A stretch of 64,000 bases of DNA from Candidatus Angelobacter sp. (lineage in GTDB: Bacteria; Acidobacteriota; Terriglobia; Terriglobales; Acidobacteriaceae). Of the stretch, positions 1 through 64,000 are shown one piece after another. The notes below the pieces were generated by a model. It searched no databases. It was not told the DNA's origin and saw only the letters and a program-made list of their open reading frames with translations. The position numbers were made by a program, and so were the translations under genes. The stretch spans positions 10,189 through 74,188 of the forward strand of contig DASSXL010000219.1 in NCBI GenBank assembly GCA_035703825.1, given 5' to 3'. Numbering within the stretch: position 1 is the first letter of the stretch; every line of letters starts with the position of its first letter.

Positions 1-942
1 GAGCTCACCGGAACGGTGCGCGAGCGGGGCCTCTCTCCAGGCTTCAGCCACGCACTCACGCAGGCGGTCTTCCAGCTTTTGCAGCTCTTCCATGGAAGCC
101 GAACGCAGATCAACGCGCGCGGTGGCCGATTCAGGAATCGAGTTGACCGACGTGCCGCCGGAGATCACGCCAATATTGAACGTGGTGCGCGGCGACTCTG
201 GAATGTGGACTTCACTAAACCGGGACAGCGCCCGCGAGAGAAGAACGATTGGGTTGGGAACGCCGAAGTCGCTCCAGGAGTGGCCGCCGGGACCGCGAAA
301 GGTGACCTCAAAGCGGCGGCTTCCCAGCGCCTGGTTCACGAACGTGTCAGTGCCGGCGCCATCGATCACGAGCAGGGAAGTGATGACGTCGCGCCAGGGC
401 GAAGCGGAAAACAGGTGACGCATGCCGCGCAGATTGCCTTCACCTTCTTCACCCACGTTGCCGATGAAAACAATGTTGGTGGCAGGCTGGAGCTGCGCGC
501 GCTTCAACGCCGTGGCCACGGCCAGCAGTGCGATCACGCCGGCGGCATTGTCGCTGATTCCGGGACCAAAGAGGCGGTTGGCTTCTTCACGCGTCTGCAG
601 CGCAGTGCCCTGGGGAAAAACCGTATCAAGGTGCGCGCTGATGCCGATCATCGGGGCAGTACGTTTGCTTTGCAACATGCCCAGGACATTGCCCAGTTCG
701 TCGGCCTGAACATCTTCAAGTCCGAGAGCGGTGAACCTTTGGCGCAGCCACTCGCTGCGCGCCGCTTCGCCAAACGGAGGCGCGGGAATTTCAGCGAGTT
801 CGCGCTGCCAGCGGCGAAATTCCATCTCCTGATTGTGAAGATATGAGAAAGCGGCGTGCACGCTCCGCATCTCCGCAATGCGGGCAATCTCGCGCTGCGT
901 TGAGGTCCGCGAGGCGTCAGGAATCGGGGGGCGGCTGGCCAT
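1..942 (-). CDS. M20-family metallopeptidase (peptidase T / ArgE-DapE-like); C-terminal part lies beyond the left window edge
   Basis: Hand translation of the minus strand from ATG (CAT at 940-942): MASRPPIPD...GISAHLDTVFP...GPGISDNAAGV...FIGNVGEEGEGNLRGMRH...NIGVISGGTSVNSIPE. It stays open to position 1, so it is missing from the ORF track. The listed + ORF 16..846 is its antisense shadow. Confidence 0.8.
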   Translation of the reverse strand, partial: MASRPPIPDASRTSTQREIARIAEMRSVHAAFSYLHNQEMEFRRWQRELAEIPAPPFGEAARSEWLRQRFTALGLEDVQADELGNVLGMLQSKRTAPMIGISAHLDTVFPQGTALQTREEANRLFGPGISDNAAGVIALLAVATALKRAQLQPATNIVFIGNVGEEGEGNLRGMRHLFSASPWRDVITSLLVIDGAGTDTFVNQALGSRRFEVTFRGPGGHSWSDFGVPNPIVLLSRALSRFSEVHIPESPRTTFNIGVISGGTSVNSIPESATARVDLRSASMEELQKLEDRLRECVAEAWREAPLAHRSGEL

Positions 943-1043
943 CTCTTGAACAACTACTATAACGCGATTGCAGACGGGAATCCCAAGCCAAAACCTTTTT
1001 CACCGCAGAGGACGCAAAGGAATCGGGAGATCGGGGCATCGGT

Positions 1044-1204
1044 TTTTCTGCAATCCCGAACCCGCGTTTTTTGCGGGTGAGGGAACCCCTATAGCGGCGA
1101 AGGACTTTTGGGTAGGGACGGAAATCTGAATAGAACTTTAAGAGCATAGAAGACAATAGCGATCCCTCATGCGCAAAACCCGCGCATTCGGGATTTCAGA
1201 AAAT
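1044..1204. repeat. MITE-like palindromic element, copy A
   Basis: Left end ttctgcaatcccgaacccgcgttttttgcgggtgagggaacccctat; right end gatccctcatgcgcaaaacccgcgcattcgggatttcagaaaa. The two ends are mutual reverse complements and match copies at 34234, 40491, 49556 and 50770. It is flanked by imperfect inverted gatcggg-type word repeats (1021-1042 / 1210-1241). Confidence 0.8.
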
Positions 1205-1337
1205 CAGATGGCCCCGATGCACCGATGATCCGATGACTCGATTCACTCTCCTCCCATCTGTTGAAATGAATTTGCTCCCGGCGGCACTACTTGAGAGAGA
1301 AATCTCCTAACAAATCAGACCATGAGAGGAATCCGCT

Positions 1338-2339
1338 ATGGACATTATTCTGGTTCGCCATGCTGAGCGTGAGCACAAAAAACCGGAGATGGAAGACTGC
1401 CTTTCTGCCAACGGGCAGGAAACGGCAAAAGAAACCCTGAAGCGAATTTTGCGCCAGCGCGAGACTGCTTCTCTGCGGCCTTTTACCGCTGTGTTCAGCA
1501 GCCAGTACCAGGCGCCCAGGCAAACGGCGGAAATGCTGGCGGAAGAAACCAGGCAAAAGGTCCGTTGCCTGAAATGCCTGGAACCACAGCGCCATGCTTT
1601 GCGGCCGGATACGCTCTTTGCCGAAGCCGGAGATGCAGCCACTACCAGTGAGGCGGTTCTGGCAGTGACGGGGCATGAGCCTTCCATCAGCCGGTTGCTC
1701 TGCCAGATGACGGGCAAGGATTCGCGGCGGCTGGACCGCGGCGAGGCGGTTTGGATCCAGGGCAAAAACAAGCAGGCGTTCATCGGCGGAAAAGCCGAGT
1801 TGGTCTACGCCACCAGGCGGGAGGACTTCGCGGCGAAACTCAAAGACAAAATCCAAACCAAGATGACGGTGTGCACCTTCCTGGCGGGTTTCACGATTAC
1901 CGCGTTGATCGAGATCCTCAAAGACCCGGAGGCGATTGTCAAGACGTCGCGGGTTGCCGCCGCTATCAGCTTTACGGCTGCACTGGGCCTGTTTGTGGCC
2001 GCAATCTACATCTATGATCAGCTTTCCATGCCGCCGGAGTTCTGGGGATCTGACGCTGGGGAAAAGCCGTCTGGACGGCGGCAGTTCGGCCACGATGCCC
2101 GCTTGAACGACAATTTATATGCATGCATGGTAAGGGCATGGCGGGTGCTCTTCACCCCGGCAGTATTCATGAGCATGGTCGGGTTCTTTGCTCTTCTGTT
2201 CTTCAATCTCCGCTATCCGCACTTGAGTATGCCTCCGCGGCAGGCAGTGGCCGTGCTCATTGGCGGATGCACTCTGGGCCTGGGGATTTCTGTATTGCTC
2301 TATCAGCGCCTGCGGCCCAGGCGGCTGGCGGTGGATTGA
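1338..2339 (+). CDS. SixA-like histidine phosphatase domain fused to a C-terminal 4-TM membrane module
   Basis: The N-terminus DIILVRHAERE and a later VTGHEPSI fit the phosphohistidine phosphatase (SixA / His_Phos_1) pattern. The C-terminal ~170 aa has four hydrophobic helices (FLAGFTITALIEIL, AAISFTAALGLFVAAIYIY, FTPAVFMSMVGFFALLFF, VAVLIGGCTLGLGISVLLY). Confidence 0.65.
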   Translation: MDIILVRHAEREHKKPEMEDCLSANGQETAKETLKRILRQRETASLRPFTAVFSSQYQAPRQTAEMLAEETRQKVRCLKCLEPQRHALRPDTLFAEAGDAATTSEAVLAVTGHEPSISRLLCQMTGKDSRRLDRGEAVWIQGKNKQAFIGGKAELVYATRREDFAAKLKDKIQTKMTVCTFLAGFTITALIEILKDPEAIVKTSRVAAAISFTAALGLFVAAIYIYDQLSMPPEFWGSDAGEKPSGRRQFGHDARLNDNLYACMVRAWRVLFTPAVFMSMVGFFALLFFNLRYPHLSMPPRQAVAVLIGGCTLGLGISVLLYQRLRPRRLAVD

Positions 2340-2370
2340 GGCTAATTGCCTGAGAGTTGAAAAATTCTTT

Positions 2371-2403
2371 TGCAGCAAAAGGCGGCCCTTGCGGACCGCC
2401 CTT
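2371..2403 (-). terminator. Rho-independent terminator downstream of the 2420..2620 gene (also faces the convergent 1338..2339 gene)
   Basis: Hairpin ggcggccc-ttgc-ggaccgcc with one mismatch. On the minus strand it is followed by ttttgctgcaaaag. Confidence 0.6.
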
Positions 2404-2419
2404 GTGAACGCTACAGAAC

Positions 2420-2620
2420 TTATTTCGGGGGCGGTGTGGTGGTCCCGCCTGAGTTCTTCTTAGACTTCTTGCCGCCTTTGTGGGCCTTTTTCCCGGACTT
2501 GGTCGAGGCGGTCTTCTTTCCGCCTTCAGTCGGCTTGTCAGTGGAGCCGCCGCCAGCCTGCGCAAAAGACAGGCTAACGCCGAGCAGCAGGGTAAACGCA
2601 ATCGTGAGTAGCTTCTTCAT
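2420..2620 (-). CDS. Small secreted Lys/Gly/Ser/Thr-rich protein (paralogue 1)
   Basis: Signal peptide MKKLLTIAFTLLLGVSLSFAQA followed by a basic low-complexity tail ending TTTPPPK. AGGAG lies 5 nt upstream of the ATG. Paralogous to 2756..2977. Confidence 0.65.
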   Translation of the reverse strand: MKKLLTIAFTLLLGVSLSFAQAGGGSTDKPTEGGKKTASTKSGKKAHKGGKKSKKNSGGTTTPPPK

Positions 2621-2703
2621 TCAGTCTCCTTCAGAGAAAGTGAGTTTTTCGAAACCATTCAATTGGGGAATAATTGATGTGCAACATTCTAAGCAGAGAA
2701 GCT

Positions 2704-2737
2704 GGAAAAAAGAAAGCGGCCATTTGCAGGCCGCTTT
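2704..2737 (-). terminator. Rho-independent terminator of the 2756..2977 gene
   Basis: Perfect 9 bp stem aaagcggcc / ggccgcttt (2713-2721 / 2729-2737) with a 7 nt loop. On the minus strand it is followed by cttttttcc. Confidence 0.75.
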
Positions 2738-2755
2738 GTAAGCAATTTGCCTGCG

Positions 2756-2977
2756 TTATTTCGGGGGCGGGGTGGTGGATCCGGACGACTTCTTGGACTT
2801 TTTACCGCCTTTGTGGTGATGCTTTTTTGCACCCTTCTTTCCGGTTTCAGACTTGCCTGCCGTGGCGGTTTTGTCGCCAGCCGGAGGGGTCTGCCCGCCA
2901 GTGCTGCCGCCGGTCTGAGCAAAGCTCAGGGCGCCGCCCAGTACCAGAGTGCACACGATTGTGAATAGCTTCTTCAT
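2756..2977 (-). CDS. Small secreted Lys/Gly/Ser/Thr-rich protein (paralogue 2)
   Basis: Signal peptide MKKLFTIVCTLVLGGALSFAQT, KKHHHKGGKKSKK core, ends STTPPPK. AGGAG Shine-Dalgarno present. It has its own terminator. Confidence 0.65.
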   Translation of the reverse strand: MKKLFTIVCTLVLGGALSFAQTGGSTGGQTPPAGDKTATAGKSETGKKGAKKHHHKGGKKSKKSSGSTTPPPK

Positions 2978-3074
2978 TCGTTCTCCTTTAAAGGGAAGTT
3001 CAGAGTGTTATTACAGCAAACCCGCGCCGCGGAAAATAGTTGCGCCTTGCCGATGGCACTCCGTCCTCTGCCGT

Positions 3075-4325
3075 TTAGGTTTCGGCCGAAACCTTCTGGC
3101 AGCAGGCCAGGATTTCCTCCTCCGTAAGGCAGCGGTCTGAAGCCTTGGCCCGCTGAAAGATGCGGTCCACCAACTCCTCAGAAGCGGTCATACCTTTACG
3201 CTCCAGCCAGAAGATCACATTGGACTTACCCGACATGGGGCCGATCTCAATGATTTGTTCCAGGCCGAAGTAGTGTGAGGGTACACCGGAGTAGACGGAA
3301 TTAGCCAGTTCAATATCGCCCTTGCGGAATGCCTTAATGACAGCCGCGGCATGTACTCCCGTCGCTGTACGAAAGGCATCTTCTCCCATCACCGGATAGT
3401 TGCGAGGTATCGGCACGCCCGTTGCCTGCGACACGGTGATGCAGTATTCCTTCAGCCGGGTCAGGTCCTGGTCCACCCAGCGGGCAACGCCCATCAGCTT
3501 CAGGTTCACCAGCATCTGGTCTAGCTGCGTATTCCCCACGCGTTCGCCGATCCCCAGCGCCGTACCGTGGACGCAGTCGGCCCCGGCGGCCAGCGCGGCC
3601 AGAGAGTTGGCCACTGCCAGCCCGCGATCGGAATGGCCGTGCCAGTCAACGCGCACCTTCTGCCCCGACGGCTTGACGACTTCCTCCAGGACAAAGCGTA
3701 TCAGCGCCTGCACTCCGCTGGGCGTGGCATGGCCAACGGTATCGCAGATCACGATTGCCGCCGCGCCATAATTAATGGCCGTCGAGTAAAGCCTTTTGAC
3801 TGTTTCCGGATCGCAGCGCGAAGTGTCTTCCGTTACATACATCACTTCCAGGCCCAGTGACTTGGCGTACGTTAGGGCCTTTTCCGTGGTGCGCAGCAGA
3901 AAATCGTCAGTCCAGTTTTCCGTAAAGCGCCGGATGGGGCTCGACCCCAAAAAACATGCGACTTCAACGGGTATGCCGGCCCGCTGTGAAACTTCCGCCA
4001 CCGGGCGAATGTCGCTTTCATGGGTGCGCGCGGCGCAATTGGGCTTGATCTTCAGGCGGCAGGTGGCAATCTCTCTGGCCAGCATTTCCACGTCGGCCAG
4101 GGCTCGCGGCCCCGCGCCGGGCAGGCCGAGATCGGCAAAATCGATCCCCAGGTCCTCCATCAGGTGCAGGATCTTGAGCTTCTCTTCAATGGACGGATCT
4201 TTTACTGAAGGGGATTGCAGCCCATCGCGCAGCGATTCGTCGTCGAGCATCACTCGCTGTTTCGGCGCGAATTCAGTCTCCGGGAGCGAGTTCCAGTCGT
4301 ATATCAGGTGAGAGTGTTTCAACAT
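3075..4325 (-). CDS. 2-isopropylmalate synthase / homocitrate synthase family (DRE-TIM metallolyase) protein
   Basis: Motifs LRDGLQSPS, CDTVGHATP and HGHSDRGLAVANSLAALAAGADCVHGTALGIGERVGNTQL are typical of the HMGL-like / LeuA family. Confidence 0.8.
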   Translation of the reverse strand: MLKHSHLIYDWNSLPETEFAPKQRVMLDDESLRDGLQSPSVKDPSIEEKLKILHLMEDLGIDFADLGLPGAGPRALADVEMLAREIATCRLKIKPNCAARTHESDIRPVAEVSQRAGIPVEVACFLGSSPIRRFTENWTDDFLLRTTEKALTYAKSLGLEVMYVTEDTSRCDPETVKRLYSTAINYGAAAIVICDTVGHATPSGVQALIRFVLEEVVKPSGQKVRVDWHGHSDRGLAVANSLAALAAGADCVHGTALGIGERVGNTQLDQMLVNLKLMGVARWVDQDLTRLKEYCITVSQATGVPIPRNYPVMGEDAFRTATGVHAAAVIKAFRKGDIELANSVYSGVPSHYFGLEQIIEIGPMSGKSNVIFWLERKGMTASEELVDRIFQRAKASDRCLTEEEILACCQKVSAET

Positions 4326-4407
4326 TACTTTTTAAGCTCCGCCGGATTCCCGGGCCAACCGACTTATGGTTTGTTGGGGTGAAACGGCCTCAAAACCGAT
4401 TTTACGC

Positions 4408-6090
4408 TTAAAGAAGTCGCCGGCGAATATAAGATTTTGTGCTTTTCATCCCTCCACGCAGCCGTTTTGTTAATCCATTTGCGAACAGAAGCTCCACGAA
4501 GCCGCCCATCTGTTGGGCGAACGCCGGCCCATAGCCATACCACCAGAGCTTTTTCATCCGCGGCAAGCGGTCAGAATCCACATACTTGGGCCAGACCATC
4601 TCTTCCAGGCCAAAGCGGCCATGGGTGCGGCCAATCCCGCTGGCCTTCACGCCGCCATGCGGCGCTTCGCTGATGCCAAAGCAGGCCAGGACGTCGTTCA
4701 CCATCACGGTGCCGGCCACAATGCGCCGCGCCAGCGCTTCGCCGCGTTTGCGGTCGTTAGTGAAAATGCTGGCCGCCAGCCCGTATTCTGAATCGTTGGC
4801 CAGCGCCACAGCTTCGTCTTCAGTCTTGAAGCTGCGGACAGGCAGCGTTGGCCCAAAAGTTTCTTCGCGCATGATCGCCATGGAGTGGTCCACGTCGGCC
4901 AGGATGGTGGGCGCAAAGAAATTCGGGCCCAACTGCGGCAGCGCCTTGCCTCCAGCCAGCAGCCGCGCGCCGCGCGCGGTCGCGTCTTGCACATGCGATT
5001 GCACAATGCCGAGCTGGCGCTCGTGGATCATCGGGCCCACGTCGATGTTTTCTCCGGTCCCTCGGCCGGGTGCCCCATCCTTTGCGCCAGCGTGAGTTTT
5101 GTTGTCACCAGATTCAGTGCGGCGCAAAGGGTGGGAAGACGAACCGATCCGAAGCTTCTCGGTCTTTGCCACGCACTTCTCCAGGAATTTTTCGTAGATC
5201 CCCTCATGCACGTAACAGCGCTCGACCGATAAACACGTCTGTCCGGCATTCATGAACGCGCCCCACACCGCCGCGCTTGAGGCCACGTCAACATCGGCAT
5301 CTTCCAGCACGATCATCGGGTCTTTGCCGCCCAGTTCCAGCACCACGGGCAGCAGTCGCGCGGCAGCCGCCTGCGCCACGCGCTTGCCGGTGGCCACGCT
5401 GCCGGTAAAAACCACCTTCTGGACGTTGGCCGCGAGCAACGCCGCTCCCGCGCCGCCTTCGCCGGTGATCACCTGGAGCAGCTCGCGGTCCAGCCCCGCT
5501 TCGCGCAGCAGGCGTTGCAGCTCGAGCGATGAATAGGGAGTGAATTCAGATGGCTTCAGCGCCACCGCATTCCCCGTTGCAAGGGCCGTGAGCGTCTGCA
5601 CCGACGGCACGCTGAAGGGATAGTTCCACGGGCTGATGATGCCGACCACTCCGTAGGGCTCGCGCAACAGCGTGCCGCGTTTGAGCTTCATCGCGGGATT
5701 GCCGTGAGGGACCGGCTCCGGCCGAAGAAAGCCGGGCAGATTGTTCCTGAGGTACTTCACCGTGTCGAGCACGACGAGGATTTCTGTGGAAAGCGCTTCA
5801 GACTCGGGCTTGCCGGCTTCGCGGCTGATCACCGCCGCGACAGCTTCTTTCTGGTCGCACAGCAGGTCGGCAAAACGCGAAAGGACGCGCAGGCGCTCGC
5901 GCACCGGCGTGGCCGCCCATTGGACTTGCGCCGCAGCTGCCTTGGACACAGCTTCTGCAATCTGAGCAGCCGTCAGGCTGGGAAGCGTGCCTATGGTTTC
6001 CTGCGTGGCCGGATTATGTACGGCAAATTGCGGGCCTGGCTGGGCGTTTGGGTGAGCTGGAGCAATTTGAGGTTGTGGAATCGTGGTCAT
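4408..6090 (-). CDS. NAD(P)-dependent aldehyde dehydrogenase carrying a ~27 aa low-complexity insertion
   Basis: ALDH motifs: GIISPWNYPF, ELGGKDP, NAGQTCLSVER, EETFGP. The extra segment SSSHPLRRTESGDNKTHAGAKDGAPGRGTGEN lies between the RIG and VGPMI positions. Confidence 0.85.
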   Translation of the reverse strand: MTTIPQPQIAPAHPNAQPGPQFAVHNPATQETIGTLPSLTAAQIAEAVSKAAAAQVQWAATPVRERLRVLSRFADLLCDQKEAVAAVISREAGKPESEALSTEILVVLDTVKYLRNNLPGFLRPEPVPHGNPAMKLKRGTLLREPYGVVGIISPWNYPFSVPSVQTLTALATGNAVALKPSEFTPYSSLELQRLLREAGLDRELLQVITGEGGAGAALLAANVQKVVFTGSVATGKRVAQAAAARLLPVVLELGGKDPMIVLEDADVDVASSAAVWGAFMNAGQTCLSVERCYVHEGIYEKFLEKCVAKTEKLRIGSSSHPLRRTESGDNKTHAGAKDGAPGRGTGENIDVGPMIHERQLGIVQSHVQDATARGARLLAGGKALPQLGPNFFAPTILADVDHSMAIMREETFGPTLPVRSFKTEDEAVALANDSEYGLAASIFTNDRKRGEALARRIVAGTVMVNDVLACFGISEAPHGGVKASGIGRTHGRFGLEEMVWPKYVDSDRLPRMKKLWWYGYGPAFAQQMGGFVELLFANGLTKRLRGGMKSTKSYIRRRLL

Positions 6091-6174
6091 GGGAGACTCG
6101 TAAATATTCTACGCCGAGGAACGAGGCAAACCTACCACGGAGACACTGAGACACGGAGAAGAGCAAGGACTTTG

Positions 6175-6312
6175 ACCACAAAGGACACGAAGGAACACGA
6201 AGGGATTGCCAGAATTGCCATGATTGCCAAAAATCGCCGATTACCACTGATCAACACTGATCAGAAGACGTTCGATCGATCTCCCTTTCTGTTCCTTCGT
6301 GTCCTTTGTGGT
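6175..6312. repeat. Inverted 'word' repeat element (arms accacaaaggacacgaaggaaca / complement)
   Basis: Arms 6175-6198 and 6289-6312 are reverse complements (23/24). The loop carries further word repeats (gattgcca x3, cactgatca x2). It is preceded by cacggagaca words (6135-6160) and followed by gatcggg words (6330-6367). Confidence 0.8.
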
Positions 6313-6356
6313 TGAGTCTTTGGGTTTCGATCACGCGCGATCTCCCGATTTCCCGA

Positions 6357-6830
6357 TCACCCGATCTTTCCACAATCCTTCCGCCCGGTATCCGCCACGC
6401 TCGCGATGAGCCATTTGCCATCGGCACGAACCAGATTGAACAGGTCCGTTCCGCAGTGGTCCACCTTGCCGTCCACCAGGAATTCGAACGGGGCCCAAAC
6501 TACGGCAAGGTCGTTATCGATGCGTATGAGCGGATCGTGAATGCGCTCCTCAATCTGCGCTTTGCCGGGTTTGCCTACCGCTTCAGCAAAGGCGTCAAAG
6601 GTCATCTGCGTGGGCTTGCCGTCGCGCATCAGCACCATGCCGCCGCCGGGCAGCAACGGTTTTTTGATTGCGGCCGCGTCGCGTTTTGCCATACCGTCAA
6701 ACATGGCGTTGATAGGGGCCATGACCGCCTGTTCGTCGGGTGTGGCGGCGTGAAGAGAGTTGATGAGAAAGCCGGCGGCTGTTGCTGCGGCAAAAATCAA
6801 GATCAAGGGTAAGCGATGAAAGAGTTTCAT
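6357..6830 (-). CDS. Secreted NTF2-like (SnoaL / DUF4440-type) protein
   Basis: Signal peptide MKLFHRLPLILIFAAATAAG. Size and pattern (DAAAIKKPLLPGG..., VVWAPFEF..DGK..HCGTDLF.LV..DGKWLI) are typical of the NTF2-like fold. The stop codon lies inside a gatcggg word repeat. Confidence 0.6.
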   Translation of the reverse strand: MKLFHRLPLILIFAAATAAGFLINSLHAATPDEQAVMAPINAMFDGMAKRDAAAIKKPLLPGGGMVLMRDGKPTQMTFDAFAEAVGKPGKAQIEERIHDPLIRIDNDLAVVWAPFEFLVDGKVDHCGTDLFNLVRADGKWLIASVADTGRKDCGKIG

Positions 6831-7033
6831 GGCTTGTGATTGTAATATTTTTTAGCGCGCGCTTCGCTGCATTTAGTCCCATCGAGCTAAAAGCGGCTCG
6901 CCGGGAGCAGCTGCGCGCGGGCCTGCGGCGCAAGGAGATGTTTCTTTCCAGCTTTTTATGGCCCGACTTCGCAGCCAAGCGGGGATGGAGCAGGCCTTTA
7001 GGCTGTCCCAAAGAATTCCTGCGTCCTTACACG

Positions 7034-7615
7034 GGGTGGAGCAGGCCTTCAGGCCTGCGGCCAAGCTGCTGAAGAAATCGGCTTCAGCCGCTGAGGTACC
7101 GGGTCCAGTTTGAAGCATGGATTTGCCGAGCTGTAAGGATATTCTTCCGGGGTCTTGGCCAGAAACCGCTTTACCGGATTCTGCCAGATGTAATCCTTGT
7201 ACTTCTGGTACTCGAGCGAGTCTTGGATCCGCCTGTCCATGAAGCTTGGTTGCCATACATCTCTCTTGGCTTTCAGGTTCTTATTCAGTTGAAAAGAGAA
7301 TCCTCCCTTGATCAACTGCATGGCCCTTTCGAGTGTGATTCCTGTTGGAGTAATGATCAGGTGAAAATGGTCAGGCATGACAACAAATTCATGCAGCAGA
7401 TACTTTTTTTCCGTTCTGTATTGGAGCATCACTTCAATAAAGAGCCGGGCAATCTTCTCCACGTGGAGGAGGCTCTTTTCTGAAGGACATTGGCAGTAAC
7501 AAAATAAGTGGATTCAGTTGTTTTTCCTCGATGAGGAATGGTCAAAAAGTCACCTCAGCGGCTGAAGCCGAAAATTTAAATTAGCTTACCGCAGGCATAA
7601 ATGCCTGCTCCACCC
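7034..7615. mobile_element. RAYT unit: IS200/Y1-type REP-associated transposase gene bounded by ~65 bp REP-containing inverted repeats
   Basis: Left end 7034-7097: gggtggagcaggccttcaggcctgcgg...tcggcttcagccgctgaggt. Right end 7552-7615 is its imperfect reverse complement: acctcagcggctgaagccga...ccgcaggcataaatgcctgctccaccc. Each end contains a REP hairpin (gcaggcc-ttca-ggcctgc) plus a second small palindrome. An extra degenerate REP lies at 6983-7005. Confidence 0.75.
7049..7545 (-). pseudogene. REP-associated tyrosine transposase (RAYT, IS200-like Y1 transposase), apparently frameshifted
   Basis: ORF 7049..7462 carries VMPDHFHLIITP (HUH-type) and YIWQNPV (Tyr) motifs. The expected N-terminus (TIPHRGKTTESTYFVTANVLQKR) reads in another frame from TTG at 7545. 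The frames switch at the A-run at 7475-7480. Confidence 0.7.
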
Positions 7616-7786
7616 TCTCGAACCAGAAAGCAATTTGAGCTCGGAATTATTGCCCCGGTCAAATCGTTCGATGATATTTGTGTCGGGGACCGAAGCGCGC
7701 GGCAGATATTGGGTATGTGTAATATTAACTAGGCTCGGATTCAAGCGCTGCATAGCAAGATTTTAAGGACGGGACTTACAACGACG

Positions 7787-7987
7787 ATGAAAAGAAACAC
7801 AGGTACGATCTTCAAAGTCTATCTTCTCGACCAGCAACCCTCCCCGCCCAAACAGGAGGGCTTCGTCCAATTGTGGAAGCACAAAGGCAAACTCGTTCCC
7901 ATCAAAAACATCCCGTTTGATTATCTGGATGAGATACCGCGCAAGATGAGAAAGCTATTGAAAACCGCCAAGATTAAATGGCCGTGA
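7787..7987 (+). CDS. Hypothetical small protein (low-GC island)
   Basis: 66 aa ORF in an AT-rich block; no recognisable motif. Confidence 0.3.
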   Translation: MKRNTGTIFKVYLLDQQPSPPKQEGFVQLWKHKGKLVPIKNIPFDYLDEIPRKMRKLLKTAKIKWP

Positions 7988-8000
7988 GACCTGCAGCGGT

Positions 8001-8486
8001 GTGTCTAGCCGAAAAGGTGCATTGATGCTTCCATCACCAACCCGTTGCTGTTTCCCCGGGTGTTCAGGGTTCGGGGGACACCAGCATCACGTCACGTATG
8101 ATCCCGAGTGCAAGAAGCCGCTCTGTGACATGCACCATAAGGAAATCACTCATCTGAACGGCATACAGTCACGCAAATATAATTATTCGAAACTCACCAA
8201 CAAATTTCGTTGGTGGATTTGGTTTCAGTGGATCGAGGGAAAGTTAAAACCGAGACGTACCAGGCTGGCCCAAGAGTGGACTAATGAATGGGACAAGAAA
8301 GCCACAATCGTTGTATCAACTGATCCTCCACCACTGCCAATCTCTGGGCCGCCCAAACGGAAACGGGCATTCAAGAAACGAGCGGCCAAGAAAGGAACGA
8401 CCAATGGACGAAGAATTGATAATCGCAAAAAGCGGGGAAGCCGCAGTAAGAATGGCAAGGGAACTGTCAGAAAACTGTCCACCTAA
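8001..8486 (+). CDS. Small HNH-like zinc-finger protein with a Lys/Arg-rich tail
   Basis: CCFPGCSG..HQHHVTY..C..PLCDMHHKEITH resembles the CxxC...HH...CxxHH HNH nuclease signature. The C-terminus is strongly basic (KRKRAFKKRAAKK...). A GTG start is listed; an ATG alternative lies at 8025. Confidence 0.5.
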   Translation: MSSRKGALMLPSPTRCCFPGCSGFGGHQHHVTYDPECKKPLCDMHHKEITHLNGIQSRKYNYSKLTNKFRWWIWFQWIEGKLKPRRTRLAQEWTNEWDKKATIVVSTDPPPLPISGPPKRKRAFKKRAAKKGTTNGRRIDNRKKRGSRSKNGKGTVRKLST

Positions 8487-8973
8487 TTATTTCATCGTGG
8501 AAGACCACAACACCAATACCGTCTATTACAAACACGCAGATCCGCCCCATAACATCATCAAGACTCGATACACAGACGAACACATCAGGATTGCCCATAG
8601 GTCATTTCTACCCCAACACGAACGCTACATCAGATGGGATCGCATGAACACCGAAGCATCCGACGGCAAACGTGATTACTACGTGCCGAAAGAGAACACG
8701 GCGAATGGCCTCAGCGTAGTGAAGGCGGAACTAGCTAGACAATTTAGGATCACAGATTTTCCCGAGGATCGCAATATGGATGTGGAAACCACAATTCTCA
8801 GATTTGATGCTGAAGGAAAACATTATACCGTCGAAGTGGCTGACAATTTCAAAGACGACTATGCATCAGGGCAGATCAGGATTGATTTGAGACAGATTGT
8901 TCCCTGTCTACGAGCCTCAGTTGATAACAGAGTATTCGTAACGAGTAAGGGAATTGAATGGAATGAAGCATGA
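8404..8973 (+). CDS. Hypothetical protein (low-GC island)
   Basis: The track ORF 8284..8973 overlaps the previous gene. The internal ATG at 8404 (MDEELIIAKSG...) is the more plausible start. No motif recognised. Confidence 0.45.
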   Translation: MDEELIIAKSGEAAVRMARELSENCPPNYFIVEDHNTNTVYYKHADPPHNIIKTRYTDEHIRIAHRSFLPQHERYIRWDRMNTEASDGKRDYYVPKENTANGLSVVKAELARQFRITDFPEDRNMDVETTILRFDAEGKHYTVEVADNFKDDYASGQIRIDLRQIVPCLRASVDNRVFVTSKGIEWNEA

Positions 8974-9006
8974 AGGCAACAACGAATAATTTTACGATCT
9001 ATCATT

Positions 9007-9735
9007 ATGCCAAGCAGCCTAGCTGATCCTTACTTAAAAACAGCGAGAGCAAAAGAACACTTAGACGAACTGCGTGAACGCTTGACCAAGTTCCGCGAGG
9101 AACAGCCTATCTCCTTCGATCGTGAAGACAATCTCGTAAATCAGCAACATATTGTCCGTATCAAGATAAAAGGCATTCCTGACAAAATCACGCTGATCGC
9201 GGGAGACTTTTTGTATTGTCTTCGTTCTTCTCTGGATCAACTTGTTTGGGCACTCGCTAAGAACGTCGGAGCATATCCGAGTGGAACACAGTTCCCAATT
9301 TTGGAGCAACCCGATCAAGGGAAATTCAAACGGAATACGTTTGGAGTGCCACCAGAAGCCGCGAAGCTGATCGAGTCTTATCAACCTTACAATGCCCAGA
9401 ATACCGCACTAATAAAAGAGCATTTACTTTGGCAACTTAATAAGCTGTGCAACATCGACAAGCATCGAAGAATTCCCACTGACGCGACCATAGTGGATTT
9501 TCAATTCCCTGATTTTCCGAAGAAATTCATCTCAAGAGCGAAGTTCGATCCAGATTCGGAGACTGTCACCATGCCATTGGAACTGAAGGAGTACGCAAAA
9601 CTCAATCCGACGGCTTACTTAAATGTAACGTTTGGTGATTCGCATGAAGGGATCCGGTGCGATGTCGCAAGATTGGTGCAAATGTATGAATTCGTTTCCC
9701 ACAAAGTAATCCCAGGATTTGCCACCTTTTTCTAA
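9007..9735 (+). CDS. Hypothetical protein (low-GC island)
   Basis: 242 aa ORF with low-GC codon usage. The only conspicuous motifs are FLYCLRSSLDQLVWAL and LWQLNKLCNIDKHRRIP. No family is assigned with confidence. Confidence 0.55.
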   Translation: MPSSLADPYLKTARAKEHLDELRERLTKFREEQPISFDREDNLVNQQHIVRIKIKGIPDKITLIAGDFLYCLRSSLDQLVWALAKNVGAYPSGTQFPILEQPDQGKFKRNTFGVPPEAAKLIESYQPYNAQNTALIKEHLLWQLNKLCNIDKHRRIPTDATIVDFQFPDFPKKFISRAKFDPDSETVTMPLELKEYAKLNPTAYLNVTFGDSHEGIRCDVARLVQMYEFVSHKVIPGFATFF

Positions 9736-10299
9736 AAGCAAGAACGACTGAGTTCCGCCCGGTGCCTCTCCTCCCCGTCTTTTTTGCGAAGCGTCCGAGA
9801 ATCAGCAATAAGCACTTCAAATTGGAAGTTAGATAATCGAGCAATTTACCAGGTCTGATAACTTTCAATTTTTTCATCCATCTATTGACTCCAACTTCAG
9901 CTTTCGCTTAACATACGCACTGGTTCTCGCCGGTACGCGGCACCGGCGAACCATCGCTAAAAGGTAGTGAGAAACAAACCGGTTAGCGATCCGGGTGGTC
10001 CCAGGGAGGCGGGAACCCCAGAAAGGCCAGCAACCATGCGACCGTCGTCGGCCCATCGTTAGGGTCACAGATTGTGTCGATCTAAATCAGCAGTCTGCAT
10101 TCAGCAATCTGCAATCAGCAAATAATGAAATCCAGGAATTACGTGTGTTTCGGAGCAGGTTCTAGCCGCTAGCTGGTAGCTGCTGGCAAGTCCCGCAGCC
10201 CGCGCCTGCGCTCCACACTTTACTCAAATTGAAGGCCACAAGCAGGAGTGCCTTTGCCACAAAATTCAGGACCTGTTCCACAAATTCAGGAGAAGACGC

Positions 10300-11193
10300 A
10301 TGACGAAACAGGAGATCTGTGAAGCTATTGTGGGCTGCGCGGAAAAGCTGGGCCGCGCACCAAGCATTTTTGAAGTGATGAAGATGGCGCAGGTGTCGCG
10401 CCGGCAGATCAGAGCGGAGTTTGGCTCGTTCACGCAGGCGCTACGCGAGTGCAACCTGGAACGCGAGACCAGCAGCGGACAGAAAGTGCCGCTGGAAAAA
10501 TTGTTTGTCGACTGGGCGGGCGTAGTGCGGAAGGTGGGAAAAGCGCCGAGCATGAGCGAGTACGAAGCGATGAGCAAATTCAGTTGCAAACCGCTGGTTC
10601 GATGTTTTGGAAGCTGGCGGCAGGTGGCGTATGGGTTGACGCAGTTTGCGGAGGGCCGGGGGCTGGCGGAGCAGTGGAAGGCGGAGCTGGCACTGGCGGC
10701 GAAGGGCAGCGACCAGGATGCGCAATGGATGTTACCGCGGGAGGCGCCGACCACGAAGTCCGAAATGCTGGCGGCCTTGCGGGAGAGAGCGCTGACGGCG
10801 GGGTCAACCGTGGGGCCGACCTATGGGCTGCCGATGTGGCCGGGGCCGCTGGCTTATGCGCCGGTCAACGAGTTGGGCGTGGTGTTTCTGTTTGGATGGA
10901 TGGCTCCGCAGTTGGGGTACGTGGTGCACCGGATACAGCCCGAATTTCCGGATTGCGAAGCCATGCGCCGTGTCGGTGAAGACAAGTGCCAGCTCGTCAA
11001 AATCGAATTTGAACTGGAAAGCCGCAACTTCCTGAAGCACATGCATGACATAAAGGGATGTGACCTGATTATCTGCTGGCGGCATAACTGGCCGGAGTGC
11101 CCGCTGGAGGTGCTGGAGCTGAGAAAGGCGCTCAGCCTTCAGCAGGGAGCATTCAGCCAAAACCTTTTGCCGCAAAACCTCACCACTGATTAA
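10300..11193 (+). CDS. Two homing-endonuclease-associated (HNH_repeat-like) repeats fused to a PD-(D/E)xK-type nuclease-like C-terminal domain
   Basis: Two N-terminal repeats: AEKLGRAPSIFEV...IRAEFGSFTQAL and VRKVGKAPSMSEY...LVRCFGSWRQVA. The C-terminus EFPDCEA...VKIEFELESRNFLKHMHD...CDLIICW fits a D...ExE/K restriction-endonuclease-like core. Confidence 0.65.
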   Translation: MTKQEICEAIVGCAEKLGRAPSIFEVMKMAQVSRRQIRAEFGSFTQALRECNLERETSSGQKVPLEKLFVDWAGVVRKVGKAPSMSEYEAMSKFSCKPLVRCFGSWRQVAYGLTQFAEGRGLAEQWKAELALAAKGSDQDAQWMLPREAPTTKSEMLAALRERALTAGSTVGPTYGLPMWPGPLAYAPVNELGVVFLFGWMAPQLGYVVHRIQPEFPDCEAMRRVGEDKCQLVKIEFELESRNFLKHMHDIKGCDLIICWRHNWPECPLEVLELRKALSLQQGAFSQNLLPQNLTTD

Positions 11194-11325
11194 CACGGAT
11201 AAACACTGATCGGAATCGGGAAATCGGGAGATCGCACGACATCGGGGAATCGGAGACGCATGAAACACTTGAGCTGTTGTTCTTCCGAGGTCCCGATTAC
11301 CAGATCCTCCGATGACCCGATCCGT
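11187..11325. repeat. Composite word-repeat block (cactgat, aatcggga and ccgatga words)
   Basis: Sequence actgattaacacggataaacactgatcggaatcgggaaatcgggagatcg...cccgattaccagatcctccgatgacccgatc. The same word families occur at 1021, 6243-6367, 38767, 39249 and 52549. Confidence 0.7.
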
Positions 11326-11326
11326 C

Positions 11327-12148
11327 TCAATACTCCACGCTTACCAGAAACAGTCCGCTGGCGGGGGCGGTGGCCGCGGCGGCGGAGCGGTCACGCAGTT
11401 CTAGAATGCGGCGCACGTCGGCCACGGTGAGGCTGCCTTTGCCGACCATGAGAAAAGTCCCGACCAGATTGCGCACCATGTGGTGAAGAAATCCGTTGCC
11501 GCGCACGGTGTAGACGAGTTCGTCGCCCTGGCGTTGCCACTGCGAGTGAAAGATGGTGCGGACGTTGTTGATCTCCAGCGAATCTTTGCCGCGCTCAGGA
11601 TCGACGGCGGCGAAGCTGGTGAAGTCATGCTCGCCTATGACGAGGGCGGCGGCCTCGGCCATGCGGGATTCGTCGAGCGGATAAGGATGGTGGTAAACAT
11701 AGCGCGCCTGGAATGGCGAGCAAATTGCTCCACGATAGATGTGGTAGCGGTACGTTTTGGCCACAGCCGAGCGGCGCGCATGGAAGTCGGGAGGCATTTC
11801 CTCCGCGGCAAGAACGCGTATGGAGCGGGGAAGAATGTCATTTAGAGCGCGGACCAGATTGTCGGCCGGAATAGGAGAATCAATCATCACGGTGGCGATT
11901 TGAGCGAGCGCGTGGACGCCGGCATCGGTGCGGCCGGAGCCTTGCGGCAACGTTTTTTCGCCGGTGAGGTGTTCGAAAGCGGACACCAGTGTCCCCTGAA
12001 CGGACAGCCGGTCGGGCTGGACCTGCCATCCGGCGAAGTCGTGGCCGTCGTACGCGAGCGTGAGTTTGAGATTGCGTGGCAATCCTGCACCTTGATGTTG
12101 CAAGCGTTCGAAAGACGAAGGTCGCGGGCCTGCGCGTCCGCCCAACAC
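11327..12148 (-). CDS. truA: tRNA pseudouridine(38-40) synthase TruA
   Basis: LTLAYDG..F.GWQ.Q and GSGRTDAGVHALAQ (catalytic Asp motif), with a C-terminal GNGFLHHMVRNLVGT. Confidence 0.85.
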   Translation of the reverse strand: MLGGRAGPRPSSFERLQHQGAGLPRNLKLTLAYDGHDFAGWQVQPDRLSVQGTLVSAFEHLTGEKTLPQGSGRTDAGVHALAQIATVMIDSPIPADNLVRALNDILPRSIRVLAAEEMPPDFHARRSAVAKTYRYHIYRGAICSPFQARYVYHHPYPLDESRMAEAAALVIGEHDFTSFAAVDPERGKDSLEINNVRTIFHSQWQRQGDELVYTVRGNGFLHHMVRNLVGTFLMVGKGSLTVADVRRILELRDRSAAAATAPASGLFLVSVEY

Positions 12149-12332
12149 TTTTTAACGCCTAAAGAGCTGCTGAGCCGATATACTAACGGGTTTCCGCTAC
12201 GTCGAGCGTTTGATTCTGGAACCGCAGAGGGGATTCCCGCGTATCTCTTATGCAGCAGGGTGACGGAACCGGGGAATTACAGTCTCTATACATTACCAAT
12301 CAGGCGAGTTATTTACGATCGGGAGAAGAAGA

Positions 12333-14501
12333 ATGTCTCTAGCTTTTATCCGCAGTGATTTTGCAAGAAAAGTTGTTTCGGCCGTCTGTCTCTTGACGTT
12401 TCCGGCAGCGGCGCAGCAGGCCAATACCGGCCTGTCATTGCAGGCCACGCCTGTTGGGGCGCAGCAAGCCGCGCCCAGTGGAAGCCAGCAGTCCGGCGCG
12501 GCGGCAGGAAACCAGCAATCGGCGACGCCGACGCCAGACGCTCCCGAACCCAGGAAGCTGCCACAGCCAACGCATGTGGATTACTCCAAGCCGTCACCGC
12601 TGCTGCCGAATCCTTTTGCGCGCTACATTCCGCGCGAGGTGCCGCCACCGTCATTCACCAATGCTCCAAAGATCGAACAGCTTATACAGAATGGCAAGCT
12701 GATGCTGTCATTGAATGACGCAATTGCCATTGCGCTGGCGGACAACCTGGATATCGCCGTTGCTCGCTACAATCTGCCCATCGCCGATACCGATATATTA
12801 CGCACCAAAGCGGGCAGTTCTTTCCTTGGAGTGAACTCCGGCGTGGTTTCCAACACGCCCGGCGGCGGTCAGGGTGGAATTGGCGCGGGCGTCAGCGGCG
12901 CCGGAGCAGGTGGAACCACGGCAGGAGCGGGTGGCGCAGGCGTTGGAGCTGGCGGCTTCGTGGGGAGCACCAGCGGCGCCGGACCACAGCCGGACAACTT
13001 CGATCCGGTAGTCACTGGGACTTTTGCGTTGGAGCAATCGACTTCTCCGTCCAACTTCGGCCTGCTGTCCGGTTTGAGCGGCACCGGCGCGACGACACCA
13101 TTGGCGAAAGCGCACACCACCACTGGCAATCTTACTTATTCTCAGGGATTTTCGCCTGGTACCGCTTTTTCGATCGGTTTCAACAATCAGAGGCAGTCGA
13201 CGAACGGTTCCGCGCAAACATTCAATCCTGCGCTTACATCCAATTTCCGCGCCACGGTCCGTCAGCATTTACTGCAGGGATTTGGCCGCGGCCTCAATTT
13301 GCGCTTCCTCCGTACGGCACAAAACAACAAAAAGATTACTGAAGAAGGCTTTCGGCAGCAGGTGATCTCCACCGTTAGCCAGATTGAGAACATTTACTGG
13401 GACCTGGTGAACGCATACGGAGCGTTCAAAGTAAATGAACGGTCCCTTGCTCTAGCGCAAAAGACCCTCTCCGATAACCAGAAGCAGGTGGAAATCGGCA
13501 CCTTGGCGCCTTTGGACGTGGTGCGCGCCCAAAGTTCCGTAGCGAGCGCTGAGCAGGCGCTTATCGCCTCAAGAACCAACCTTCAGCTTCAGCAGTTGAC
13601 GATCAAGAACGCGTTGACCCGAGGTTTGCCCAATAACTCGCCTGTGGTACAGGCAGAGGTGATTCCCACCGATACCGTTCAGATCCCCGATCAGGAGAAC
13701 TTGCCGCCCGTTGATCAACTGGTGCAAATGGCGCTGGAGAACCGGCCTGATTACAGGCAGCAAAAAATCACCTTGAAGAACAATGAGATTAACATCAAAG
13801 GCGCCAACAATGGATTGCTGCCAACCGTAGATCTGATTGCTTTTTATGGAGCTTCAGGGCTGGCAGGATTGCAGAATCCTTTGGGTACCTGTCCTCCGGG
13901 CGTAACCACTCAATGCACCCCGCCGGGGACCATTCGTAACAGCGGTTTCGGTGACAGTTTCTCGAACCTGTTTAACTCCACAGGTCCGGACAAGGGCGTA
14001 CAGATCAACATTCAGATTCCTCTCGGCAATCGCGTGGCCCAGGCCACCCAGGTGCGATCCCTGCTGGAATACCGGCAGTCACAGCTATCGCTGAAAACAG
14101 TTGAAAACGTAATTACCATCGGCATTCGCAATGATGTTTTCACCCTGGAAAACAACCGTGCCAGCGTGGCCGCGGCGCAAAAAGCCCGTGATCTTGCAGC
14201 GCAAACTCTTGACGCGGAGCAGAAAAAGTACAACCTAGGCGCCTCAACCTATCTGGCCGTCTTGCAGGACGAGCGCGACCTGGCGCAATCGGAATCCGCG
14301 CTGGTAAGCGCCATGACGAACTATGCCAAGGCCCGTGTGCAGCTCGATCGAGACACCGCGCAGACCCTGGACCGGTACAACATCAAAATAGACGAGGCTG
14401 TTACCGGACAAATCAAAACAGTGCCCAACGTTCCCGGCACTATTCCCAGCAAGACCGCTCTCCAGGAAACAAACACGCCGGCGCAGCAACCGCCAAAATA
14501 G
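12333..14501 (+). CDS. TolC-family outer membrane efflux protein with a long low-complexity N-terminal region
   Basis: Signal-like N-terminus. Two OEP-type repeats (LSLNDAIAIALADNLDI...; LVQMALENRPDYRQ...). A Gly/Ala-rich insert (GGGQGGIGAGVSGAGAGGTTAGAGGAGVGAGG). No adjacent MFP or ABC/RND partner. Confidence 0.8.
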   Translation: MSLAFIRSDFARKVVSAVCLLTFPAAAQQANTGLSLQATPVGAQQAAPSGSQQSGAAAGNQQSATPTPDAPEPRKLPQPTHVDYSKPSPLLPNPFARYIPREVPPPSFTNAPKIEQLIQNGKLMLSLNDAIAIALADNLDIAVARYNLPIADTDILRTKAGSSFLGVNSGVVSNTPGGGQGGIGAGVSGAGAGGTTAGAGGAGVGAGGFVGSTSGAGPQPDNFDPVVTGTFALEQSTSPSNFGLLSGLSGTGATTPLAKAHTTTGNLTYSQGFSPGTAFSIGFNNQRQSTNGSAQTFNPALTSNFRATVRQHLLQGFGRGLNLRFLRTAQNNKKITEEGFRQQVISTVSQIENIYWDLVNAYGAFKVNERSLALAQKTLSDNQKQVEIGTLAPLDVVRAQSSVASAEQALIASRTNLQLQQLTIKNALTRGLPNNSPVVQAEVIPTDTVQIPDQENLPPVDQLVQMALENRPDYRQQKITLKNNEINIKGANNGLLPTVDLIAFYGASGLAGLQNPLGTCPPGVTTQCTPPGTIRNSGFGDSFSNLFNSTGPDKGVQINIQIPLGNRVAQATQVRSLLEYRQSQLSLKTVENVITIGIRNDVFTLENNRASVAAAQKARDLAAQTLDAEQKKYNLGASTYLAVLQDERDLAQSESALVSAMTNYAKARVQLDRDTAQTLDRYNIKIDEAVTGQIKTVPNVPGTIPSKTALQETNTPAQQPPK

Positions 14502-14523
14502 TCAGCGCTGGCATGCTGATATT

Positions 14524-14559
14524 TCCGGCTGGTCCTCACGGGCCGGCCGGATTTGTTTT
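14524..14559 (+). terminator. Rho-independent terminator after the TolC-like gene
   Basis: 9 bp stem tccggctgg / ccggccgga (14524-14532 / 14543-14551) followed by tttgtttta. Confidence 0.7.
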
Positions 14560-14917
14560 AGGGCATTGCTCTTCAGAGCGTCCCATTTCAAGATCGCGGG
14601 AATTGCTTAGTGACACCAACTTGTGCGGTTCTGTTGGCAGAGATTCTCCCTACGGATTTTCCTTTATGGGAAACTCTTAGATCGGTCACAGCCATAACTC
14701 CCGATGGGAACATGACCAACTACTGGTTGCGCGGGAACTTACATTTTTCAGTTGGAGCAACTTCGTCGATTGCTACAACAGCGATACGTTTGTTTACAAT
14801 AGAGTGCTTTCACTAACCTACAAGGAAGCGTCACGCCTGCTTTAAGCACCCTGGCCACGCCTGGATACCACAATGCGATGGGAAACTGGTTATGCAAATG
14901 ACTGATCCGGAGAATAT

Positions 14918-15835
14918 GTGAAGCCGGGTATTCAAACCTTCTTATTGTCGGCTACATTGCTGCTAGACTTGTTTGCCATGGCGGCCCAAGCACATAAGGA
15001 TCCGTTTCCATCTCTACCGGAGGCTACATTAATATACGGCTCCTTTGATCCATTTTTTTTGGTGGCCCGCACACCTGGCGCGACTGTCAGGATCCTTCCG
15101 GAACCACAACAGCCACCACATGAGAACAAGCCGATTTATCCGAGCATAACCCTTGATGGGCAGCAGGTAGCGGCGGCCCGTCTTCGCGGCGCCAATCCGC
15201 GCCGAGTATCAATCTCCGTTTACTCGATTCCGGAGAAGAAGTGGACCGATTATGGCGTGGGAACGTATGCAGGTTCAATTGCCATTTCTCCTGACGGCTT
15301 GAAGCTTGCTTTTCCCGGACAATGCACCGAGCAGCCCGTGCGAATCCACGTATTAAACAGGAACACTGGCGAGGAAACGCTGGGTCCGGATGTTGCTGAG
15401 TGCGGAGCCGTGCTGAGCTGGTCGCCGGACGCGGAGCAACTCGTATTTGAAGTGGTTACTCCCGAGGCGCCGATCAAAATTTGGGACTTGCGCTCGAATC
15501 GAGTGAAGACGCTGGGTTCCGGCGGTGCTCCTGCCTGGTCGCCGTCTGGGGAATGGATCGCATATTTTTACGGAAATGGAGTCCGGGTGGTGCACCCGGA
15601 CGGAACTGGCGCAAAAATGATAGCGAAACTTCCGCGTGCAGGATTCATCATCCGCCGCCAGCTTGAGTACAGAGAATTGCCAGTCTGGTCCCCGGACTCG
15701 GCGCATCTCTTGTTGAACGTCCTGATGACTGAAGAGTACGGGATGGACGTGCTGATAGTGGATCTCCCTTCTCTGCACAAAAAGAAAGTGTTCAAGAATG
15801 TCGCTCCAATCATGGGTTGGGCAGGAGCAAGATAG
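14918..15835 (+). CDS. Secreted TolB-like PD40 beta-propeller repeat protein
   Basis: Signal peptide, then repeated PD40-type motifs IAISPDGLKLAF, LSWSPDAEQLVF, PAWSPSGEWIAY and PVWSPDSAHLLL. Confidence 0.7.
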   Translation: MKPGIQTFLLSATLLLDLFAMAAQAHKDPFPSLPEATLIYGSFDPFFLVARTPGATVRILPEPQQPPHENKPIYPSITLDGQQVAAARLRGANPRRVSISVYSIPEKKWTDYGVGTYAGSIAISPDGLKLAFPGQCTEQPVRIHVLNRNTGEETLGPDVAECGAVLSWSPDAEQLVFEVVTPEAPIKIWDLRSNRVKTLGSGGAPAWSPSGEWIAYFYGNGVRVVHPDGTGAKMIAKLPRAGFIIRRQLEYRELPVWSPDSAHLLLNVLMTEEYGMDVLIVDLPSLHKKKVFKNVAPIMGWAGAR

Positions 15836-15976
15836 AAGGCCCGGACGAGGGGCCTACGACGAAAGTGAAGGCCCTGTCTCGCTTGAGAAACTCTGGAACT
15901 CATCCAGCATCCTGATATATATTCTCTGCACGCCCCCAGTTGCTTCGCCCGATTTACATTCAATGGAGATAGGTCC

Positions 15977-18004
15977 ATGTCGCGTGCACCTGCTTTTGTC
16001 CTGTCGCTTCTCTTGATTTCCGCCTTAAGTCTTGCCGCCAAAGACAAGGATAAGGACAAAGAATCCCCAGGGGGATGGCTGCCCATCACCCAGCAGGACC
16101 TTGCGGTCAGGGAAGTGCCGCACGATCCCGGCGCAGATGCCATCCAGCTCTATATGAGCTATTACAAGGATGACGACGCGAAATTCATCTCCGTTTACAA
16201 GCGCATCAAAATCCTGCGCGAAGGGGCGTTGCAGCCAGAGAGGAAGCTGGTGGATGTGGAGATTCCCATTGAGCCCGGACAATCGTTCAAGGAACTGGCC
16301 GCCCGGACCATTCATCCTGACCAGAAAATCATTGAATTCACAGGGAAGCCGTTTGAAAAAGTGCTGATCAAAACAAGGGGCGTGAAATTCACAGCCAAGA
16401 CCTTCAGTTTGCCGGACGTCACGGTGGGCAGCATTATCGAATACCGGTACAAAGTTGAGTTGCCGCTGGGTGTGGTGAGTACCATTTCCGCATGGCCCGT
16501 CCAGGAAGATCTATTTACGGTAAAGGAAGACCTTCGTTTCCGGGCCTACCAGGGATTAGTGATGGTCCCCACCGAATGGACCAGCGTCGCCCCTAAATCG
16601 AAGGTTGCGTATTCTTACCTGAATCAGATTGACCTTAGCGTGCCGGAGAAGAAGCAGCCAGGCAATCTGATGGAGCTTCATCTGCAGAATGTCCCTAAAT
16701 TTGATGCTGAAGAGTACATGCCTCCGCATGACGATTTTCGTCCCGTCATCCTCTTCTACTATGGCGGCAGAGAGATGTCATCGCCGGAGGGCTTTTGGGA
16801 CGAATGGCAAAAGCTGATCACTGAATATGTGGAGAAATACATCGGCCACTCGCAGGAAATTTATGACGCGGCGGTGAAGGCCGTCGGCGGTGAAACCGAT
16901 CCGGAAAAGAAGCTGCGCAAGTTGTATGCGCGGGCCCAGCAGATCAGGAACCTCTCTTTTGAACGCGAGCGCACCTCGGAAGAAAAAAAACAGGAGCATC
17001 TGAAACGCAACACCAGCACGCAGGAAGTGCTGCAACGTGGCTATGGCACCTCATGGGAAGTGAATGTCGCATTTACGGCGCTGGCTCGCGCCGCCGGGTT
17101 TGAGGCCACGATGCTGGGAGTTTCGGAAAGAAAAAACCGCTCTTTTAACAAGATTATCCTGTGGCTCGGCCAGCTTGATGACAGCGCGGTCATGGTCAGG
17201 CTCGGCGGCAAGGATGTCATTCTGGATCCGGGAACGCGGTTCTGTCCGTTCGGTGTCCTGCGCTGGGAAAACACGGCCACCACGGCGCTGAAATTCAGCA
17301 AGACCGGCGGCGGTTTCATTACCACGCCGGAGCCGGAAAGTTCCTTGTTGCGCCGGACTGCTCATATGTCGCTGGGTGTGGATGGCGCATTGGCGGGCGA
17401 ACTTTCAGTCGACTTCAACGGCGAAGAAGCGCTGGCATACCGCCTGAATGCGCTGGACCAGGATGAGGCCGGCCGGCGCGAGAGCCTGGAAGATGAAGTG
17501 AAAAGCTGGCTTCCCGGCAATGCAGTGGTCAAGCTGCAAGAGGCGCGCGGCTGGGATTCCATGGACGGGCCGCTAACCGCCCGCTTCAAGATTGACATTC
17601 CCGGGTTTGCCTCGACGGCCGGAAAACGTATGGTTTCACCTTCATTCTTTCTTTCTACGCTGCAGAAAGACATGTTCACCAGCCAGGTCCGCCGGTATCC
17701 CATTAGCTTTCCCTACCCGTTTGCTGAAGAAGATGAGCTGATTACGAAATTGCCGGAAGGTTATGGCGTGGAAGCGCCGCCGTACCGCCGCAAAGCGGGC
17801 CTTGCCTATGCGGGTTATGAGATCTCATCCGCGGTGGAGGACCGCCAGCTTGTTACCAAGCGTAAGCTTCGTTTTGAAGGCTCGCTGGTTCCGCTGGAAA
17901 AGTATGAAGAGCTCAGGAACTTTTTCAGCGTGGTGCAGAAAGGCGATGGCGACCAGGCTGTCCTGCAGAAAGAACAAAATGAAAGCTCCCAGAACCAGAA
18001 TTAA
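15977..18004 (+). CDS. Secreted transglutaminase-like paralogue A1 (DUF3857/TGase-core/DUF3858-type architecture from memory; Cys position = Ser)
   Basis: Signal peptide; GGWLPITQQDL, FTGKPFEKV, GSIIEYRYK, YARAQQIRNLSFERERT, RGYGTSWEV..ALARAAGFEA, LDPGTRFCPFG, FFSVVQKGDGDQ. GGAGA lies upstream of the ATG. Confidence 0.8.
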   Translation: MSRAPAFVLSLLLISALSLAAKDKDKDKESPGGWLPITQQDLAVREVPHDPGADAIQLYMSYYKDDDAKFISVYKRIKILREGALQPERKLVDVEIPIEPGQSFKELAARTIHPDQKIIEFTGKPFEKVLIKTRGVKFTAKTFSLPDVTVGSIIEYRYKVELPLGVVSTISAWPVQEDLFTVKEDLRFRAYQGLVMVPTEWTSVAPKSKVAYSYLNQIDLSVPEKKQPGNLMELHLQNVPKFDAEEYMPPHDDFRPVILFYYGGREMSSPEGFWDEWQKLITEYVEKYIGHSQEIYDAAVKAVGGETDPEKKLRKLYARAQQIRNLSFERERTSEEKKQEHLKRNTSTQEVLQRGYGTSWEVNVAFTALARAAGFEATMLGVSERKNRSFNKIILWLGQLDDSAVMVRLGGKDVILDPGTRFCPFGVLRWENTATTALKFSKTGGGFITTPEPESSLLRRTAHMSLGVDGALAGELSVDFNGEEALAYRLNALDQDEAGRRESLEDEVKSWLPGNAVVKLQEARGWDSMDGPLTARFKIDIPGFASTAGKRMVSPSFFLSTLQKDMFTSQVRRYPISFPYPFAEEDELITKLPEGYGVEAPPYRRKAGLAYAGYEISSAVEDRQLVTKRKLRFEGSLVPLEKYEELRNFFSVVQKGDGDQAVLQKEQNESSQNQN

Positions 18005-18089
18005 CCAGCGAAATGGTCCGAGTTCTGGCCACATCGGCTTTGGTGATATATAGTTTGCGGACAAATCCCCCAAATTAGTCTTGAGGTGA

Positions 18090-20060
18090 ATGGTGAATCC
18101 CATGCGGTTGTTCATTGTGTGTGCGCTGTTGGCAGTTTCCGTGGTTCCAGCTTGCGCCCAGAAGGAAGATTGGCTTCCAGTCACGAAGCAGGACTTGGAT
18201 ATCAGAGAAGTTCCCAATAGTCCCGGTGCTGACGCGATACAGCTCTATTACGCCGACTTCATCAATGATGAGCAGCAAACAGAGTTTTTTTACCATCGAA
18301 TCAAAATCCTGAATGAAAGAGGCAATCGCCATGCCGATGTGGAGATCAGCATACCTCAGGACGGTTCAATCTCCGGACTAAAGGCACGCACCATTCATCC
18401 GGACGGCAAGATTATCGAATTCACAGGCAAGCCCTTTCAGAAGACGCTTATCAAGGGGCGTGGGATCAAGGTTCTGGCCAAGGCCTTTACTATGCCTGAT
18501 GTCGCCGTAGGCAGCATCATTGAGTACAAGTACAAAATAGATTGGCCTGGCATCATTACGGATAACTATTGGACCATTCAGCATGAACTGTATACCGTAA
18601 AGGAAAGCTTCCGCATGAAGGCTTATTCCGGCAGGTTGGAGGGCTTTGAAGGCGGCTACCAGGTGGCTGCCCTCTACTCTCATATGCCCAATAACATCAA
18701 GCCCCTGCAAAAAGGTGGCGGCTATGAGCTTGAGGTTACGAACATGCCGGCCTTTGAATCGGAAGGGTATATGCCTCCCGAAGAAGATCTGAAGCCACAA
18801 ATGCGGTTCTTCTATATTGGCACCGGTACCTCCACTCCTGAAAAGTTCTGGCAAGACGCCGGCCGGGGATGGAACGACGAAGTTGACCGTTTCATAGGCA
18901 ACCGCAAAGAGATCAGCCAGGCCGCTGCTCAAGCCATCGGAAATGAAACAGATCCTGACAAGAAACTTCAGGCGCTCTATGCCCGCGCCCAGCAGGTCAG
19001 GAACCTGACCTATGAACGCGAGCGGACTGAACAGGAACAGAAAAAAGAGAACCTGAAAGCGAACCAGAATGTGAACGATGTGCTGGCGCGCGGGGCCGGC
19101 ACCCGCGATGATATAACCCGGCTCTTTGTTGCCCTTGCGCGTGCCGGCGGTTTTGACGCGTCGATTGTGCGCGTGAGCAATCGCAAGGACAAATTCTTTG
19201 ACAAAGGCTTGCTCTCCAAACGGCAGCTTGATAGTGAGATTGCCATCGTCAATCAAGCCGGGAAAGATATTTATCTTGATCCCGGAACCAGGTTTTGTCC
19301 TTACGGTTATCTCCGCTGGATTCGTACTTCAACCATGGGAATCAAGCTGGACAAGAAAGGCGGCGCTTTCGTCACCGCGCCCGGCGCAGGTTATGACCAG
19401 GCCACCACGCGGCGGACCGCGGATATGGCCCTGAATGAAAACGGTGATCTAAAAGGCACGGTCCTTGTCAAATTTGAAGGCGGTGAGGCGCTGGAGCACC
19501 GGCTGGACGAATTGCTCACGGATGACGTTGGCAAGAAAAGCGATTTGGAAGATGAAGTGCGAGGCTGGCTCCCAGCGGGCGCTAACATCAAACTGGCAAA
19601 GGTTGAGGGCTGGGAAGCAGGCGGGAGCCCGCTCATAGCTACCTTCGAGGTTGAGATGGCCAGTTATGCTTCGGTTGTGGGGAAGCGTCTGCTGGTGCCG
19701 GCATATCTCTTTCAGGCCAGACAGATGGATGCGTTCAAGCATGTCGACCGCAAATTCCCCGTCTATTTCCCTTATGCGTTTGGTGAAGTTGATCGCGTTA
19801 ACATCAAAGTCCCGGCTGGATATACGGTGGAAACCGTTCCGCAGAAGCAATCCGCGCGCCTGCGTTACGCAGGGTACCAAAATCTGGTCCAGTTTGACGG
19901 TAAACAACTGGTCACGCAAAGGGTCTTGGAAATCAATGGCATCTTCTTCCGTTTGGAACTATATCCGGAAATGAAAGATTTTTTTGGGAAGGTCCGGGCC
20001 GGTGATGAACAGCAAGCCGTTCTGACGGGAGGCTCTTCCAATGCTCAAAAAAGCAATTAG
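18090..20060 (+). CDS. Secreted transglutaminase-like paralogue A2 (Cys position = Arg)
   Basis: Signal peptide; EDWLPVTKQDL, FTGKPFQKT, GSIIEYKYK, YARAQQVRNLTYERERT, RGAGTRDDI..ALARAGGFDA, LDPGTRFCPYG, FFGKVRAGDEQQ. Alternative start at 18102. Confidence 0.8.
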   Translation: MVNPMRLFIVCALLAVSVVPACAQKEDWLPVTKQDLDIREVPNSPGADAIQLYYADFINDEQQTEFFYHRIKILNERGNRHADVEISIPQDGSISGLKARTIHPDGKIIEFTGKPFQKTLIKGRGIKVLAKAFTMPDVAVGSIIEYKYKIDWPGIITDNYWTIQHELYTVKESFRMKAYSGRLEGFEGGYQVAALYSHMPNNIKPLQKGGGYELEVTNMPAFESEGYMPPEEDLKPQMRFFYIGTGTSTPEKFWQDAGRGWNDEVDRFIGNRKEISQAAAQAIGNETDPDKKLQALYARAQQVRNLTYERERTEQEQKKENLKANQNVNDVLARGAGTRDDITRLFVALARAGGFDASIVRVSNRKDKFFDKGLLSKRQLDSEIAIVNQAGKDIYLDPGTRFCPYGYLRWIRTSTMGIKLDKKGGAFVTAPGAGYDQATTRRTADMALNENGDLKGTVLVKFEGGEALEHRLDELLTDDVGKKSDLEDEVRGWLPAGANIKLAKVEGWEAGGSPLIATFEVEMASYASVVGKRLLVPAYLFQARQMDAFKHVDRKFPVYFPYAFGEVDRVNIKVPAGYTVETVPQKQSARLRYAGYQNLVQFDGKQLVTQRVLEINGIFFRLELYPEMKDFFGKVRAGDEQQAVLTGGSSNAQKSN

Positions 20061-20424
20061 CGCGCTCGTTCAAAATCCTGCGCACCGAGGAAAAGAATAC
20101 GCCCAGCACGAGGTTCCTTTGATGCTGAACCAAGAATCGAACAGCCAAAAAAGCTGTTTGCCCAGATCCTGCTGAAGAAAGCGAACTAGCCCGAACAGCA
20201 GCAGTCTGGATAGGACCTGGAATCCTGCAAAGGCTGCCAGGCTTGTTGCGAACCGCAATGCGGGTGGGATTTTCGCAGCCCCCTTTTGTAAGAAGCGATG
20301 AATGCTTTTCCTCATCGTCCGCGGAATGTGGAAACCCTCAAGACAGGATGGTATAGTCCGTTCTGGTATCCTCGCCGGATACTCCATTCCGGACACACGC
20401 AAGAACAAACGCAACGGTGACCTG

Positions 20425-22428
20425 ATGCGACTGCGCGGCCAGTTCTTTTTGCGGTTTATCTTTCTCGCGTTACCGGTGTTTTCCAGCGCGCAGAATTTGG
20501 ACTGGCTTCCAATCACCTCTCAGGACCTGAAAATCAATCAAGTTCCCGGCGCGCCCGGCGCTTCTGCCATCCAGCTTTATTACGCCGATTACATCGACGA
20601 CGAGGCGCAGACAGAGTTCTATTATCGCCGTATCAAGGTCCTGAACGACAAAGGGAACAGCTACGCCGACGTGGAGATTGTCATCCCGCCTGACGCTTCT
20701 ATTAGCGGATTGAAGGCCCGCACCGTCCATCCCGACGGGAAAATCATTGAATTTACCGGCAAGCCTTTTCAGAAAGTGATTGCCAAGGGCCGCGGCGTAA
20801 AGATTCTGGCCAAGGCCTTCACCATGCCTGAAGTCACTGTGGGCAGCATCATTGAATACAAGTACAAAGTGGATTTGCCCGGTATTTTTCTCGATAACTC
20901 GTGGACCATCCAGCACGATCTTTATACGGTGAAGGAAAGCTTTCGCATGAAGCCCTTTGGCGGCCTGCTGGAAGGCTTTGAGAAGGGGCACCAGGTGGCC
21001 GCGCTCTCTTCGCACATGCCGGACAATCTGAAGCCGCGGCAGACGGGCGGAGGCTATGAGCTGGAAGTCCAGAACATGCCTGCTTTTGTCGCGGAAGGCT
21101 ATATGCCTCCGGAAGAAGATTATCAGCCGCAGATCCGGTTTTTTTACGGAGGACGCGAGATCATCAGTCCGGAAAAGTTCTGGCAGGACGCGGGCCGCGG
21201 CTGGAACGACCTTGCCGAACGCTTTATCGGCAATCGGCGCGAGATAGCCCAGGAGTCTGCCCGCATCATTGGCGATGAGGCCAACTCCCTGCACAAACTG
21301 CGCCGGCTCTATGCCCGCGCGCAACAAGTCCGCAACCTTTCGTATGAGCGTGAGCGCACCGCGGAAGAGGAGAAAAGAGAGAATCTCAAGCCCGCGCAGA
21401 GCGCCGGGGACGTGCTTGATCGCGGCTACGGCGACCGTGATGACATCACCCGTTTTTTTGTGGCGATGGCCCGTGCCGCTGGATTTGAGGCTTCAATTCT
21501 GCGCGTCAGCAACCGCCAGGAGAGGTTCTTTGATCGCGGCCTGCTGTCCAGACGGCAGTTGGATGCCGAGATAGCGCAGGTTGATCTGGACGGGCAGAAC
21601 CTCTTCCTCGATCCCGGCACACGTTTTTGCCCCTTCGGGCTAGTGCGCTGGACGCGAACTTCTTCCATGGCGCTGAAGCTGGACAAAAAGGGCGGCTCGT
21701 TCATCAAAGTGCCTTCCGCCGGATACGAAAAGGCCATGGTGCGCCGCTCCGCGGAAATGGCGCTCACCGCCGATGGCTCATTGAAAGGCACAATCACCGC
21801 CCGGTTTGAAGGCGGTGAGGCGCTGGAACGGAGACTCGAGGCCGTTATAACCGACGAGGCCGGAAGAAAAGAGGCCCTGGAAGAGGAAGCCAAAGACTGG
21901 CTTCCCGGTGGCGCCTTGGTCAAGTTAACCGCCAGCCTGGGATGGGAAGGAAACGAGGAACCGCTGGTTGCCACCTTTGCCGTTGAGCTTCCGGCCTATG
22001 CTTCCGTCGCCGGCAGAAAGCTGCTGGTGCCTGCTGACGTGTTTCAGTCCAGGCAAATGGATACCTTCAAGCATTCAGAGCGCAAATACCCAGTGTATTT
22101 TCCCTATGCTTTCGGAGAAGCAGACCGCATTGTGATCCAGGGAGTTCCGGGCTACACGGCTGAAACGGTTCCCACCCAACAGTCCAGTAGTCTGGCATAC
22201 GCTACCTATTTCAATGAGTCCCGCTTCGATGGCAAACAACTGGTCACGGAAAGGGTATTGCAGGTGAATGGCATCTTCTTTCAACCAGAGCGCTATGCTG
22301 AGATAAAGGATTTCTTCAGGAAAGTACAGCTCGGCGACGAACAACAAGTGGTCTTTCAAGGTAGCCCTGATCGCGCAGGCGGGATACCTTCTTCATCTCA
22401 AGCCCGACCAATAGAGGGCTTGCTCTAA
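20425..22428 (+). CDS. Secreted transglutaminase-like paralogue A3 (Cys position = Arg)
   Basis: The track ORF starts at 20302, but the signal peptide MRLRGQFFLRFIFLALPVFSSAQ begins at ATG 20425. Motifs as in A2, which looks like the closest paralogue by eye. Divergent C-terminal tail. Confidence 0.8.
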   Translation: MRLRGQFFLRFIFLALPVFSSAQNLDWLPITSQDLKINQVPGAPGASAIQLYYADYIDDEAQTEFYYRRIKVLNDKGNSYADVEIVIPPDASISGLKARTVHPDGKIIEFTGKPFQKVIAKGRGVKILAKAFTMPEVTVGSIIEYKYKVDLPGIFLDNSWTIQHDLYTVKESFRMKPFGGLLEGFEKGHQVAALSSHMPDNLKPRQTGGGYELEVQNMPAFVAEGYMPPEEDYQPQIRFFYGGREIISPEKFWQDAGRGWNDLAERFIGNRREIAQESARIIGDEANSLHKLRRLYARAQQVRNLSYERERTAEEEKRENLKPAQSAGDVLDRGYGDRDDITRFFVAMARAAGFEASILRVSNRQERFFDRGLLSRRQLDAEIAQVDLDGQNLFLDPGTRFCPFGLVRWTRTSSMALKLDKKGGSFIKVPSAGYEKAMVRRSAEMALTADGSLKGTITARFEGGEALERRLEAVITDEAGRKEALEEEAKDWLPGGALVKLTASLGWEGNEEPLVATFAVELPAYASVAGRKLLVPADVFQSRQMDTFKHSERKYPVYFPYAFGEADRIVIQGVPGYTAETVPTQQSSSLAYATYFNESRFDGKQLVTERVLQVNGIFFQPERYAEIKDFFRKVQLGDEQQVVFQGSPDRAGGIPSSSQARPIEGLL

Positions 22429-22690
22429 AGCAAACGTCTGGAATGAGTTGAGGGCTGCGGCCTGCCACGCGCCGGAGGGACAGAGCAAGCTGGGCCCCGA
22501 AACTCAGGCGGTTGGGAGCGAATCGGCAAAGTTAGAACACCTTAAGTTCTAAATAATTACAGCCCTCCACGAGCAGGAACTCTGGTCAAATCTCCCGTTT
22601 TGGTGTATATCTTTTCTTCCCCCTTGTGCCCACGTCCCAAAACTTGGGATTTCTATGAACTTAACTAGTCGAGGTTTTTAGTCGAGGTTA

Positions 22691-24733
22691 ATGAGGTTTT
22701 TTATGACGCGAATCGCGCGATATTTTTCGCTGGCCGTTTGCTTTTTGGTCTCGCTTGGCTCATTGGCACAAAAGGAAGACTGGCTGCCGGTAACGCCCCA
22801 GGACCTGCAATACAAGGAGGTGCCGGGCAACAAGGGCGCTTCGGCGGTAAGGCTCTACTATGCCCAGTACATCAATGACAATAACTCGTCCTGCTTTGTT
22901 TATGAGCGGATCAAGATCCTGAATGAGAAGGCGCTTGCGGGTGGCAATAGCTATGCGGATGTCGAAATTCCGATTCTGACTTTCGGCGGCATTGTCGAAA
23001 CCATCACCGAACTGAAGGCGCGCACGATTAAGCCGGACGGCTCTATTGTTGAATTTTCGGGCAAACCCTTCGAAAAAGTCGTTTTTAAGGGCAGGGGAGA
23101 CAAATTCTCTGTTCAGGCTTTTAGTATGCCCGCTGTCGAAGTCGGCAGCATCATTGAGTACAAATACCGGGCAGTGGTTTCAACCCCCGGTTTAGAGTTT
23201 GTCAAGGTCTTCGCGCGCGACTCATGGGACATCCAGAGAGAACTCTTCACGGTGAAAGAGAGCCTTTACTATCAGCCATTCGGTGGAACTGCTTTCCAGA
23301 GCAACGCCAGGCCCCAGTTTTATTTTGATGGCGCTCGGGTCAGCCGTGTGAGCATGAACCTGAAAGAAAAACCCAAGGAAACCGGCAATGATGTTTCGCT
23401 GGAGTTGACGAATGTCGCCGCCTTTGAGCGGGAAGAGTACATGCCTCCCGAAGACATTTACAAACCCAGCGTAATCTTCTTTTATGGCCGCAAGGGCAAT
23501 CCTTCTGTGGATAAGGAATGGGAGGACATCGGAAAGGACCGCTACGAAGAGCTTGAAACATTTATGGCGGCCAATAAAGGTGTGAAGGAAGCCGCCCAAG
23601 CCGCTATCGGTGGGGAGACCGAGCCGGGAATGAAATTGCGCAAGCTTTATGAGCGGGCCCAGGCGATCCGGAACCTTACCTTTGAGCGCGAGCGTACCAA
23701 GGAAGAACGCAAGGCTGAAAACATACAAAAGAACAACGGCGTAGGCGACGTGCTGGCCCATGGCTACGGCTACGAAGATGGCATCACCTATCTATTTGTC
23801 GCCATGGCGCGCGCCGCCGGTTTTGATGCTTCCGTCGTCCAGGTTTCTGATCGCAAAAGGCGCTTCTTTGTAAAAAACTGGACATCGTTGCGGCAGCTTG
23901 AGAGCGAAATTGCCGTCGTGAACCTTAACGGCAGTGAGATCTATCTTGAGCCGGGTATCCGTTTTTGTCCTTATGGGACTGTTCGCTGGAACCATACCGT
24001 CACTGAGGGATTGAAGCTGGAGAAGAAAGGCGGTTCGTTTGTGAAGGCGCCGCCGCTCACCTATGACAAGTCCGTTACCCGTCGCACGGCAACTATGTCT
24101 ATGGGTGAAGATGGAACGCTGAAGGGCGATGTCGTTCTTGAATTCGAGGGAACTGAAGCGCTCGAACACCGCCTGGATGCGATTGACAGCGATGATGCCG
24201 GACGCAAAAAAAACCTGGAGGACGAACTCAAGCAATGGCTGCCTACAGGCGCCATTGTCAAAATGGCAGTTGCGCAGGGATGGGACACTACTGGCGGTCC
24301 GCTGGTGGCGCGCTTCAACGTCGAGTTGCCGAATTATGCCACTCTGGCCGGTAAGCGGCTCCTGATCCCGGCTTTTCTCTTTCTGTCGAAGGAAAACCGG
24401 GCTTTTGCGCATTCCCAACGCAAGTATCCCGTCTATTTCCCCTATCCTTTCACGGATTCTGATTCCGTGACCATCAAGGTCCCTTCGGGCTTCACCCTGG
24501 AGAGCGTTCCCACCGCGCAGGACGCCAAGCTGGGCGGCACTGCCCGCTACCAAAACGTGAGCAACTTTGATGGAACTCAATTGGTCAGCCAGCGGCAACT
24601 GGCCTTCAACGGAATATATTTTGATGTGGATAAATATTCGGAATTGAAGTCTTTCTTCGGTAAAGTCCAGGCCGGCGACGAACAGCAAGCCGTACTGCAT
24701 GGAGGTAACGTCAGTGCTCAAAAAGGCAATTAA
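22691..24733 (+). CDS. Secreted transglutaminase-like paralogue A4 (Cys position = Glu)
   Basis: Signal peptide; EDWLPVTPQDL, FSGKPFEKV, GSIIEYKYR, YERAQAIRNLTFERERT, HGYGYEDGI..AMARAAGFDA, LEPGIRFCPYG, FFGKVQAGDEQQ. Confidence 0.8.
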   Translation: MRFFMTRIARYFSLAVCFLVSLGSLAQKEDWLPVTPQDLQYKEVPGNKGASAVRLYYAQYINDNNSSCFVYERIKILNEKALAGGNSYADVEIPILTFGGIVETITELKARTIKPDGSIVEFSGKPFEKVVFKGRGDKFSVQAFSMPAVEVGSIIEYKYRAVVSTPGLEFVKVFARDSWDIQRELFTVKESLYYQPFGGTAFQSNARPQFYFDGARVSRVSMNLKEKPKETGNDVSLELTNVAAFEREEYMPPEDIYKPSVIFFYGRKGNPSVDKEWEDIGKDRYEELETFMAANKGVKEAAQAAIGGETEPGMKLRKLYERAQAIRNLTFERERTKEERKAENIQKNNGVGDVLAHGYGYEDGITYLFVAMARAAGFDASVVQVSDRKRRFFVKNWTSLRQLESEIAVVNLNGSEIYLEPGIRFCPYGTVRWNHTVTEGLKLEKKGGSFVKAPPLTYDKSVTRRTATMSMGEDGTLKGDVVLEFEGTEALEHRLDAIDSDDAGRKKNLEDELKQWLPTGAIVKMAVAQGWDTTGGPLVARFNVELPNYATLAGKRLLIPAFLFLSKENRAFAHSQRKYPVYFPYPFTDSDSVTIKVPSGFTLESVPTAQDAKLGGTARYQNVSNFDGTQLVSQRQLAFNGIYFDVDKYSELKSFFGKVQAGDEQQAVLHGGNVSAQKGN

Positions 24734-26678
24734 CACGACTTTTCTTCTTGCTCTCTTTATCAGTCTTTCCAGCTTGGCCCAGGCTGAAGTTCCGGAATGG
24801 TTGCGGAATCTGGCTCGCCAGCCCGCCAAAACTTATGCGGATGACGTGAATGCCGCAATCCTTTTGGATGACAACGTCACCACCGTAAAGGAAAATGGCG
24901 ACATCGTTCACCATGGGCGTCGGGCCTGGCGGGTCCTGCGTCCCGAGGGCAGAAATCGCTATTCGGGGTTTGCGCGGGAATACAACGCCGACTCCAAGGT
25001 CAACTATCTCCATGGCTGGAGCATTACCAGCAAGGGCCAGGAATACGAAACGAAATCGAGCGACATCATCGAGCAGAATATCAGTACCTTTGAGGTCTAT
25101 TCCGATGCCAAGATCAAGGGGGCCCGCGTGCCGGGGGTCGATGTCGGGACCGTCGTGGGTTTCGAATACGAAACCCTGGAGCATCCGTATACTTTTGATG
25201 ATGTTTGGAGATTTCAAGAAACTGAGCCCGTGGAGCACTCCCACTATGAATTGCATCTGGCATCAGGCTGGCGATTCAAGACGGAATGGATGAACCACAA
25301 GGAAGAGAAGCCGACTGAAGAAGGCGGAGCGATTCAGTGGCAGCTCGCTGACATTCCCCGTATTGAAAATGAGCCGCAACGGCCGCCTGAGTCTGGGCTG
25401 GCCGGCAGTGTGGTGTTTACTTTCTTTAACGACAAGATACCTTCCAAAAGCTACCGGAACTGGTCAGAGCTTGGTACCTGGTTCACGCAGCTTTCTTCCG
25501 CTGTCAGAGATTCAAGCCCGGCCTTGACCCAAAAGGTGCAGGAACTGGCCCCGGCGAATCTTCCCCTGGTTGAGCGCATCAAAGCCTTGGCCGGCTTTGC
25601 TCAGCGTGACGTCCGCTACGTCGCCATTTCGATTGGGGTCGGCGGCCTTCGTCCCCACAATGCGACGGATATCTTCAATCACCGTTATGGCGATTGCAAA
25701 GACAAAGCCACCGTTCTGAGCTCCATGCTGGCGCAGATCGGCGTAAAGTCCTATTACATCATCGTGAATGACGAGCGCGGTGTGGTCACCAAGGATACTC
25801 CCGCTAACCCTAACGGGTTTAACCATATGATTCTGGCCATCGCTCTGCCTGCGGCCAGCTATTCCAAGCCGCTGCCCGCCATGTACGAGCATCCCAAACT
25901 CGGGCATTTGCTGATCTTTGATCCCACGAATGAATATGTGCCCTTTGGACAGATTCCTCCCTACGAACAGGACAATTATGGCCTGCTGGTGGGAGAGCAG
26001 GGTGGGGAACTGATCAACATGCCGCTCAGCCTGCCGGAAGCCAATGGTGTAAGGCGCAGTGCCAAGCTAAAGCTGCTGCCCGATGGCACATTGCAAGGCG
26101 AGGTCGAAGAAAGATATACAGGCTTCTATGCCTACCGAGGCAGGTTATTTCTCCAGCACGAATCCGAAAATGATCGCAAGAAGATGATGGAGCGTCTGGT
26201 GGCTAGTTCTCTAGGCAGTTTCCAACTCGAAAAGTATGAGCTGGTCAATGCTGATGATATCGATCAGGACCTTATCATCCGCTTTAACTTCAGCGCGGCC
26301 CATTACGCCAAGAACGCCGGGCCCATGCTGCTGGTCCGTCCGCGCGTGCTGGGCGAACTGGCTGGGCCGTGGGACCCCAACAAGCCCCGCCACTACGCTT
26401 ACGAGTTCCGCGGGCCTTTCCTGGACCGCGACACCGTGGAGATCTCCCTGCCGGAGGGTTTCAAGGTCGACGAGCTGCCTGATCCAGCCAAGGCCACCTT
26501 CCCGTTTGCGGAATATGTGAGCAAGACGGAAAGCGCGGAGGGCGTGCTGAAATACACGCGGGAATACAAGCAGACGGCCACGCAGGTATCCATGGACCAG
26601 ATGGACCAGCTCAAGAAGCTCTTCGGCCAGATCAACCTGGACGAAAAGAACATGGCTGTGCTGAAGCGCGTGAACTAG
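24714..26678 (+). CDS. Secreted transglutaminase-like paralogue B1 (Cys/His/Asp pattern retained)
   Basis: GGAGG at 24701-24705 sits 8 nt before GTG 24714 (MLKKAINTTFLLALFISLSSLAQA); an in-frame ATG alternative lies at 24699. It overlaps the A4 stop (24733). Motifs RYGDCKDKATVLSSMLAQIGV (TGC at 25695-25697), GFNHMILAI and LLIFDPT. Confidence 0.8.
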   Translation: MLKKAINTTFLLALFISLSSLAQAEVPEWLRNLARQPAKTYADDVNAAILLDDNVTTVKENGDIVHHGRRAWRVLRPEGRNRYSGFAREYNADSKVNYLHGWSITSKGQEYETKSSDIIEQNISTFEVYSDAKIKGARVPGVDVGTVVGFEYETLEHPYTFDDVWRFQETEPVEHSHYELHLASGWRFKTEWMNHKEEKPTEEGGAIQWQLADIPRIENEPQRPPESGLAGSVVFTFFNDKIPSKSYRNWSELGTWFTQLSSAVRDSSPALTQKVQELAPANLPLVERIKALAGFAQRDVRYVAISIGVGGLRPHNATDIFNHRYGDCKDKATVLSSMLAQIGVKSYYIIVNDERGVVTKDTPANPNGFNHMILAIALPAASYSKPLPAMYEHPKLGHLLIFDPTNEYVPFGQIPPYEQDNYGLLVGEQGGELINMPLSLPEANGVRRSAKLKLLPDGTLQGEVEERYTGFYAYRGRLFLQHESENDRKKMMERLVASSLGSFQLEKYELVNADDIDQDLIIRFNFSAAHYAKNAGPMLLVRPRVLGELAGPWDPNKPRHYAYEFRGPFLDRDTVEISLPEGFKVDELPDPAKATFPFAEYVSKTESAEGVLKYTREYKQTATQVSMDQMDQLKKLFGQINLDEKNMAVLKRVN

Positions 26679-26781
26679 CTCTGCAATTGCGCCATGCCCC
26701 TTAATGCAGCCGGCGCGATCAAAGAGCAAACTGCTTGTTGCAGATGCAACGGCACGCGGTTCGTAAAGGAGTGACCACCAA

Positions 26782-28746
26782 ATGCGCAAAGACAGAATTA
26801 GCGCGACATTCTTCGTCTTTGTGTTACTCAGCGCGGTCTCACATCCGGCGTCCGCTTCGGTGCCGGACTGGCTGCGCGGCGCAGCCCAGCAGTCCACCAA
26901 GACCTATGCCAGTGACGTCAATGCCGTAGTCCTGTTCAGTGAAACTGAAGCTACGGTCAAGGACAGTGGCGAAACCGTGACCCGCGAGCGCCGCGTGATC
27001 AAGGTATTGCGTCCAGAAGGCCGCCATGAGGCGTTCCAGGGAGTGCCTTTCGACGAAGAAACCCGGCTGAACTATTTCAAGGGCTGGAGCATCAGCGCTA
27101 GGGGCGTGGAATACGAAGCCAAGAAGGAAGATGTTGCTGAGGTCGGCGCAGGCGAAGGCTATGAGGTGTACTCTGACGCCAAAGCCAAGGTGATGCGGAT
27201 TCCGGGGGTGGATGTCGGCACTGTCGTAGGGATCGAATGGGAACAAAAGAAGCATCCATATACTTTTGAGGACCATTGGTTTTTCCAGTTCCACCAGCCC
27301 GTGGCGCGGGCCCGATTTATTTTGCACCTGCCCGCCGGCTGGGAATACCGTGCCACTTGGCTTCATTACGCGGAGCAGGCGCCCCAAATTGAAGGCAATA
27401 CTTATGTTTGGGCGCTCTCTGATCTTCCCCGGATCGAGACAGAGAACGAGATGCCGCACTGGCGCGCCCTGGCAGGCCAGCTCATCGTTACATATTTTTC
27501 AGAGAAGACCAGGGGACGCTCCTACTCAAGTTGGAGCGATTTCGGAGCGTGGTATGGCCAGCTCACCTCCGGTCTGCGCGATCCTTCGCCTGCCCTGCAG
27601 CAGAAAGTACAGGAGCTGGCCCCGGCTTCTCTGCCACTGCTTGATCGCATCAAGGCCCTGGCCCGCTTTGCCCAGCGTGATGTCCGTTATGCGGCCATCG
27701 AAATCGGGATCGGAGGACTGCAGCCGCATCCGGCGAGCCAGGTGTTCAGCAATCGCTACGGCGACTGCAAGGACAAAGCCACCGTGCTGAGCGCGATGCT
27801 GGCGCAGATCGGGGTCAAGTCCTATTACATACCGGTTCACACCGACCGCGGAATTTACACAGAGAAGACCCCGCCGACCATGGGCTTCAATCATGTGATT
27901 CTTGCCATCCAGGTGCCCGAGGCCAGTTTTAAGGGTTCATTTCCAGCCCTGTATGAACATCCCAAGCTGGGCCATCTGTTGATCTTCGATCCCACATCCA
28001 GCGTCGTCCCTCTTGGCCAGATCCCTTCTTATGAGCAGGACAACTATGGGCTGCTGGTGACCGATCAGGGTGGCGAGCTGATCCACCTGCCGCTCAGCTC
28101 TCCTGAACTGAACAAGATCTCGCGTACCGCCAGGCTGTCATTGCTGTCCGATGGAAGTCTGCAGGGCGAGGTGACCGAGGTGCGCAGCGGCTGGCTGGCT
28201 GCGGCGGGGCGCTATGCGTTTGAGCATCAGACGATTGCCGACCGGCGCAAGATTCTGGAGCGCTTTCTCGGCCGCATGATGGGCAATTTCCAGCTGGACA
28301 GCGTGGACGCGGAGAATCTTGACGACATTGAGAAGGACCTGGTGATTCACTACAAATTCACGGCCGATCATTATGCCAAGAATGCCGGATCGCTGTTGCT
28401 GGTGCGTCCACGGGTATTGGGAGAGAAGCTTGGGAGCCTGGATATGACTAAGCCGCGTCATTACCCCTACGAGTTTGACGCGCCCACCCTGCAAACTGAC
28501 GTTTTCGAATTCAACCTGCCTGACGGTTACAAGATCGATGAGCTGCCCGAGGCTGCCAAGGCAACCTTCGCCTTCGGAGAGTACAACAGCAGGATTGAAA
28601 ACGCAGGCACGCTGCTGAAGTACAGCCGTGAATACAAGATCAACGCCGTGAGAGTCCTGCCGGAGAAAATTGACGATCTGGGCAAATTCTTCCACCGGAT
28701 CAATCAGGACGAACGAAACATGGCTGTGCTCAAGAAGGCCAATTAG
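26782..28746 (+). CDS. Secreted transglutaminase-like paralogue B2 (Cys/His/Asp pattern retained)
   Basis: Signal peptide; VPDWLRGAAQQ; RYGDCKDKATVLSAMLAQIGV (TGC at 27766-27768), GFNHVILAI, LLIFDPT. Collinear with B1 throughout. Confidence 0.8.
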   Translation: MRKDRISATFFVFVLLSAVSHPASASVPDWLRGAAQQSTKTYASDVNAVVLFSETEATVKDSGETVTRERRVIKVLRPEGRHEAFQGVPFDEETRLNYFKGWSISARGVEYEAKKEDVAEVGAGEGYEVYSDAKAKVMRIPGVDVGTVVGIEWEQKKHPYTFEDHWFFQFHQPVARARFILHLPAGWEYRATWLHYAEQAPQIEGNTYVWALSDLPRIETENEMPHWRALAGQLIVTYFSEKTRGRSYSSWSDFGAWYGQLTSGLRDPSPALQQKVQELAPASLPLLDRIKALARFAQRDVRYAAIEIGIGGLQPHPASQVFSNRYGDCKDKATVLSAMLAQIGVKSYYIPVHTDRGIYTEKTPPTMGFNHVILAIQVPEASFKGSFPALYEHPKLGHLLIFDPTSSVVPLGQIPSYEQDNYGLLVTDQGGELIHLPLSSPELNKISRTARLSLLSDGSLQGEVTEVRSGWLAAAGRYAFEHQTIADRRKILERFLGRMMGNFQLDSVDAENLDDIEKDLVIHYKFTADHYAKNAGSLLLVRPRVLGEKLGSLDMTKPRHYPYEFDAPTLQTDVFEFNLPDGYKIDELPEAAKATFAFGEYNSRIENAGTLLKYSREYKINAVRVLPEKIDDLGKFFHRINQDERNMAVLKKAN

Positions 28747-28801
28747 CAATCGGGAGACTCGGCGCAAGTTCCCGGGCAACCCGCGGTTCCGGAGTTTTTG
28801 A

Positions 28802-30751
28802 ATGTCGTTGTCAAATTGCGTAAGAAAGGCATGGCTGGCGGCCTTGTTGTTGTTTCCGCTGCTGTGCGCGGGCCAGGGGCGCCCCTGGCTGCCTGTTGAT
28901 CCCAAAGACCTGCAGATGAAGGAGCTGCAGCAGATTCCCGGGGCCCAGGCGTCCCTCCTTTACTACGCCGACGAAATCGACGATACCAGCCATAACGAAT
29001 TCCTCTACTCCCGGATCAAGATCTTCAGTGACGGCGGCAAGCAGTATGCCAACGTCGAGATACCTTTGCTCGAGAAATTCTCGGTTGAGAACCTGGCCGC
29101 CCGCATCATTCACGCCGACGGAAAGATCGTGGAGACGGCAGTGCACCCGTTTGAAAAGGTGGTCCTCAAAGGAAAAGGTCTGCGAGTGCGCGTGCAGGCC
29201 TTTACTCTCGCGGATGTAACGGCGGGCGACATTATTGAGTATCAATATCAGCTCCATCAGGGCGACAAGGGGTTGTACCACCATCATTGGGAGGTGCAGC
29301 ACGACCTCTTTGCTGTGAAGGAACATTTTCTTTTCAAATACAACAAACAATACTCGGTCCGATGGCTGCCCTCCGCCGGCCTTCAGCAAAGCCCCCAGCA
29401 CGATCTGAAGGCCAACACCCTGGAGATGGATTCCGAGAATGTGCCGCCCTTTGAAGCGGAAGAGCAAATGCCGCCGGTGGCGGCCTACAAGTGGGAGGTC
29501 AAATTTTTCTATACCTCGCCATTCATGAGTTCTCCTTCCTCTTACTGGTATGAGATTGGACGAGGCGTCTCCCGCTGGCTTGATCAATACGTGGGCAATG
29601 CCAAGGAGATCGCCAGTGAAGCCGCGGCGGTCGTCGGGACTGAAACTGACCCTGAGAAGAAGCTGCGCAAGCTGTATGCCCGGGCCCAGGAGATCAGAAA
29701 CCTCAGCTACGAACGTCATCGCACGGAGAAAGAGCGGAAGAACGAAGAGCTCAAGGAAAACAAGAATGCCGTCAACGTTCTCCACCATGGTTACGGGGAT
29801 CGACATGAGATCACCCGCCTTTTTGTTGCCCTGGCCAGAGGCGCAGGCTTCACGGCATCGGTTGTTTTCGTGTCCAGCCGCGAGTCAAGGTTGTTCGATC
29901 GCGAGGTCCTCTCTTTTTCGCAATTGGATTCTGAAATCGCGCGCGTGCGGCTCAATGGCAAGGACATTTTCCTTGATCCAGGAACCCGCTTCTGTCCTTA
30001 CGGGCTGATGCGCTGGATGCGTACCGGAACGGCTGCCATGGACATGGCCGATCCCGGACAATTCATTTCTACACCGGGCGCGCCGGAGGACAGCGCCATC
30101 ATCGAGCGAAGCGCCGAGCTGAAGCTGGATACTGAGGGAGCGGTCAAGGGTGAAGTGCGGATCGAGTTCGAGGGCCTGGAAGCGCTCGAGCGTCGCCTCT
30201 CCGCGCTGGATACGGATGACGCCGGCCGCAAGAAAGAGCTGGAGGACGAAGTAAAGCTGTGGCTCCCCGCCAATGCCAAAGTGGAGATGGAAGATGTCGT
30301 CGGATGGGAAAAGGAGTACGAGCCGCTGACCGCCGTCTTCAAGGTTGAAGTGCCGGAGTTTGCCTCCGCAGCGGGCAAGCGGCTGATGGTTCCTACCGCC
30401 TTGTTTCAACCCAAGCAGAAACGCGTGTTGAAGAGTGGAACCAGGAGGTTCCCGGTCTATTACAACTACGCGTTCAGTGAAAATGATCACATGAACCTGC
30501 AACTGCCGGAAGGCTACGGCCTTGAGACGTTGGCTTCGCCGCAGACCGCCGCCACCAAATTTGCCCGATACACGACCAATGCGGCCGCCACCGGGCCATA
30601 CGTGAATCTTGACCGGTCGCTCAGGTTCAACGGGGTCTTCTTCCAGCCGGACCGTTACGAGGAATTGAGGCTTTTCTTTGCCAAGGTCCAGGCTGGAGAT
30701 GAACTGCAAACCGTTGTACGGCAATCGCCCGCTGAATCCAAGGCGCACTAA
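28802..30751 (+). CDS. Secreted transglutaminase-like paralogue A5 (Cys position = Arg)
   Basis: Signal peptide; RPWLPVDPKDL, GDIIEYQYQ, YARAQEIRNLSYERHRT, HGYGDRHEI..ALARGAGFTA, LDPGTRFCPYG, FFAKVQAGDELQ. Confidence 0.8.
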   Translation: MSLSNCVRKAWLAALLLFPLLCAGQGRPWLPVDPKDLQMKELQQIPGAQASLLYYADEIDDTSHNEFLYSRIKIFSDGGKQYANVEIPLLEKFSVENLAARIIHADGKIVETAVHPFEKVVLKGKGLRVRVQAFTLADVTAGDIIEYQYQLHQGDKGLYHHHWEVQHDLFAVKEHFLFKYNKQYSVRWLPSAGLQQSPQHDLKANTLEMDSENVPPFEAEEQMPPVAAYKWEVKFFYTSPFMSSPSSYWYEIGRGVSRWLDQYVGNAKEIASEAAAVVGTETDPEKKLRKLYARAQEIRNLSYERHRTEKERKNEELKENKNAVNVLHHGYGDRHEITRLFVALARGAGFTASVVFVSSRESRLFDREVLSFSQLDSEIARVRLNGKDIFLDPGTRFCPYGLMRWMRTGTAAMDMADPGQFISTPGAPEDSAIIERSAELKLDTEGAVKGEVRIEFEGLEALERRLSALDTDDAGRKKELEDEVKLWLPANAKVEMEDVVGWEKEYEPLTAVFKVEVPEFASAAGKRLMVPTALFQPKQKRVLKSGTRRFPVYYNYAFSENDHMNLQLPEGYGLETLASPQTAATKFARYTTNAAATGPYVNLDRSLRFNGVFFQPDRYEELRLFFAKVQAGDELQTVVRQSPAESKAH

Positions 30752-30799
30752 GGCGGTTTGGTAACGCTCTGACCTTGCCGTGGCTTTTCCGCATCTTCT

Positions 30800-32629
30800 A
30801 TGATGGAGAAGGAATCTTCTATGGCGGATCACTTGAACAAAAAGAAAGACCAGAGCGGCATTGCGGAAAACCCGATTGCCGAGATCTTTGAAGGTCGTCA
30901 CCCGGCCGAGTCGGAAAAGCGCTGGGCTGAAACCACGCTGGCCAAAACGCTGGAGAAAGCGCCGGAGAAGCCGATTGGCGCGGCCACCGGCGTCAATCTG
31001 GACGAAAGCGGTCACGCTCAGTTCACAACCATCAGCGGCGTGCCCATCCGCCGGCTTTACACGCAAGCCGATCTGCCCGAGGACTGGAACTACGAGAAAT
31101 ATCTTGGCTATCCCGGCCAGGCGCCCTACACGCGCGGCATTCATTCCAGCGGCTATCGAGGCCGTCTCTGGACCATGCGCCAGTTTTCCGGCTTCGCCTC
31201 TCCGGAGGAAACCAACGAGCGTTACAAATACCTGATGGCCAGTGGCGGCGGTGGACTCTCAGTGGCTTTCGATCTGCCTACGCTCATGGGCTATGACTCT
31301 GATCATGCAGCGAGTGAGGGCGAAGTGGGCAAGTGCGGCGTGGCCATCGATTCGCTGGAAGACATGGAGATCCTTTTTAACGGAATCGACCTTGAAAAAA
31401 CCACCGTCTCCATGACGATCAACTCGCCCGCCTCCGTTCTGTGGGCCATGTATCTGGTGGTGGCGGAAAAGCAGGGCGCGGACTGGAAGAAAGTCTCAGG
31501 CACGCTCCAGAATGACATTCTGAAGGAATACATCGCGCAAAAGGAATATATCTACCCACCCGCGCCCTCGATGCGCCTGGTGATCGATACGTTTGAGTTC
31601 GGCTCCAAATTCACGCCCAAGTTCAACTCTATTTCCATCAGCGGTTACCACATTCGTGAAGCCGGTTCTACCGCGCTTCAGGAATTGGCATTCACCATTT
31701 ATGACGGCGTTGAATACGTGGAATGGGCGCGCCGCCGCGGCCTGGACGTGGACGACTTTGGCCCGCGCCTGAGCTATTTCTTCAACTCGCACAGCGACTT
31801 TTTTGAAGAGATTGCCAAGTTCCGTGCCGCGCGCAAGATCTGGTACCGCCTGATGAAAGACCGCTTCGGCACCAAGCAGGAGCGCACGTGGCTGATGCGT
31901 TTCCATACGCAGACCGCCGGTGTCTCGCTCACGGCGCAGCAGCCTCTCAATAACATCGCTCGTGTGGCCTTGCAGGGACTGGCCGCCGTGCTTGGCGGCA
32001 CGCAGTCTCTCCACACCGATTCCTACGATGAAGCCCTGGCGCTGCCCACGCAGGAAGCCGCGCGCATCGCACTGCGCACGCAGCAGATCATCGCCTATGA
32101 ATCCGGCGTGGCCCAGACCGTTGATCCGCTGGCCGGCTCTTACTTCCTGGAAAAGCTGACGCTCGACATGGAGAAGGGCGCGTTTGACTACTTCGAGCGC
32201 TTGGACGCCATGGGCGGCATGGTCAAGGCCATCGAAAACGGCTTCCCGCAGAAAGAAATTGCTGAAGCTTCTTACCAGTATCAGCGCGCCGTCGAGGCCA
32301 AAGAGAAGATTGTGGTTGGCGTAAATGATTTTGCGGTCGAAGAAAAGCAGATGGATACGCTCTACATTGACGAATCCGTGGCCCGCCACCAGACGGCTAA
32401 GCTGAAAGCTCTGCGAGCCCGCCGCAACAATGACGAAGTCCGCCGCACGCTGGACGCCCTGAAGAAAGCCGCAGCGCAGGAACCCGTTGTCCGCTCCGAT
32501 GGCCGCATCAGCGACGCCAACACTATGCCGTTCATCATCGACTGTGTCCGCGCCTACGCCACCGTGGGCGAAATCTGCCAGGCGTTGCGTGAAGTCTATG
32601 GGACATATGAAGAGGTGAGCATCACGTAG
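30800..32629 (+). CDS. Methylmalonyl-CoA mutase family, large catalytic (substrate-binding TIM barrel) subunit without a B12-binding domain
   Basis: [32 protein letters not shown]...[34 protein letters not shown] and HTQTAG are typical acyl-CoA mutase motifs. The ORF ends before any DxHxxG domain. Confidence 0.85.
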
Positions 32630-32633
32630 GTTT

Positions 32634-32667
32634 TGTTCAATCCCGAACCCGCGAAGCGGGTGAGGGG
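32634..32667. repeat. Solo MITE terminal-repeat fragment (half element)
   Basis: ttgttcaatcccgaacccgcgaagcgggtgagggg matches the left TIR of the MITE family, including the internal hairpin acccgc-gaa-gcgggt. It fills the 43 bp gap between two convergent genes. Confidence 0.65.
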
Positions 32668-32672
32668 CCAGA

Positions 32673-33515
32673 TTACGCGCGATCCTGGCGATTTTTATAC
32701 ACCGCCCATTGCTCGGTCCCTGCAATCTTTTCCAGCCATTCGGCCTGAGTCAGCAACTGCTCAAATTCGGTGAATCGATACGCAACATAAACCGGCCGTG
32801 GCGACCGCTCGACCGAGCGGCGCAGATTCTCCAGTACCTGCGCGAATGTCGCCTCAGAAAAGGGATTGAACAAATACACCACCAGCGGCCCATCGGGAAA
32901 CTGAAAATCCCGCGCGTCCATGCAGAGAGTTTCGATCTGCCGGCACCGCTGCCGACCGGATGCGAACCAGGAGATATTCTTCTGAGCGGTGCGATGCAAC
33001 TCTGGCATGAACTCCACGCCGATAATCCTCTTGAGCGGATAATCAGAAGCCATCAGCAGCACTCGCCCTTTGCCGCAGCCCAGATCGATAAACGTGAAGT
33101 CTTGCAACCCGGCTTCGGCAACGGTTCTGTGGCTGACTGCTGATTGCTGAATGCTGACTGCTAATGCCTGCATAATCTCCTGGAACAGCCACGGCTCAGT
33201 CGCAAAATATGGGCGTCCCGTGACTCCGGTAAAAAACTGCGTGCCGAAGCCGACGTTGGAGCGCGTGGTATCCACGGAGTGTTCCCAGTCATAATCCAGA
33301 TCGCCGAACCGGGCCTTGCGGTGCGATGGCAGCAACTCGAGCAGAGCACCCCAGCCGGCATCGGCCAACTCCCGTAAAGATCGCCAAAAGCCTAAGTAGC
33401 GCATGCTCTCACGCCAATGGCGCGCGAAGGCGCGGCGGAAATTGAATTCGTCCGCTGCGGCGGCAGGCGATTCACCGGGTTTGGAATCAGGATTCACGAT
33501 AAAGTCGATTTTCAA
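32673..33515 (-). CDS. Class I SAM-dependent methyltransferase
   Basis: Motif I FIDLGCGKGRVLLMA, later VVYLFNPF. Contains an in-frame word-repeat segment (33131-33167). Confidence 0.7.
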   Translation of the reverse strand: MKIDFIVNPDSKPGESPAAAADEFNFRRAFARHWRESMRYLGFWRSLRELADAGWGALLELLPSHRKARFGDLDYDWEHSVDTTRSNVGFGTQFFTGVTGRPYFATEPWLFQEIMQALAVSIQQSAVSHRTVAEAGLQDFTFIDLGCGKGRVLLMASDYPLKRIIGVEFMPELHRTAQKNISWFASGRQRCRQIETLCMDARDFQFPDGPLVVYLFNPFSEATFAQVLENLRRSVERSPRPVYVAYRFTEFEQLLTQAEWLEKIAGTEQWAVYKNRQDRA

Positions 33516-33595
33516 CTCCGCGTTTGGATTTTCGATGTCGGCGATTTCGCGCGATGACGGTGATCACGGCGATTGATATAGAATCACGGTCATCC

Positions 33596-34255
33596 ATGAA
33601 AAAAGCCCTTGATCATCTCAAAAAGTCGGACGCAATGCTTGCCTCTATTATTGCCCGTGTGGGGCCGTGCAAGATGGCCTATCGCGATCCCACGTTTGAA
33701 ATGCTGGCGCGGGCCATCGTCTTCCAGCAGTTGAGCACCAAGGCTGCGCGGACGATCTATGGCCGCCTTGAGGAAGCCGCCGGCGGCGCACTCGCGCCGG
33801 AGTCGATCCAGAACCTGAGCGTGGGTGAGATGCGGCGGGCCGGCCTGTCGCGGCAAAAGCTCGGCTATATACGCGACCTGGCAGAGCACGCCCTGAGCGG
33901 CAAAGTGGATTTTGCCAAGCTGCCCGCAATGAGCGATGAAGAGGTGATTGAATCGCTCACGGACATCAAGGGCGTTGGCGAGTGGACGGCGCACATGTTC
34001 CTGATTTTCTCTCTGCGCAGGCCGAACGTGTTGCCGGTCGGCGATCTGGGCGTGCGCATGGCCATCCAGCGGGCCTATCGCAAGCGCAAAATGCCAACGC
34101 CCAAACAGGTGGAGCAGATTGCCAAAGGCTGGCATCCGTATTGCAGCTATGCGGCGTGGTACCTGTGGCGGAGCCTGGAGTTTCCCGTGGCCGAAAAGTC
34201 AAACCACAAAGGACATAAAGGGACACGAAGACGTATTCTGAAATCCCGACCCTGA
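33596..34255 (+). CDS. DNA-3-methyladenine glycosylase II (AlkA-like, HhH-GPD family)
   Basis: HhH-GPD pattern: LTDIKGVGEWTAHMFLIFSLRRPNVLPVGDLGVRMAI. Start placed at ATG 33596 (MKKALDHLKK). The last ~20 codons read through a word repeat and into MITE copy B. Confidence 0.8.
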   Translation: MKKALDHLKKSDAMLASIIARVGPCKMAYRDPTFEMLARAIVFQQLSTKAARTIYGRLEEAAGGALAPESIQNLSVGEMRRAGLSRQKLGYIRDLAEHALSGKVDFAKLPAMSDEEVIESLTDIKGVGEWTAHMFLIFSLRRPNVLPVGDLGVRMAIQRAYRKRKMPTPKQVEQIAKGWHPYCSYAAWYLWRSLEFPVAEKSNHKGHKGTRRRILKSRP

Positions 34256-34398
34256 GCTTGCCGAAGGGGAGGAACCCCCTATCGCCGCGAAGAATTCTCG
34301 GGTGGAAACAAGAAATCTGAAGGCGAAACTCGAGAGTTTGGAAGAAGGTAGTGATCCCTCACCCGCAGAGAACGCGGGGTTCGGGATTTCAGGAAAAA
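34234..34398. repeat. MITE-like palindromic element, copy B
   Basis: Ends attctgaaatcccgaccc...gaggaaccccctat and gatccctcacccgcagagaacgcggggttcgggatttcaggaaaaa. Flanked by inverted words aaccacaaaggacataaagggacacgaag (34201-34229) and cttcgtgacctttgtggtt (34401-34419). Confidence 0.8.
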
Positions 34399-34445
34399 GC
34401 CTTCGTGACCTTTGTGGTTAATGCCTTTTGGTAGAATCAGAGAAG

Positions 34446-34865
34446 ATGTCAACTGACCGCAAAATTCGCGTGCTTGTCGCCAAGCCCGGCCTCGATGGAC
34501 ATGATCGCGGCGCCAAGGTGATTGCCCGAGCTCTGCGCGATGCCGGAATGGAGGTCATCTATACCGGGCTGCGGCAGACGCCGGAAATGATCGTCAACTC
34601 CGCCTTGCAGGAAGACGTGGACGTGATTGGCCTCTCGATTCTTTCCGGAGCGCACAACGCCATCGTGCCTCGCGTTTCCGACCTGCTGCGCCACAATAAG
34701 ATGGAAGACGTTCTCTTCCTGATCGGCGGCATCATTCCGGAGCAGGACTTTGATTTCCTGAAAAAAGCCGGCGTCAACGCGATCTTCAATCCCGGCACAC
34801 CGATGGACGATATCGCCGATTTCATCCGCAAAAACGTCAAGCCGCGCGGGCTGATTACGGCCTGA
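34446..34865 (+). CDS. Cobalamin (B12)-binding small subunit/domain of the acyl-CoA mutase
   Basis: [25 protein letters not shown] (DxHxxG B12-binding motif) and [12 protein letters not shown] at 34446 is preferred over the TTG at 34428. Confidence 0.85.
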
Positions 34866-34967
34866 TACATCTGTCGTTTCGTCCCAGTCCTGTCTCAAAA
34901 ATCGCACTGACCGGGGCTAACCGGTACCTTCTGTGCGAGTCTAACCGCTCGAACTGAGAGGTAGACA

Positions 34968-35888
34968 ATGAAGAAATTGATTGCCGTCAGCCTTGCCTTG
35001 CCACTGTTCCTGGCCCTGGCGCATGCCGGAGAGCGCCACAACCGCGGTGGCTCAAACATCACGATGAATGATGATTCGGCCAGCGACGATTGCCGAGAGC
35101 ATCTGCGCGTCAGCAATAATGAATACCGGGCCAATGTTCGCGATGAAGAGACCAAGACCATTCCCAATCAGCCGCTTACCATCACCGCTGAACAAAATGG
35201 CGGAATCCAGGTAACGACCTGGGACAATCCAGAAATCAGCCTCAAACTCTGCAAACAGATCGCCGCGGACGATGAGAGCCAGGGCCGCAAACTGCTGGCG
35301 GAAACGCATCTGGAAATCAACGGCGCAAAAGTCTCGATACACGTGCCGCGGGAAGACGATTATTCTCTGGGTACGCTCCTGCTCGTGAAGGCGCCCAAGA
35401 ATGCGAATTTGAACCTCAGTGTGCACAACGGCGGCGTTTCATTGACTTCGTTTGTCGGCACGGCAGAAGCCCATGCCGAAAATGGCGGCATTTCCTTCCG
35501 GCGGAGCAGCGGCAAATTGACCGCCGAGGCCCAAAATGGCGGCATATCCATCAAGGACTGCGGCGGCGATGTGACCGCCAAGGTGGAGAATGGCGGCCTT
35601 TCCATCGCATTGCCGGAGCATTGGGAAGGCAAGGGCCTGGAAGCCCACGCCCGCAATGGCGGACTGGTGGTTTCAGTGCCGAAGACTTTCAACGGCGGGC
35701 TGGAGGTTGTCGCTTCAGAACACACTTCCATCATCTGCAAAGACGACGTCTGCAATGCCGGCGAGCGTACCTGGGACAATGGCCACAAATTGTTCCGCAT
35801 CGGCGGGGCGAACCCGCAGGTTCGGGCCACCACGGAGAATGGCGGCATTGTCATTGAAGAGCGCGGGCGGGCGCGCGGAGAGATGTAG
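34968..35888 (+). CDS. Secreted beta-strand repeat protein (DUF4097 / putative adhesin-like)
   Basis: Signal peptide. Eight to nine repeats of the NGG(I/V/L)S motif (QNGGIQV, HNGGVSL, ENGGISF, QNGGISI, ENGGLSI, RNGGLVV, FNGGLEV, ENGGIVI). Confidence 0.7.
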   Translation: MKKLIAVSLALPLFLALAHAGERHNRGGSNITMNDDSASDDCREHLRVSNNEYRANVRDEETKTIPNQPLTITAEQNGGIQVTTWDNPEISLKLCKQIAADDESQGRKLLAETHLEINGAKVSIHVPREDDYSLGTLLLVKAPKNANLNLSVHNGGVSLTSFVGTAEAHAENGGISFRRSSGKLTAEAQNGGISIKDCGGDVTAKVENGGLSIALPEHWEGKGLEAHARNGGLVVSVPKTFNGGLEVVASEHTSIICKDDVCNAGERTWDNGHKLFRIGGANPQVRATTENGGIVIEERGRARGEM

Positions 35889-36055
35889 GCGCTCTTCAAG
35901 CCTGAAGTCAAAATCAAGCCGCGACGGAATGCGTCAAAGCCCTGGATCTTTCTGGTTCCAATTCAGGCCGGAAATAGGGGCTTTCGCAGACTGTCGCGGC
36001 TTTTCTCTTTCGATTTCTCCTTCCCAACCCATATACTTGTCCTTTAGACCCAGCC

Positions 36056-36895
36056 ATGACCACTCTGGACCAGATTCTCGCCGCCACCCGTGAACGCGTG
36101 AGCCGCGCCAAAGAGCGGGCCAAAGTGCGTCCGCTGGAGAGGGCGGCCTCGTCCCACACGCCGCGCGGCTTCCGCAAGCGTCTGGCGGCCATGGCGCAGC
36201 TTGGGCCGGCGGTGATCGGGGAGCTCAAGAAAGCTTCGCCCTCCAAAGGCACCATTCGCGGAACATTTCCCGTGGGAGTTCTGGCCAACCAGCTCGCGCG
36301 CGGCGGAGCTTCGGCCCTCTCGGTCCTGACGGATGAAGAGTTCTTTCAGGGATCGCTGGCCAACTTGCTGGAAGCCTCCGCAGCCACCGAGCTGCCTTGC
36401 CTGCGCAAGGATTTCATCGTCGATGAATTTCAGATAGTTGAGGCCCGCGCTCATCATGCCGATGCCGTGCTGCTGATTATGGCCGCGCTGGACGATGCCA
36501 CCTTCCGCCGCCTCCTGGATTACTCCCGCGCATTGGATCTCGACGCGCTTTGTGAAGTGCATGATGAAGAAGAGCTGAAGCGGGCGATTGAGGGCGGCGC
36601 GGACATCATCGGGGTGAACAGCCGCAATCTCAAGACCTTCCAGGTCAGCCTGGATACCGTGATCGACCTGGCCGGCAGCATTCCCAATCACGTGCTGCGC
36701 GTGGCGGAAAGTGGAATTGACAGCGGGGCGGAGATCCGTGAACTCCATGCCGCGGGCTATCAGGCCTTTCTGATTGGCGAGGCGCTGATGCGCGCTGAAG
36801 ATCCCGGGCAGAAATTGCAGCAGCTCTTGCAGGATGCGGGATGGTATTCGCCGTCCACCGCGGCTTCTCCTCATTGGCGTGGCACAGTCCAGTAA
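36056..36895 (+). CDS. trpC: Indole-3-glycerol phosphate synthase
   Basis: VIGELKKASPSKG, LSVLTDEEFFQGS, LRKDFIVDEFQI and NSRNL motifs. Confidence 0.9.
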   Translation: MTTLDQILAATRERVSRAKERAKVRPLERAASSHTPRGFRKRLAAMAQLGPAVIGELKKASPSKGTIRGTFPVGVLANQLARGGASALSVLTDEEFFQGSLANLLEASAATELPCLRKDFIVDEFQIVEARAHHADAVLLIMAALDDATFRRLLDYSRALDLDALCEVHDEEELKRAIEGGADIIGVNSRNLKTFQVSLDTVIDLAGSIPNHVLRVAESGIDSGAEIRELHAAGYQAFLIGEALMRAEDPGQKLQQLLQDAGWYSPSTAASPHWRGTVQ

Positions 36896-36928
36896 GAAGC
36901 CAAAGCAGCTTTCCCTAAAAATAATTGC

Positions 36929-37573
36929 ATGCGTACCTGGATCAAAATCTGTGGGACTACCTCTCTTGAAGACGCGCTCAGCTCGATGGAAGCCGGCGCC
37001 GACGCCCTGGGCTTTATCTTTGCGCCCAGCAAGCGCCGGGTCACGCCAGACCAGGCCGGCAGGGTCATCCGCGAATTGCCGCAGAAGGTCGAGCGGATTG
37101 GGGTCTTCATGAACAGTACGGCCGCCGAGATTGCGAGCATCGTCAGCCAGGCGGATTTGACGGGAATTCAGATGCACGGTGAGGAATTTCCTCCCGAGGT
37201 CTATGCGTACCTACCTCTGAATCGCAGGGACGAGATGAGGAAGATCAAGACAATCCAGGTACAGGACGGCGTTCGGCTTAAGTTCGAACCCTATGGCGAG
37301 CCGCCAAACGCAGTGGACGCATGGCTGTTGGATTCTGGCGCGGGAAGCGGCAAGACATTTGATTGGCAGGCCACTTGCGCTCATCTGGCGGGGCGGCACG
37401 AGAGGTTTATTATCGCCGGCGGACTTACACCGGAAAACGTCGGTGATGCGATGCGGACTTTCAAGCCATGGGGCGTTGACGTGGTAACCGGTGTGGAGCG
37501 GGAACCTGGGCGGAAGGACCCGGAAAAGCTTAAAGCATTTGTCGCGGCGGTGCGGAAGGCGGAACAGATATGA
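36929..37573 (+). CDS. trpF: Phosphoribosylanthranilate isomerase
   Basis: [47 protein letters not shown] overlap with trpB. Confidence 0.85.
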
Positions 37574-38775
37574 GATCAGGCGCATTGAGAAAAGAGAAAG
37601 AGGTAGCCGGACGTTTTGGCCCGTATGGCGGCCGATATGTCCCGGAAACGCTGATGGCGGCGCTGGAAGAGTTGGAGCGCGAGTATGACAAAGCGCGGCG
37701 CGACAAGAAGTTTCGCGCCGAGTTTGAACGGCTGTTGAAAGAATATGCCGGCCGGCCAACGGCGCTGTTTCATGCAGCTCGTCTGACGAAAGAGCTGGGC
37801 GGCGCGAAGATTTATCTCAAGCGTGAAGACCTGCTGCACACCGGCGCGCACAAGATCAATAACTGCCTGGGTCAGGCATTGCTCGCCATTCGCATGGGCA
37901 AGAAGCGCATCATCGCGGAAACCGGCGCGGGACAGCACGGGGTTGCCACTGCAACCGTGTGCGCGCTGTTCGGCCTCCAATGCGTCGTCTATATGGGAAC
38001 GGAAGACATGCGGCGACAGGAACTGAATGTCTTCCGCATGCGTCTGCTGGGTGCGGAAGTTCGCGGTGTGGAGTCGGGCTCGCGCACGCTGAAAGATGCG
38101 ATCAATGAGGCAATGCGCGACTGGGTGACCAACGTCCGCGATACGCACTATCTGCTTGGCAGCGTGCTCGGCGCTCATCCTTATCCCACCATGGTGCGCG
38201 ATTTTCATTCCGTGATTGGCCGCGAAGCCCGCGCGCAGATCCTGAAAGCCGAAGGCAGGCTCCCGGCGGCGATCATCGCTTGCGTCGGCGGCGGATCGAA
38301 CGCCATTGGAATTTTCCATGAATTCATCCAAGACAAGCGGGTGAAACTGATTGGCGTGGAAGCCGGCGGGCGCGGAAACGAATTGGGCGAGCATGCTGCG
38401 CGCTTCCGTGGCGGCCTTCCGGGCGTTTTGCAAGGGACCTTTTCGTACGTGCTACAGGATGAACATGGCCAGATTGGGTTGACGCACTCCATCTCTGCCG
38501 GACTGGACTATCCCTCGATTGGGCCGGAACATGCGGCGCTGGCGGATTCAAAGCGAGCCGACTACGTGGCCGCCTCCGATGCTGAAGCGCTGGAAGCCTG
38601 CACGCGGCTGGCGCGGACTGAGGGAATCATTCCTGCGCTGGAGTCATCGCACGCGGTGGCAGAGTGCATCAAGCGCGCGCCGAAGATGAAAAAATCGGAG
38701 ATTGTGATCGTGAATGTTTCCGGCAGGGGAGATAAGGATATTGGGATATTGAGGGAGAACTTGAAGATCGGGTGA
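37570..38775 (+). CDS. trpB: Tryptophan synthase beta chain
   Basis: [48 protein letters not shown]. The stop TGA (38773-38775) lies inside the left arm of the inserted cassette. Confidence 0.95.
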
Positions 38776-39313
38776 AAATCGGTGCATCTGGAAATCGGGG
38801 CATCGGGACATCAAAAATCTGTACTCGAAAAAACAAATTGGTGGAACATGAGCTTGGATAAACATCAGGAACTGCGAAGAAGGACCAAGGACTTTGCTTT
38901 ACGAATCATGAGAATGTGCCGGACTATCCCAAGCACGCGCGAAACGAACATGATCAACAATCAAATTCTGAGGTCCGCAACTGGAATAGCCGCGAACTAC
39001 AGAGCCGTTGGGTTGGCGCGTTCTAAGGCCGAATTTATTTCCAAGCTCGGCATCGTTCTCGAGGAGGCGGACGAAACGGTATTTTGGCTGGAGCTCTTGA
39101 GTGACAGCGGGATTATTCCGGCATCAAAGTTGCGCGAACTGATGGCGGAAGGAAATGAACTAGTTGCAATTTTTCTCGCGTCGCGAAAGACGGCAAAATC
39201 ATGATAAAGAAGATCAATTCCTCATCTGGCCGGCATACGCTGACTTCTGATGATCCGATGTCCCGATGTCCCGATGTCCCGATTGTCTCCCCCGATCACC
39301 GGATCACCCGATC
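38767..39313. mobile_element. Inverted-repeat-bounded cassette carrying a four-helix-bundle gene, inserted between trpB and trpA
   Basis: Left arm 38767-38812: gatcgggtgaaaatcggtgcatctggaaatcggggcatcgggacatc. The reverse complement of the right arm 39249-39313 begins gatcgggtgatccggtgatcggg and ends catcgggacatcgggacatcggatcatc. This gives imperfect inverted arms of about 45-65 nt around the 38848..39204 gene. Confidence 0.7.
38848..39204 (+). CDS. Four-helix-bundle protein (23S rRNA intervening-sequence protein / Avd-like family)
   Basis: The pattern QILRSATGIAANYRA......R.KAEFISKLGIVLEEADETVFWLELL is characteristic of the PF05635/TIGR02436-type family (recalled from memory). Start placed at ATG 38848. 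Confidence 0.8.
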   Translation: MSLDKHQELRRRTKDFALRIMRMCRTIPSTRETNMINNQILRSATGIAANYRAVGLARSKAEFISKLGIVLEEADETVFWLELLSDSGIIPASKLRELMAEGNELVAIFLASRKTAKS

Positions 39314-40088
39314 TTTTAAGACTCGCCCTGCCCTGGTTGCGTACGTTACCTGTGGTGATCCAAACATCGCTGCCACCCGCGACATCGTTCTGGCTGCCTG
39401 CCGCGGCGGCGCGGACGTGATCGAACTGGGTGTGCCGTTCAGCGATCCCGTGGCGGACGGGCCGGTGATCCAGCGGGCCAGCGAGCGCGCGTTGAAGCAG
39501 GGCACGTCGCTGGAGGACGTATTGCGGCTGGCGGCGGAAGTGCGCAAGGAAACGGATGCCGGGCTGATCGTATTTACGTATCTGAATCCGATTCTGCGTT
39601 TTGGCGTGGAACGCTTTTGCGTTGAAGCCGCAAAGGCCGGCGTGGACGGCGCTCTGGTCACTGACCTGACGGTGGAAGAAGCGGACGAGTATCGCCGCAT
39701 GATGGCGGCGCACAACCTGGATTGCGTTTTCCTGGCGGCGCCAACCAGCCCCGACCAGCGGCTGAAGGCGATCACCGCGGCGTGCCACGGTTTTGTGTAT
39801 GCGGTTTCACGCACCGGCATCACGGGAGCGCAGAAGCAGCTTGCGGCCGACGCCCAGGGCCTGGTCAAGCGAATTCGCAAATTCACAACACTGCCGATCG
39901 CGATAGGTTTTGGCATCTCCAGCCCGCAGCAGTTTGCGGAAGCCGGAAAATTTGCTGATGGAGTAGCAGTCGGCAGCGCGATTGTGCAGTTGATCGAGCA
40001 GAATCCGGGCAATGAAGCCAATGCGGTGGAAGAGTTTGTGCGAAGCCTTAAAGCGGGCGTAGACAGCGTGGGTGCTTCACAAGGTTAA
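39258..40088 (+). CDS. trpA: Tryptophan synthase alpha chain
   Basis: ALVAYVTCGDPN, IELGVPFSDPVADGPVIQ, and the C-terminal GFGIS....ADGVAVGSA. Both possible in-frame ATGs (39258 and 39201) lie in or upstream of the cassette right arm. No start codon exists downstream of the repeat. Confidence 0.85.
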   Translation: MSRCPDVPIVSPDHRITRSFKTRPALVAYVTCGDPNIAATRDIVLAACRGGADVIELGVPFSDPVADGPVIQRASERALKQGTSLEDVLRLAAEVRKETDAGLIVFTYLNPILRFGVERFCVEAAKAGVDGALVTDLTVEEADEYRRMMAAHNLDCVFLAAPTSPDQRLKAITAACHGFVYAVSRTGITGAQKQLAADAQGLVKRIRKFTTLPIAIGFGISSPQQFAEAGKFADGVAVGSAIVQLIEQNPGNEANAVEEFVRSLKAGVDSVGASQG

Positions 40089-40164
40089 TATCATTAAGTT
40101 ATTCTATACGGGCTTTAATTTAATTAAGTTTAATCAGGCATCAGTGCCTGTAAATCAGGACGCA

Positions 40165-40491
40165 ATGACTATGGAGATTGCCGACTGGCGCAACAAGATC
40201 GATGAGCTTGACCGCAGCCTGGTTGACCTGTTGAATCAACGCGCTGAGGCCGCGCATGAAATCGGCAAGCTGAAGCGGAACACCCGCATGCCGATCTACG
40301 AGCCGGAGCGCGAGAAGAGGATTTTTGAGAATGTGCTGCGCGCCAACCGTGGGCCGCTGCCTGACGGCGAACTGCGCACGGTATACGAAAGAATCATCGA
40401 TGTGATGCGCAACATCCAGAAGAATGAGATTGCGCCAAAAGTGCCGGCCGGGGATGGCCGGACAGAATTTGACACGGAAATGAACGACTGA
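40165..40491 (+). CDS. Chorismate mutase (AroQ class)
   Basis: RNKIDELDRSLVDLLNQRAEAAHEIGKLK...PIYEPEREKRIFENV is the typical AroQ helix pattern. Start placed at ATG 40165. Confidence 0.8.
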   Translation: MTMEIADWRNKIDELDRSLVDLLNQRAEAAHEIGKLKRNTRMPIYEPEREKRIFENVLRANRGPLPDGELRTVYERIIDVMRNIQKNEIAPKVPAGDGRTEFDTEMND

Positions 40492-40639
40492 TTCTGAAAT
40501 CCCCGAGCGGAGCGAGCGAGCCCCATGGCCGCAAGAGGCTTGGGGGTTGAGATAGGAATCTGAACAAAACTTTAAGAGATTGGAAGGACATAGGGGTCCC
40601 TCACCCGCAAAGAACGCGGGATTCGGGATTTCAGAAAAA
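40491..40639. repeat. MITE-like palindromic element, copy C (fills the chorismate mutase - DAHP synthase spacer)
   Basis: Ends attctgaaatccccgagcgg... and ggggtccctcacccgcaaagaacgcgggattcgggatttcagaaaaac. It starts at the last base of the upstream stop codon and ends 2 nt before ATG 40642. Confidence 0.8.
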
Positions 40640-40641
40640 CA

Positions 40642-41658
40642 ATGATCGTCGCAATGCAGGAACAAGCTACCGAGGAACAAATCCAGCAGGTGATTGAGCG
40701 CCTGATCGAGATGGGATTTGAGGTCCACCGCTCTACCGGCGCGCGGCAGACTGTGCTGGGCGCGGTGGGCGCGCGCCACGAGTTTGACATTCGCGATATT
40801 GAGGTGCTCCCCGGCGTGGGCGACGCCCATCGGATAAGCTCGCCGTACAAGCTGGTGGCCCGCAGCTTCCGCCCTGAAGGGACTGTGGTGAAGTTCAAGC
40901 GAGGAGTGAGCATCGGCGGCGACGAAGTGGTGCTGATGGCCGGCCCGTGCTCGGTGGAATCGCGCGACCAGATTTTTGCCGTCGCGGAATCCGTGGCCCG
41001 CTCCGGGGCCAAGTTCCTGCGCGGCGGCGCGTTCAAGCCGCGCAGCTCGCCTTATACCTTTCAGGGACTGGGCGAGGAAGCGCTCAAGCTCATGCGCGAA
41101 GCGGCGGACAAATTTGACATGCTGGTGGTGAGCGAGGTGATGGAGATTTCCCAGATCCCGCTGATGCTGCCCTATGTTGACCTGCTGCAGGTGGGCGCGC
41201 GCAACATGCAGAATTTCAACCTGCTGCGCGAGTTGGGCAAGGTGCGCAAGCCGGTGCTGCTGAAGCGCGGCATAGCCGCCACCATTGAAGAGCTGTTGCT
41301 CTCGGCGGAATACCTGATGGCGGGCGGCAACTATGAAATCATCGTGTGTGAGCGCGGTATCCGGACCTTTGAGACTTATACCCGCAATACGATGGATATT
41401 TCCGCCATCCCGATCGTCAAGAAGCTTTCTCATCTTCCCATTCTTGCCGACCCCTCGCACGGCACCGGCCGCCGTGAAAAGGTTTCTCCCATGGGCCGGG
41501 CCGCCATTGCGGCCGGGGCAGACGGCCTGCTGATTGAAGTGCATAACTGCCCGGACAAGGCCCTCTCGGATGGCGCGCAGTCGCTGTACCCCGAACAGTT
41601 CGCACAACTTGTGGGACAGCTTCGGGTGATTGCGCCTGCGGTCGGGCGCAGGCTTTGA
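40642..41658 (+). CDS. 3-deoxy-7-phosphoheptulonate (DAHP) synthase, type I-beta, with an N-terminal ~70 aa regulatory domain
   Basis: GPCSVES, LRGGAFKPRSSPYTFQGLG, LKRG, ERGIRTFE, DPSHGTG. The N-terminal MIVAMQEQATEEQIQQVIERLIEMGFEVHRS looks like a ferredoxin-like / ACT-type domain. Confidence 0.85.
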   Translation: MIVAMQEQATEEQIQQVIERLIEMGFEVHRSTGARQTVLGAVGARHEFDIRDIEVLPGVGDAHRISSPYKLVARSFRPEGTVVKFKRGVSIGGDEVVLMAGPCSVESRDQIFAVAESVARSGAKFLRGGAFKPRSSPYTFQGLGEEALKLMREAADKFDMLVVSEVMEISQIPLMLPYVDLLQVGARNMQNFNLLRELGKVRKPVLLKRGIAATIEELLLSAEYLMAGGNYEIIVCERGIRTFETYTRNTMDISAIPIVKKLSHLPILADPSHGTGRREKVSPMGRAAIAAGADGLLIEVHNCPDKALSDGAQSLYPEQFAQLVGQLRVIAPAVGRRL

Positions 41659-41836
41659 TGAAACCTTGAACGAGATGCTTTAAAGCCATACGGCGGATTT
41701 TCACAGACTCGGTTAGAATTTCCTTAATTGCCCACACGACGGGGGGCTTGAGCCGGGGCTCTCAAGCCGCAGACGGAGAAGCTTGCGGTTAATACTTTTA
41801 GGCACACAGCCTGAAGGGGAGTCTCTTTCTAAAGAC

Positions 41837-43240
41837 ATGGCGTTCAAGCAGATCACCATTATCGGCACCGGACTGATCGGCGGATCACTGGGACTGGCTC
41901 TGAAGGCGGCCGGCTTCGGCGGCAAGATTATTGGCTGCGACCGCCGGGCTGTCCTTGACCGAGCGCGCTCCATGCGTGCCATCGACATGGGGACGGAAGA
42001 TCCTGTGGAAGCCGTTGCCGGCAGCGACCTGATCGTGCTGGCTACGCCTGTGGGCGGGATCATTGACCTTATCGAGCGCATTGGGCCTATCGCCCCGCCG
42101 GAAGCTCTCATAACAGATGTTGGCAGCACCAAGAAGGAAATTCTGGAACGGGCACGGGCCGTGTTTGGAGACAAAGCTCCGCAGCGATTTATCGGGGGCC
42201 ACCCGATGGCGGGCAAAGAGCATAGCGGCCTGGAAAATGCCGAATCGAAGCTTTTTATGAATGCCGTGTGGCTGCTGGTGCCGCAACCCAACCAGGCCAC
42301 TGACCGCGGCAGGATCAAGGATTACTGTGAGCTGCTGGAAAGAATGGGCGTTCGAATATTGAAGATTGAGGCCGAGCGCCATGACCAGATATGCGCGTGG
42401 ACGAGCCACCTGCCGCAGTTGATCTCAACGGCCCTGGCCGCGACCCTGGTGGAAGAACTAGGCGACAATCCTGACGTGCATGCCATTGGCGGGCGCGCGC
42501 TGCGCGAGATGACGCGCATAGCCTCCAGTCCGTATTCCATGTGGCGCGACATCGCGCATACCAACACGGCGAATCTTGAAGCCGCGCTCAGCAAACTGGA
42601 GCAGCGGCTGGTGCATATCCGGGAAAACCTGCGGACGCCGGCGCTGCGCGAAGAGTTTGACCACGCCAATCACTTTGAGATTGGCACGCGGGACGTGGCC
42701 GCCACGGTGCTGGTGCTTCCAGGCTGGCAGAATTCCGGCCCGCGCCACTGGCAGACGCTGTGGGAGCAGCAGAACCCTATCTTCCTGCGTGTGCAACAGC
42801 GGGACTGGGAGTTTCCTCATCGCGATTGGTGGCTGGAGCGTATCACGGCGGAGGTAAAACAGTCGCCCGCGCCAATTGTTTTTGCCGCGCACAGCCTGGG
42901 CTGTATTGCCCTGGCGCACTGGTGCAAGGCCGCCCCCGCAGACGTGCACAAGGTGAAAGGCGCGCTGCTGGTGGCGCCCGCGGACGTGGACAGCAAAGAC
43001 TCTCCCAAACAGCTCAAGGATTTCTCGCCGGTGCCCAGCGAACTGCTTCCATTCCCGTCCATCGTGGTGGCCAGCAGCACCGATCCTTACCTGACCATTG
43101 CCCGTGCGCGGGAGTTTGCGCGCTCATGGGGCAGCCGGTTTGTCGATATCGGCGCCGCGGGACATATCAATGGAGAATCCGGTCTGGGCGACTGGCCGGA
43201 AGGGAAGCGGCTGCTGCGGCATCTGGTTGAGGGCGAGTGA
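41837..43240 (+). CDS. tyrA: Prephenate/arogenate dehydrogenase fused to a C-terminal YdeN/RBBP9-type alpha/beta serine hydrolase domain
   Basis: The N-terminus ITIIGTGLIGGSLGLALK (Rossmann), GGHPMAG and a dimerisation region fit TyrA. From about residue 290 on, VLVLPGWQNSGPRHWQ, AHSLGC and GHIN resemble the Ser_hydrolase (PF06821-like) family. Confidence 0.8.
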   Translation: MAFKQITIIGTGLIGGSLGLALKAAGFGGKIIGCDRRAVLDRARSMRAIDMGTEDPVEAVAGSDLIVLATPVGGIIDLIERIGPIAPPEALITDVGSTKKEILERARAVFGDKAPQRFIGGHPMAGKEHSGLENAESKLFMNAVWLLVPQPNQATDRGRIKDYCELLERMGVRILKIEAERHDQICAWTSHLPQLISTALAATLVEELGDNPDVHAIGGRALREMTRIASSPYSMWRDIAHTNTANLEAALSKLEQRLVHIRENLRTPALREEFDHANHFEIGTRDVAATVLVLPGWQNSGPRHWQTLWEQQNPIFLRVQQRDWEFPHRDWWLERITAEVKQSPAPIVFAAHSLGCIALAHWCKAAPADVHKVKGALLVAPADVDSKDSPKQLKDFSPVPSELLPFPSIVVASSTDPYLTIARAREFARSWGSRFVDIGAAGHINGESGLGDWPEGKRLLRHLVEGE

Positions 43241-43276
43241 TAGACATCTGCGTCGCACCTGGGCTGATGGTGTTTC

Positions 43277-43319
43277 CGGGCAAGCCCCTGAGGGGATTTC
43301 AGGGGCTTGCCCGTTTTAC
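43277..43319. terminator. Bidirectional rho-independent terminator between convergent genes
   Basis: Perfect 14 bp stem cgggcaagcccctg / caggggcttgcccg (43277-43290 / 43300-43313) followed by ttttact. Confidence 0.8.
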
Positions 43320-43379
43320 TTGCATGGTCCGACTAGTGACTAGCGGGTGTTTGCATCAACAACGCTTCTGGTGCAGGGT

Positions 43380-44519
43380 TTAATAGCGAGAAACATTCCC
43401 CGCGTTAGCTCCCGCCACGATAAAGTCAGGAGTCCCATCGATCACCGCGTTTTGAAGAGTGATCCCCGTGGCGCTGATCGCGTTCACCAGGAAACCATTT
43501 CCGTTGTTGTGCCCGACGTCCCCGGCAAAAAATGCGTTCGAGATCAGCACGCCCTTTGTGACAATCCCAGGCGTACCGTCGTTCTGTAGCTGATACGCGC
43601 CGTTCAGTTGCTCATGATGCGAGCCGATGAAGGTCACCTGCTTGGCGCCGTAGAGTTGAACGCCGATGTTTGCCACCTGGGAGGTCAAATTAACGAAGTG
43701 AATCGAAGTTGGAGTATAGGTTCCGCCGGCGAGATTCCCAAGAAATACGTTGGCCCATCCGTCACCAACCCGTCCACCACCATCGAAGTGACAATCAATA
43801 CAATCGATTTGGGCATTGTAGCCTTCCACGCGGAAGTCTGGCCCTCCTCCACCCAGGCTAACGAGCGGCCTGGTGGCCCAGATATTCCGGAAGCTGAGAA
43901 ACTGATTTGCTGCCGCTGCGCTCCCGGTTGGGCCGAATAGGCCTATCGCTGAGCCGTGAAAGCCCTCGCCCTGGGTAGCAGAACCGAAGTAAAGGTCCTC
44001 GAAACTGGAATGCCATATGCCCGCATTGGTTAGAGTGCTGCAGTCAAGCCAAATTCCACTTTGAGAGGTGTTGCCGGAGGCAGCATAGAGGCGAAATCCG
44101 TAAAGGTATACGTCCGTGGCGGGAACGCCGCTGGTTTGGGGCAGCATGAACATCGGGGTGTTGTTCGTGCTAGTGGATTGCAGAATTGTCCCGGCGTCGG
44201 AGGCCCCCATTCCTATGATCCGGAAGCCTTTCCGCAGGATCATGTGGTCCACACTGTAAGTAAATGGTCCAAGATAGATTGTGACTACCTTGTTTCCAGG
44301 ATCCAGAGTGCCGATGGTTAGACTGGTACTGGAACTGGTAGCGTAGATGGTGCATCCCTTCACCGGGCAAACGTTGTCTACAATGTTCTGATAGGTAAGT
44401 GGGGGGTTCGTGAATATAGAGTTAGTATATTGCTCGGCATAGATGATTGCGTTGGTGTTCTGTGCGCAGGCGGGCAAACTAATCAAGAAGACGGCTAGCA
44501 GCAGTTTTTTCAAGTGCAT
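43380..44519 (-). CDS. Secreted (lipobox LPAC) right-handed beta-helix / pectate-lyase-fold-like protein
   Basis: Signal peptide MHLKKLLLAVFLISLPAC. Gly/Asn/Thr-rich repetitive beta-strand pattern. GC is lower than in neighbouring genes and the flanks are AT-rich. Confidence 0.6.
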   Translation of the reverse strand: MHLKKLLLAVFLISLPACAQNTNAIIYAEQYTNSIFTNPPLTYQNIVDNVCPVKGCTIYATSSSTSLTIGTLDPGNKVVTIYLGPFTYSVDHMILRKGFRIIGMGASDAGTILQSTSTNNTPMFMLPQTSGVPATDVYLYGFRLYAASGNTSQSGIWLDCSTLTNAGIWHSSFEDLYFGSATQGEGFHGSAIGLFGPTGSAAAANQFLSFRNIWATRPLVSLGGGGPDFRVEGYNAQIDCIDCHFDGGGRVGDGWANVFLGNLAGGTYTPTSIHFVNLTSQVANIGVQLYGAKQVTFIGSHHEQLNGAYQLQNDGTPGIVTKGVLISNAFFAGDVGHNNGNGFLVNAISATGITLQNAVIDGTPDFIVAGANAGNVSRY

Positions 44520-44793
44520 GTTTTTTCCCTTCTATAGTTGATGGTAGTTGTAAAGCACTGGTTAACTATTATGAACTAAAAGTATCGGCACTCATACTAT
44601 TTCAGCTCGCGGACGTGACTGCTAGTTCATATTTGGGAACACGGGAGGCCATGCCCTTTTTCTGAAGACGTACAGTGCGTTCGCGAAAACGGCCGCTTTC
44701 CTCTTGCGCGTGGCTGGCGCCGCTGCTGACCGGCTGTTGTTGCGTACGGAGACGTTTGCAGTCCTCCATCACGCTGGTTAGAATCATCTGTTT

Positions 44794-45492
44794 ATGAATA
44801 AAGTCGTTTCCAGCGCTGATGAGGCCGTCCGCGACGTAAAAGACGGGTCCATGATTATGGTTGGCGGTTTCGGCCTGTGCGGCATTCCGGCCGATCTTAT
44901 CGATGCCCTGGTCCGCAAGGGCGTGCAAAACCTGACCACGGTTTCCAACAATGCCGGCGTGGACGAATTCGGCTTGGGCAAGCTTCTCTACACCGGACAG
45001 ATCAAAAAACATATTGGTTCTTACGTCGGCGAGAACAAGCTGTTCGAGCAGCTTGTTCTCAGCGGCAAGGTGGTGCTGGAATTGAATCCGCAGGGCACGC
45101 TGGCCGAGCGCATCCGCGCAGGGGGCGCGGGCATTCCCGCTTTTTTTACCCCGACAGGCGCCGGCACGGTGGTCTCAGAAAATAAAGAGATCCGCGAATT
45201 TGATGGCCGCCCTTATGTGATGGAACGCGCCCTGAAAGCCGACTTCGCCTTGATCAAAGCGTGGAAGGCCGACCGCTGGGGCAATTTGATTTTTCGCAAG
45301 ACCGCACGAAACTTCAATCCGGTGATGGCCACGGCAGCGCGCGTCACCATTGCCGAAGTGGAAGAGATCGTGGAGCCAGGACAACTTGATCCTGATGGCG
45401 TTCACCTGGCCAGCGTTTACGTGAAACGGATCGTGCTGAGCACGGGACAGCAAAAGCGGATTGAGAAGCATACGGTGAGGAAGAGGGCCTGA
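44794..45492 (+). CDS. scoA: 3-oxoacid CoA-transferase subunit A
   Basis: DGSMIMVGGFGLCGIP, ELNPQGTLAERIRAGGAGIPAFFT, and related motifs. Confidence 0.9.
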   Translation: MNKVVSSADEAVRDVKDGSMIMVGGFGLCGIPADLIDALVRKGVQNLTTVSNNAGVDEFGLGKLLYTGQIKKHIGSYVGENKLFEQLVLSGKVVLELNPQGTLAERIRAGGAGIPAFFTPTGAGTVVSENKEIREFDGRPYVMERALKADFALIKAWKADRWGNLIFRKTARNFNPVMATAARVTIAEVEEIVEPGQLDPDGVHLASVYVKRIVLSTGQQKRIEKHTVRKRA

Positions 45493-45493
45493 T

Positions 45494-46027
45494 ATGCGAA
45501 CGAGCTGCCTGGAAATAGAAGCTGCGGCCAGAGAAAGCGAGGGCTTGCTCAAGAACACAGGTGCGCGTTGGGGCGTTGTCGCCGCACTCATGGTCGGGCC
45601 GGAGCGCAAAGAGCCGATGATTTCCGTTCCGGAGCTCCGAGCCATTGCTGGTTGCGGTATAGATGGCGACCGCTATTGCCGTGAAGCAGGAACATTCTCC
45701 AGGAAGTCGCCATCCAATCAAATGACATTGGTTGAAATGGAGGCGCTGAAAGCGGTGGCGCAGGAGTACGGTTTTTCCATCGCCGCCGAAGAATCGCGCA
45801 GGAATGTCGTGACCTGCGGCGTGGCCCTCAATCACTTGGTGGGACGCGAATTTACAATTGGCGGCGTGCGTCTGCGCGGCTTGAGGTTGTGCGAGCCTTG
45901 CTCTCATCTGGAGCAACTCACTGGAAAACAGATGATCAAGGCGTTGCGCCATCGGGGCGGTCTTCGGGCTGAAATCCTGAATGACGGCGTGATCAAAGTG
46001 GGCGACATCATTACGGAAACGAACTGA
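45494..46027 (+). CDS. MOSC domain-containing protein
   Basis: [38 protein letters not shown] and [17 protein letters not shown] fit the MOSC beta-barrel pattern. It sits 1 nt after the scoA stop and ends 2 nt before the scoB ATG. Confidence 0.75.
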
Positions 46028-46029
46028 CT

Positions 46030-46722
<693 letters not shown>

Positions 46723-46768
46723 AACAACCAATATCCTTCTCAGGCAATCGAGAAAGAGATAGGTTGCG

Positions 46769-46999
46769 ATGGAGGAAATGAAGATGCGTGCAGATCGTGC
46801 TGAAGTTTCGTGGGATACCGAGAAATCAAAGTGGCTGGTCCGCATTACTGTCGGCGAAGAGGTCGTACGGCGTTATTGCAGTCTGCCCCAGAATGCAAAT
46901 GAAAGCGAACTTCGTTCAGCCGCGCAGTCCACGTTGAAAGACGAAGGCTATGAGCTTGAGGGCGTGGCCATTACGATCCAGCAAGCGAAAGTGGCCTGA
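46769..46999 (+). CDS. Hypothetical small protein
   Basis: 76 aa ORF with ordinary composition and no recognised motif. Confidence 0.35.
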   Translation: MEEMKMRADRAEVSWDTEKSKWLVRITVGEEVVRRYCSLPQNANESELRSAAQSTLKDEGYELEGVAITIQQAKVA

Positions 47000-47049
47000 A
47001 CTGGAAGCTGAAAGCCAGTTTCAGACTGGGATCGTGGTCAACGCCTCGC

Positions 47050-48102
47050 TCACACCAGAGTAGGTACGGTTTGTGAGAGCTCTTTGAGAGAGTCCGCATA
47101 AGGCGCTCGGGCAATGCCCCGCTCCGTGATAATCGCCGCGATGTACTTGCTTGGCGTAACGTCAAACGCGGGATTTTCCACCAGCACGCCATCCGGCGCG
47201 ACCTGTTTGCCGGCGTGGTGCGTGACCTCGCGGGGCGAGCGCTGCTCAATGGGAATGCCTTCGCCGTCGGGCATGTTCATGTCCACGGTGGACCAGGGCG
47301 CTGCGACGTAAAAGGGAATTCCATGCTCTTTGGCCAGTACGGCCACGCTGTACGTGCCAATCTTGTTGGCCACGTCGCCGTTTGCCGCGATGCGGTCCGC
47401 GCCCACGATCACAGCTTTGATCTTGCCTTGGCGCATCATCGCGCCGGCCATGTTGTCCGCGATGAGCGTGGTCTGGATGCCGTCTTTCATCAGCTCCCAT
47501 GCGGTGAGCCGCGAGCCTTGCAGGAAAGGGCGGGTTTCATCGGCAAAGACGTGCAGCTTTTTGCCTGAATCAATCGCCGCTCGAATGACGCCAAGCGCGG
47601 TGCCATAACCACAAGTTGCCAGCGCTCCGGCGTTGCAGTGTGTCAGGATTCCGCCGGAAGACGGCATTAGCGTAACGCCGTGGCGTCCCATGGCTTCATT
47701 GGCGGCAATATCTTCCACCAGCATCTTTTGCGCTTCTTCCACCAGCGTGACCTTGACCTGGTGGACACCTTGAAACGCCACGGCTTCAAACGTCTGCTGC
47801 ATGCGTCGAATCGCCCAGAAAAGGTTCACGGCTGTAGGGCGCGTTTCCCCCATCGTGCGGCAAATCTGGCCGAATTCATTGCGCAGGCCGGCCACGTCCG
47901 GCGCGGAGGACTGTTTTACGCCCAGGGCGATTCCCATGGCCGCCGCCACGCCGATGGCTGGAGCTCCACGGACGATCATGTTGCGGATCGCGGATGCCAC
48001 TTCCTGATAGGTGTTGCAGGTTACGTAAGCTTCTTCAGTGGGGAGCCGCGTTTGGTCAATGAAGCGTACTCCGTGGCTTGTCCATTCGAGTGTCTTGATC
48101 AT
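47050..48102 (-). CDS. mtnA: S-methyl-5-thioribose-1-phosphate isomerase
   Basis: [62 protein letters not shown]. Confidence 0.9.
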
Positions 48103-48132
48103 CGCTATTTAGATTGTACTTGGGAGGAGATT

Positions 48133-48245
48133 CACCGCAAAGGTCGCAAAGAGTCACAAAGTCAGACTTGGGCTGGCGCCCAAACGGTGGGGTTGAAACA
48201 CTACCCATTCTTGCTTTCGTTGCGTCCTTCGCGACCTTGGCGGTG
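48133..48245. repeat. Inverted word-repeat element (arms caccgcaaaggtcgcaaag / complement)
   Basis: 48133-48151 and 48226-48245 are reverse complements apart from one indel/mismatch. The word family matches 1003-1022 and resembles the ccacaaagg words. Confidence 0.7.
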
Positions 48246-48281
48246 AAAAGCTTTGGCTGCCTGCTTACAGTTGACCGCCGA

Positions 48282-48560
48282 TCAGTTTGGCCGCCGCGGG
48301 ACCACTTGCTCATCGATAATCACAAACTGTGCCGGGCAGGTGTTTGATCCGCAGATTACCGGGACCACGCCGCGCATCTGCCTGCGGGTGATCAAGCCCA
48401 GAGTGCCGCATTCCGGACAAGAGAGCACCGCCCAGTAAGGATCTTCCTGGTCGCCCACCTCGCCCGCGTTTTCCAGGACAAAGATTGTGCCTGGCTCCAT
48501 TTGTTCCGGAAGCCACTCCGTCACGATGTTCAGCTCTGCCACCATGGTCACCTCCGCCAA
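48282..48560 (-). CDS. Hypothetical small zinc-ribbon protein
   Basis: 92 aa with CPECG...C....C spacing. Lies directly downstream of the MerR-family gene on the same strand. Confidence 0.45.
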   Translation of the reverse strand: MAEVTMVAELNIVTEWLPEQMEPGTIFVLENAGEVGDQEDPYWAVLSCPECGTLGLITRRQMRGVVPVICGSNTCPAQFVIIDEQVVPRRPN

Positions 48561-48609
48561 TTCATTTCTCCTTTTTTAGGACCTGGGTTCAAGCGCGAAC
48601 AACCGGCGC

Positions 48610-49077
48610 TTACGAACTGCGCCTTTTGCCCGCACCGCGCGCCGCCTGCTTCTGCGCCGGACGGCGGTTGAATATTTCAGCCCGGACTTCCTTCACAGCG
48701 TCACTCAGACAGACTCCCAGCAGAGGCTGGCGCGAATTCTTGAGAATGTCGATCACCTGGCGCTGCGAATTTTCCAGGTAGATGCGTTTTCCATCGGTCA
48801 AAAGGTGATACTCCGAGCCATTGCTCACCGCTTCCGCCAGCCGCCTGCCGAACTCCTTCTGCAAAAACTTCATGATGCGGCGGACGCGCTGCAGTGGAAA
48901 GCCCTTGCGGCGGAGAGCGCAAATCACCGCGATCTCCGTGAGGTCGTCAAACGTGTACAGCCTGATGCGGCCTTCCCGCTGCGGTTGCACAATGCCGCGC
49001 TCGTCCCACCATTGGAGCTGGCGCGGCGTAATGCCTGTAAGTCTCACAACTTGCGCCGATGTAAACCGCTGGTCCAT
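48610..49077 (-). CDS. MerR-family transcriptional regulator
   Basis: The HTH FTSAQVVRLTGITPRQLQWWDERGIV...R.YTFDDL is typical of MerR. Start at ATG 49077 (MDQRF...) or 49095. Confidence 0.8.
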   Translation of the reverse strand: MDQRFTSAQVVRLTGITPRQLQWWDERGIVQPQREGRIRLYTFDDLTEIAVICALRRKGFPLQRVRRIMKFLQKEFGRRLAEAVSNGSEYHLLTDGKRIYLENSQRQVIDILKNSRQPLLGVCLSDAVKEVRAEIFNRRPAQKQAARGAGKRRSS

Positions 49078-49125
49078 TACGTCTAGCTTGCCCATTCGCA
49101 AGAACGCGTACGAACAAGGCCCTAA

Positions 49126-49146
49126 GGAAATGTTTAAAACATTTCC
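49126..49146. promoter_or_regulatory. 21 bp palindrome upstream of the MerR-family gene (candidate operator)
   Basis: ggaaatgttt-a-aaacatttcc: perfect 10 bp arms, 31-50 nt upstream of the candidate starts. Confidence 0.45.
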
Positions 49147-49304
49147 CCATCTAAATGTTCGAACCATTTTAGGGGCAGTATCTAGAAAGTCAACAGGAAA
49201 GTCGCGAGGCAGAGCTGCTTAAGACAAGTAGAGAGCCGAGAGGAAGAGAAAGAACCGGTAAATATCCAAAGCATAATGGAACGAAGCGACGAGGATGAGC
49301 GCTT

Positions 49305-49523
49305 TTACGAACGACACGAAGGCGCGCCCCCGCCGACAAAGTGAACGACTTCCAGTTTGTCTCCGTCCTTGAGGGCGGTCGTTTCCCATTGAGTGCGGGG
49401 AACGATTTCAAGATTTAGCTCGACAGCCACGCGGTCCGGCTTCATGCCGAGTTGCGCGACCAGCGCAGCAACGGTCAGGCCGTCAGGAAAGCCGCGTTGT
49501 TCGCCATTGATGAGAAGAGTCAT
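49305..49523 (-). CDS. thiS: ThiS/MoaD-like sulfur-carrier (ubiquitin-fold) protein with a 6-residue extension after the Gly-Gly
   Basis: MTLLINGE...VAVELN.EIVPR..W....[14 protein letters not shown] followed by APSCRS and a stop. ATG 49523 is preferred over the listed TTG at 49529. Confidence 0.7.
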
Positions 49524-49525
49524 GG

Positions 49526-49746
49526 GCAATTAGCAAATAGCAATTGGCAATTAGCTCTTTCTGAAATCCCGAAGCGCAGCGAGGGATCTCTACCTAGTAT
49601 CCAACCTGGTAGCACGGACGATCAACTTTCATGTGCGCTATCCCAGACCCAGTGCTTCTGACTTTGAAATCATCATCGCTGTTATAGGGATCTCTCTACG
49701 CTCGAGACTTTAGAAAACCAACTGCTAATTGCCAATTGCCAATTGC
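49526..49746. repeat. MITE-like element copy E (divergent) nested in inverted gcaattggcaattagc word arms
   Basis: Arms 49526-49555 (gcaattagcaaatagcaattggcaattagc) and 49724-49746 (gctaattgccaattgccaattgc). The core 49556-49720 has ends ctttctgaaatcccgaagcgcagcgagggatctc / gggatctctctacgctcgagactttagaaaa. It fills the whole intergenic gap. Confidence 0.75.
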
Positions 49747-49749
49747 TTT

Positions 49750-50733
49750 TCAATATCCTCTCTTTTTGTCCACCTGGTTCATGAGCGGCTCGCCTGCCAG
49801 AAAGCGTTTCATGTTGTCCGCGATGAGGCTGTAATGGCGCTCCCACAAGCGCTCTGTGACTGCTGCCGTGTGGGGAGTGATCAGGATGTTGTCGAGCGAC
49901 CAGAAAGGCGAGCTCGATGGCAAAGGCTCTTCATTGAAGACATCCAGCGCCACGCCGGCGATGCGACGCTTCTGCAGGGCGTCGAGCAAAGCCGGTTGAT
50001 CGATCAGCGGGCCGCGAGCCACGTTGATCAAGTAAGCATCGGGTTTCATTTTGCTGATGCGCGCGGCATCTATCAGTCCGGTGGTGGCCGGCGTGACCGG
50101 CGTGCAGAGCAGGACATAGTCAGCCTGCGGTAGAACTTCGTCGATCTGCTCGGGGCTGTAAACCTCGTCGGCGCCGGAAAGTCCCTTGCCGGGATTTTCT
50201 CGGATCGCCAGGACCTTCATGCCGAAGGCTTTTGCACGAGAGGCAAATTCGCGTCCAATGCTGCCCATGCCGATCACGGCTACGGTTGAGCCGGCAACCT
50301 CGCGAGGCTGCGGCTGCTCATGCCAGAGCTGGTCCTGCGACCATTGGTGTTTCGCCTGGTATTGCATGGCCTGAGGCAGCCGTTTGGCCAGCGCCAGCAG
50401 AACGGCCATGGCGTGTTCGGCCACGACGGGGCCATGGATTCCGGTGGAGTTGGTGACGACCACGTTGCTCCGGATCAACTCTGGGTACATAAGCTGGTGC
50501 ACGGCCGCCGCGGGGGAATGGATCCAGCGCAACTTCCTGGCGGCGACGAATTGCTCGGGACGCAACGACCAGCCGATGAAGACATCAGTGTCCCCAATTT
50601 CCTGCGGCACGCGGTCATAGTTCTGGAGCTGGGTGAATGTATGGCCGGGAAAATCCTGCTGGAGACGCTCGCGTATCCAGGAGGGAGCGTGCCAAAGTTC
50701 AAAGCTGTGATAGTGGACGATAAGAATTTTCAT
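49750..50733 (-). CDS. D-isomer-specific 2-hydroxyacid dehydrogenase (glyoxylate/hydroxypyruvate reductase-like)
   Basis: NAD-binding VAVIGMGSIGREFA, ...NVARGPLID..AL, DVF..EPL, ITPH. Confidence 0.85.
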   Translation of the reverse strand: MKILIVHYHSFELWHAPSWIRERLQQDFPGHTFTQLQNYDRVPQEIGDTDVFIGWSLRPEQFVAARKLRWIHSPAAAVHQLMYPELIRSNVVVTNSTGIHGPVVAEHAMAVLLALAKRLPQAMQYQAKHQWSQDQLWHEQPQPREVAGSTVAVIGMGSIGREFASRAKAFGMKVLAIRENPGKGLSGADEVYSPEQIDEVLPQADYVLLCTPVTPATTGLIDAARISKMKPDAYLINVARGPLIDQPALLDALQKRRIAGVALDVFNEEPLPSSSPFWSLDNILITPHTAAVTERLWERHYSLIADNMKRFLAGEPLMNQVDKKRGY

Positions 50734-50756
50734 GCGGCATTCAATATGTTTGGGTA

Positions 50757-50930
50757 TTTAGTGCTTGGCTTTTTTTTGAGATCCCAGCGCCGCGAGGGAA
50801 CCCTATGCCCGTAAACTTTCTATGGGCAGCAATAATCACCTTTAATTTATCGCGGCTATAGCGATCCCTCCCCTTCGCAAAGAACACTCAGGGTCGGGAT
50901 TTCAAAAAAAGCTGAATACCAAGCACTAAC
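50757..50930. repeat. MITE-like element copy D nested in short inverted arms (tttagtgcttgg / ccaagcactaa)
   Basis: Core 50770-50910: ttttttgagatcccagcgccgcgagggaaccctat ... gatccctccccttcgcaaagaacactcagggtcgggatttcaaaaaaa. The right arm overlaps the gpmI stop codon. Confidence 0.7.
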
Positions 50931-52527
50931 TACCAGCCATCATCCTTAAATCCTTCCCTGTCATTTCCTTCGGTTGATCGAAACCCAACATCCCTAACAC
51001 CGTGGGAGAGATGTCCTGCAAGGAGCCTTCAGAGCGCAGCGCCAGCTTCTTCGCGTCTTCACTCACCACGATGAACGGCACCGGGTTGGTGGTATGAGCG
51101 GTGTGCGGGCCGCCGGTAGCCGGGTCGATCATCTGCTCGGCATTGCCGTGATCGGCGGTAATCAGCATGGCTCCGCCTCGGGCGCGTACAGCTTTGTAAA
51201 TTTCACCCAGGCAGGCATCAACCGTCTCCACGGCCTGCACAGTGGGCGGAATCTTGCCGGAGTGGCCAACCATGTCCGCATTGGCGAAATTGACGATCAC
51301 CACGTCAAAGGCGGAATCGTTTACGGCCTTGATCACGGCATCGGCAATTCCCGCCGCCGACATTTCCGGTTTGAGGTCATAGGTGGCGACCTTCTGTGAC
51401 GGAACCAGAACGCGGTCTTCGCCGGGAAAAGGTTTCTCAATGCCACCGTTAAAGAAGTAGGTCACGTGGGCGTACTTTTCGGTTTCGGCCACGCGCAGGT
51501 TGCGCAGGTTGTGCTCAGCCATCACGTTGGCCAGAATGTTTTTGAGCGAATCAGGCTGGACGACAAAGGGCAGAGTGAACTGCTTGTCGTATTGCGTCAT
51601 GCAGATGTATTTCAGGTTTTTAGGGACGCGGCTGCGGGGAATGGCGGCATCGAGAGCCTCGGCGTCAGGCAGATCGCGGCCACCCTGAGCGGTGAGTCCG
51701 CTTTCGCGGGCCAGGCAGCGGGTGATCTGGCGTGCGCGGTCGGCCCGGAAATTGAAGTTGATGACCGAATCGTCATCACGAATCGTCGCAACCGCCTGGC
51801 CGCGATTGTCAATGCATGTGAAAGGAATGATGAACTCGTCGGTCACGTCGCGGTTGTAGGAATTTTTTACGCCCTGTACCGGGTCGATAAATTCTCCACC
51901 TTCAGCCTTGCCGGCCACCATCGCGTCAAAGGCCTTGAGTTCGCGGTCCCACTTCTTGTCGCGGTCCATGGCGTAGTAGCGTCCGCTTGCGCTGGCGATC
52001 TTGCCGCCAAGTTCGCGCATCTTCTGCTGCAATTGCTGAAGATAGACTGCGCCATTGGTGGGCAAGGTATCGCGCCCATCCATAAAGCAGTGAACATAGG
52101 TCCGGTCAACGCCGCTCTGTTTGGCCATGCGCAGCAACGCGTAAAGGTGGTTCTGGTGGGAATGCACGCCGCCATCAGAGAGCAGCCCGCAAAGATGAAG
52201 CTGGTGGCCGCCGCTGCGCGCGTTCTTCATGGCTTCCATCAACACAGGATTGCTGTAGAGATCGCCTTTTTCGATCATCAGGTCAATCTTGGTGATGTCC
52301 ATGTAAACGATGCGCCCGGCCCCGATGTTCAGGTGTCCGACTTCACTGTTTCCCATCTGCCCTTGCGGCAGGCCAACAAAACGCCCGCTGGTGTGGATCA
52401 GGGTGTTGGGATACTCGGCGAGCAGGCGATCATAGTTGGGCTTGCGGGCCAGGGAGATGGCGTTGGCCTTGGAGGGCGGCGCGTAACCCCAGCCATCGAG
52501 AATGATGAGGACAAGAGGACGGTTCAT
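50926..52527 (-). CDS. gpmI: 2,3-bisphosphoglycerate-independent phosphoglycerate mutase
   Basis: [36 protein letters not shown]. Start placed at ATG 52527 ([14 protein letters not shown]). The upstream 33 codons of the track ORF are word-repeat sequence. Confidence 0.9.
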
Positions 52528-52548
52528 AAATGAAGAAAGAATTCTAAA

Positions 52549-52745
52549 TGATCGGATGATCCGGTGATCGGGAGATCGGGAGATCGAAAATCTACCACGG
52601 AGGCACGGAGACACTGAGAAGAGCAAAATAAAACCTTTGAAACACAGAGGAACAGAGTAAGCGTAGGCAAAGAATTTTTGGCACTGACAAAGACTGGTGA
52701 CACTGATTCTGGATCGGGTTGACTGGTGATCCGATGATCGGAAGG
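52549..52745. repeat. Composite word-repeat block
   Basis: gatcggatgatccggtgatcgggagatcgggagatcg, ccacggaggcacggagacactgag, cacagaggaacagag, ggcactgacaaagactggtgacactgat, ggtgatccgatgatcgg. These are the same word families seen at other loci. Confidence 0.65.
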
Positions 52746-52813
52746 CAAGGGTGATAGCATAGGCCGCTGCAGATCTTGATGGTCGATTGTTACTGTGAGG
52801 TGGAGATCAACCT

Positions 52814-53998
52814 ATGAGGACAAAGATTCTGGTTGCATTGTTGGTGTTGCTGGCAGGGATGTCGCAAGCGGTGACGGCGCAGGACGCACAAAGCAAGAAT
52901 GTCTCTGAGAAGAACAATGCGCAGGGCAAGGATGCCGCTGAGAAAAATCCTCCGGCCCCGGACGCCAAGGACAAGGCGGAAAAGCCGGAGATCCATGAAT
53001 TTGTCATCGCCAACTTCAAGACCGAAAGCGGCGTCACGCTGCCGCAGGCGCGGGTGGTCTACGGAACCTATGGCCATTTGAACGCGGCTAAAGACAACGT
53101 AGTGCTGCTGCCATCGCACTACATGGCGGATTGCCATGGATATGAATGGCTGATCGGGCCGGACCGCGCGCTGGATACTTCAAAACTCTATCTGGTGGCG
53201 ACCGAGCTTTTCGGCAACGGGCATTCGTCTTCGCCCAGCAACACGCCGGAGCCCTTCCATGGTCCGCGCTTTCCGGTAACGACGATCCGCGACAACATGG
53301 AAGCAGTGCACCGGCTGCTGACAGAGGAGCTCAAGATCACGCACCTGCGCGCGATTGTCGGCTTCTCCATGGGGGCGCAGCAGGCATTTCAGTGGGCGGT
53401 GAGTTATCCGTCGTACGCGGACAAGATTGTGGCCACGGCGGGCACGGCCAAGACTTATCCGCATGGCGTGGTGAGGCTGGAAGGGCAGATTGCGGCCATC
53501 ACAGCCGACGCGGCTTTCCAAAATGGCGATTACACCGCGCAGCCCACCAAAGGCCTGGAAGCGTTTGCCACGGTGTGGACAGCGTGGCTGTTTTCCCAGG
53601 AGTGGTGGCGCAGGGAGTTGTGGAAGGCCTCGTCGCCGCCGGGGACGACGTTTGAACAGACACTGCATGAATTTCGCACGAACTTCATTCCCGGGGCCGA
53701 CGCCAACAACCTGATCCTGCAATGTCGCACATGGGAAAAGCACGACGTTGGCGCGACGCCGGGCTTCAATGGCGACCTGGCGAAGGCGCTGCGGTCAATC
53801 AAAGCGCCGCTTCTTTACATGCCGTCGGAGACCGACCTTTATTTCCCGGTCGGTGATGCGCGCTATGAAGCGGAATTCATGAGCACGGTAACGCTTACGC
53901 CGATCCCGTCACTATGGGGACATACGGCTGGCGCGGGACCGAACCCGGAGGACCTGAAGTTTCTGAACGACAAGATTGGAAGATTTCTGGGGAAGTAG
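52814..53998 (+). CDS. Secreted alpha/beta hydrolase of the homoserine O-acetyltransferase (MetX)-like family
   Basis: Signal peptide plus a low-complexity linker. Then GVTLPQARVVYGTYG, WLIGPDRALDTSKLYLVA and GFSMGAQQAF (GxSxG). Confidence 0.7.
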   Translation: MRTKILVALLVLLAGMSQAVTAQDAQSKNVSEKNNAQGKDAAEKNPPAPDAKDKAEKPEIHEFVIANFKTESGVTLPQARVVYGTYGHLNAAKDNVVLLPSHYMADCHGYEWLIGPDRALDTSKLYLVATELFGNGHSSSPSNTPEPFHGPRFPVTTIRDNMEAVHRLLTEELKITHLRAIVGFSMGAQQAFQWAVSYPSYADKIVATAGTAKTYPHGVVRLEGQIAAITADAAFQNGDYTAQPTKGLEAFATVWTAWLFSQEWWRRELWKASSPPGTTFEQTLHEFRTNFIPGADANNLILQCRTWEKHDVGATPGFNGDLAKALRSIKAPLLYMPSETDLYFPVGDARYEAEFMSTVTLTPIPSLWGHTAGAGPNPEDLKFLNDKIGRFLGK

Positions 53999-54179
53999 CG
54001 CGAATAGCTGGAACAAGGGGATTTTGAGCTCCGCTCCCGGCGCATTTCCAGTTTCCGGGGGACTAGACGACATTTTGCGGCTGAATTTGAACTCCCTCAT
54101 CCGATGTGCTATAGGTGGCTTATCGATTACCCAAAAGACGTGAAACCATCCACGAACGATGAAAGATACGGAGGTATCC

Positions 54180-55826
54180 ATGGGTAGAAAACCAGCAGTC
54201 TGGATTTTTAGCGTACTCATCGCGGTAATGCTGTTTTCATCCGCAGCACAACCACAGGCCAAAAAGGCAACCGGGGCCAAGACATCCGCCAAGAAGAAGG
54301 GAACTGCCCCAGCGCCCCAGGTGCGCATGAGCTGGCAGGATTTCATCAGCGGGCCTGACGGCGCCACACGACTGGCCCACCTGCAAGCTGCGATAACAAA
54401 GATGAAGTCGTTGGACAGCGCCCCCAAGACTTCCGCGGACTACCGGCGGAGCTGGGAATACTGGGCCAATATCCATGGCTATTATGGGACGCAGTCGCCT
54501 GACGGCACGGTGGCACAGCAAATTCAGTATCTGAAGAGCAACGGGATGCAGCAGTACGTCTCGTATTATCAGGGAATCAAGGACCAGACGCCGCCCGACG
54601 CCACAGCCAAGAAAGTATGGGCCACGTGCCAGCACTCAGGGCAGACTCAGGCGCTGAACTTTTTTGGCTGGCACCGGATGTACCTCTACTATTTTGAGCG
54701 CGTGGTGCGCTGGGCGGCCAATGACAACACGCTGCGACTGCCGTATTGGGACTACACCGATCCCTCGCAACTGGAATTGCCGACGAACTTCCAGAGCACT
54801 TCCGCGCCTCTCTACGACGCGAAGCGGAATCCGGATATCAATAACGGATCGGCCACGCTCGATTCCAGCTCCACTGACGTGAACACCCTTTTGCCTAACC
54901 CGTCGTACTTCGACTATGAATCGGCCATTGAAGAGGGCGTCCACGGCTACGTGCATTGCACCGTAGGGCCGACCTGCCCGGTGGCGCACATGGGCGACGT
55001 GCCGGTGGCCGGCAATGACCCGGTCTTTTACCATCACCACGCGAATATTGATCGGCTATGGGCATGCTGGCAACATCTACATCCAACACCGGCGGGAGCG
55101 TGGCAGAACCAGCAATTCAGCTTTGTGGATGAAACCGGCGCGTTAGTCACCAAGCCGGTAAAAGGTTTTATCAACACAACCGCCCTGGGCTACAAATATG
55201 AGAATGACAGCAATTGCGCGCGGCCGGGAAAAGCGCTGCTGGCGACGCGCGTGGTGGGGCCGGTGCCGGTAGGGCCCGGAACTCCCGTGGAAAACAAACA
55301 AGTGCTGGGCACAGCTAAGGGAGTGAGCGTAAAGGATGCCGTGACCAGCGTGGACATTGCGGTGCCCAAGCCGAAAATGCAGACGGCATTGGCTCACCTG
55401 GAAAATGCCCAGGATATGCAACTGGTGCTGCGTGACGTAACGGCGGACAGCCATCCGGGCGTGCTCTTTAACGTTTACCTGGCGCGGAAAGACGATCCCA
55501 GCAAACGCGAGCGCGTGGGCACCATCAACTGGTTTGGCGCGTTCAGGAGCCATGGTGGCCAGCGCATGAAACCGAAGAAGACGCTGCGCTATGACGTGAC
55601 TACGGAGGTGAAGGCCCTGGATGGAGGGTCTCTTTCCGACCAGGGGCTCACGGTTGTGATTGAGGCCACCACTGGCGTAGTTCCCAAGGAGTCCGCGAAG
55701 GCGATGGAGATGCCCAAGCAGGCGGCCCAGGCTTTTAGAAAAGAAGCCAATGTGAGGATTGGGTCGATAGAACTGCGAGCAGCCGGCGCGGCCCCGCCGA
55801 AGGCCCCAGCCAAGAAGAAGAAATAG
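54180..55826 (+). CDS. Secreted tyrosinase / polyphenol oxidase (type-3 copper protein) with a C-terminal extension
   Basis: CuA region NFFGWHRMYLYYFERV; CuB region GVHGYVHCTVG...DPVFYHHHANIDRLWACWQ. GGAGG lies 7 nt before ATG 54180, followed by a signal peptide. Confidence 0.8.
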   Translation: MGRKPAVWIFSVLIAVMLFSSAAQPQAKKATGAKTSAKKKGTAPAPQVRMSWQDFISGPDGATRLAHLQAAITKMKSLDSAPKTSADYRRSWEYWANIHGYYGTQSPDGTVAQQIQYLKSNGMQQYVSYYQGIKDQTPPDATAKKVWATCQHSGQTQALNFFGWHRMYLYYFERVVRWAANDNTLRLPYWDYTDPSQLELPTNFQSTSAPLYDAKRNPDINNGSATLDSSSTDVNTLLPNPSYFDYESAIEEGVHGYVHCTVGPTCPVAHMGDVPVAGNDPVFYHHHANIDRLWACWQHLHPTPAGAWQNQQFSFVDETGALVTKPVKGFINTTALGYKYENDSNCARPGKALLATRVVGPVPVGPGTPVENKQVLGTAKGVSVKDAVTSVDIAVPKPKMQTALAHLENAQDMQLVLRDVTADSHPGVLFNVYLARKDDPSKRERVGTINWFGAFRSHGGQRMKPKKTLRYDVTTEVKALDGGSLSDQGLTVVIEATTGVVPKESAKAMEMPKQAAQAFRKEANVRIGSIELRAAGAAPPKAPAKKKK

Positions 55827-55839
55827 AAACCAGGTCTGC

Positions 55840-55870
55840 GGGCCGCCACGAGATCCCTTGTTGGCGGCCC
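55840..55870 (+). terminator. Stem-loop after the tyrosinase gene (possible terminator)
   Basis: 9 bp stem gggccgcca / tggcggccc. The downstream T-tract is weak. Confidence 0.35.
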
Positions 55871-55954
55871 TGTTGAGCTTCTTCCTGATAAAGGCTGCCT
55901 CTCTGTCAGATTATCCGCAGATCAAACGCCTGTCCGCTTACGAGCGGCGCAATA

Positions 55955-56020
55955 AATGAACATGTTCAATTATTTCCTTGACAGCAAACGGCTTTCACCT
56001 GAAAATTGAACACGTTCAAT
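55955..56020 (+). promoter_or_regulatory. Candidate promoter with two related palindromic operator-like sites
   Basis: aTGAACATGTTCAat (55956-55970) and tTGAACACGTTCAat (56006-56020). TTGACA at 55978-55983, a 17 nt spacer, then GAAAAT at 56001-56006. The second palindrome overlaps the -10/+1 region. Confidence 0.45.
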
Positions 56021-56029
56021 AATCGATTA

Positions 56030-57148
56030 ATGGGGGCCAACGTGGCAAGAACGAAAGCGGCAACAGGGGAGTTCAGCAAGCGCAATCTGGTTATTTTGGG
56101 CGCGGTAATCGGGTTCCTGTATGGTTTTGGCCTTCGCATCCTGGCCAACTCTTCATTGAGTCATGTTGCCGTGATGACCATGGGATTCACCTGCCTCATG
56201 CCTTTTGCCATGGGCTGCATCACGGTCTATTTTGCCGAAATCGGGCAGCCGCGGCGCGTGTGGACATGGATATGGCTGCCGTGGGTGCCGCTGCTGGCGG
56301 CCCTTGGGGCCACGATGCTGGCTCTGCTGGAAGGCCTGATCTGCGTGGCGATGTTCGCGCCGCTGGCCATGATTCTGGCCAGCCTGGGCGGTTTGCTGGG
56401 CGGTCTGGCTGCGCGGCTGATACGTTCGCATCGGGCCAGGCGTGTGACCATGGCCTGCGTAATGGCGCTTCCCCTGGTCACTGCGCCATGGGAGAAGCAG
56501 GTCCTCTATCGCCTGGAAGAACGGGAAGTTGAAAACGTGATCGACATAAAAGCCTCGCCGGAAGTGATATGGCGCAACATAGCAAGCGTGCGGGCAATCC
56601 GGCCGGAAGAGCTGCCGGCTAGCTGGAGCCACCGCATCGGTTTCCCCGATCCTGTGGAGGCGACGCTCTCGCACGAAGGCGTGGGCGGCGTGCGCAATGC
56701 GACCTTTACCGGCGGGTTGTATTTTCTTGAGACCGTGGACGTATGGAAACCGCAGCAGCGGCTGGGGTTCACCATCGCGGCGCAAACCGACCTGATCCCG
56801 CCCACCACGCTGGACGAGCACGTGCGCGTGGGCGGCCCGTATTTTGACGTGCTGCGGGGCGAGTATCGTCTGGAGCCAATGGCCAATGGGACTATCCGGT
56901 TGCATCTTTCAAGCCGGCATCGTGTTTCCACCAATTTCAACTGGTATGCGCATCTGTGGACGGATGCGATCATGTCGGATTTGCAGAAGAGGATTTTGGT
57001 TGTGATACGGCAAAGGTGCGAGGCACAGCCTGCGCGGGCGCGGGATCGGGAAAAGCGAGAACCTACCATGGAGACACGGAGAAAAGCCAGAGATGTAAGA
57101 GAGTGGCCGGGCACGAGGGCATCGCGGCGCGAGACTTTGATCGAGTGA
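56030..57148 (+). CDS. Membrane-anchored SRPBCC (START/Bet v1-like, polyketide cyclase-type) domain protein
   Basis: Four N-terminal hydrophobic segments. The C-terminal EVIWRNIASV...FLETVDVWKPQQRLGFTI...YRLEP..NGTIRLHLSS fits the SRPBCC pattern. ATG 56030 is preferred over TTG 56006. The tail reads into cacggagaaaa word sequence. Confidence 0.65.
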   Translation: MGANVARTKAATGEFSKRNLVILGAVIGFLYGFGLRILANSSLSHVAVMTMGFTCLMPFAMGCITVYFAEIGQPRRVWTWIWLPWVPLLAALGATMLALLEGLICVAMFAPLAMILASLGGLLGGLAARLIRSHRARRVTMACVMALPLVTAPWEKQVLYRLEEREVENVIDIKASPEVIWRNIASVRAIRPEELPASWSHRIGFPDPVEATLSHEGVGGVRNATFTGGLYFLETVDVWKPQQRLGFTIAAQTDLIPPTTLDEHVRVGGPYFDVLRGEYRLEPMANGTIRLHLSSRHRVSTNFNWYAHLWTDAIMSDLQKRILVVIRQRCEAQPARARDREKREPTMETRRKARDVREWPGTRASRRETLIE

Positions 57149-57208
57149 TCGCGCGTAATCGATAAGACAAAACTCTTAAGGTCTGGGATGCACTACGGGA
57201 CGCAATGG

Positions 57209-57772
57209 CTACTTGCCATCATCATCATCCTTATCGTCTTCATCATCCAGGCCGGCGCTGGCCAGGAGTTCGCGCAGTGCGCCTTCACCGGCCGCGCCGC
57301 GCTGTTCGCCGGCAACGTTGCCATCGCGGTCGATCGCGACGTAGATCGGGTAAACCTTGGCTTCAAACATGGCGGCGAGGTTGGTTTCATCCATAAAGAC
57401 GATGCGGGTTGAGCGCGGGTGCTGCTCCAGATACTTCTTCACCGTTTTTCTGGATTCCCCGACGTTGATGGCCAGGATGACCAGGCCTTTGTTGGAATAA
57501 GCGTCGTTAATCCGGTCGACAAAGCCGGCTTCCTGGAGGCAGAAGCCGCACCATGTGGTCCAGAATTCCAGCAGCACGACCTTGCCTTTCAAAGAGTCAT
57601 TATTGAACTTTTCGCCGCGCGTGGTGGTGGCGTTGAAGCGGGGCGCGGGTTCTCTAGACTTGGTTTTAGCCGCGACGGGACCGGCAGTGGTGCAGAGCAG
57701 GCAGGAGATGATGAAGCTGATCAGCGCGGGGCGCAAGGTGTTTCGCGTTCTCATGGAGCGGAACTTTACCAC
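57209..57772 (-). CDS. Secreted thioredoxin-fold thiol:disulfide oxidoreductase (TlpA/redoxin family)
   Basis: Signal/TM segment; LLEFWTTWCGFCLQE (CxxC); acidic tail DDEDDKDDDDGK. Confidence 0.8.
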   Translation of the reverse strand: MVKFRSMRTRNTLRPALISFIISCLLCTTAGPVAAKTKSREPAPRFNATTTRGEKFNNDSLKGKVVLLEFWTTWCGFCLQEAGFVDRINDAYSNKGLVILAINVGESRKTVKKYLEQHPRSTRIVFMDETNLAAMFEAKVYPIYVAIDRDGNVAGEQRGAAGEGALRELLASAGLDDEDDKDDDDGK

Positions 57773-58079
57773 AGATGCTTGTAGTTTGAGAGTTGTTTCG
57801 TAGCTCTAGGGATAACGCGAAAGGTAGGTCACGATAGTTTTCTGAAAAAGCCCCAGTTCAATAGCAGGCTGTTGATTGATCAGGGGAGTGCGTGGCAGCC
57901 CGGACGAATTTCAGGATGGGTCTGAGCGGGGGTGGGCACATATATTACTGTCCGTGGCTGCCTCATGGTTACCAAACACAGGCAATAGCGCCTCCACCTC
58001 AGCAGACGAAATCGTGTCCGCTGGGGCCACGGCGCCTGTACCACATCATTCAAGCCAATGTTCAGATCCTAAAACTGCC

Positions 58080-58988
58080 CTACTGAAGAGCAAAATTGCA
58101 GACGCTGAGCGTGGCGTCATCGGGTCCGTTGACGAGCAAACCCCAGCCCGCAAGGGTCGTTACACCCCGCTGGTTGGGGGGCACCTGGAGGTTGGTCCCC
58201 AGCGGAATCTCGGTTGCCCCGGGAGCAGTGACAAAAAGGGAATAGGTAGCTGCGGGAAGATTTTCCGTCAAACGGAAACGATAGGTTTGGCCCGCAGAAT
58301 AGGGAATGTTTGAAGGAACAAGCACGTCTCCGTTAACGGCTTGGATCAAGCCGGCAGGGCTCAGGTGGATAAACTCGCTTAGTAGAGGATGCGAACCGGG
58401 ACCTGGAGCAAAGAAACCAAGGGAAGCGTCCATGGTGGCGGAAGGCGTGACATCAAAGGTCGCCGTGAAGCCATGGGCAGCGGGGGTGGAAGGTAAGCTC
58501 ACCCGCTGAATCCCTGATCCGGCAGGGGAATTTACGCAGCCTGCGGGAATGACCGCGCTGACGGTTGACGCGGTGCCTTGCACGGAGGCAGTGACCGAAA
58601 CATTTTGGGACACATTGTTTGTTGAATCAGAGGCGGTGATTGTGATGGTGACATTGCCGGAAGGCGCGGTGCTGATGGCCGAAACTGTGAGCACCGCGGA
58701 ACCGGAGCCGCCCGTGATTGAGGTGGTGTCCAGGCTGGCGGCAACGTTGGAATTTGCCGCAGACGCGCTGAGGGTGACGGTCCCGGTAAAACCATTTACC
58801 GTCTGTACGCTGATCGTGTATGTGGCGGAGGCGCCCGCCGAAATGGACTGTGACGTAGGATTGGCCGACAATGAAAATTCCGAGTTGCCGCCACCGCTGC
58901 CGGAGCCGTTCAGCGTCCGGCGCGGAGAAATTACGCAGGCATTCGCCATCAGGAACAATGCCGCCAGCAGGAGCCCAAACTTACGCAT
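58080..58988 (-). CDS. Hypothetical lipoprotein with Ser/Thr-rich Ig-like N-terminal repeats
   Basis: Lipobox LFLMANAC. Repeated TYTISV..., VTLSASA, VTITITA beta-strand patterns. Confidence 0.6.
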   Translation of the reverse strand: MRKFGLLLAALFLMANACVISPRRTLNGSGSGGGNSEFSLSANPTSQSISAGASATYTISVQTVNGFTGTVTLSASAANSNVAASLDTTSITGGSGSAVLTVSAISTAPSGNVTITITASDSTNNVSQNVSVTASVQGTASTVSAVIPAGCVNSPAGSGIQRVSLPSTPAAHGFTATFDVTPSATMDASLGFFAPGPGSHPLLSEFIHLSPAGLIQAVNGDVLVPSNIPYSAGQTYRFRLTENLPAATYSLFVTAPGATEIPLGTNLQVPPNQRGVTTLAGWGLLVNGPDDATLSVCNFALQ

Positions 58989-59283
58989 GAATCCTCTTTT
59001 TCCGCAGACGCTTATGGATGATTTGGCTTCTCCCGCGAATCCTTTTGTCCCGAATGTTTGCGGGAACCGAGGATGTCGCCAGGCAAGAGAGGCGCGTCAA
59101 AACAGAAAGATAATTTCATTGGATTCCCGGGAGCAGCCCAGGTGTTTGCTGGATGGCGGCAAGAAATGGTAAAGAGTTGAGGTATTTTGTAAAACCTGTG
59201 TAAGTCCATGGCTCCGATGAAGACTCCTTAAGGCGCTTCTAAGGGGTTATTGCGGATATACTGCGCAGCGGAGGGACAACGTT

Positions 59284-59697
59284 ATGTTTCCCCAACTCGC
59301 CGGTCTTGAAGATGTCGCGATTTTGTTGCTACGGTTGATGGTGGGAGCTGTGTTTGCGGCCAGCGGCTGGAGCCACTTAAAAGACCCGGAAACCCGCAGC
59401 AAGAGCATTGGCATGAGCAAGGTCTTTACGGTCTTTCTGGGAGCGGCCGAGATAGCGGGCGCTCTGGGCGTGGCGTTCGGCGTATTAACTCAACTGGCCG
59501 CAGCGGGGCTGATTCTGCTGATGCTGGGCGCCATCCAGAAGAAAATATTCGTATGGAAGACCGGTTTCTGGGGCAAGCACGGCACTGACGGCTGGCACTA
59601 CGACCTGATGCTGGTGGTGATGAACCTGGCGATCATGGTCACGAATGGCGGGAAGTACGTGCTGTGGATGGAGCTTCAACGGTTCGCTGGAAGCTGA
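59284..59697 (+). CDS. DoxX-family membrane protein
   Basis: LLLRLMVGAVFAASGWSHL and four TM segments are typical of DoxX. Confidence 0.75.
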   Translation: MFPQLAGLEDVAILLLRLMVGAVFAASGWSHLKDPETRSKSIGMSKVFTVFLGAAEIAGALGVAFGVLTQLAAAGLILLMLGAIQKKIFVWKTGFWGKHGTDGWHYDLMLVVMNLAIMVTNGGKYVLWMELQRFAGS

Positions 59698-59743
59698 GCG
59701 TTGCCGTGGCGTAGATTCCTTGACCGGAAAGCGGCGGTGAAGC

Positions 59744-60727
59744 TTATTTCAGCTTCACCAGCCCAACCACGTCTCCTCCGCTGGGATCGACAGCGTGGAC
59801 CCAGACGTTGTTGAAACCGTCTTTCAATTCGGGATACTGGGCAATCATGGCGTTGGCCAGGCCGCGAGCGTCGGCCTGGGTGGCATTGAAATCGGCGGTG
59901 CTGGGCACGGAGTATTTCATCGAGAGGTCAAAATTCTTCTCGTTGCGGAAGATCGTCATCTCGGTGATGTTGTAAGTTTTTCCGCCGGCCGAAAAAGCGA
60001 CTGGCTTTCCGCCCACGGGCACGTCCTTGGGCATGATGCCGTTGGATTCCTGGGTAATCTTGGTGAGCATGTTGGAATTCATGAAGGTCACCGGGGCTAG
60101 CAGGTCCCAGGAAGTGAGGTAGTAGAACCACGCGTTGTGGGCCTGGCCTTTGCTCTTGTAGTCGCGGGCCTGTTGCAGATACCAGAGCCCATCATGCCCA
60201 ACAGCGGAACCAGGGCGGATATAGTATCCGGCAAGCTTCCAGCCGCCGGCATCCTGAAAGATGATCGTCAAAGCATACGGGCCCTTATTGCCGACGAAAT
60301 CCTGGATGGCGATGGCATATTTGCCGACAGGCAATCCGGGGATATCAAATTCCGCGGTGCTGTTGCTCATGCCGCTGGCGCCGAAGACACCGCAGTAAAA
60401 AGTGCCGTCGGGGCCGGGATTAGAACCTGTATCGAGCAGGTAGATGCTGCGGAGTTGGGCTTTGGCGCCGGAGAAGGCGTCTTTGTTATCGCTTACCGCG
60501 CCGGAGATGCCGCTGAAATTGGATTGCAGTGAGGGAATAGCACTGGCTTGCAAAGCCTGCACATCGCCACGGGCCGATTGATCATAAGCCTGCTGTGCTG
60601 CTGCTTCCACAGCTTTGCGCGCCGGTTCGGCTATTTCATCCTTGCTCTGGCAGGTCTGCGCGGAAACGGATACGGCCCCAGCCATGACCAGGGATGCTGC
60701 AAGTATTTTGAAAGTAAGCTGTCTCAT
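59744..60727 (-). CDS. Hypothetical secreted protein
   Basis: Start placed at ATG 60727 (MRQLTFKILAASLVMAGAVSVSAQ signal peptide). No motif recognised. Confidence 0.6.
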   Translation of the reverse strand: MRQLTFKILAASLVMAGAVSVSAQTCQSKDEIAEPARKAVEAAAQQAYDQSARGDVQALQASAIPSLQSNFSGISGAVSDNKDAFSGAKAQLRSIYLLDTGSNPGPDGTFYCGVFGASGMSNSTAEFDIPGLPVGKYAIAIQDFVGNKGPYALTIIFQDAGGWKLAGYYIRPGSAVGHDGLWYLQQARDYKSKGQAHNAWFYYLTSWDLLAPVTFMNSNMLTKITQESNGIMPKDVPVGGKPVAFSAGGKTYNITEMTIFRNEKNFDLSMKYSVPSTADFNATQADARGLANAMIAQYPELKDGFNNVWVHAVDPSGGDVVGLVKLK

Positions 60728-61006
60728 ATAAAGTGCGGTACTCCGGTTTATTTTAAGATGCCCGGAAGGGCTTTTCAGATGCACGGAACGTCCCCAGCCT
60801 GCTCGTAACTACTAGGTAAATATATCCTTGCAGGGCAGCAGCGGGGAAGCAAGACTTGGTGGCCAAATCTCGATTTCGGGACACGGAGGCCGGGAAATTA
60901 ATCTTCGGCAAGTTATGGCGGGCAGATCGTTCTTTTGATAAGAAGTAGTAAAATCCTTGGAACACACAAATTTGCGGAATCGAGGCTCCGACTCACCAAC
61001 CATCAC

Positions 61007-61792
61007 ATGGCGCGTTTACCTTTCATTACGGGCGGGATTCTTTTGCTCATGGGATCTGCGTGTTTGGCGCTGGGTCAAACTGCGCGTCCCGTGTTTCCAA
61101 GTCAGCGCCCCACTCAGCCGCCCGTTACCGTGCCGCAGGCTAACCGGCCGCAACTCCCTGCTGGCGCAGGCAGCCAGCCACAGCAGGCGGTATCACGTCC
61201 GGCGGATTCTCCCCTGGGCCCACCTGTGGCGCCGGTGGTCACGTATCGTGACGGACTGTTGACCGTTCAGGCTCTGAACTCAAACCTCAGCAGCGTGGTG
61301 ACGGCCATCCGCAATAAGACCGGAATTGAATTTGAGGGCGCGGAAAATATCTCTGAAAGGGTGGCGATCTCGCTGGGGCCGGCGCCTGAAGGCGATGTGC
61401 TGGCGGCAATCTTTACTGGATCGAACTATGACTTTGTGGCCCTGGGCAGGCCAGACAGTCCGACGATTGTGCAGCGGGTGATTTTGACCGTTAAAAACAG
61501 GCCGGGGGCGCCGGCAGCAGCGCAGGCTCCGGCTCGGCAGCCCCAGCAGGGAGAAGGCGAGGAGGAAGAGGTCCCTGACGAGCAGCCAAATGCCGGCGAT
61601 CCGCAGGATACGCCGGTGCAACCTCCGCAAATCCCGCAGCAGCCGCCGCCGCAGGCGGAAAACCAGCAGCAGCAACCGAAGACGCCGGAGCAGTTGTTGC
61701 AGGAATTGCAGCAGATGCAGAACCAGAAGGCGCCTCCGGACCCGCAGAACCCAAGTACAGCTCCGCGCAAGTTGCCACCGCGCTCTTTTTAA
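61007..61792 (+). CDS. Hypothetical secreted Pro/Gln-rich protein
   Basis: Start placed at ATG 61007 (MARLPFITGGILLLMGSACLALG). One small globular segment between Pro/Gln-rich low-complexity regions. Confidence 0.55.
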   Translation: MARLPFITGGILLLMGSACLALGQTARPVFPSQRPTQPPVTVPQANRPQLPAGAGSQPQQAVSRPADSPLGPPVAPVVTYRDGLLTVQALNSNLSSVVTAIRNKTGIEFEGAENISERVAISLGPAPEGDVLAAIFTGSNYDFVALGRPDSPTIVQRVILTVKNRPGAPAAAQAPARQPQQGEGEEEEVPDEQPNAGDPQDTPVQPPQIPQQPPPQAENQQQQPKTPEQLLQELQQMQNQKAPPDPQNPSTAPRKLPPRSF

Positions 61793-61916
61793 GGACTTTG
61801 ATACGTCTCGCTTTTTTGAGCGCCTGGGCGCGATGGGCCAGCGAGGTTGCCGGCCGGGAATTTCTCCAAAATTAGCCAGCTTTGGCCTGGAAGCTTGGTA
61901 ACAACTAGGTGAGAAC

Positions 61917-62327
61917 GTGGAATATCTGATTGGCCTGCTATTAGCCGGCGTCGTGGTGGTTTTTTCTGCGTTGATCGGTCTCGATCGCGAGCGTTCTTTC
62001 TATGTGACGACGCTCGTTGTAGTTGCTTCTTATTACGCCCTGTTCGCCGTAATGGGCGGCTCAGTGCATACGCTGATCATCGAAATCCTGGCCGCGAGCG
62101 TTTTTTGCATCCTAGCCGCACTTGGTTTCAAAGGAAGTCTGTGGCTGGTGGCCGTTGGGTTGATCGGTCATGGAGTGTTTGATTTCGTTCGTCGCGGATT
62201 CATTGAAAATCCCGGCCTACCGCGCTGGTGGCCAGGTTTCTGCATGGCCTTCGATGTGATTTTTGGCGGCTGGCTGGTTGTGCGCTTGCTGCAGAAGATG
62301 AATTTTTCAAATGAACGCAAGGCCTGA
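61917..62327 (+). CDS. Hypothetical 4-TM membrane protein
   Basis: Four hydrophobic helices; GTG start listed. Confidence 0.5.
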   Translation: MEYLIGLLLAGVVVVFSALIGLDRERSFYVTTLVVVASYYALFAVMGGSVHTLIIEILAASVFCILAALGFKGSLWLVAVGLIGHGVFDFVRRGFIENPGLPRWWPGFCMAFDVIFGGWLVVRLLQKMNFSNERKA

Positions 62328-62431
62328 ACCAGGCAAATAGCCGGTTTGAGGCGGAAGATTGGAACAGTTGTTCGTGAAAAACTCGTCCGTTTGCATCGAG
62401 CGTTCACGAAGACCAACCGTGCGGGCGGCGA

Positions 62432-62608
62432 TTAGTGGCTTGATGCCGTGGTCGCAATCACCGCGGTGGCAGTCGTCTTGCTCTCCACGTTTCTATGGGC
62501 AAAAGCGTGCAGGATCGCGCTGATAACAGCGTAACCGCAGGCAATACCAAAGGCGAGTGAAAACAGAATGGTAAAGAGCACGGTGGAAGAAGCCAGAATG
62601 GGATTCAT
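62432..62608 (-). CDS. Possible small membrane protein (58 aa, below the ORF-track length cutoff)
   Basis: Hand translation from ATG (CAT 62606-62608): MNPILASSTVLFTILFSLAFGIACGYAVISAILHAFAHRNVESKTTATAVIATTASSH, stop at 62432-62434. It has one or two hydrophobic helices and competes with the unconvincing listed ORF 62493..62687. Confidence 0.35.
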   Translation of the reverse strand: MNPILASSTVLFTILFSLAFGIACGYAVISAILHAFAHRNVESKTTATAVIATTASSH

Positions 62609-62930
62609 TGTCCAATCTCTTTGATGGTCCTTTTCTCAGGCCGGTTGGTTTCACCAGCCGAATGCATTGTCGGCAATATTGGTTCAAATGTCTGCATTAC
62701 CGCCGCTGCTGCACCCTCGATAGCTCATCATGCCCTTTGGTCATAAAGCCCGCAAATAACTGAAGTCACAAGGGTAAATCCCTGAGCCGGCAGGCGGAAT
62801 TGACGCGCCCTCAAGGCGAAGCTAAGATACGGAGTAGAGCTGTGCGCTGACCCTCCAGACCCGGTAGTGGCGGTCTGCCTTTGTTTTTATGGGGTTGCAT
62901 GCAGTTTCCCGAACCAGGTTCAAAAGGCCC

Positions 62931-64000
62931 ATGGCTATCAGCAACATCACCGTGCGCGGCGCTCGCCAGCATAATTTGAAGAACATTTCGGTAGAGATCC
63001 CGCGCAACACGCTCACGGTGATTACGGGGCTCAGCGGTTCGGGCAAATCGTCGCTCGCTTTCGATACCATTTATGCCGAAGGCCAGCGCCGCTATGTGGA
63101 AACGCTCTCCGCTTACGCGCGCCAGTTTCTTGACCAGATGGAGCGGCCGGACGTTGACTCAATTGACGGCCTGAGCCCGGCGATCTCCATTGAGCAGAAG
63201 ACTACCTCGCGCAGCCCGCGGTCCACAGTCGGGACAATTACTGAGATTTACGATTATTTACGCCTGCTCTATGCCTCCGTCGGCGTACCGCACTGCCCGC
63301 AATGCGGAAAGCCCATCAGCCGCCAGTCGTCAGACCAGATTGTGCAACGCGTGATGCAGTTGAAAGCGGAAGATCGCGTGATGATCATGGCCCCGCTCGT
63401 CCGCGGACGCAAAGGCGAGTTCAAGGAGGAACTGGCCAAGCTGGCGCAACACGGTTTTGTGCGCGCGCGCATCGATGGCGAGCTTCGCCACCTGGATGAA
63501 GAGCTCGATGAAATCCAGCTCGACAAGCGCAAGAACCACACCATTGAAGTGGTGATCGATCGTTTGCTGGTCAAGCCCGGAATTGAGAAGCGGCTGGAGC
63601 AGTCCGTAGCCACGGCTATGAAGCTGGGCAAGGGGCTGGTGCTGGTGGCAATCGTGAATGGCGACGAGCATCTCTATTCCGCGCGCATGGCGTGCCCCGA
63701 TTGCGGCATCAACATCCCGGCGCTGGAGCCTCGCTCGTTTTCTTTTAACAGCGTTTATGGCGCGTGCCCGGAATGTAATGGGCTTGGCAGCAAATATGAT
63801 TTTGATCCGGCCAAGATCATTGTGGACTGGTCCAAGCCGCTGCTGGATGGCGCGCTCGGTCCCGGTTCGGGCTCGACCTATCTGCAACGGATGGTCGATA
63901 TCGTTGCCGCCGCCTATAAGCTTGATCTGTCAACGCCGTTTGAAAAGTTTCCCGCCAAGATCCAGAACCTGCTGCTCTACGGACCCGATGAAAAAGAAGC
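62931..64000 (+). CDS. uvrA: Excinuclease ABC subunit A; C-terminal part lies beyond the right window edge
   Basis: Hand translation from ATG 62931: [67 protein letters not shown]...CPQCGKPI. Open to the window end, hence absent from the ORF track. Confidence 0.95.

Follow-up and report, generated by a model that had tools for sequence, protein, structure and literature searches.

What does a bacterium do with seven adjacent transglutaminase-like genes, and do their products all do the same thing? This question is raised by a locus of a soil acidobacterium (Candidatus Angelobacter), located in a 64,000-nucleotide stretch of contig DASSXL010000219.1 (hereafter the window), where seven paralogous ORFs of 649–708 aa occupy positions 15977–30751 of the + strand.

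Seven homologous exported proteins

The coordinates agree with what a sequence-only reading of the window had described, namely seven same-strand ORFs in the order A-A-A-A-B-B-A (A1, A2, A3, A4, B1, B2 and A5; Table 1) with short gaps and one overlap. From A1 to A5, spacings amount to 85, 241, 262, −35, 103 and 55 nt. The second increases to 364 nt if A3 starts at its likely position 20425, an internal start that is supported by a promoter-like element lying inside the longest-ORF version of this gene, and the overlap of A4 with B1 becomes −20 instead of −35 nt if B1 starts at its likely GTG, 8 nt downstream of a GGAGG. Window positions 20407–30435 recur collinearly, at 97.65% identity, in an independent contig from Logan (L163). 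This contig reproduces the order A3-A4-B1-B2-A5, which excludes an assembly artefact as the origin of the arrangement, and it calls a 654-aa form of B1 and a 667-aa product of A3. Signal peptides had been assigned to all seven proteins and, judged heuristically by eye and hydropathy, a basic n-region, a hydrophobic core (12-aa hydropathy 2.25–3.08) and a small-x-small site are indeed found at 7/7 N-termini.

Table 1 Features of the array and its surroundings in the window
Feature	Position	Strand	Description
OEP	12333..14501	+	TolC-like outer-membrane efflux protein, 722 aa; Pfam OEP E 8e-41; sub-threshold TolC/NodT NCBIfam matches
Terminator-like hairpin	14524..14551	+	intrinsic-terminator-like hairpin and T-run directly 3' of the OEP gene; 12-bp stem, 9 GC pairs
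PD40	14918..15835	+	PD40/TolB-like beta-propeller protein with signal peptide; Pfam PD40 E 4e-8
Promoter-like element 5' of A1	15887..15923	+	GAAACTCTGGAAC...GATATATAT; resembles conserved element 5' of A4
A1	15977..18004	+	exported DUF3857/transglutaminase-fold pseudoenzyme, Cys->Ser, His->Asp; subfamily a7
Promoter-like element 5' of A2	18020..18054	+	TGGCCA-17-TATAGT
A2	18090..20060	+	pseudoenzyme, Cys->Arg, His->Ser; subfamily a38
psiB	20041..20189	+	relic of a deleted B gene, 149 nt; frame analysis, blastn, alignment
Promoter-like element 5' of A3	20323..20357	+	TGGAAA-17-TATAGT with TG
A3	20425..22428	+	pseudoenzyme, Cys->Arg, His->Ala; subfamily a38; ORF open from 20302
Promoter-like element 5' of A4	22577..22611	+	GAACTCTGGTCAAA-N11-TGGTGTATATC; invariant core in 8-locus alignment
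A4	22691..24733	+	pseudoenzyme, Cys->Glu, His->Ser, Asp->Glu; subfamily a26; translationally coupled partner of B1
B1	24714..26678	+	predicted active thiol enzyme; likely start GTG 24714 (upstream ATG 24699)
B2	26782..28746	+	second predicted active enzyme; subfamily B3
A5	28802..30751	+	pseudoenzyme, Cys->Arg, His->Ser; subfamily a1
mcm	30800..32629	+	methylmalonyl-CoA mutase; Pfam MM_CoA_mutase E 6e-221; housekeeping flank, downstream locus edge

Pairwise identity is 43–65% among A proteins, 55% between B1 and B2 and 18–22% between A and B. With hhalign, profiles of the two types can be aligned across 616 columns (probability 99.8%, E 4e-29), and therefore all seven proteins are homologous over their full length; HMM searches likewise point to a common architecture. 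The motifs proposed earlier for each type are real, and all four B motifs are present in 2/2 B proteins. Of the six A motifs, however, only WLP[IV]xxxDL and RNL[ST][FY]ER[EH]RT reach 5/5 A proteins, with GSIIEY[KR]Y and LDPGTRFCP[FY]G present in 4/5, and FTGKPF[EQ]K and FFxKVQxGD[EQ] in 3/5. The architecture suggested in that reading, DUF3857 followed by a transglutaminase core and DUF3858, holds for its first two parts: Pfam DUF3857 is found in 7/7 proteins, slightly under the gathering score in A1, and Transglut_core matches partially in 7/7, but A1, A2 and A5 alone exceed its gathering score, and B1 and B2 fall below it. DUF3858, in contrast, stays under the Pfam threshold at the A2 C-terminus (E 0.027, 15 bits compared with a cut-off of 27) and has no match in B1.

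The AlphaFold model of B1 (pLDDT 78, pTM 0.73) finds its best PDB match in 3KD4 (E 6e-28, TM 0.73, target-length normalised), as does the A2 model (E 1e-16), which is of moderate confidence (pLDDT 66.6, pTM 0.48). 3KD4 (BDI_1141 of Parabacteroides distasonis, a "putative protease" that is listed together with LapG in PMC4866520) is the structural representative of Pfam DUF3857 plus transglutaminase-like proteins and shares the N-terminal DUF3857 beta-sandwich, the subsequent core of papain/transglutaminase-like type and the beta domain at the C-terminus; it differs in being ~150 residues shorter and only 11–12% identical in sequence. A sequence-level PDB search with A and B, also with a profile, yielded no match. 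Further structural matches comprise 3ISR (both models), transglutaminase 2 (B1 model), and Rad4, PNGase and NAT (A2 model). Chains of M1-aminopeptidase and OST1 are matched by the B1 model as well, in our reading through its N-domain. A and B are exported (Sec) three-domain proteins of the DUF3857/transglutaminase-like (papain-fold, 3KD4-like) family. For 3KD4, no inactive paralogues or gene pairs are reported, and a literature search on the family returned only passing mentions and nowhere a description of function, in line with the sequence-only reading. The possibility also raised there, a widely conserved locus of already assigned function, applies in part: the locus is conserved, and no assigned function was found. 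Vesicle proteomics of Tannerella forsythia detected a 648-aa DUF3857 protein, predicted to be periplasmic (PMC10682907), which indicates an envelope location for one family member.

Catalytic residues and selection in A and B

The main point, overlooked in the sequence-only reading, is a split of the array into live B and dead A proteins. B1 and B2 retain a Cys-His-Asp triad, with the B motifs YGDCKDKAT, F[ND]H[MV]ILA and FDPT, at Cys333 (25695–25697), His376 (25824–25826) and Asp408 (25920–25922) in B1, numbered from ATG 24699, and at Cys329 (27766–27768), His371 (27892–27894) and Asp403 (27988–27990) in B2. A1–A5 have lost both Cys (S/R/R/E/R) and His (D/S/A/S/S) and are therefore pseudoenzymes. 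Hence, "transglutaminase-like" is an apt term for the fold and family of all seven, but as an enzyme for B1 and B2 only. The A proteins fall in a large sister clade without catalytic Cys and His: 2208 representatives reach E <= 1e-30 with the A profile, and the best 150 representatives of 50%-identity clusters are all devoid of the Cys (150/150), with Asp mostly retained.

Many tandem copies of similar length, one of which (psiB) has decayed, might reflect a redundant paralogue expansion without division of labour, in which A copies are degenerating duplicates. We see next to no probability in this explanation. dN/dS is 0.05–0.13 for each of the seven genes compared with its own orthologues, all five A genes included; best orthologues are 83% (A1, dN/dS 0.12), 86% (A2, 0.11), 75% (A3, 0.08), 80% (A4, 0.12), 84% (B2, 0.07) and 79% (A5, 0.07) identical. 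The A clade moreover holds >150 clusters at 50% identity, intact and of full length, and synonymous sites between paralogues are saturated, meaning that the copies are ancient and have been retained. Decay of the A copies is thus contradicted by both selection and distribution data. B is more conserved than its partner A, with strong purifying selection on both. The former cleft of the A proteins (LDPGTRFCPxGxxRW) and many other positions are strongly conserved, the former active-site region being the best-conserved part, and A proteins therefore keep some role, most likely in binding.

Erythrocyte protein 4.2, when compared with animal transglutaminases, and Rad4/XPC, when compared with PNGase, have kept the fold, lost the catalytic Cys and taken on a binding or scaffold role. 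They resemble A in having the fold without the Cys, in keeping with the matches of the A2 model to Rad4 and PNGase, but are eukaryotic, cytoplasmic or nuclear proteins that are not known to be encoded beside, or coupled with, their active relatives.

The junction between A and B genes

The last codons of an A gene carry the ribosome-binding site and start codon of the B gene that follows, and the GGAGG sits within A's Gly-Gly codons. The overlap is exactly 20 nt at 51/73 A->B junctions and 14–20 nt at 59/73, whereas gaps are found at 46/47 A->A and 27/27 B->A junctions (overlap in 1/74 combined). A->B pairs were seen in >100 related loci and in differing genomic contexts (L078, L079, L081 and L082). 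In 80 metagenome loci picked by B motifs only (B 38–79% identical), each distant B gene with upstream room is preceded by a Cys-less A gene (55/55), and 48/69 A->B junctions overlap. Judged from these sequences, the elementary unit is an A gene translationally coupled to a B gene. The array is a variant of a known family; this pairing of an inactive with an active member has apparently not been described before.

Overlapping junctions of this pattern are typical of subunits made in a fixed ratio. We give an even chance to the explanation that the exported thiol enzyme B works with one or more non-catalytic paralogue partners A, most likely in a complex outside the cytoplasm. A and B would be made together through coupling at the junction; B1 and B2, predicted to be peptidases or amidases and less likely cross-linking transglutaminases, would supply the chemistry, and A would contribute substrate recognition, regulation or anchoring. 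Additional A genes come with promoter-like elements of their own and would encode alternative partners. What we infer here is a physical complex, together with the part played by A, the substrate and the chemistry of B. Against a complex, A->B coupling is explicable by co-expression alone, and B2, the only intact B gene seen without an A gene directly upstream, has no coupled A here.

These points lead to an unlikely but realistic reading, in which B is a free-standing exported enzyme, A a non-enzymatic binding or structural envelope protein comparable to protein 4.2, and the coupling a matter of co-expression only. It accords with B2 standing without A, with most A genes in arrays being uncoupled to any B and having promoter-like elements of their own, and with A subfamilies mixing with several B subfamilies; since a38-type A genes pair with B6, B3 and B1, any A–B partnership is not strictly cognate. 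It is at odds with the invariable A gene upstream of the 55 distant B genes, with an overlap specific to the A->B junction and with the former active-site region as the best-conserved part of A. Promoter-like elements were read from sequence by consensus resemblance and conservation. The region 5' of A2 is conserved before A2 orthologues in L003, L005, L006, L008, L009 and L053, and the A4 element pattern matches once in the window compared with 0.02 matches expected, its exact form also occurring 5' of A genes in 7 other loci.

The preferred enzyme–partner arrangement has a counterpart in EnvC and NlpD, whose degenerate LytM domains switch on the amidases AmiA/B/C in the periplasm. There too, an inactive hydrolase-fold relative acts as envelope partner or regulator of an active hydrolase; however, the fold is unrelated, activator and enzyme are not paralogues and no coupled gene pair is known. 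An OPT oligopeptide transporter gene lies divergently beside the A–B pair in 11/23 metagenome loci (B proteins 40–65% identical to each other), a hint of a peptidase role for B that may be plain synteny; this adjacency was not found in Angelobacter-clade loci.

Modular composition and flanking genes

At its upstream end, psiB retains a ribosome-binding site, an ATG and MLKKAI, overlapping the end of A2 by 20 nt, and it also keeps a fragment similar to B residues ~78–100 and the last ~25 codons ending LKKAN*. Blastn against B genes yielded 90% identity over 49 nt (L003), 89% over 35 nt (L012/L014) and 22/22 nt (L005). By these traces, psiB is the remnant of an eighth array member, and in most related loci the A2 orthologue is the gene translationally coupled to B. 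The a7 type (A1) is always the first gene after OEP, in 7 loci a B1-type gene directly follows the a26 type (A4), and the a1 type (A5) follows B3-type genes in 8 loci. The array looks like three modules joined end to end, A1-A2-psiB, A3-A4-B1 and B2-A5, each of which is present singly in related Candidatus Angelobacter genomes; the site is fixed, with the TolC-like gene on one side and mcm on the other. The local seven-fold expansion first proposed is too simple a picture, given the age of the subfamilies, all of which have orthologues elsewhere.

Array composition varies among genomes with mcm at least 97% identical. Such a variable locus at a fixed site, differing in content among close relatives, with a relic of a lost B gene and an enzyme and a non-enzyme tightly co-produced, could also stem from an arms race, with B as a harmful exported enzyme directed against competitors or the cell's own envelope and homologous A as its decoy or inhibitor. 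We consider this very unlikely, given that A is less conserved than B, with strong purifying selection acting on the two alike, that A and B carry ordinary Sec signals with no secretion-system or polymorphic-toxin features, and that a PADLOC search gave no matches. A is moreover as large as B and encoded upstream of it, and we know of no immunity protein of this kind.

The sequence-only reading had combined the array with the PD40 protein and the TolC-like OEP into one dedicated envelope system. In such a system OEP might, for example, export or anchor something that the transglutaminase-like proteins process, as LapG does with LapA/LapE. LapG is a periplasmic transglutaminase-like cysteine protease whose target, an adhesin, sits in a TolC-like channel. 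LapG and the bacterial transglutaminase-like cysteine proteinases (BTLCP) resemble the predicted B enzymes in being exported transglutaminase-fold thiol proteases with a Cys-His-Asp triad at work in the periplasm, and a TolC-like outer-membrane protein takes part in the LapG system; LapG differs in being small, single-domain and of another Pfam family, to which no match was found here. To our knowledge, LapG has no pseudoenzyme partner. We rate the one-system view as quite unlikely. Its adjacency claim stands within the clade, as 41/41 Angelobacter-clade loci extending that far have a same-strand OEP gene directly upstream of the array, and the evolution of OEP and of the A and B proteins is much faster than that of mcm and truA in the flanks. 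However, a strong hairpin (<= -10 kcal/mol) followed by a T-run equivalent to that in the window occurs after OEP in 37/41 loci, and OEP was not found beside the A->B pairs of more distant genomes, the synteny being limited to the Angelobacter clade. Both observations weaken a functional link of OEP with the array, and its gene is probably a syntenic neighbour in a separate transcription unit. No gene for an ABC transporter, membrane-fusion protein, adhesin or c-di-GMP receptor was found in the neighbourhood of the array. The PD40 part of the proposal falls away: none of 76 related loci has a homologue of the PD40 gene, and its two flanks are contiguous in the closest relative L003, relative to which it is an insertion of ~1.3 kb, specific to the window and outside the conserved locus. 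On the other side of the array, mcm is found downstream in most related loci, to which it is 88–98% identical.

Two clades of exported transglutaminase-like paralogues

Seven paralogous open reading frames lie on the forward strand at 15977-30751 in the order A-A-A-A-B-B-A, as the sequence-only reading had described them, and all seven N-termini resemble Sec type I signal peptides by heuristic judgement. The motifs quoted in that reading are present, several of them in just three or four of the five A proteins. Pairwise identity is 43-65% among A proteins, 55% between B1 and B2, and 18-22% between A and B. Profile-profile comparison of A with B aligned 616 columns (probability 99.8%, E 4e-29), and all seven are thus homologues end to end. 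An independent contig from another sample (L163) is collinear with window positions 20407-30435 at 97.65% identity, demonstrating that the gene order A3-A4-B1-B2-A5 is real and excluding an assembly artefact as the source of the array.

Coordinates of the array genes and of neighbouring features within the window
Feature	Position	Strand	Description
Low-G+C segment	8001-11193		Three ORFs
ORF	8284-8973		No Pfam match
ORF	9007-9735		No Pfam match
HNH_repeat gene	10300-11193		HNH_repeat protein
OEP	12333-14501		TolC-like outer-membrane efflux protein gene
Terminator	14524-14551		Strong intrinsic terminator directly after OEP
PD40	14918-15835		PD40/TolB-like propeller gene
A1	15977-18004	+	ORF
A2	18090-20060	+	ORF
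psiB	20041-20189		Relic of a deleted B gene in the 364-nt spacer after A2
A3	20302/20425-22428	+	ORF, alternative starts
A4 upstream element	22577-22611		Promoter-like element
A4	22691-24733	+	ORF
B1	24699/24714-26678	+	ORF, alternative starts
B1 start string	24714-24734		First ~21 nt of B1
B1 end string	26658-26678		Last 21 nt of B1
B2	26782-28746	+	ORF
B2 end string	28726-28746		Last 21 nt of B2
A5	28802-30751	+	ORF

Of the architecture proposed in that reading, DUF3857, transglutaminase core and DUF3858, HMM searches recovered the first part and, as partial matches, the second. DUF3857 (PF12969, gathering score 24.6 bits) was matched by A2, A3, A4, A5, B1 and B2 at 31.8-81.7 bits; A1 scored 22.9 bits, slightly under the cut-off, but shares 43-46% identity with the remaining A proteins. 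Matches to the transglutaminase core (PF01841, clan Peptidase_CA, gathering score 23 bits) were partial in all seven proteins, spanning approximately positions 3-77 of 108, and lay above the gathering score for A1 (25.6 bits), A2 (24.3) and A5 (27.1) and slightly under it for A4 (22.9), B2 (22.2), A3 (21.3) and B1 (19.2). The third part, DUF3858 (PF12970, 27 bits), was not confirmed: the C-terminal domain of A2 reached 15 bits (E 0.027) and that of B1 gave no match at E <= 10. Despite failing this HMM, the C-terminal domain aligns structurally with 3KD4, an uncharacterised Parabacteroides "putative protease" released as a crystal structure in 2009 and the structural representative of DUF3857. 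This entry is the best PDB match of the AlphaFold models of both B1 (pLDDT 78, pTM 0.73; E 6e-28) and A2 (pLDDT 66.6, pTM 0.48; E 1e-16). Foldseek identified a papain/transglutaminase-like core fold in both models, which share a match to 3ISR, with transglutaminase 2 matched by B1, and Rad4, PNGase and arylamine N-acetyltransferases by A2. Weaker matches of the B1 model to OST1 chains and M1 aminopeptidases we read as matches of its N-domain. PDB sequence searches with A2, B1 and the B profile returned nothing meaningful, relatedness being seen by fold comparison only, and none of the seven proteins is represented by an NCBIfam model. The array proteins are members of the annotated, uncharacterised DUF3857/transglutaminase-like family.

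In the sequence alignment, a complete Cys-His-Asp triad is found in B1 (C333, H376, D408) and B2 (C329, H371, D403) only, within the motifs YGDCKDKAT, GFNH[MV]ILA and IFDPT, and its residues are invariant across 18 B sequences. A1 to A5 carry S/R/R/E/R at the Cys position and D/S/A/S/S at the His position, with the Asp retained except in A4, which has Glu. Searched against 1.84 billion entries, the A-protein profile matched 15,094 representatives at E <= 1e-3, of which 2,208 reached E <= 1e-30. The Cys is missing, and the residue at its place highly variable, in all of the best 150 A-clade representatives (clusters at 50% identity, each of at least 490 bits), none of which has the triad; judged from these sequences, Cys loss is a property of the whole A clade. 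The A genes are not decaying: each of the seven genes, compared with its nearest orthologues, gives a dN/dS within 0.05-0.13, and these selection data contradict the view that the paralogues are plainly redundant. Among the best-conserved stretches of A proteins is the one surrounding their remaining Asp, LDPGTRFCPxGxxRW.

Coupling of A and B genes

The shared layout of the 76 related loci, which come almost entirely from Candidatus Angelobacter or Terriglobia MAGs, is truA(-) / OEP / (A)n-B-(A)m / mcm, with n = 1-4, m = 0-2 and mcm encoding methylmalonyl-CoA mutase. Their A->B junctions overlap by exactly 20 nt in 51 of 73 cases and by 14-20 nt in 59, in contrast to the A->A and B->A junctions, which are gaps in 46 of 47 and 27 of 27 cases. 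At the A->B junction, GGAGG lies inside Gly-Gly codons of A, and B starts ~8 nt further downstream. Window B1 shows this 20-nt-type geometry if it starts at GTG 24714, which is also the start called on an independent contig. A->B or A-A->B orders are also seen for more distant A representatives, whose genomic surroundings are unrelated. In a second set of 80 metagenome loci, picked by B-specific motifs alone and with B proteins 38-79% identical, a Cys-less A precedes every B gene that has at least 1.5 kb of upstream sequence (55/55), and 48 of 69 junctions overlap.

The best-supported reading of this gene arrangement is that B is co-produced with A and probably bound to it. Evidence for the physical association is indirect, coming from the 14-20-nt overlaps and from the A found before each of the 55 distant B genes. 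B would be an exported thiol enzyme made together with a dead paralogue, and additional A paralogues would provide alternative partners; the chemistry of B could be that of a peptidase or amidase, or else cross-linking. A rival reading, according to which A and B act independently, has to be weighed against the constant placement of A before distant B genes and an overlap specific to the A->B junction. A toxin/decoy arrangement is a further rival; PADLOC-DB anti-phage models gave no match for A2, B1, OEP or PD40 at E <= 0.01.

Several observations concern the gene ends. B2 is the sole intact B among ~160 loci that has no A directly before it; a 103-nt gap separates it from B1, and it possesses a ribosome-binding site of its own, AAGGAG. 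The ends of the B genes (e.g. GTGCTCAAGAAGGCCAATTAG, encoding VLKKAN-stop) and the start of B1 (GTGCTCAAAAAGGCAATTAAC, encoding VLKKAIN) consist of nearly the same nucleotides, one 1-nt indel apart, and in another frame the B1 start string encodes the A tail SAQKGN-stop. This likeness could be a trace of the origin of the overlapping junction, or mark a recombination point. A C-terminal sorting motif K-x-N-COOH was rejected, since the overlapping B start imposes constraints on the A tail and the final Asn of B is confined to this clade. In two related loci, an A or B gene is broken into two or three consecutive ORFs (L013, 13956-15958; L061, 11898-13908), representing either pseudogenes or assembly frameshift errors.

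Regarding transcription, the sequence GAACTCTGGyCAAA-N11-TGGTGTATAT is conserved upstream of A4, and seven further loci have the exact pattern in front of A genes. A1, A2 and A3 are preceded by similar elements of the form TGGnnA-17-TATAnT, with none before B1, B2 or A5. From these signals we infer OEP, A1, A2, A3 and A4-B1-B2-A5 as the likely transcription units. The promoter-like element of A3 falls within its long ORF, which supports a start at 20425. In the element upstream of A4 (also in L004, L008, L011, L023, L038, L050 and L057), an invariant GGAACTCTGG stands just 5' of the -35-like hexamer; being more conserved than a bare promoter needs, it could be a regulator-binding site. Rfam searches found no RNA family within the window.

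Modular arrays at a variable site

Clustering assigned the array proteins to subfamilies with characteristic places: a7 (A1) is always first after OEP, a38 (A2, A3) comes next, a26 (A4) lies directly upstream of B1-type genes, and a1 (A5) follows B3-type genes (B2). On this evidence, the A and B subfamilies are old and position-specific. Every window gene has an orthologue elsewhere at 75-86% identity, and synonymous sites among the window paralogues are saturated. The sequence-only reading had proposed a seven-fold local expansion; saturated dS and separate orthologues for each subfamily rule out a recent in-situ duplication of seven genes.

The spacer after A2 holds psiB, the relic of an eighth array gene. 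Its 5' part retains the ribosome-binding site intact, together with ATG and MLKKAI, and overlaps A2 by 20 nt; its middle is a fragment matching B residues ~78-100, and its 3' part consists of the last ~25 codons, ending in LKKAN-stop. Including this relic, the window reads A1-A2-psiB / A3-A4-B1 / B2-A5, and the array resembles, by gene content, three variants seen singly in other loci: a7 a38 B6 (L003), a38 a26 B1 (L026 or L004) and a38 B3 a1 (L005 or L019). No array among ~160 loci is larger: it has seven intact genes, against 1-5 in complete arrays elsewhere. Genomes sharing at least 97% mcm identity with the window differ in array content, and in the same comparison A and B proteins are at most 86% and OEP 54-89% identical; the locus therefore represents a fast-evolving variable island at a fixed site. 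Concatenation of the modules could stem from differential loss or from exchange between strains. DNA repeats of the region all reflect coding-level paralogue similarity, with no intergenic repeat or mobile-element signature.

Neighbouring genes and functional reading

OEP is a constant neighbour of the array in the Angelobacter clade only; the other neighbours are housekeeping genes (truA, mcm, methyltransferase, HhH-GPD). This constancy is what a TolC-centred envelope system would have in its favour, and the sequence-only reading had envisaged a dedicated system including OEP and PD40. That proposal seems unlikely. A terminator equivalent to the one in the window follows OEP in 37 of 41 loci, and no transporter, adaptor or adhesin gene was found alongside OEP at the locus, arguing against a TolC-dependent efflux or type I secretion operon. 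OEP and the array as one operon were likewise rejected, given the conserved terminator and the lack of OEP at distant loci. PD40 is absent from all 76 related loci. A LapG-type system needs a LapG-family domain, an adhesin, a TolC-like/ABC/MFP type I apparatus and a LapD-like receptor, whereas the locus has OEP only, and no BTLCP Pfam match was obtained.

The OEP protein is unusually long (722 aa), with a ~110-residue low-complexity N-terminus and a Gly/Ala-rich insert, and evolves fast, being 54-89% identical to orthologues where the adjacent mcm is 88-98% identical. PD40, which encodes a signal peptide, lies on a ~1.3-kb stretch that separates the OEP terminator from the region upstream of A1; the flanking sequences are contiguous in L003, identifying it as an insertion.

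In another clade, of 23 loci with sufficient flanking sequence, 11 (L110, L121, L123, L124, L129, L135, L138, L145, L147, L153 and L154) have an OPT oligopeptide transporter gene beside the A->B pair. This gene is usually divergent and 100-300 nt from the pair, and B proteins of those loci are 40-65% mutually identical. This adjacency points, if modestly, to a connection with peptide uptake. TonB-dependent-receptor-like genes (CarboxypepD_reg + OMP_b-brl_4) lie a few kb or less from three distant A->B arrays (L078, 14716-18225; L079, 17436-20792; L082, 18012-21359). Such genes are very common in these genomes, so we judged the adjacency uninformative, and it may be due to chance.

In the library searched, literature on DUF3857 and DUF3858 consists of passing mentions, no functional study was found for these domains, 3KD4, transglutaminase-like proteins in Acidobacteria or Angelobacter, and no paper links "transglutaminase-like" with "pseudoenzyme". 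Three features appear to be new: the division of the family into live and dead members, the almost universal coupling of a dead copy to a live one at translation, and the modular, variable build of the arrays. Candidatus Angelobacter, with its relatives, is reported to be a genus of soil Acidobacteria that is widely distributed (PMC9723581). The thousands of homologues of the array proteins come mostly from public metagenomes.

A "DUF paralogue array" thereby becomes a testable model with live and dead clades, coupling almost without exception and multiplying dead copies. On this model, B should be expressed together with the A upstream of it and form a complex with that A, activity should depend on Cys333, and A should set the target. 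If true, it would provide a bacterial, extracytoplasmic case of paralogous pseudoenzyme partners and a way towards a function for this family of thousands of proteins; if the OPT adjacency is meaningful, it would bear on protein-nitrogen harvest by soil Acidobacteria. More speculatively, and rather unlikely to hold in full, A->B may constitute an undescribed, widespread Acidobacteriota class of exported enzyme-pseudoenzyme heteromers, in which interchangeable dead A proteins would steer or gate one thiol hydrolase (B), and the fixed-site locus would act as a cassette store whose modules are gained, concatenated and lost between close relatives, tuning the choice of envelope or environmental proteins to be cleaved or cross-linked.

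Upstream of OEP, the window contains a segment of 46% G+C, compared with ~57% elsewhere, in which two ORFs are followed by the HNH_repeat gene. HNH_repeat proteins are homing-endonuclease-associated, and the segment is possibly a foreign insertion.

What the first reader, a model, noticed from the sequence alone, without database searches (positions are those of the whole stretch)
15977..30751. Five predicted catalytically dead and two predicted active paralogues within the array
In B1 and B2 the papain-like transglutaminase signature is intact. The Cys sits in GDCKD (TGC at 25695-25697 and 27766-27768), the His in GFNH[MV], and the Asp in IFDPT. At the position aligned to that Cys, the A-type proteins read GTS (A1), GTR (A2), GDR (A3), GYE (A4) and GDR (A5). 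I can find no His at the equivalent downstream position, while the Asp-containing LDPG block is kept. The surrounding helix (..A[LM]ARA[AG]GF[ED]A) is strongly conserved. This argues for retained structure and binding without catalysis, that is, pseudoenzymes co-encoded with their active relatives.
Basis: partly seen in the sequence, partly recalled or inferred. Interest (0 to 1): 0.65.

Follow-up and report, generated by a model that had tools for sequence, protein, structure and literature searches.

The report
Dead and live transglutaminase-like paralogues, gene-coupled
A soil acidobacterium carries seven tandem genes for exported transglutaminase-like proteins: two keep the Cys-His-Asp catalytic centre and five belong to an old, selectively maintained clade that lost it, and across many genomes a "dead" gene overlaps a "live" one by a fixed 20 bases, which suggests the two work together.

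Summary
Seven + strand paralogues (15977-30751) all have the DUF3857 + transglutaminase-core architecture. Full-length models of A2 and B1 match PDB 3KD4.

**Catalytic residues.** B1 and B2 carry Cys/His/Asp at the stated codons. A1-A5 have S/R/R/E/R at the Cys column and D/S/A/S/S at the His column. A profile-profile alignment and the secondary-structure register of the AlphaFold models place these columns the same way.

**The loss is old and maintained.**
- None of 141 diverse A-type representatives and none of 129 A-type ORFs from related loci has the Cys. All 48 B-type ORFs keep C, H and D.
- No conserved His column exists in the A clade. Its single conserved Cys aligns with a Val in B and is replaced in 26% of representatives.
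- dN/dS of A genes is 0.05-0.15, the same as for B genes, so they are not decaying.

**New here.**
- At 59 of 62 A→B junctions the B start lies a fixed 20 nt inside the 3' end of A, with a Shine-Dalgarno site inside A. This also holds in distant Acidobacteriota at unrelated loci.
- A and B partners split into matching lineages.
- A relic B start remains after A2.

**Reading.** A-types are pseudoenzyme partners of B-type cysteine enzymes. Function and physical interaction are untested. Interest is moderate.

The parts
15977..18004 (+). A1, a Cys-less DUF3857/transglutaminase-like paralogue (675 aa, Sec-type signal peptide). Triad columns are S359/D402/D417.
   Evidence: ORF; Pfam; triad columns; orthologues with dN/dS 0.09-0.14.
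18090..20060 (+). A2, a Cys-less paralogue (656 aa). Triad columns are R339/S382/D397. Its lone conserved Cys is C403.
   Evidence: AlphaFold model pLDDT 87.5, top structural match 3KD4. More than 2000 homologues in Candidatus Angelobacter/Terriglobales.
20027..20175 (+). Relic of an A2·B junction. It has GGGAGG at 20027-20032 and ATG at 20041, overlapping the A2 stop by 20 nt. It encodes MLKKAISAL, the conserved B-type N-terminus, then diverges into a 44-codon ORF with no hydrophobic core.
   Evidence: Sequence. The alignment to intact A2·B2 junctions in L007, L008 and L021 shows that homology ends just after the A2 stop. Translation.
20425..22428 (+). A3, a Cys-less paralogue. Triad columns are R/A/D. 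The ORF opens at 20302, but the signal peptide starts at the Met at 20425.
   Evidence: Orthologue in L006 with dN/dS 0.10.
22691..24733 (+). A4, a Cys-less paralogue. Triad columns are E362/S405/E420. Its last 20 nt overlap the start of B1.
   Evidence: A4·B1 is adjacent in 17 related loci.
24701..24733 (+). A4/B1 coupling junction. GGAGG at 24701-24705 lies inside the A4 coding sequence. The B1 GTG start is at 24714 and the A4 stop at 24731-24733, giving a 20-nt overlap.
   Evidence: Sequence, homologous starts. The distance from the A stop to the B Trp codon is 61-73 nt in 59 of 62 junctions.
24714..26678 (+). B1, a paralogue with an intact C333/H376/D408 triad (codons 25695-25697, 25824-25826, 25920-25922). 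An alternative ATG start lies at 24699.
   Evidence: AlphaFold model pLDDT 86.9, with Cys at the N-terminus of helix 333-346. 3KD4 TM-score 0.78.
26782..28746 (+). B2, a paralogue with an intact C329/H371/D403 triad (codons 27766-27768, 27892-27894, 27988-27990). In this genome it is no longer overlapped by an A gene.
28802..30751 (+). A5, a Cys-less paralogue. Triad columns are R334/S377/D392.
   Evidence: Orthologues in L006, L025 and L027.
12333..14501 (+). TolC-like outer-membrane efflux protein (OEP), the conserved upstream neighbour of the array. A strong terminator-like hairpin follows it at 14524-14551.
   Evidence: Pfam OEP E 8e-41. Synteny. Hairpin.

Best explanation
The array encodes two kinds of exported DUF3857 / transglutaminase-core / C-terminal-domain proteins of the 3KD4 architecture.

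**B-type (B1, B2).** These are predicted papain-like Cys-His-Asp enzymes, either proteases or transglutaminases.

**A-type (A1-A5).** These belong to an old sister clade that keeps the whole fold but has lost the nucleophile and the general base. They are pseudoenzymes with respect to the ancestral chemistry. Purifying selection maintains them as strongly as the B-types.

**Proposed mechanism.** The working unit is an A·B gene pair. The B start codon and its Shine-Dalgarno site lie inside the last 20 nt of the A gene, so B translation is coupled to A translation and the two proteins are made together. Most likely A acts as a non-catalytic partner of B in the cell envelope, in substrate recognition, scaffolding or regulation. 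The extra unpaired A paralogues would then diversify that non-catalytic role.

**Shown:** loss of Cys and His across the clade, fold retention in models, purifying selection, the conserved overlap, and cognate A/B lineages.

**Inferred:** export, B activity, the A-B physical partnership, and the biological substrate.
For: **Architecture.**
- Pfam DUF3857 + Transglut_core hits in all seven proteins.
- The A2 and B1 AlphaFold models (pLDDT 87.5 and 86.9) both match 3KD4 over their full length, with target-normalised TM-scores of 0.69 and 0.78.

**Triad.**
- B1 C333/H376/D408 and B2 C329/H371/D403.
- A-types read S/R/R/E/R at the Cys column and D/S/A/S/S at the His column.
- hhalign of the A profile against the B profile: probability 100%, E 1.5e-47.
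- No Cys in 141 representatives or 129 locus ORFs of A-type. All 48 B-type ORFs keep C, H and D.
- No conserved His column in the A clade.

**Selection.**
- dN/dS is 0.05-0.15 for A and 0.035-0.135 for B, including the close pair in L006 (dS 0.05-0.10) and the mid-distance L007 (dS 0.7-0.8).
- The A clade has its own near-invariant residues that B lacks: R70, R100, Y297, R351, R365, W410.

**Coupling.**
- The distance from the A stop to the B Trp codon is 61-73 nt in 59 of 62 A→B junctions. The median is 231 nt for A→A and 139 nt for B→A.
- GGAGG lies 8 nt before the B1 GTG, inside A4.
- Two distant Acidobacteriota contigs (L088 is named Candidatus Acidiferrales) keep an overlapping A·B pair in unrelated neighbourhoods.
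- The deep split among A partners matches the deep split among B partners (29+14, no mismatches; distance correlation r 0.77, with 0 of 999 permutations reaching it).

**Transcription.** Soil metatranscriptome contigs at 95% identity or more lie on A1, A2, A4, B1, B2 and A5.
Against: - No activity or interaction was measured.
- A genes outnumber B genes. In this window A1, A2, A3 and A5 are not overlapped with a B, and B2 is uncoupled.
- One distant A-type gene (L087) has no B neighbour. The partnership therefore cannot be strictly 1:1 or obligate.
- The Mantel correlation is partly explained by shared species phylogeny.
- Metatranscriptome contigs can contain DNA and are short.
- Several Pfam Transglut_core scores are below the curated cut-off: A3 21.3, A4 22.9, B1 19.2 and B2 22.2, against 23.
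Confidence: 0.6

Rival explanations
1. A-types and B-types work independently. The A clade has a separate non-enzymatic job in the envelope, such as ligand binding or adhesion. The A·B overlap reflects only operon compaction inherited from an ancestral tandem duplication.
For: A genes occur without an adjacent B (L087; A1, A2, A3 and A5 here). B2 is functional-looking yet uncoupled in this window. A has its own invariant residues.
Against: The 20-nt overlap is held almost invariant in 59 of 62 junctions, and it persists in distant lineages at different loci. A and B partners keep cognate lineages. Mere compaction would not be expected to keep this so strictly while A→A and B→A spacers vary widely.
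Confidence: 0.2
2. A-types are substrates or building blocks of the B enzymes. For example, a B-type transglutaminase might process or cross-link them into an envelope or extracellular matrix, as transglutaminases cross-link structural proteins elsewhere.
For: A proteins are numerous relative to B, and all have signal-peptide-like N-termini. Co-production through the overlap would also suit an enzyme and its substrate.
Against: No direct evidence supports this. Substrates do not normally share the enzyme's full three-domain fold at about 20% identity over 620 aligned columns. No conserved cleavage or cross-link motif was identified.
Confidence: 0.1
3. A-types are still enzymes, using a relocated or different active site and a new chemistry. 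'Dead' would then be wrong.
For: Clade-specific near-invariant polar residues (R70, K72, R100, Y297, R351, R365, D478). The Asp column is 96% conserved. A lone Cys six residues after that Asp is kept in 74% of representatives and in 124 of 129 close ORFs.
Against: That Cys is replaced by Ala, Thr, Tyr, Ser, Leu, Val or Phe in 36 of 141 representatives and aligns with a conserved Val in B, which fits a structural position. No His is conserved anywhere in the clade. The Asp sits in a D-P turn that B shares.
Confidence: 0.1

Closest known systems
BDI_1141 of Parabacteroides distasonis (PDB 3KD4, 'putative protease', structural-genomics entry)
   Same: It has the same full-length three-domain architecture. 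It is the top Foldseek hit for both models (E 1.8e-26 and 3.5e-30; TM-score 0.69 and 0.78). It is also the only PDB sequence hit of the family profile (E 2.9e-8). At the catalytic Cys column it reads YGTP where B reads YGDC, so like the A-types it lacks the Cys.
   Different: About 12% identity, from Bacteroidota, with no known function. Whether it has a Cys-bearing partner gene was not testable here. Its His and Asp columns were not covered by the alignment.
Transglutaminase-like cysteine protease superfamily (Pfam Transglut_core PF01841, clan CA). Examples are the Cytophaga hutchinsonii 3ISR protein and the periplasmic protease LapG, 4FGQ
   Same: B1 and B2 have the superfamily's Cys-His-Asp triad. 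The Cys opens a helix and the His and Asp lie on or next to adjacent strands. 3ISR is a structural hit. The triad definition and the superfamily membership of 3KD4, 3ISR and 4FGQ come from PMC4866520.
   Different: The proteins here add DUF3857 and a C-terminal domain. The A-types lack Cys and His. The Pfam scores of B1 and B2 are below the curated cut-off. No activity is known.
Inactive transglutaminase-fold proteins, such as erythrocyte band 4.2 and Rad4/XPC versus PNGase (from my own knowledge of Makarova et al. 1999 and Anantharaman et al. 2001; not checked here)
   Same: A transglutaminase fold kept under selection after loss of the catalytic Cys and reused for binding.
   Different: Those are eukaryotic and are not encoded as overlapping gene pairs with an active paralogue.
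Paralogous dead-subunit activators, such as the trypanosomatid AdoMetDC 'prozyme' and the degenerate LytM factors EnvC/NlpD that activate amidases (from my own knowledge; not checked here)
   Same: A catalytically dead relative is proposed to partner with an active enzyme. This works like the proposal made here.
   Different: The folds and chemistry are unrelated. The physical A·B interaction here is only inferred from gene coupling.

Membership tests
Transglutaminase-like cysteine protease superfamily (Transglut_core, PF01841) | Sequence match to PF01841 at or above the curated cut-off (23 bits) | tested here: inconclusive
   A1 25.6, A2 24.3 and A5 27.1 bits pass. A3 21.3, A4 22.9, B1 19.2 and B2 22.2 fall just below.
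Transglutaminase-like cysteine protease superfamily (Transglut_core, PF01841) | Papain-like core fold, with the nucleophile at a helix N-terminus and His/Asp on or next to adjacent strands | tested here: met
   B1 has C333 at the start of helix 333-346, H376 at the start of strand 376-382 and D408 after strand 402-407. A2 has the same elements (helix 339-352, strands 382-389 and 392-396). 3KD4 and 3ISR are structural hits. Residue-level superposition was not possible.
Transglutaminase-like cysteine protease superfamily (Transglut_core, PF01841) | Catalytic triad Cys-His-Asp/Glu (definition in PMC4866520), B-type proteins | tested here: met
   B1 C333/H376/D408 and B2 C329/H371/D403. All 48 related B ORFs keep all three.
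Transglutaminase-like cysteine protease superfamily (Transglut_core, PF01841) | Catalytic triad Cys-His-Asp/Glu, A-type proteins | tested here: not met
   The Cys column reads S/R/R/E/R and the His column D/S/A/S/S. No Cys in 141 or in 129 A-type sequences. hhalign confirms the columns. A-types are homologues of the superfamily but not catalytic members.
Transglutaminase-like cysteine protease superfamily (Transglut_core, PF01841) | Measured protease, transglutaminase or related activity | not testable with these tools
   Needs biochemistry.
DUF3857 / transglutaminase core / C-terminal domain architecture (3KD4-like) | Pfam DUF3857 (PF12969) match at or above the 24.6-bit cut-off | tested here: met
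   A2 36.3, A3 36.9, A4 31.8, A5 38.8, B1 78.7 and B2 81.7 bits. A1 at 22.9 is just below.
DUF3857 / transglutaminase core / C-terminal domain architecture (3KD4-like) | Full-length structural match to 3KD4 | tested here: met
   A2 model: E 1.8e-26, target-normalised TM-score 0.69. B1 model: E 3.5e-30, TM-score 0.78. Only A2 and B1 were modelled.
Pseudoenzyme (homologue of an enzyme without its catalytic residues, kept by selection) | Catalytic residues missing across the clade, not only in one gene | tested here: met
Pseudoenzyme (homologue of an enzyme without its catalytic residues, kept by selection) | Purifying selection and intact reading frames | tested here: met
   dN/dS is 0.05-0.15 for A orthologues. 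All five are full-length ORFs. In the L002 MAG, A1 and A2 are split, which may be assembly error or decay.
Pseudoenzyme (homologue of an enzyme without its catalytic residues, kept by selection) | Demonstrated lack of the ancestral activity | not testable with these tools
   Needs an assay.
Enzyme-pseudoenzyme partner pair | Conserved genetic coupling of dead and live paralogues | tested here: met
   A fixed 20-nt overlap in 59 of 62 junctions, also seen in distant lineages. Partner lineages are cognate.
Enzyme-pseudoenzyme partner pair | Physical complex, or functional dependence of B on A | not testable with these tools
   No multimer prediction or experiment was available.

The most novel reading that the evidence does not exclude
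A·B is an obligate two-subunit envelope enzyme that is widespread in Acidobacteriota. The Cys-less paralogue would be an essential non-catalytic subunit that activates the Cys-His-Asp subunit or selects its substrate. The extra A paralogues in the array (up to five here) would be interchangeable subunits that retarget one or two catalytic subunits to different substrates. That would be a bacterial 'prozyme'-like system with combinatorial specificity.
Probability: 0.25. Interest if true: 0.7.

Novelty: new variant of a known kind. Interest (0 to 1): 0.5.

Why it matters
DUF3857/transglutaminase-like proteins form a very large family with no characterised member. There are 7771 representative clusters at 50% identity, and the literature search found only passing mentions. 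The family is abundant in Acidobacteriota, a dominant soil phylum.

This work shows that the family splits cleanly into a catalytic lineage and an old, selected, Cys-less lineage, and that the two are encoded as a translationally coupled unit. That gives a concrete experimental handle:
- express A4 with B1;
- mutate C333;
- test whether B depends on A.

It also warns that annotations such as 'putative protease', including the one on the only solved structure (3KD4), do not fit the Cys-less members.

Tried and rejected
- **Single-sequence PDB searches.** B1 gave nothing and A2 gave only chance hits.
- **B-only profile against PDB.** It found nothing. Only the mixed A+B profile reached 3KD4.
- **NCBIfam.** No family matched any of the seven proteins.
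- **Metagenome scan.** A closer 15-sequence alignment worked.
- **3D distance of the A-type Cys.** I wanted to measure how far the conserved A-type Cys lies from the vestigial active site. Model coordinates are not exposed to the scripting tool, so I relied on alignment, secondary-structure register and substitution patterns.
- **Promoter and terminator scan.** Counts were not above shuffled expectation. The only convincing site is the hairpin after the OEP gene, so the transcription units inside the array remain undefined.
- **Relocated active site.** I considered whether the conserved 'RFCP' Cys is a relocated nucleophile and rejected it as unlikely.
- **Recent duplication.** I considered whether the array is a recent local amplification and rejected it. 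Paralogues are 44-65% identical with saturated dS, and each has its own orthologues at 70-99% identity in other genomes.
- **Spurious ORFs.** Long antisense ORFs inside the array, such as 23792-24829 and 29885-31144 on the - strand, were treated as artefacts opposite real genes.

Full report
**1. What is there**

The region 15977-30751 holds seven consecutive + strand ORFs of 649-708 aa. All seven match Pfam DUF3857 (PF12969) and Transglut_core (PF01841), some just below the curated cut-offs. NCBIfam has no model for them.

They fall into two groups.
- A1, A2, A3, A4 and A5 are 44-65% identical to each other.
- B1 and B2 are 55% identical to each other.
- A and B share about 20-26% identity over their aligned stretches.

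Each protein starts with a basic, then hydrophobic, then small-x-small segment that looks like a Sec signal peptide. It ends just before a conserved [DE]W[LP] motif (read by eye; no predictor was available).

The organism is an acidobacterium. Close homologues are named Candidatus Angelobacter / Terriglobales, and the DNA occurs in soil and rhizosphere metagenomes.

**2.

The TGC codons are at 25695-25697 (B1 C333) and 27766-27768 (B2 C329). The His and Asp are at B1 H376/D408 and B2 H371/D403.

| Protein | Cys column | His column | Asp column |
|---|---|---|---|
| A1 | S359 | D402 | D417 |
| A2 | R339 | S382 | D397 |
| A3 | R | A | D |
| A4 | E362 | S405 | E420 |
| A5 | R334 | S377 | D392 |

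Minor corrections to the finding:
- A4 reads LEPG, not LDPG.
- The A5 helix is ALARGAGFTA.
- A3 probably starts at 20425.
- B1 probably starts at GTG 24714.

**3. Rigorous placement of the catalytic columns**

A profile of 54 diverse A-type sequences was aligned to a profile of 30 B-type sequences with hhalign. The result was probability 100%, E 1.5e-47 and 621 aligned columns. B's GDCKD Cys and FNH His fall on unconserved A columns, B's FDPT Asp falls on A's LDPG, and A's conserved Cys falls on B's Val.

AlphaFold2 models of A2 (pLDDT 87.5) and B1 (pLDDT 86.9) show the same order of secondary-structure elements.
- B1 C333 and A2 R339 open the core helix.
- H376 and S382 open the next core strand.
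- D408 and D397 follow the strand after that.

Both models match PDB 3KD4 (BDI_1141, 'putative protease') over their full length (TM-score 0.69 and 0.78). Both also hit the Cytophaga transglutaminase-like protein 3ISR. [quoted passage not shown] It defines the triad as Cys-His-Asp/Glu.

3KD4 itself reads A-Y-G-T-P where B reads R-Y-G-D-C. The only solved structure of this architecture is therefore also Cys-less.

**4. The loss is clade-wide and old**

An exhaustive search found 7771 representative clusters (50% identity) related to A2.

Among the 141 best full-length representatives (32-64% identical to A2):
- The Cys column holds G, R, A, S, H, P and others, but never Cys.
- The His column is His in 4.
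- The Asp column is Asp in 135.

In 86 related loci, none of 129 full-length A ORFs has the Cys and 2 have the His. All 48 B ORFs have C, H and D.

No A-clade column reaches even 40% His. The only Cys-rich column is A2 C403, at 74%. Ala, Thr, Tyr, Ser, Leu, Val or Phe replace it in 36 of 141 representatives. A relocated Cys/His dyad is therefore unlikely, although I could not measure 3D distances because no coordinates were available.

The A clade has its own near-invariant residues that B lacks: R70, R100, Y297, R351, R365 and W410. This points to a constrained function of its own.

**5. Selection**

Nei-Gojobori dN/dS against orthologues in other contigs:

| Genes | dN/dS |
|---|---|
| A genes | 0.05-0.15 |
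| B genes | 0.035-0.135 |
| Neighbouring methylmalonyl-CoA mutase | 0.013-0.03 |

This holds at low divergence (L006, dS 0.05-0.10: A3 0.10, A4 0.10, A5 0.08, B1 0.14, B2 0.04). It also holds at moderate divergence (L007, dS 0.7-0.8: A1 0.12, A2 0.11). A genes are constrained as strongly as B genes.

Paralogue pairs are saturated at synonymous sites, and each paralogue has its own orthologues. The array is therefore not a recent amplification.

Soil metatranscriptome contigs at 95% identity or more lie on A1, A2, A4, B1, B2 and A5. This is weak evidence: the contigs are short, DNA carry-over is possible, and A3 was not covered.

**6. Locus organisation: the A·B unit**

In related genomes the array sits between a TolC-like OEP gene and the mutase gene. 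It holds two to seven copies, always on one strand.

The distance from the stop of an A gene to the conserved Trp codon of the following B gene is 61-73 nt in 59 of 62 junctions, and most often exactly 64 nt. The A→A median is 231 nt (range 50-2490) and the B→A median is 139 nt. Because the B signal peptide needs about 29 codons before that Trp, the B start must lie inside A.

In the window:
- GGAGG is at 24701-24705.
- The B1 GTG start is at 24714.
- The A4 stop ends at 24733, giving a 20-nt overlap.
- Relatives have ATG at the homologous position.

Two distant Acidobacteriota contigs, L088 (named Candidatus Acidiferrales) and L089, were reached through relatives of P0388, an A-type representative 32% identical to A2. 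Both carry an A gene overlapped by a GDCKD/FNH/FDPT B gene in completely different neighbourhoods. A third contig, L087, has a solitary A.

Among 43 full-length pairs, the deepest split of A partners coincides with the deepest split of B partners (29+14, no mismatch). The distance matrices correlate at r 0.77, and 0 of 999 permutations reached that value. Shared phylogeny contributes to the correlation. The A·B unit has therefore duplicated and been inherited as a unit.

**7. A scar in this window**

After A2 the conserved junction is still present. GGGAGG is at 20027-20032 and ATG is at 20041, 20 nt before the A2 stop. It encodes MLKKAISAL, the typical B N-terminus. Homology to intact A2·B2 junctions then ends, and the frame runs 44 codons without a hydrophobic core.

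B2 now lies 6.7 kb downstream with its own Shine-Dalgarno site and a homologous but diverged start (MRKDRISA...). The segment A3-A4·B1 therefore now separates an ancestral A2·B2 pair.

**8. Interpretation**

B-types are predicted exported Cys-His-Asp enzymes. A-types are exported pseudoenzymes with respect to that chemistry, kept by selection and co-produced with B through translational coupling. The most likely mechanism is a non-catalytic partner role for A, in substrate recognition, scaffolding or regulation (confidence about 0.6).

The pairing cannot be strictly 1:1, because A genes outnumber B genes and solitary A genes exist.

Rivals:
- independent functions with the overlap as a historical residue (0.2);
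- A proteins as substrates or cross-linked building blocks of B (0.1);
- A as enzymes with a new active site (0.1).

**9. Novelty**

Inactive transglutaminase-fold proteins and enzyme/pseudoenzyme pairs are known concepts (own knowledge). The domain architecture is catalogued in Pfam and the PDB. I found no published description of the clean active/inactive split of this family or of the conserved overlapping A·B unit. I rate it a new variant of a known kind, of moderate interest.

Noticed in passing
window 20027-20175: A relic 5' end of a B-type gene sits right after A2. It has a Shine-Dalgarno site, an ATG overlapping the A2 stop by 20 nt and the codons for MLKKAISAL, after which homology is lost. 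This shows that A2 was once coupled to a B gene, probably the B2 lineage, now 6.7 kb away.
   Followed up: yes
window 20302-20424: The A3 ORF opens 41 codons upstream of the Met that begins its signal peptide (ATG 20425). The extension (MLFLIVRGMWKPSRQDG...) has no counterpart in the other paralogues and is probably not translated.
   Followed up: partly
window 14918-15835: A 305-aa PD40/WD40-like beta-propeller protein with a signal-peptide-like N-terminus lies between the OEP gene and A1. It was not found in any of the 86 related loci screened by blastp, so this spacer is variable.
   Followed up: partly
window 12333-14551: The TolC-like OEP (722 aa) has a long Gln/Ala/Gly-rich N-terminal extension. 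A 12-bp G+C-rich hairpin with a T tail follows it at 14524-14551. This suggests it is transcribed separately from the array, even though the two are adjacent in many genomes.
   Followed up: partly
window ~6900-11200: A low-GC stretch (GC 0.46-0.52 against about 0.57 elsewhere) carries an IS200-like Y1 transposase fragment (7052-7462, - strand), an HNH-repeat protein (10300-11190) and several ORFs with no Pfam match. The gene content differs from the corresponding region of L007, so it is probably a small mobile insertion.
   Followed up: partly
L002 819-2646 and 5774-7839: In one Candidatus Angelobacter MAG the A1 and A2 orthologues are each split into two overlapping ORFs. This could be MAG assembly error or real pseudogenisation of unpaired A copies. 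The paired A4·B1 in the same locus is intact.
   Followed up: no
L087 10001-11998: A distant A-type gene (reads YASWFD at the Cys column) stands alone with no B-type neighbour within 10 kb on either side. The A clade can therefore exist without an adjacent B gene.
   Followed up: partly
window 23792-24829 and 29885-31144 (- strand): Long antisense ORFs (345 and 419 aa) lie opposite A4/B1 and A5/mutase. They are most likely by-products of G+C-rich coding sequence on the other strand.
   Followed up: no
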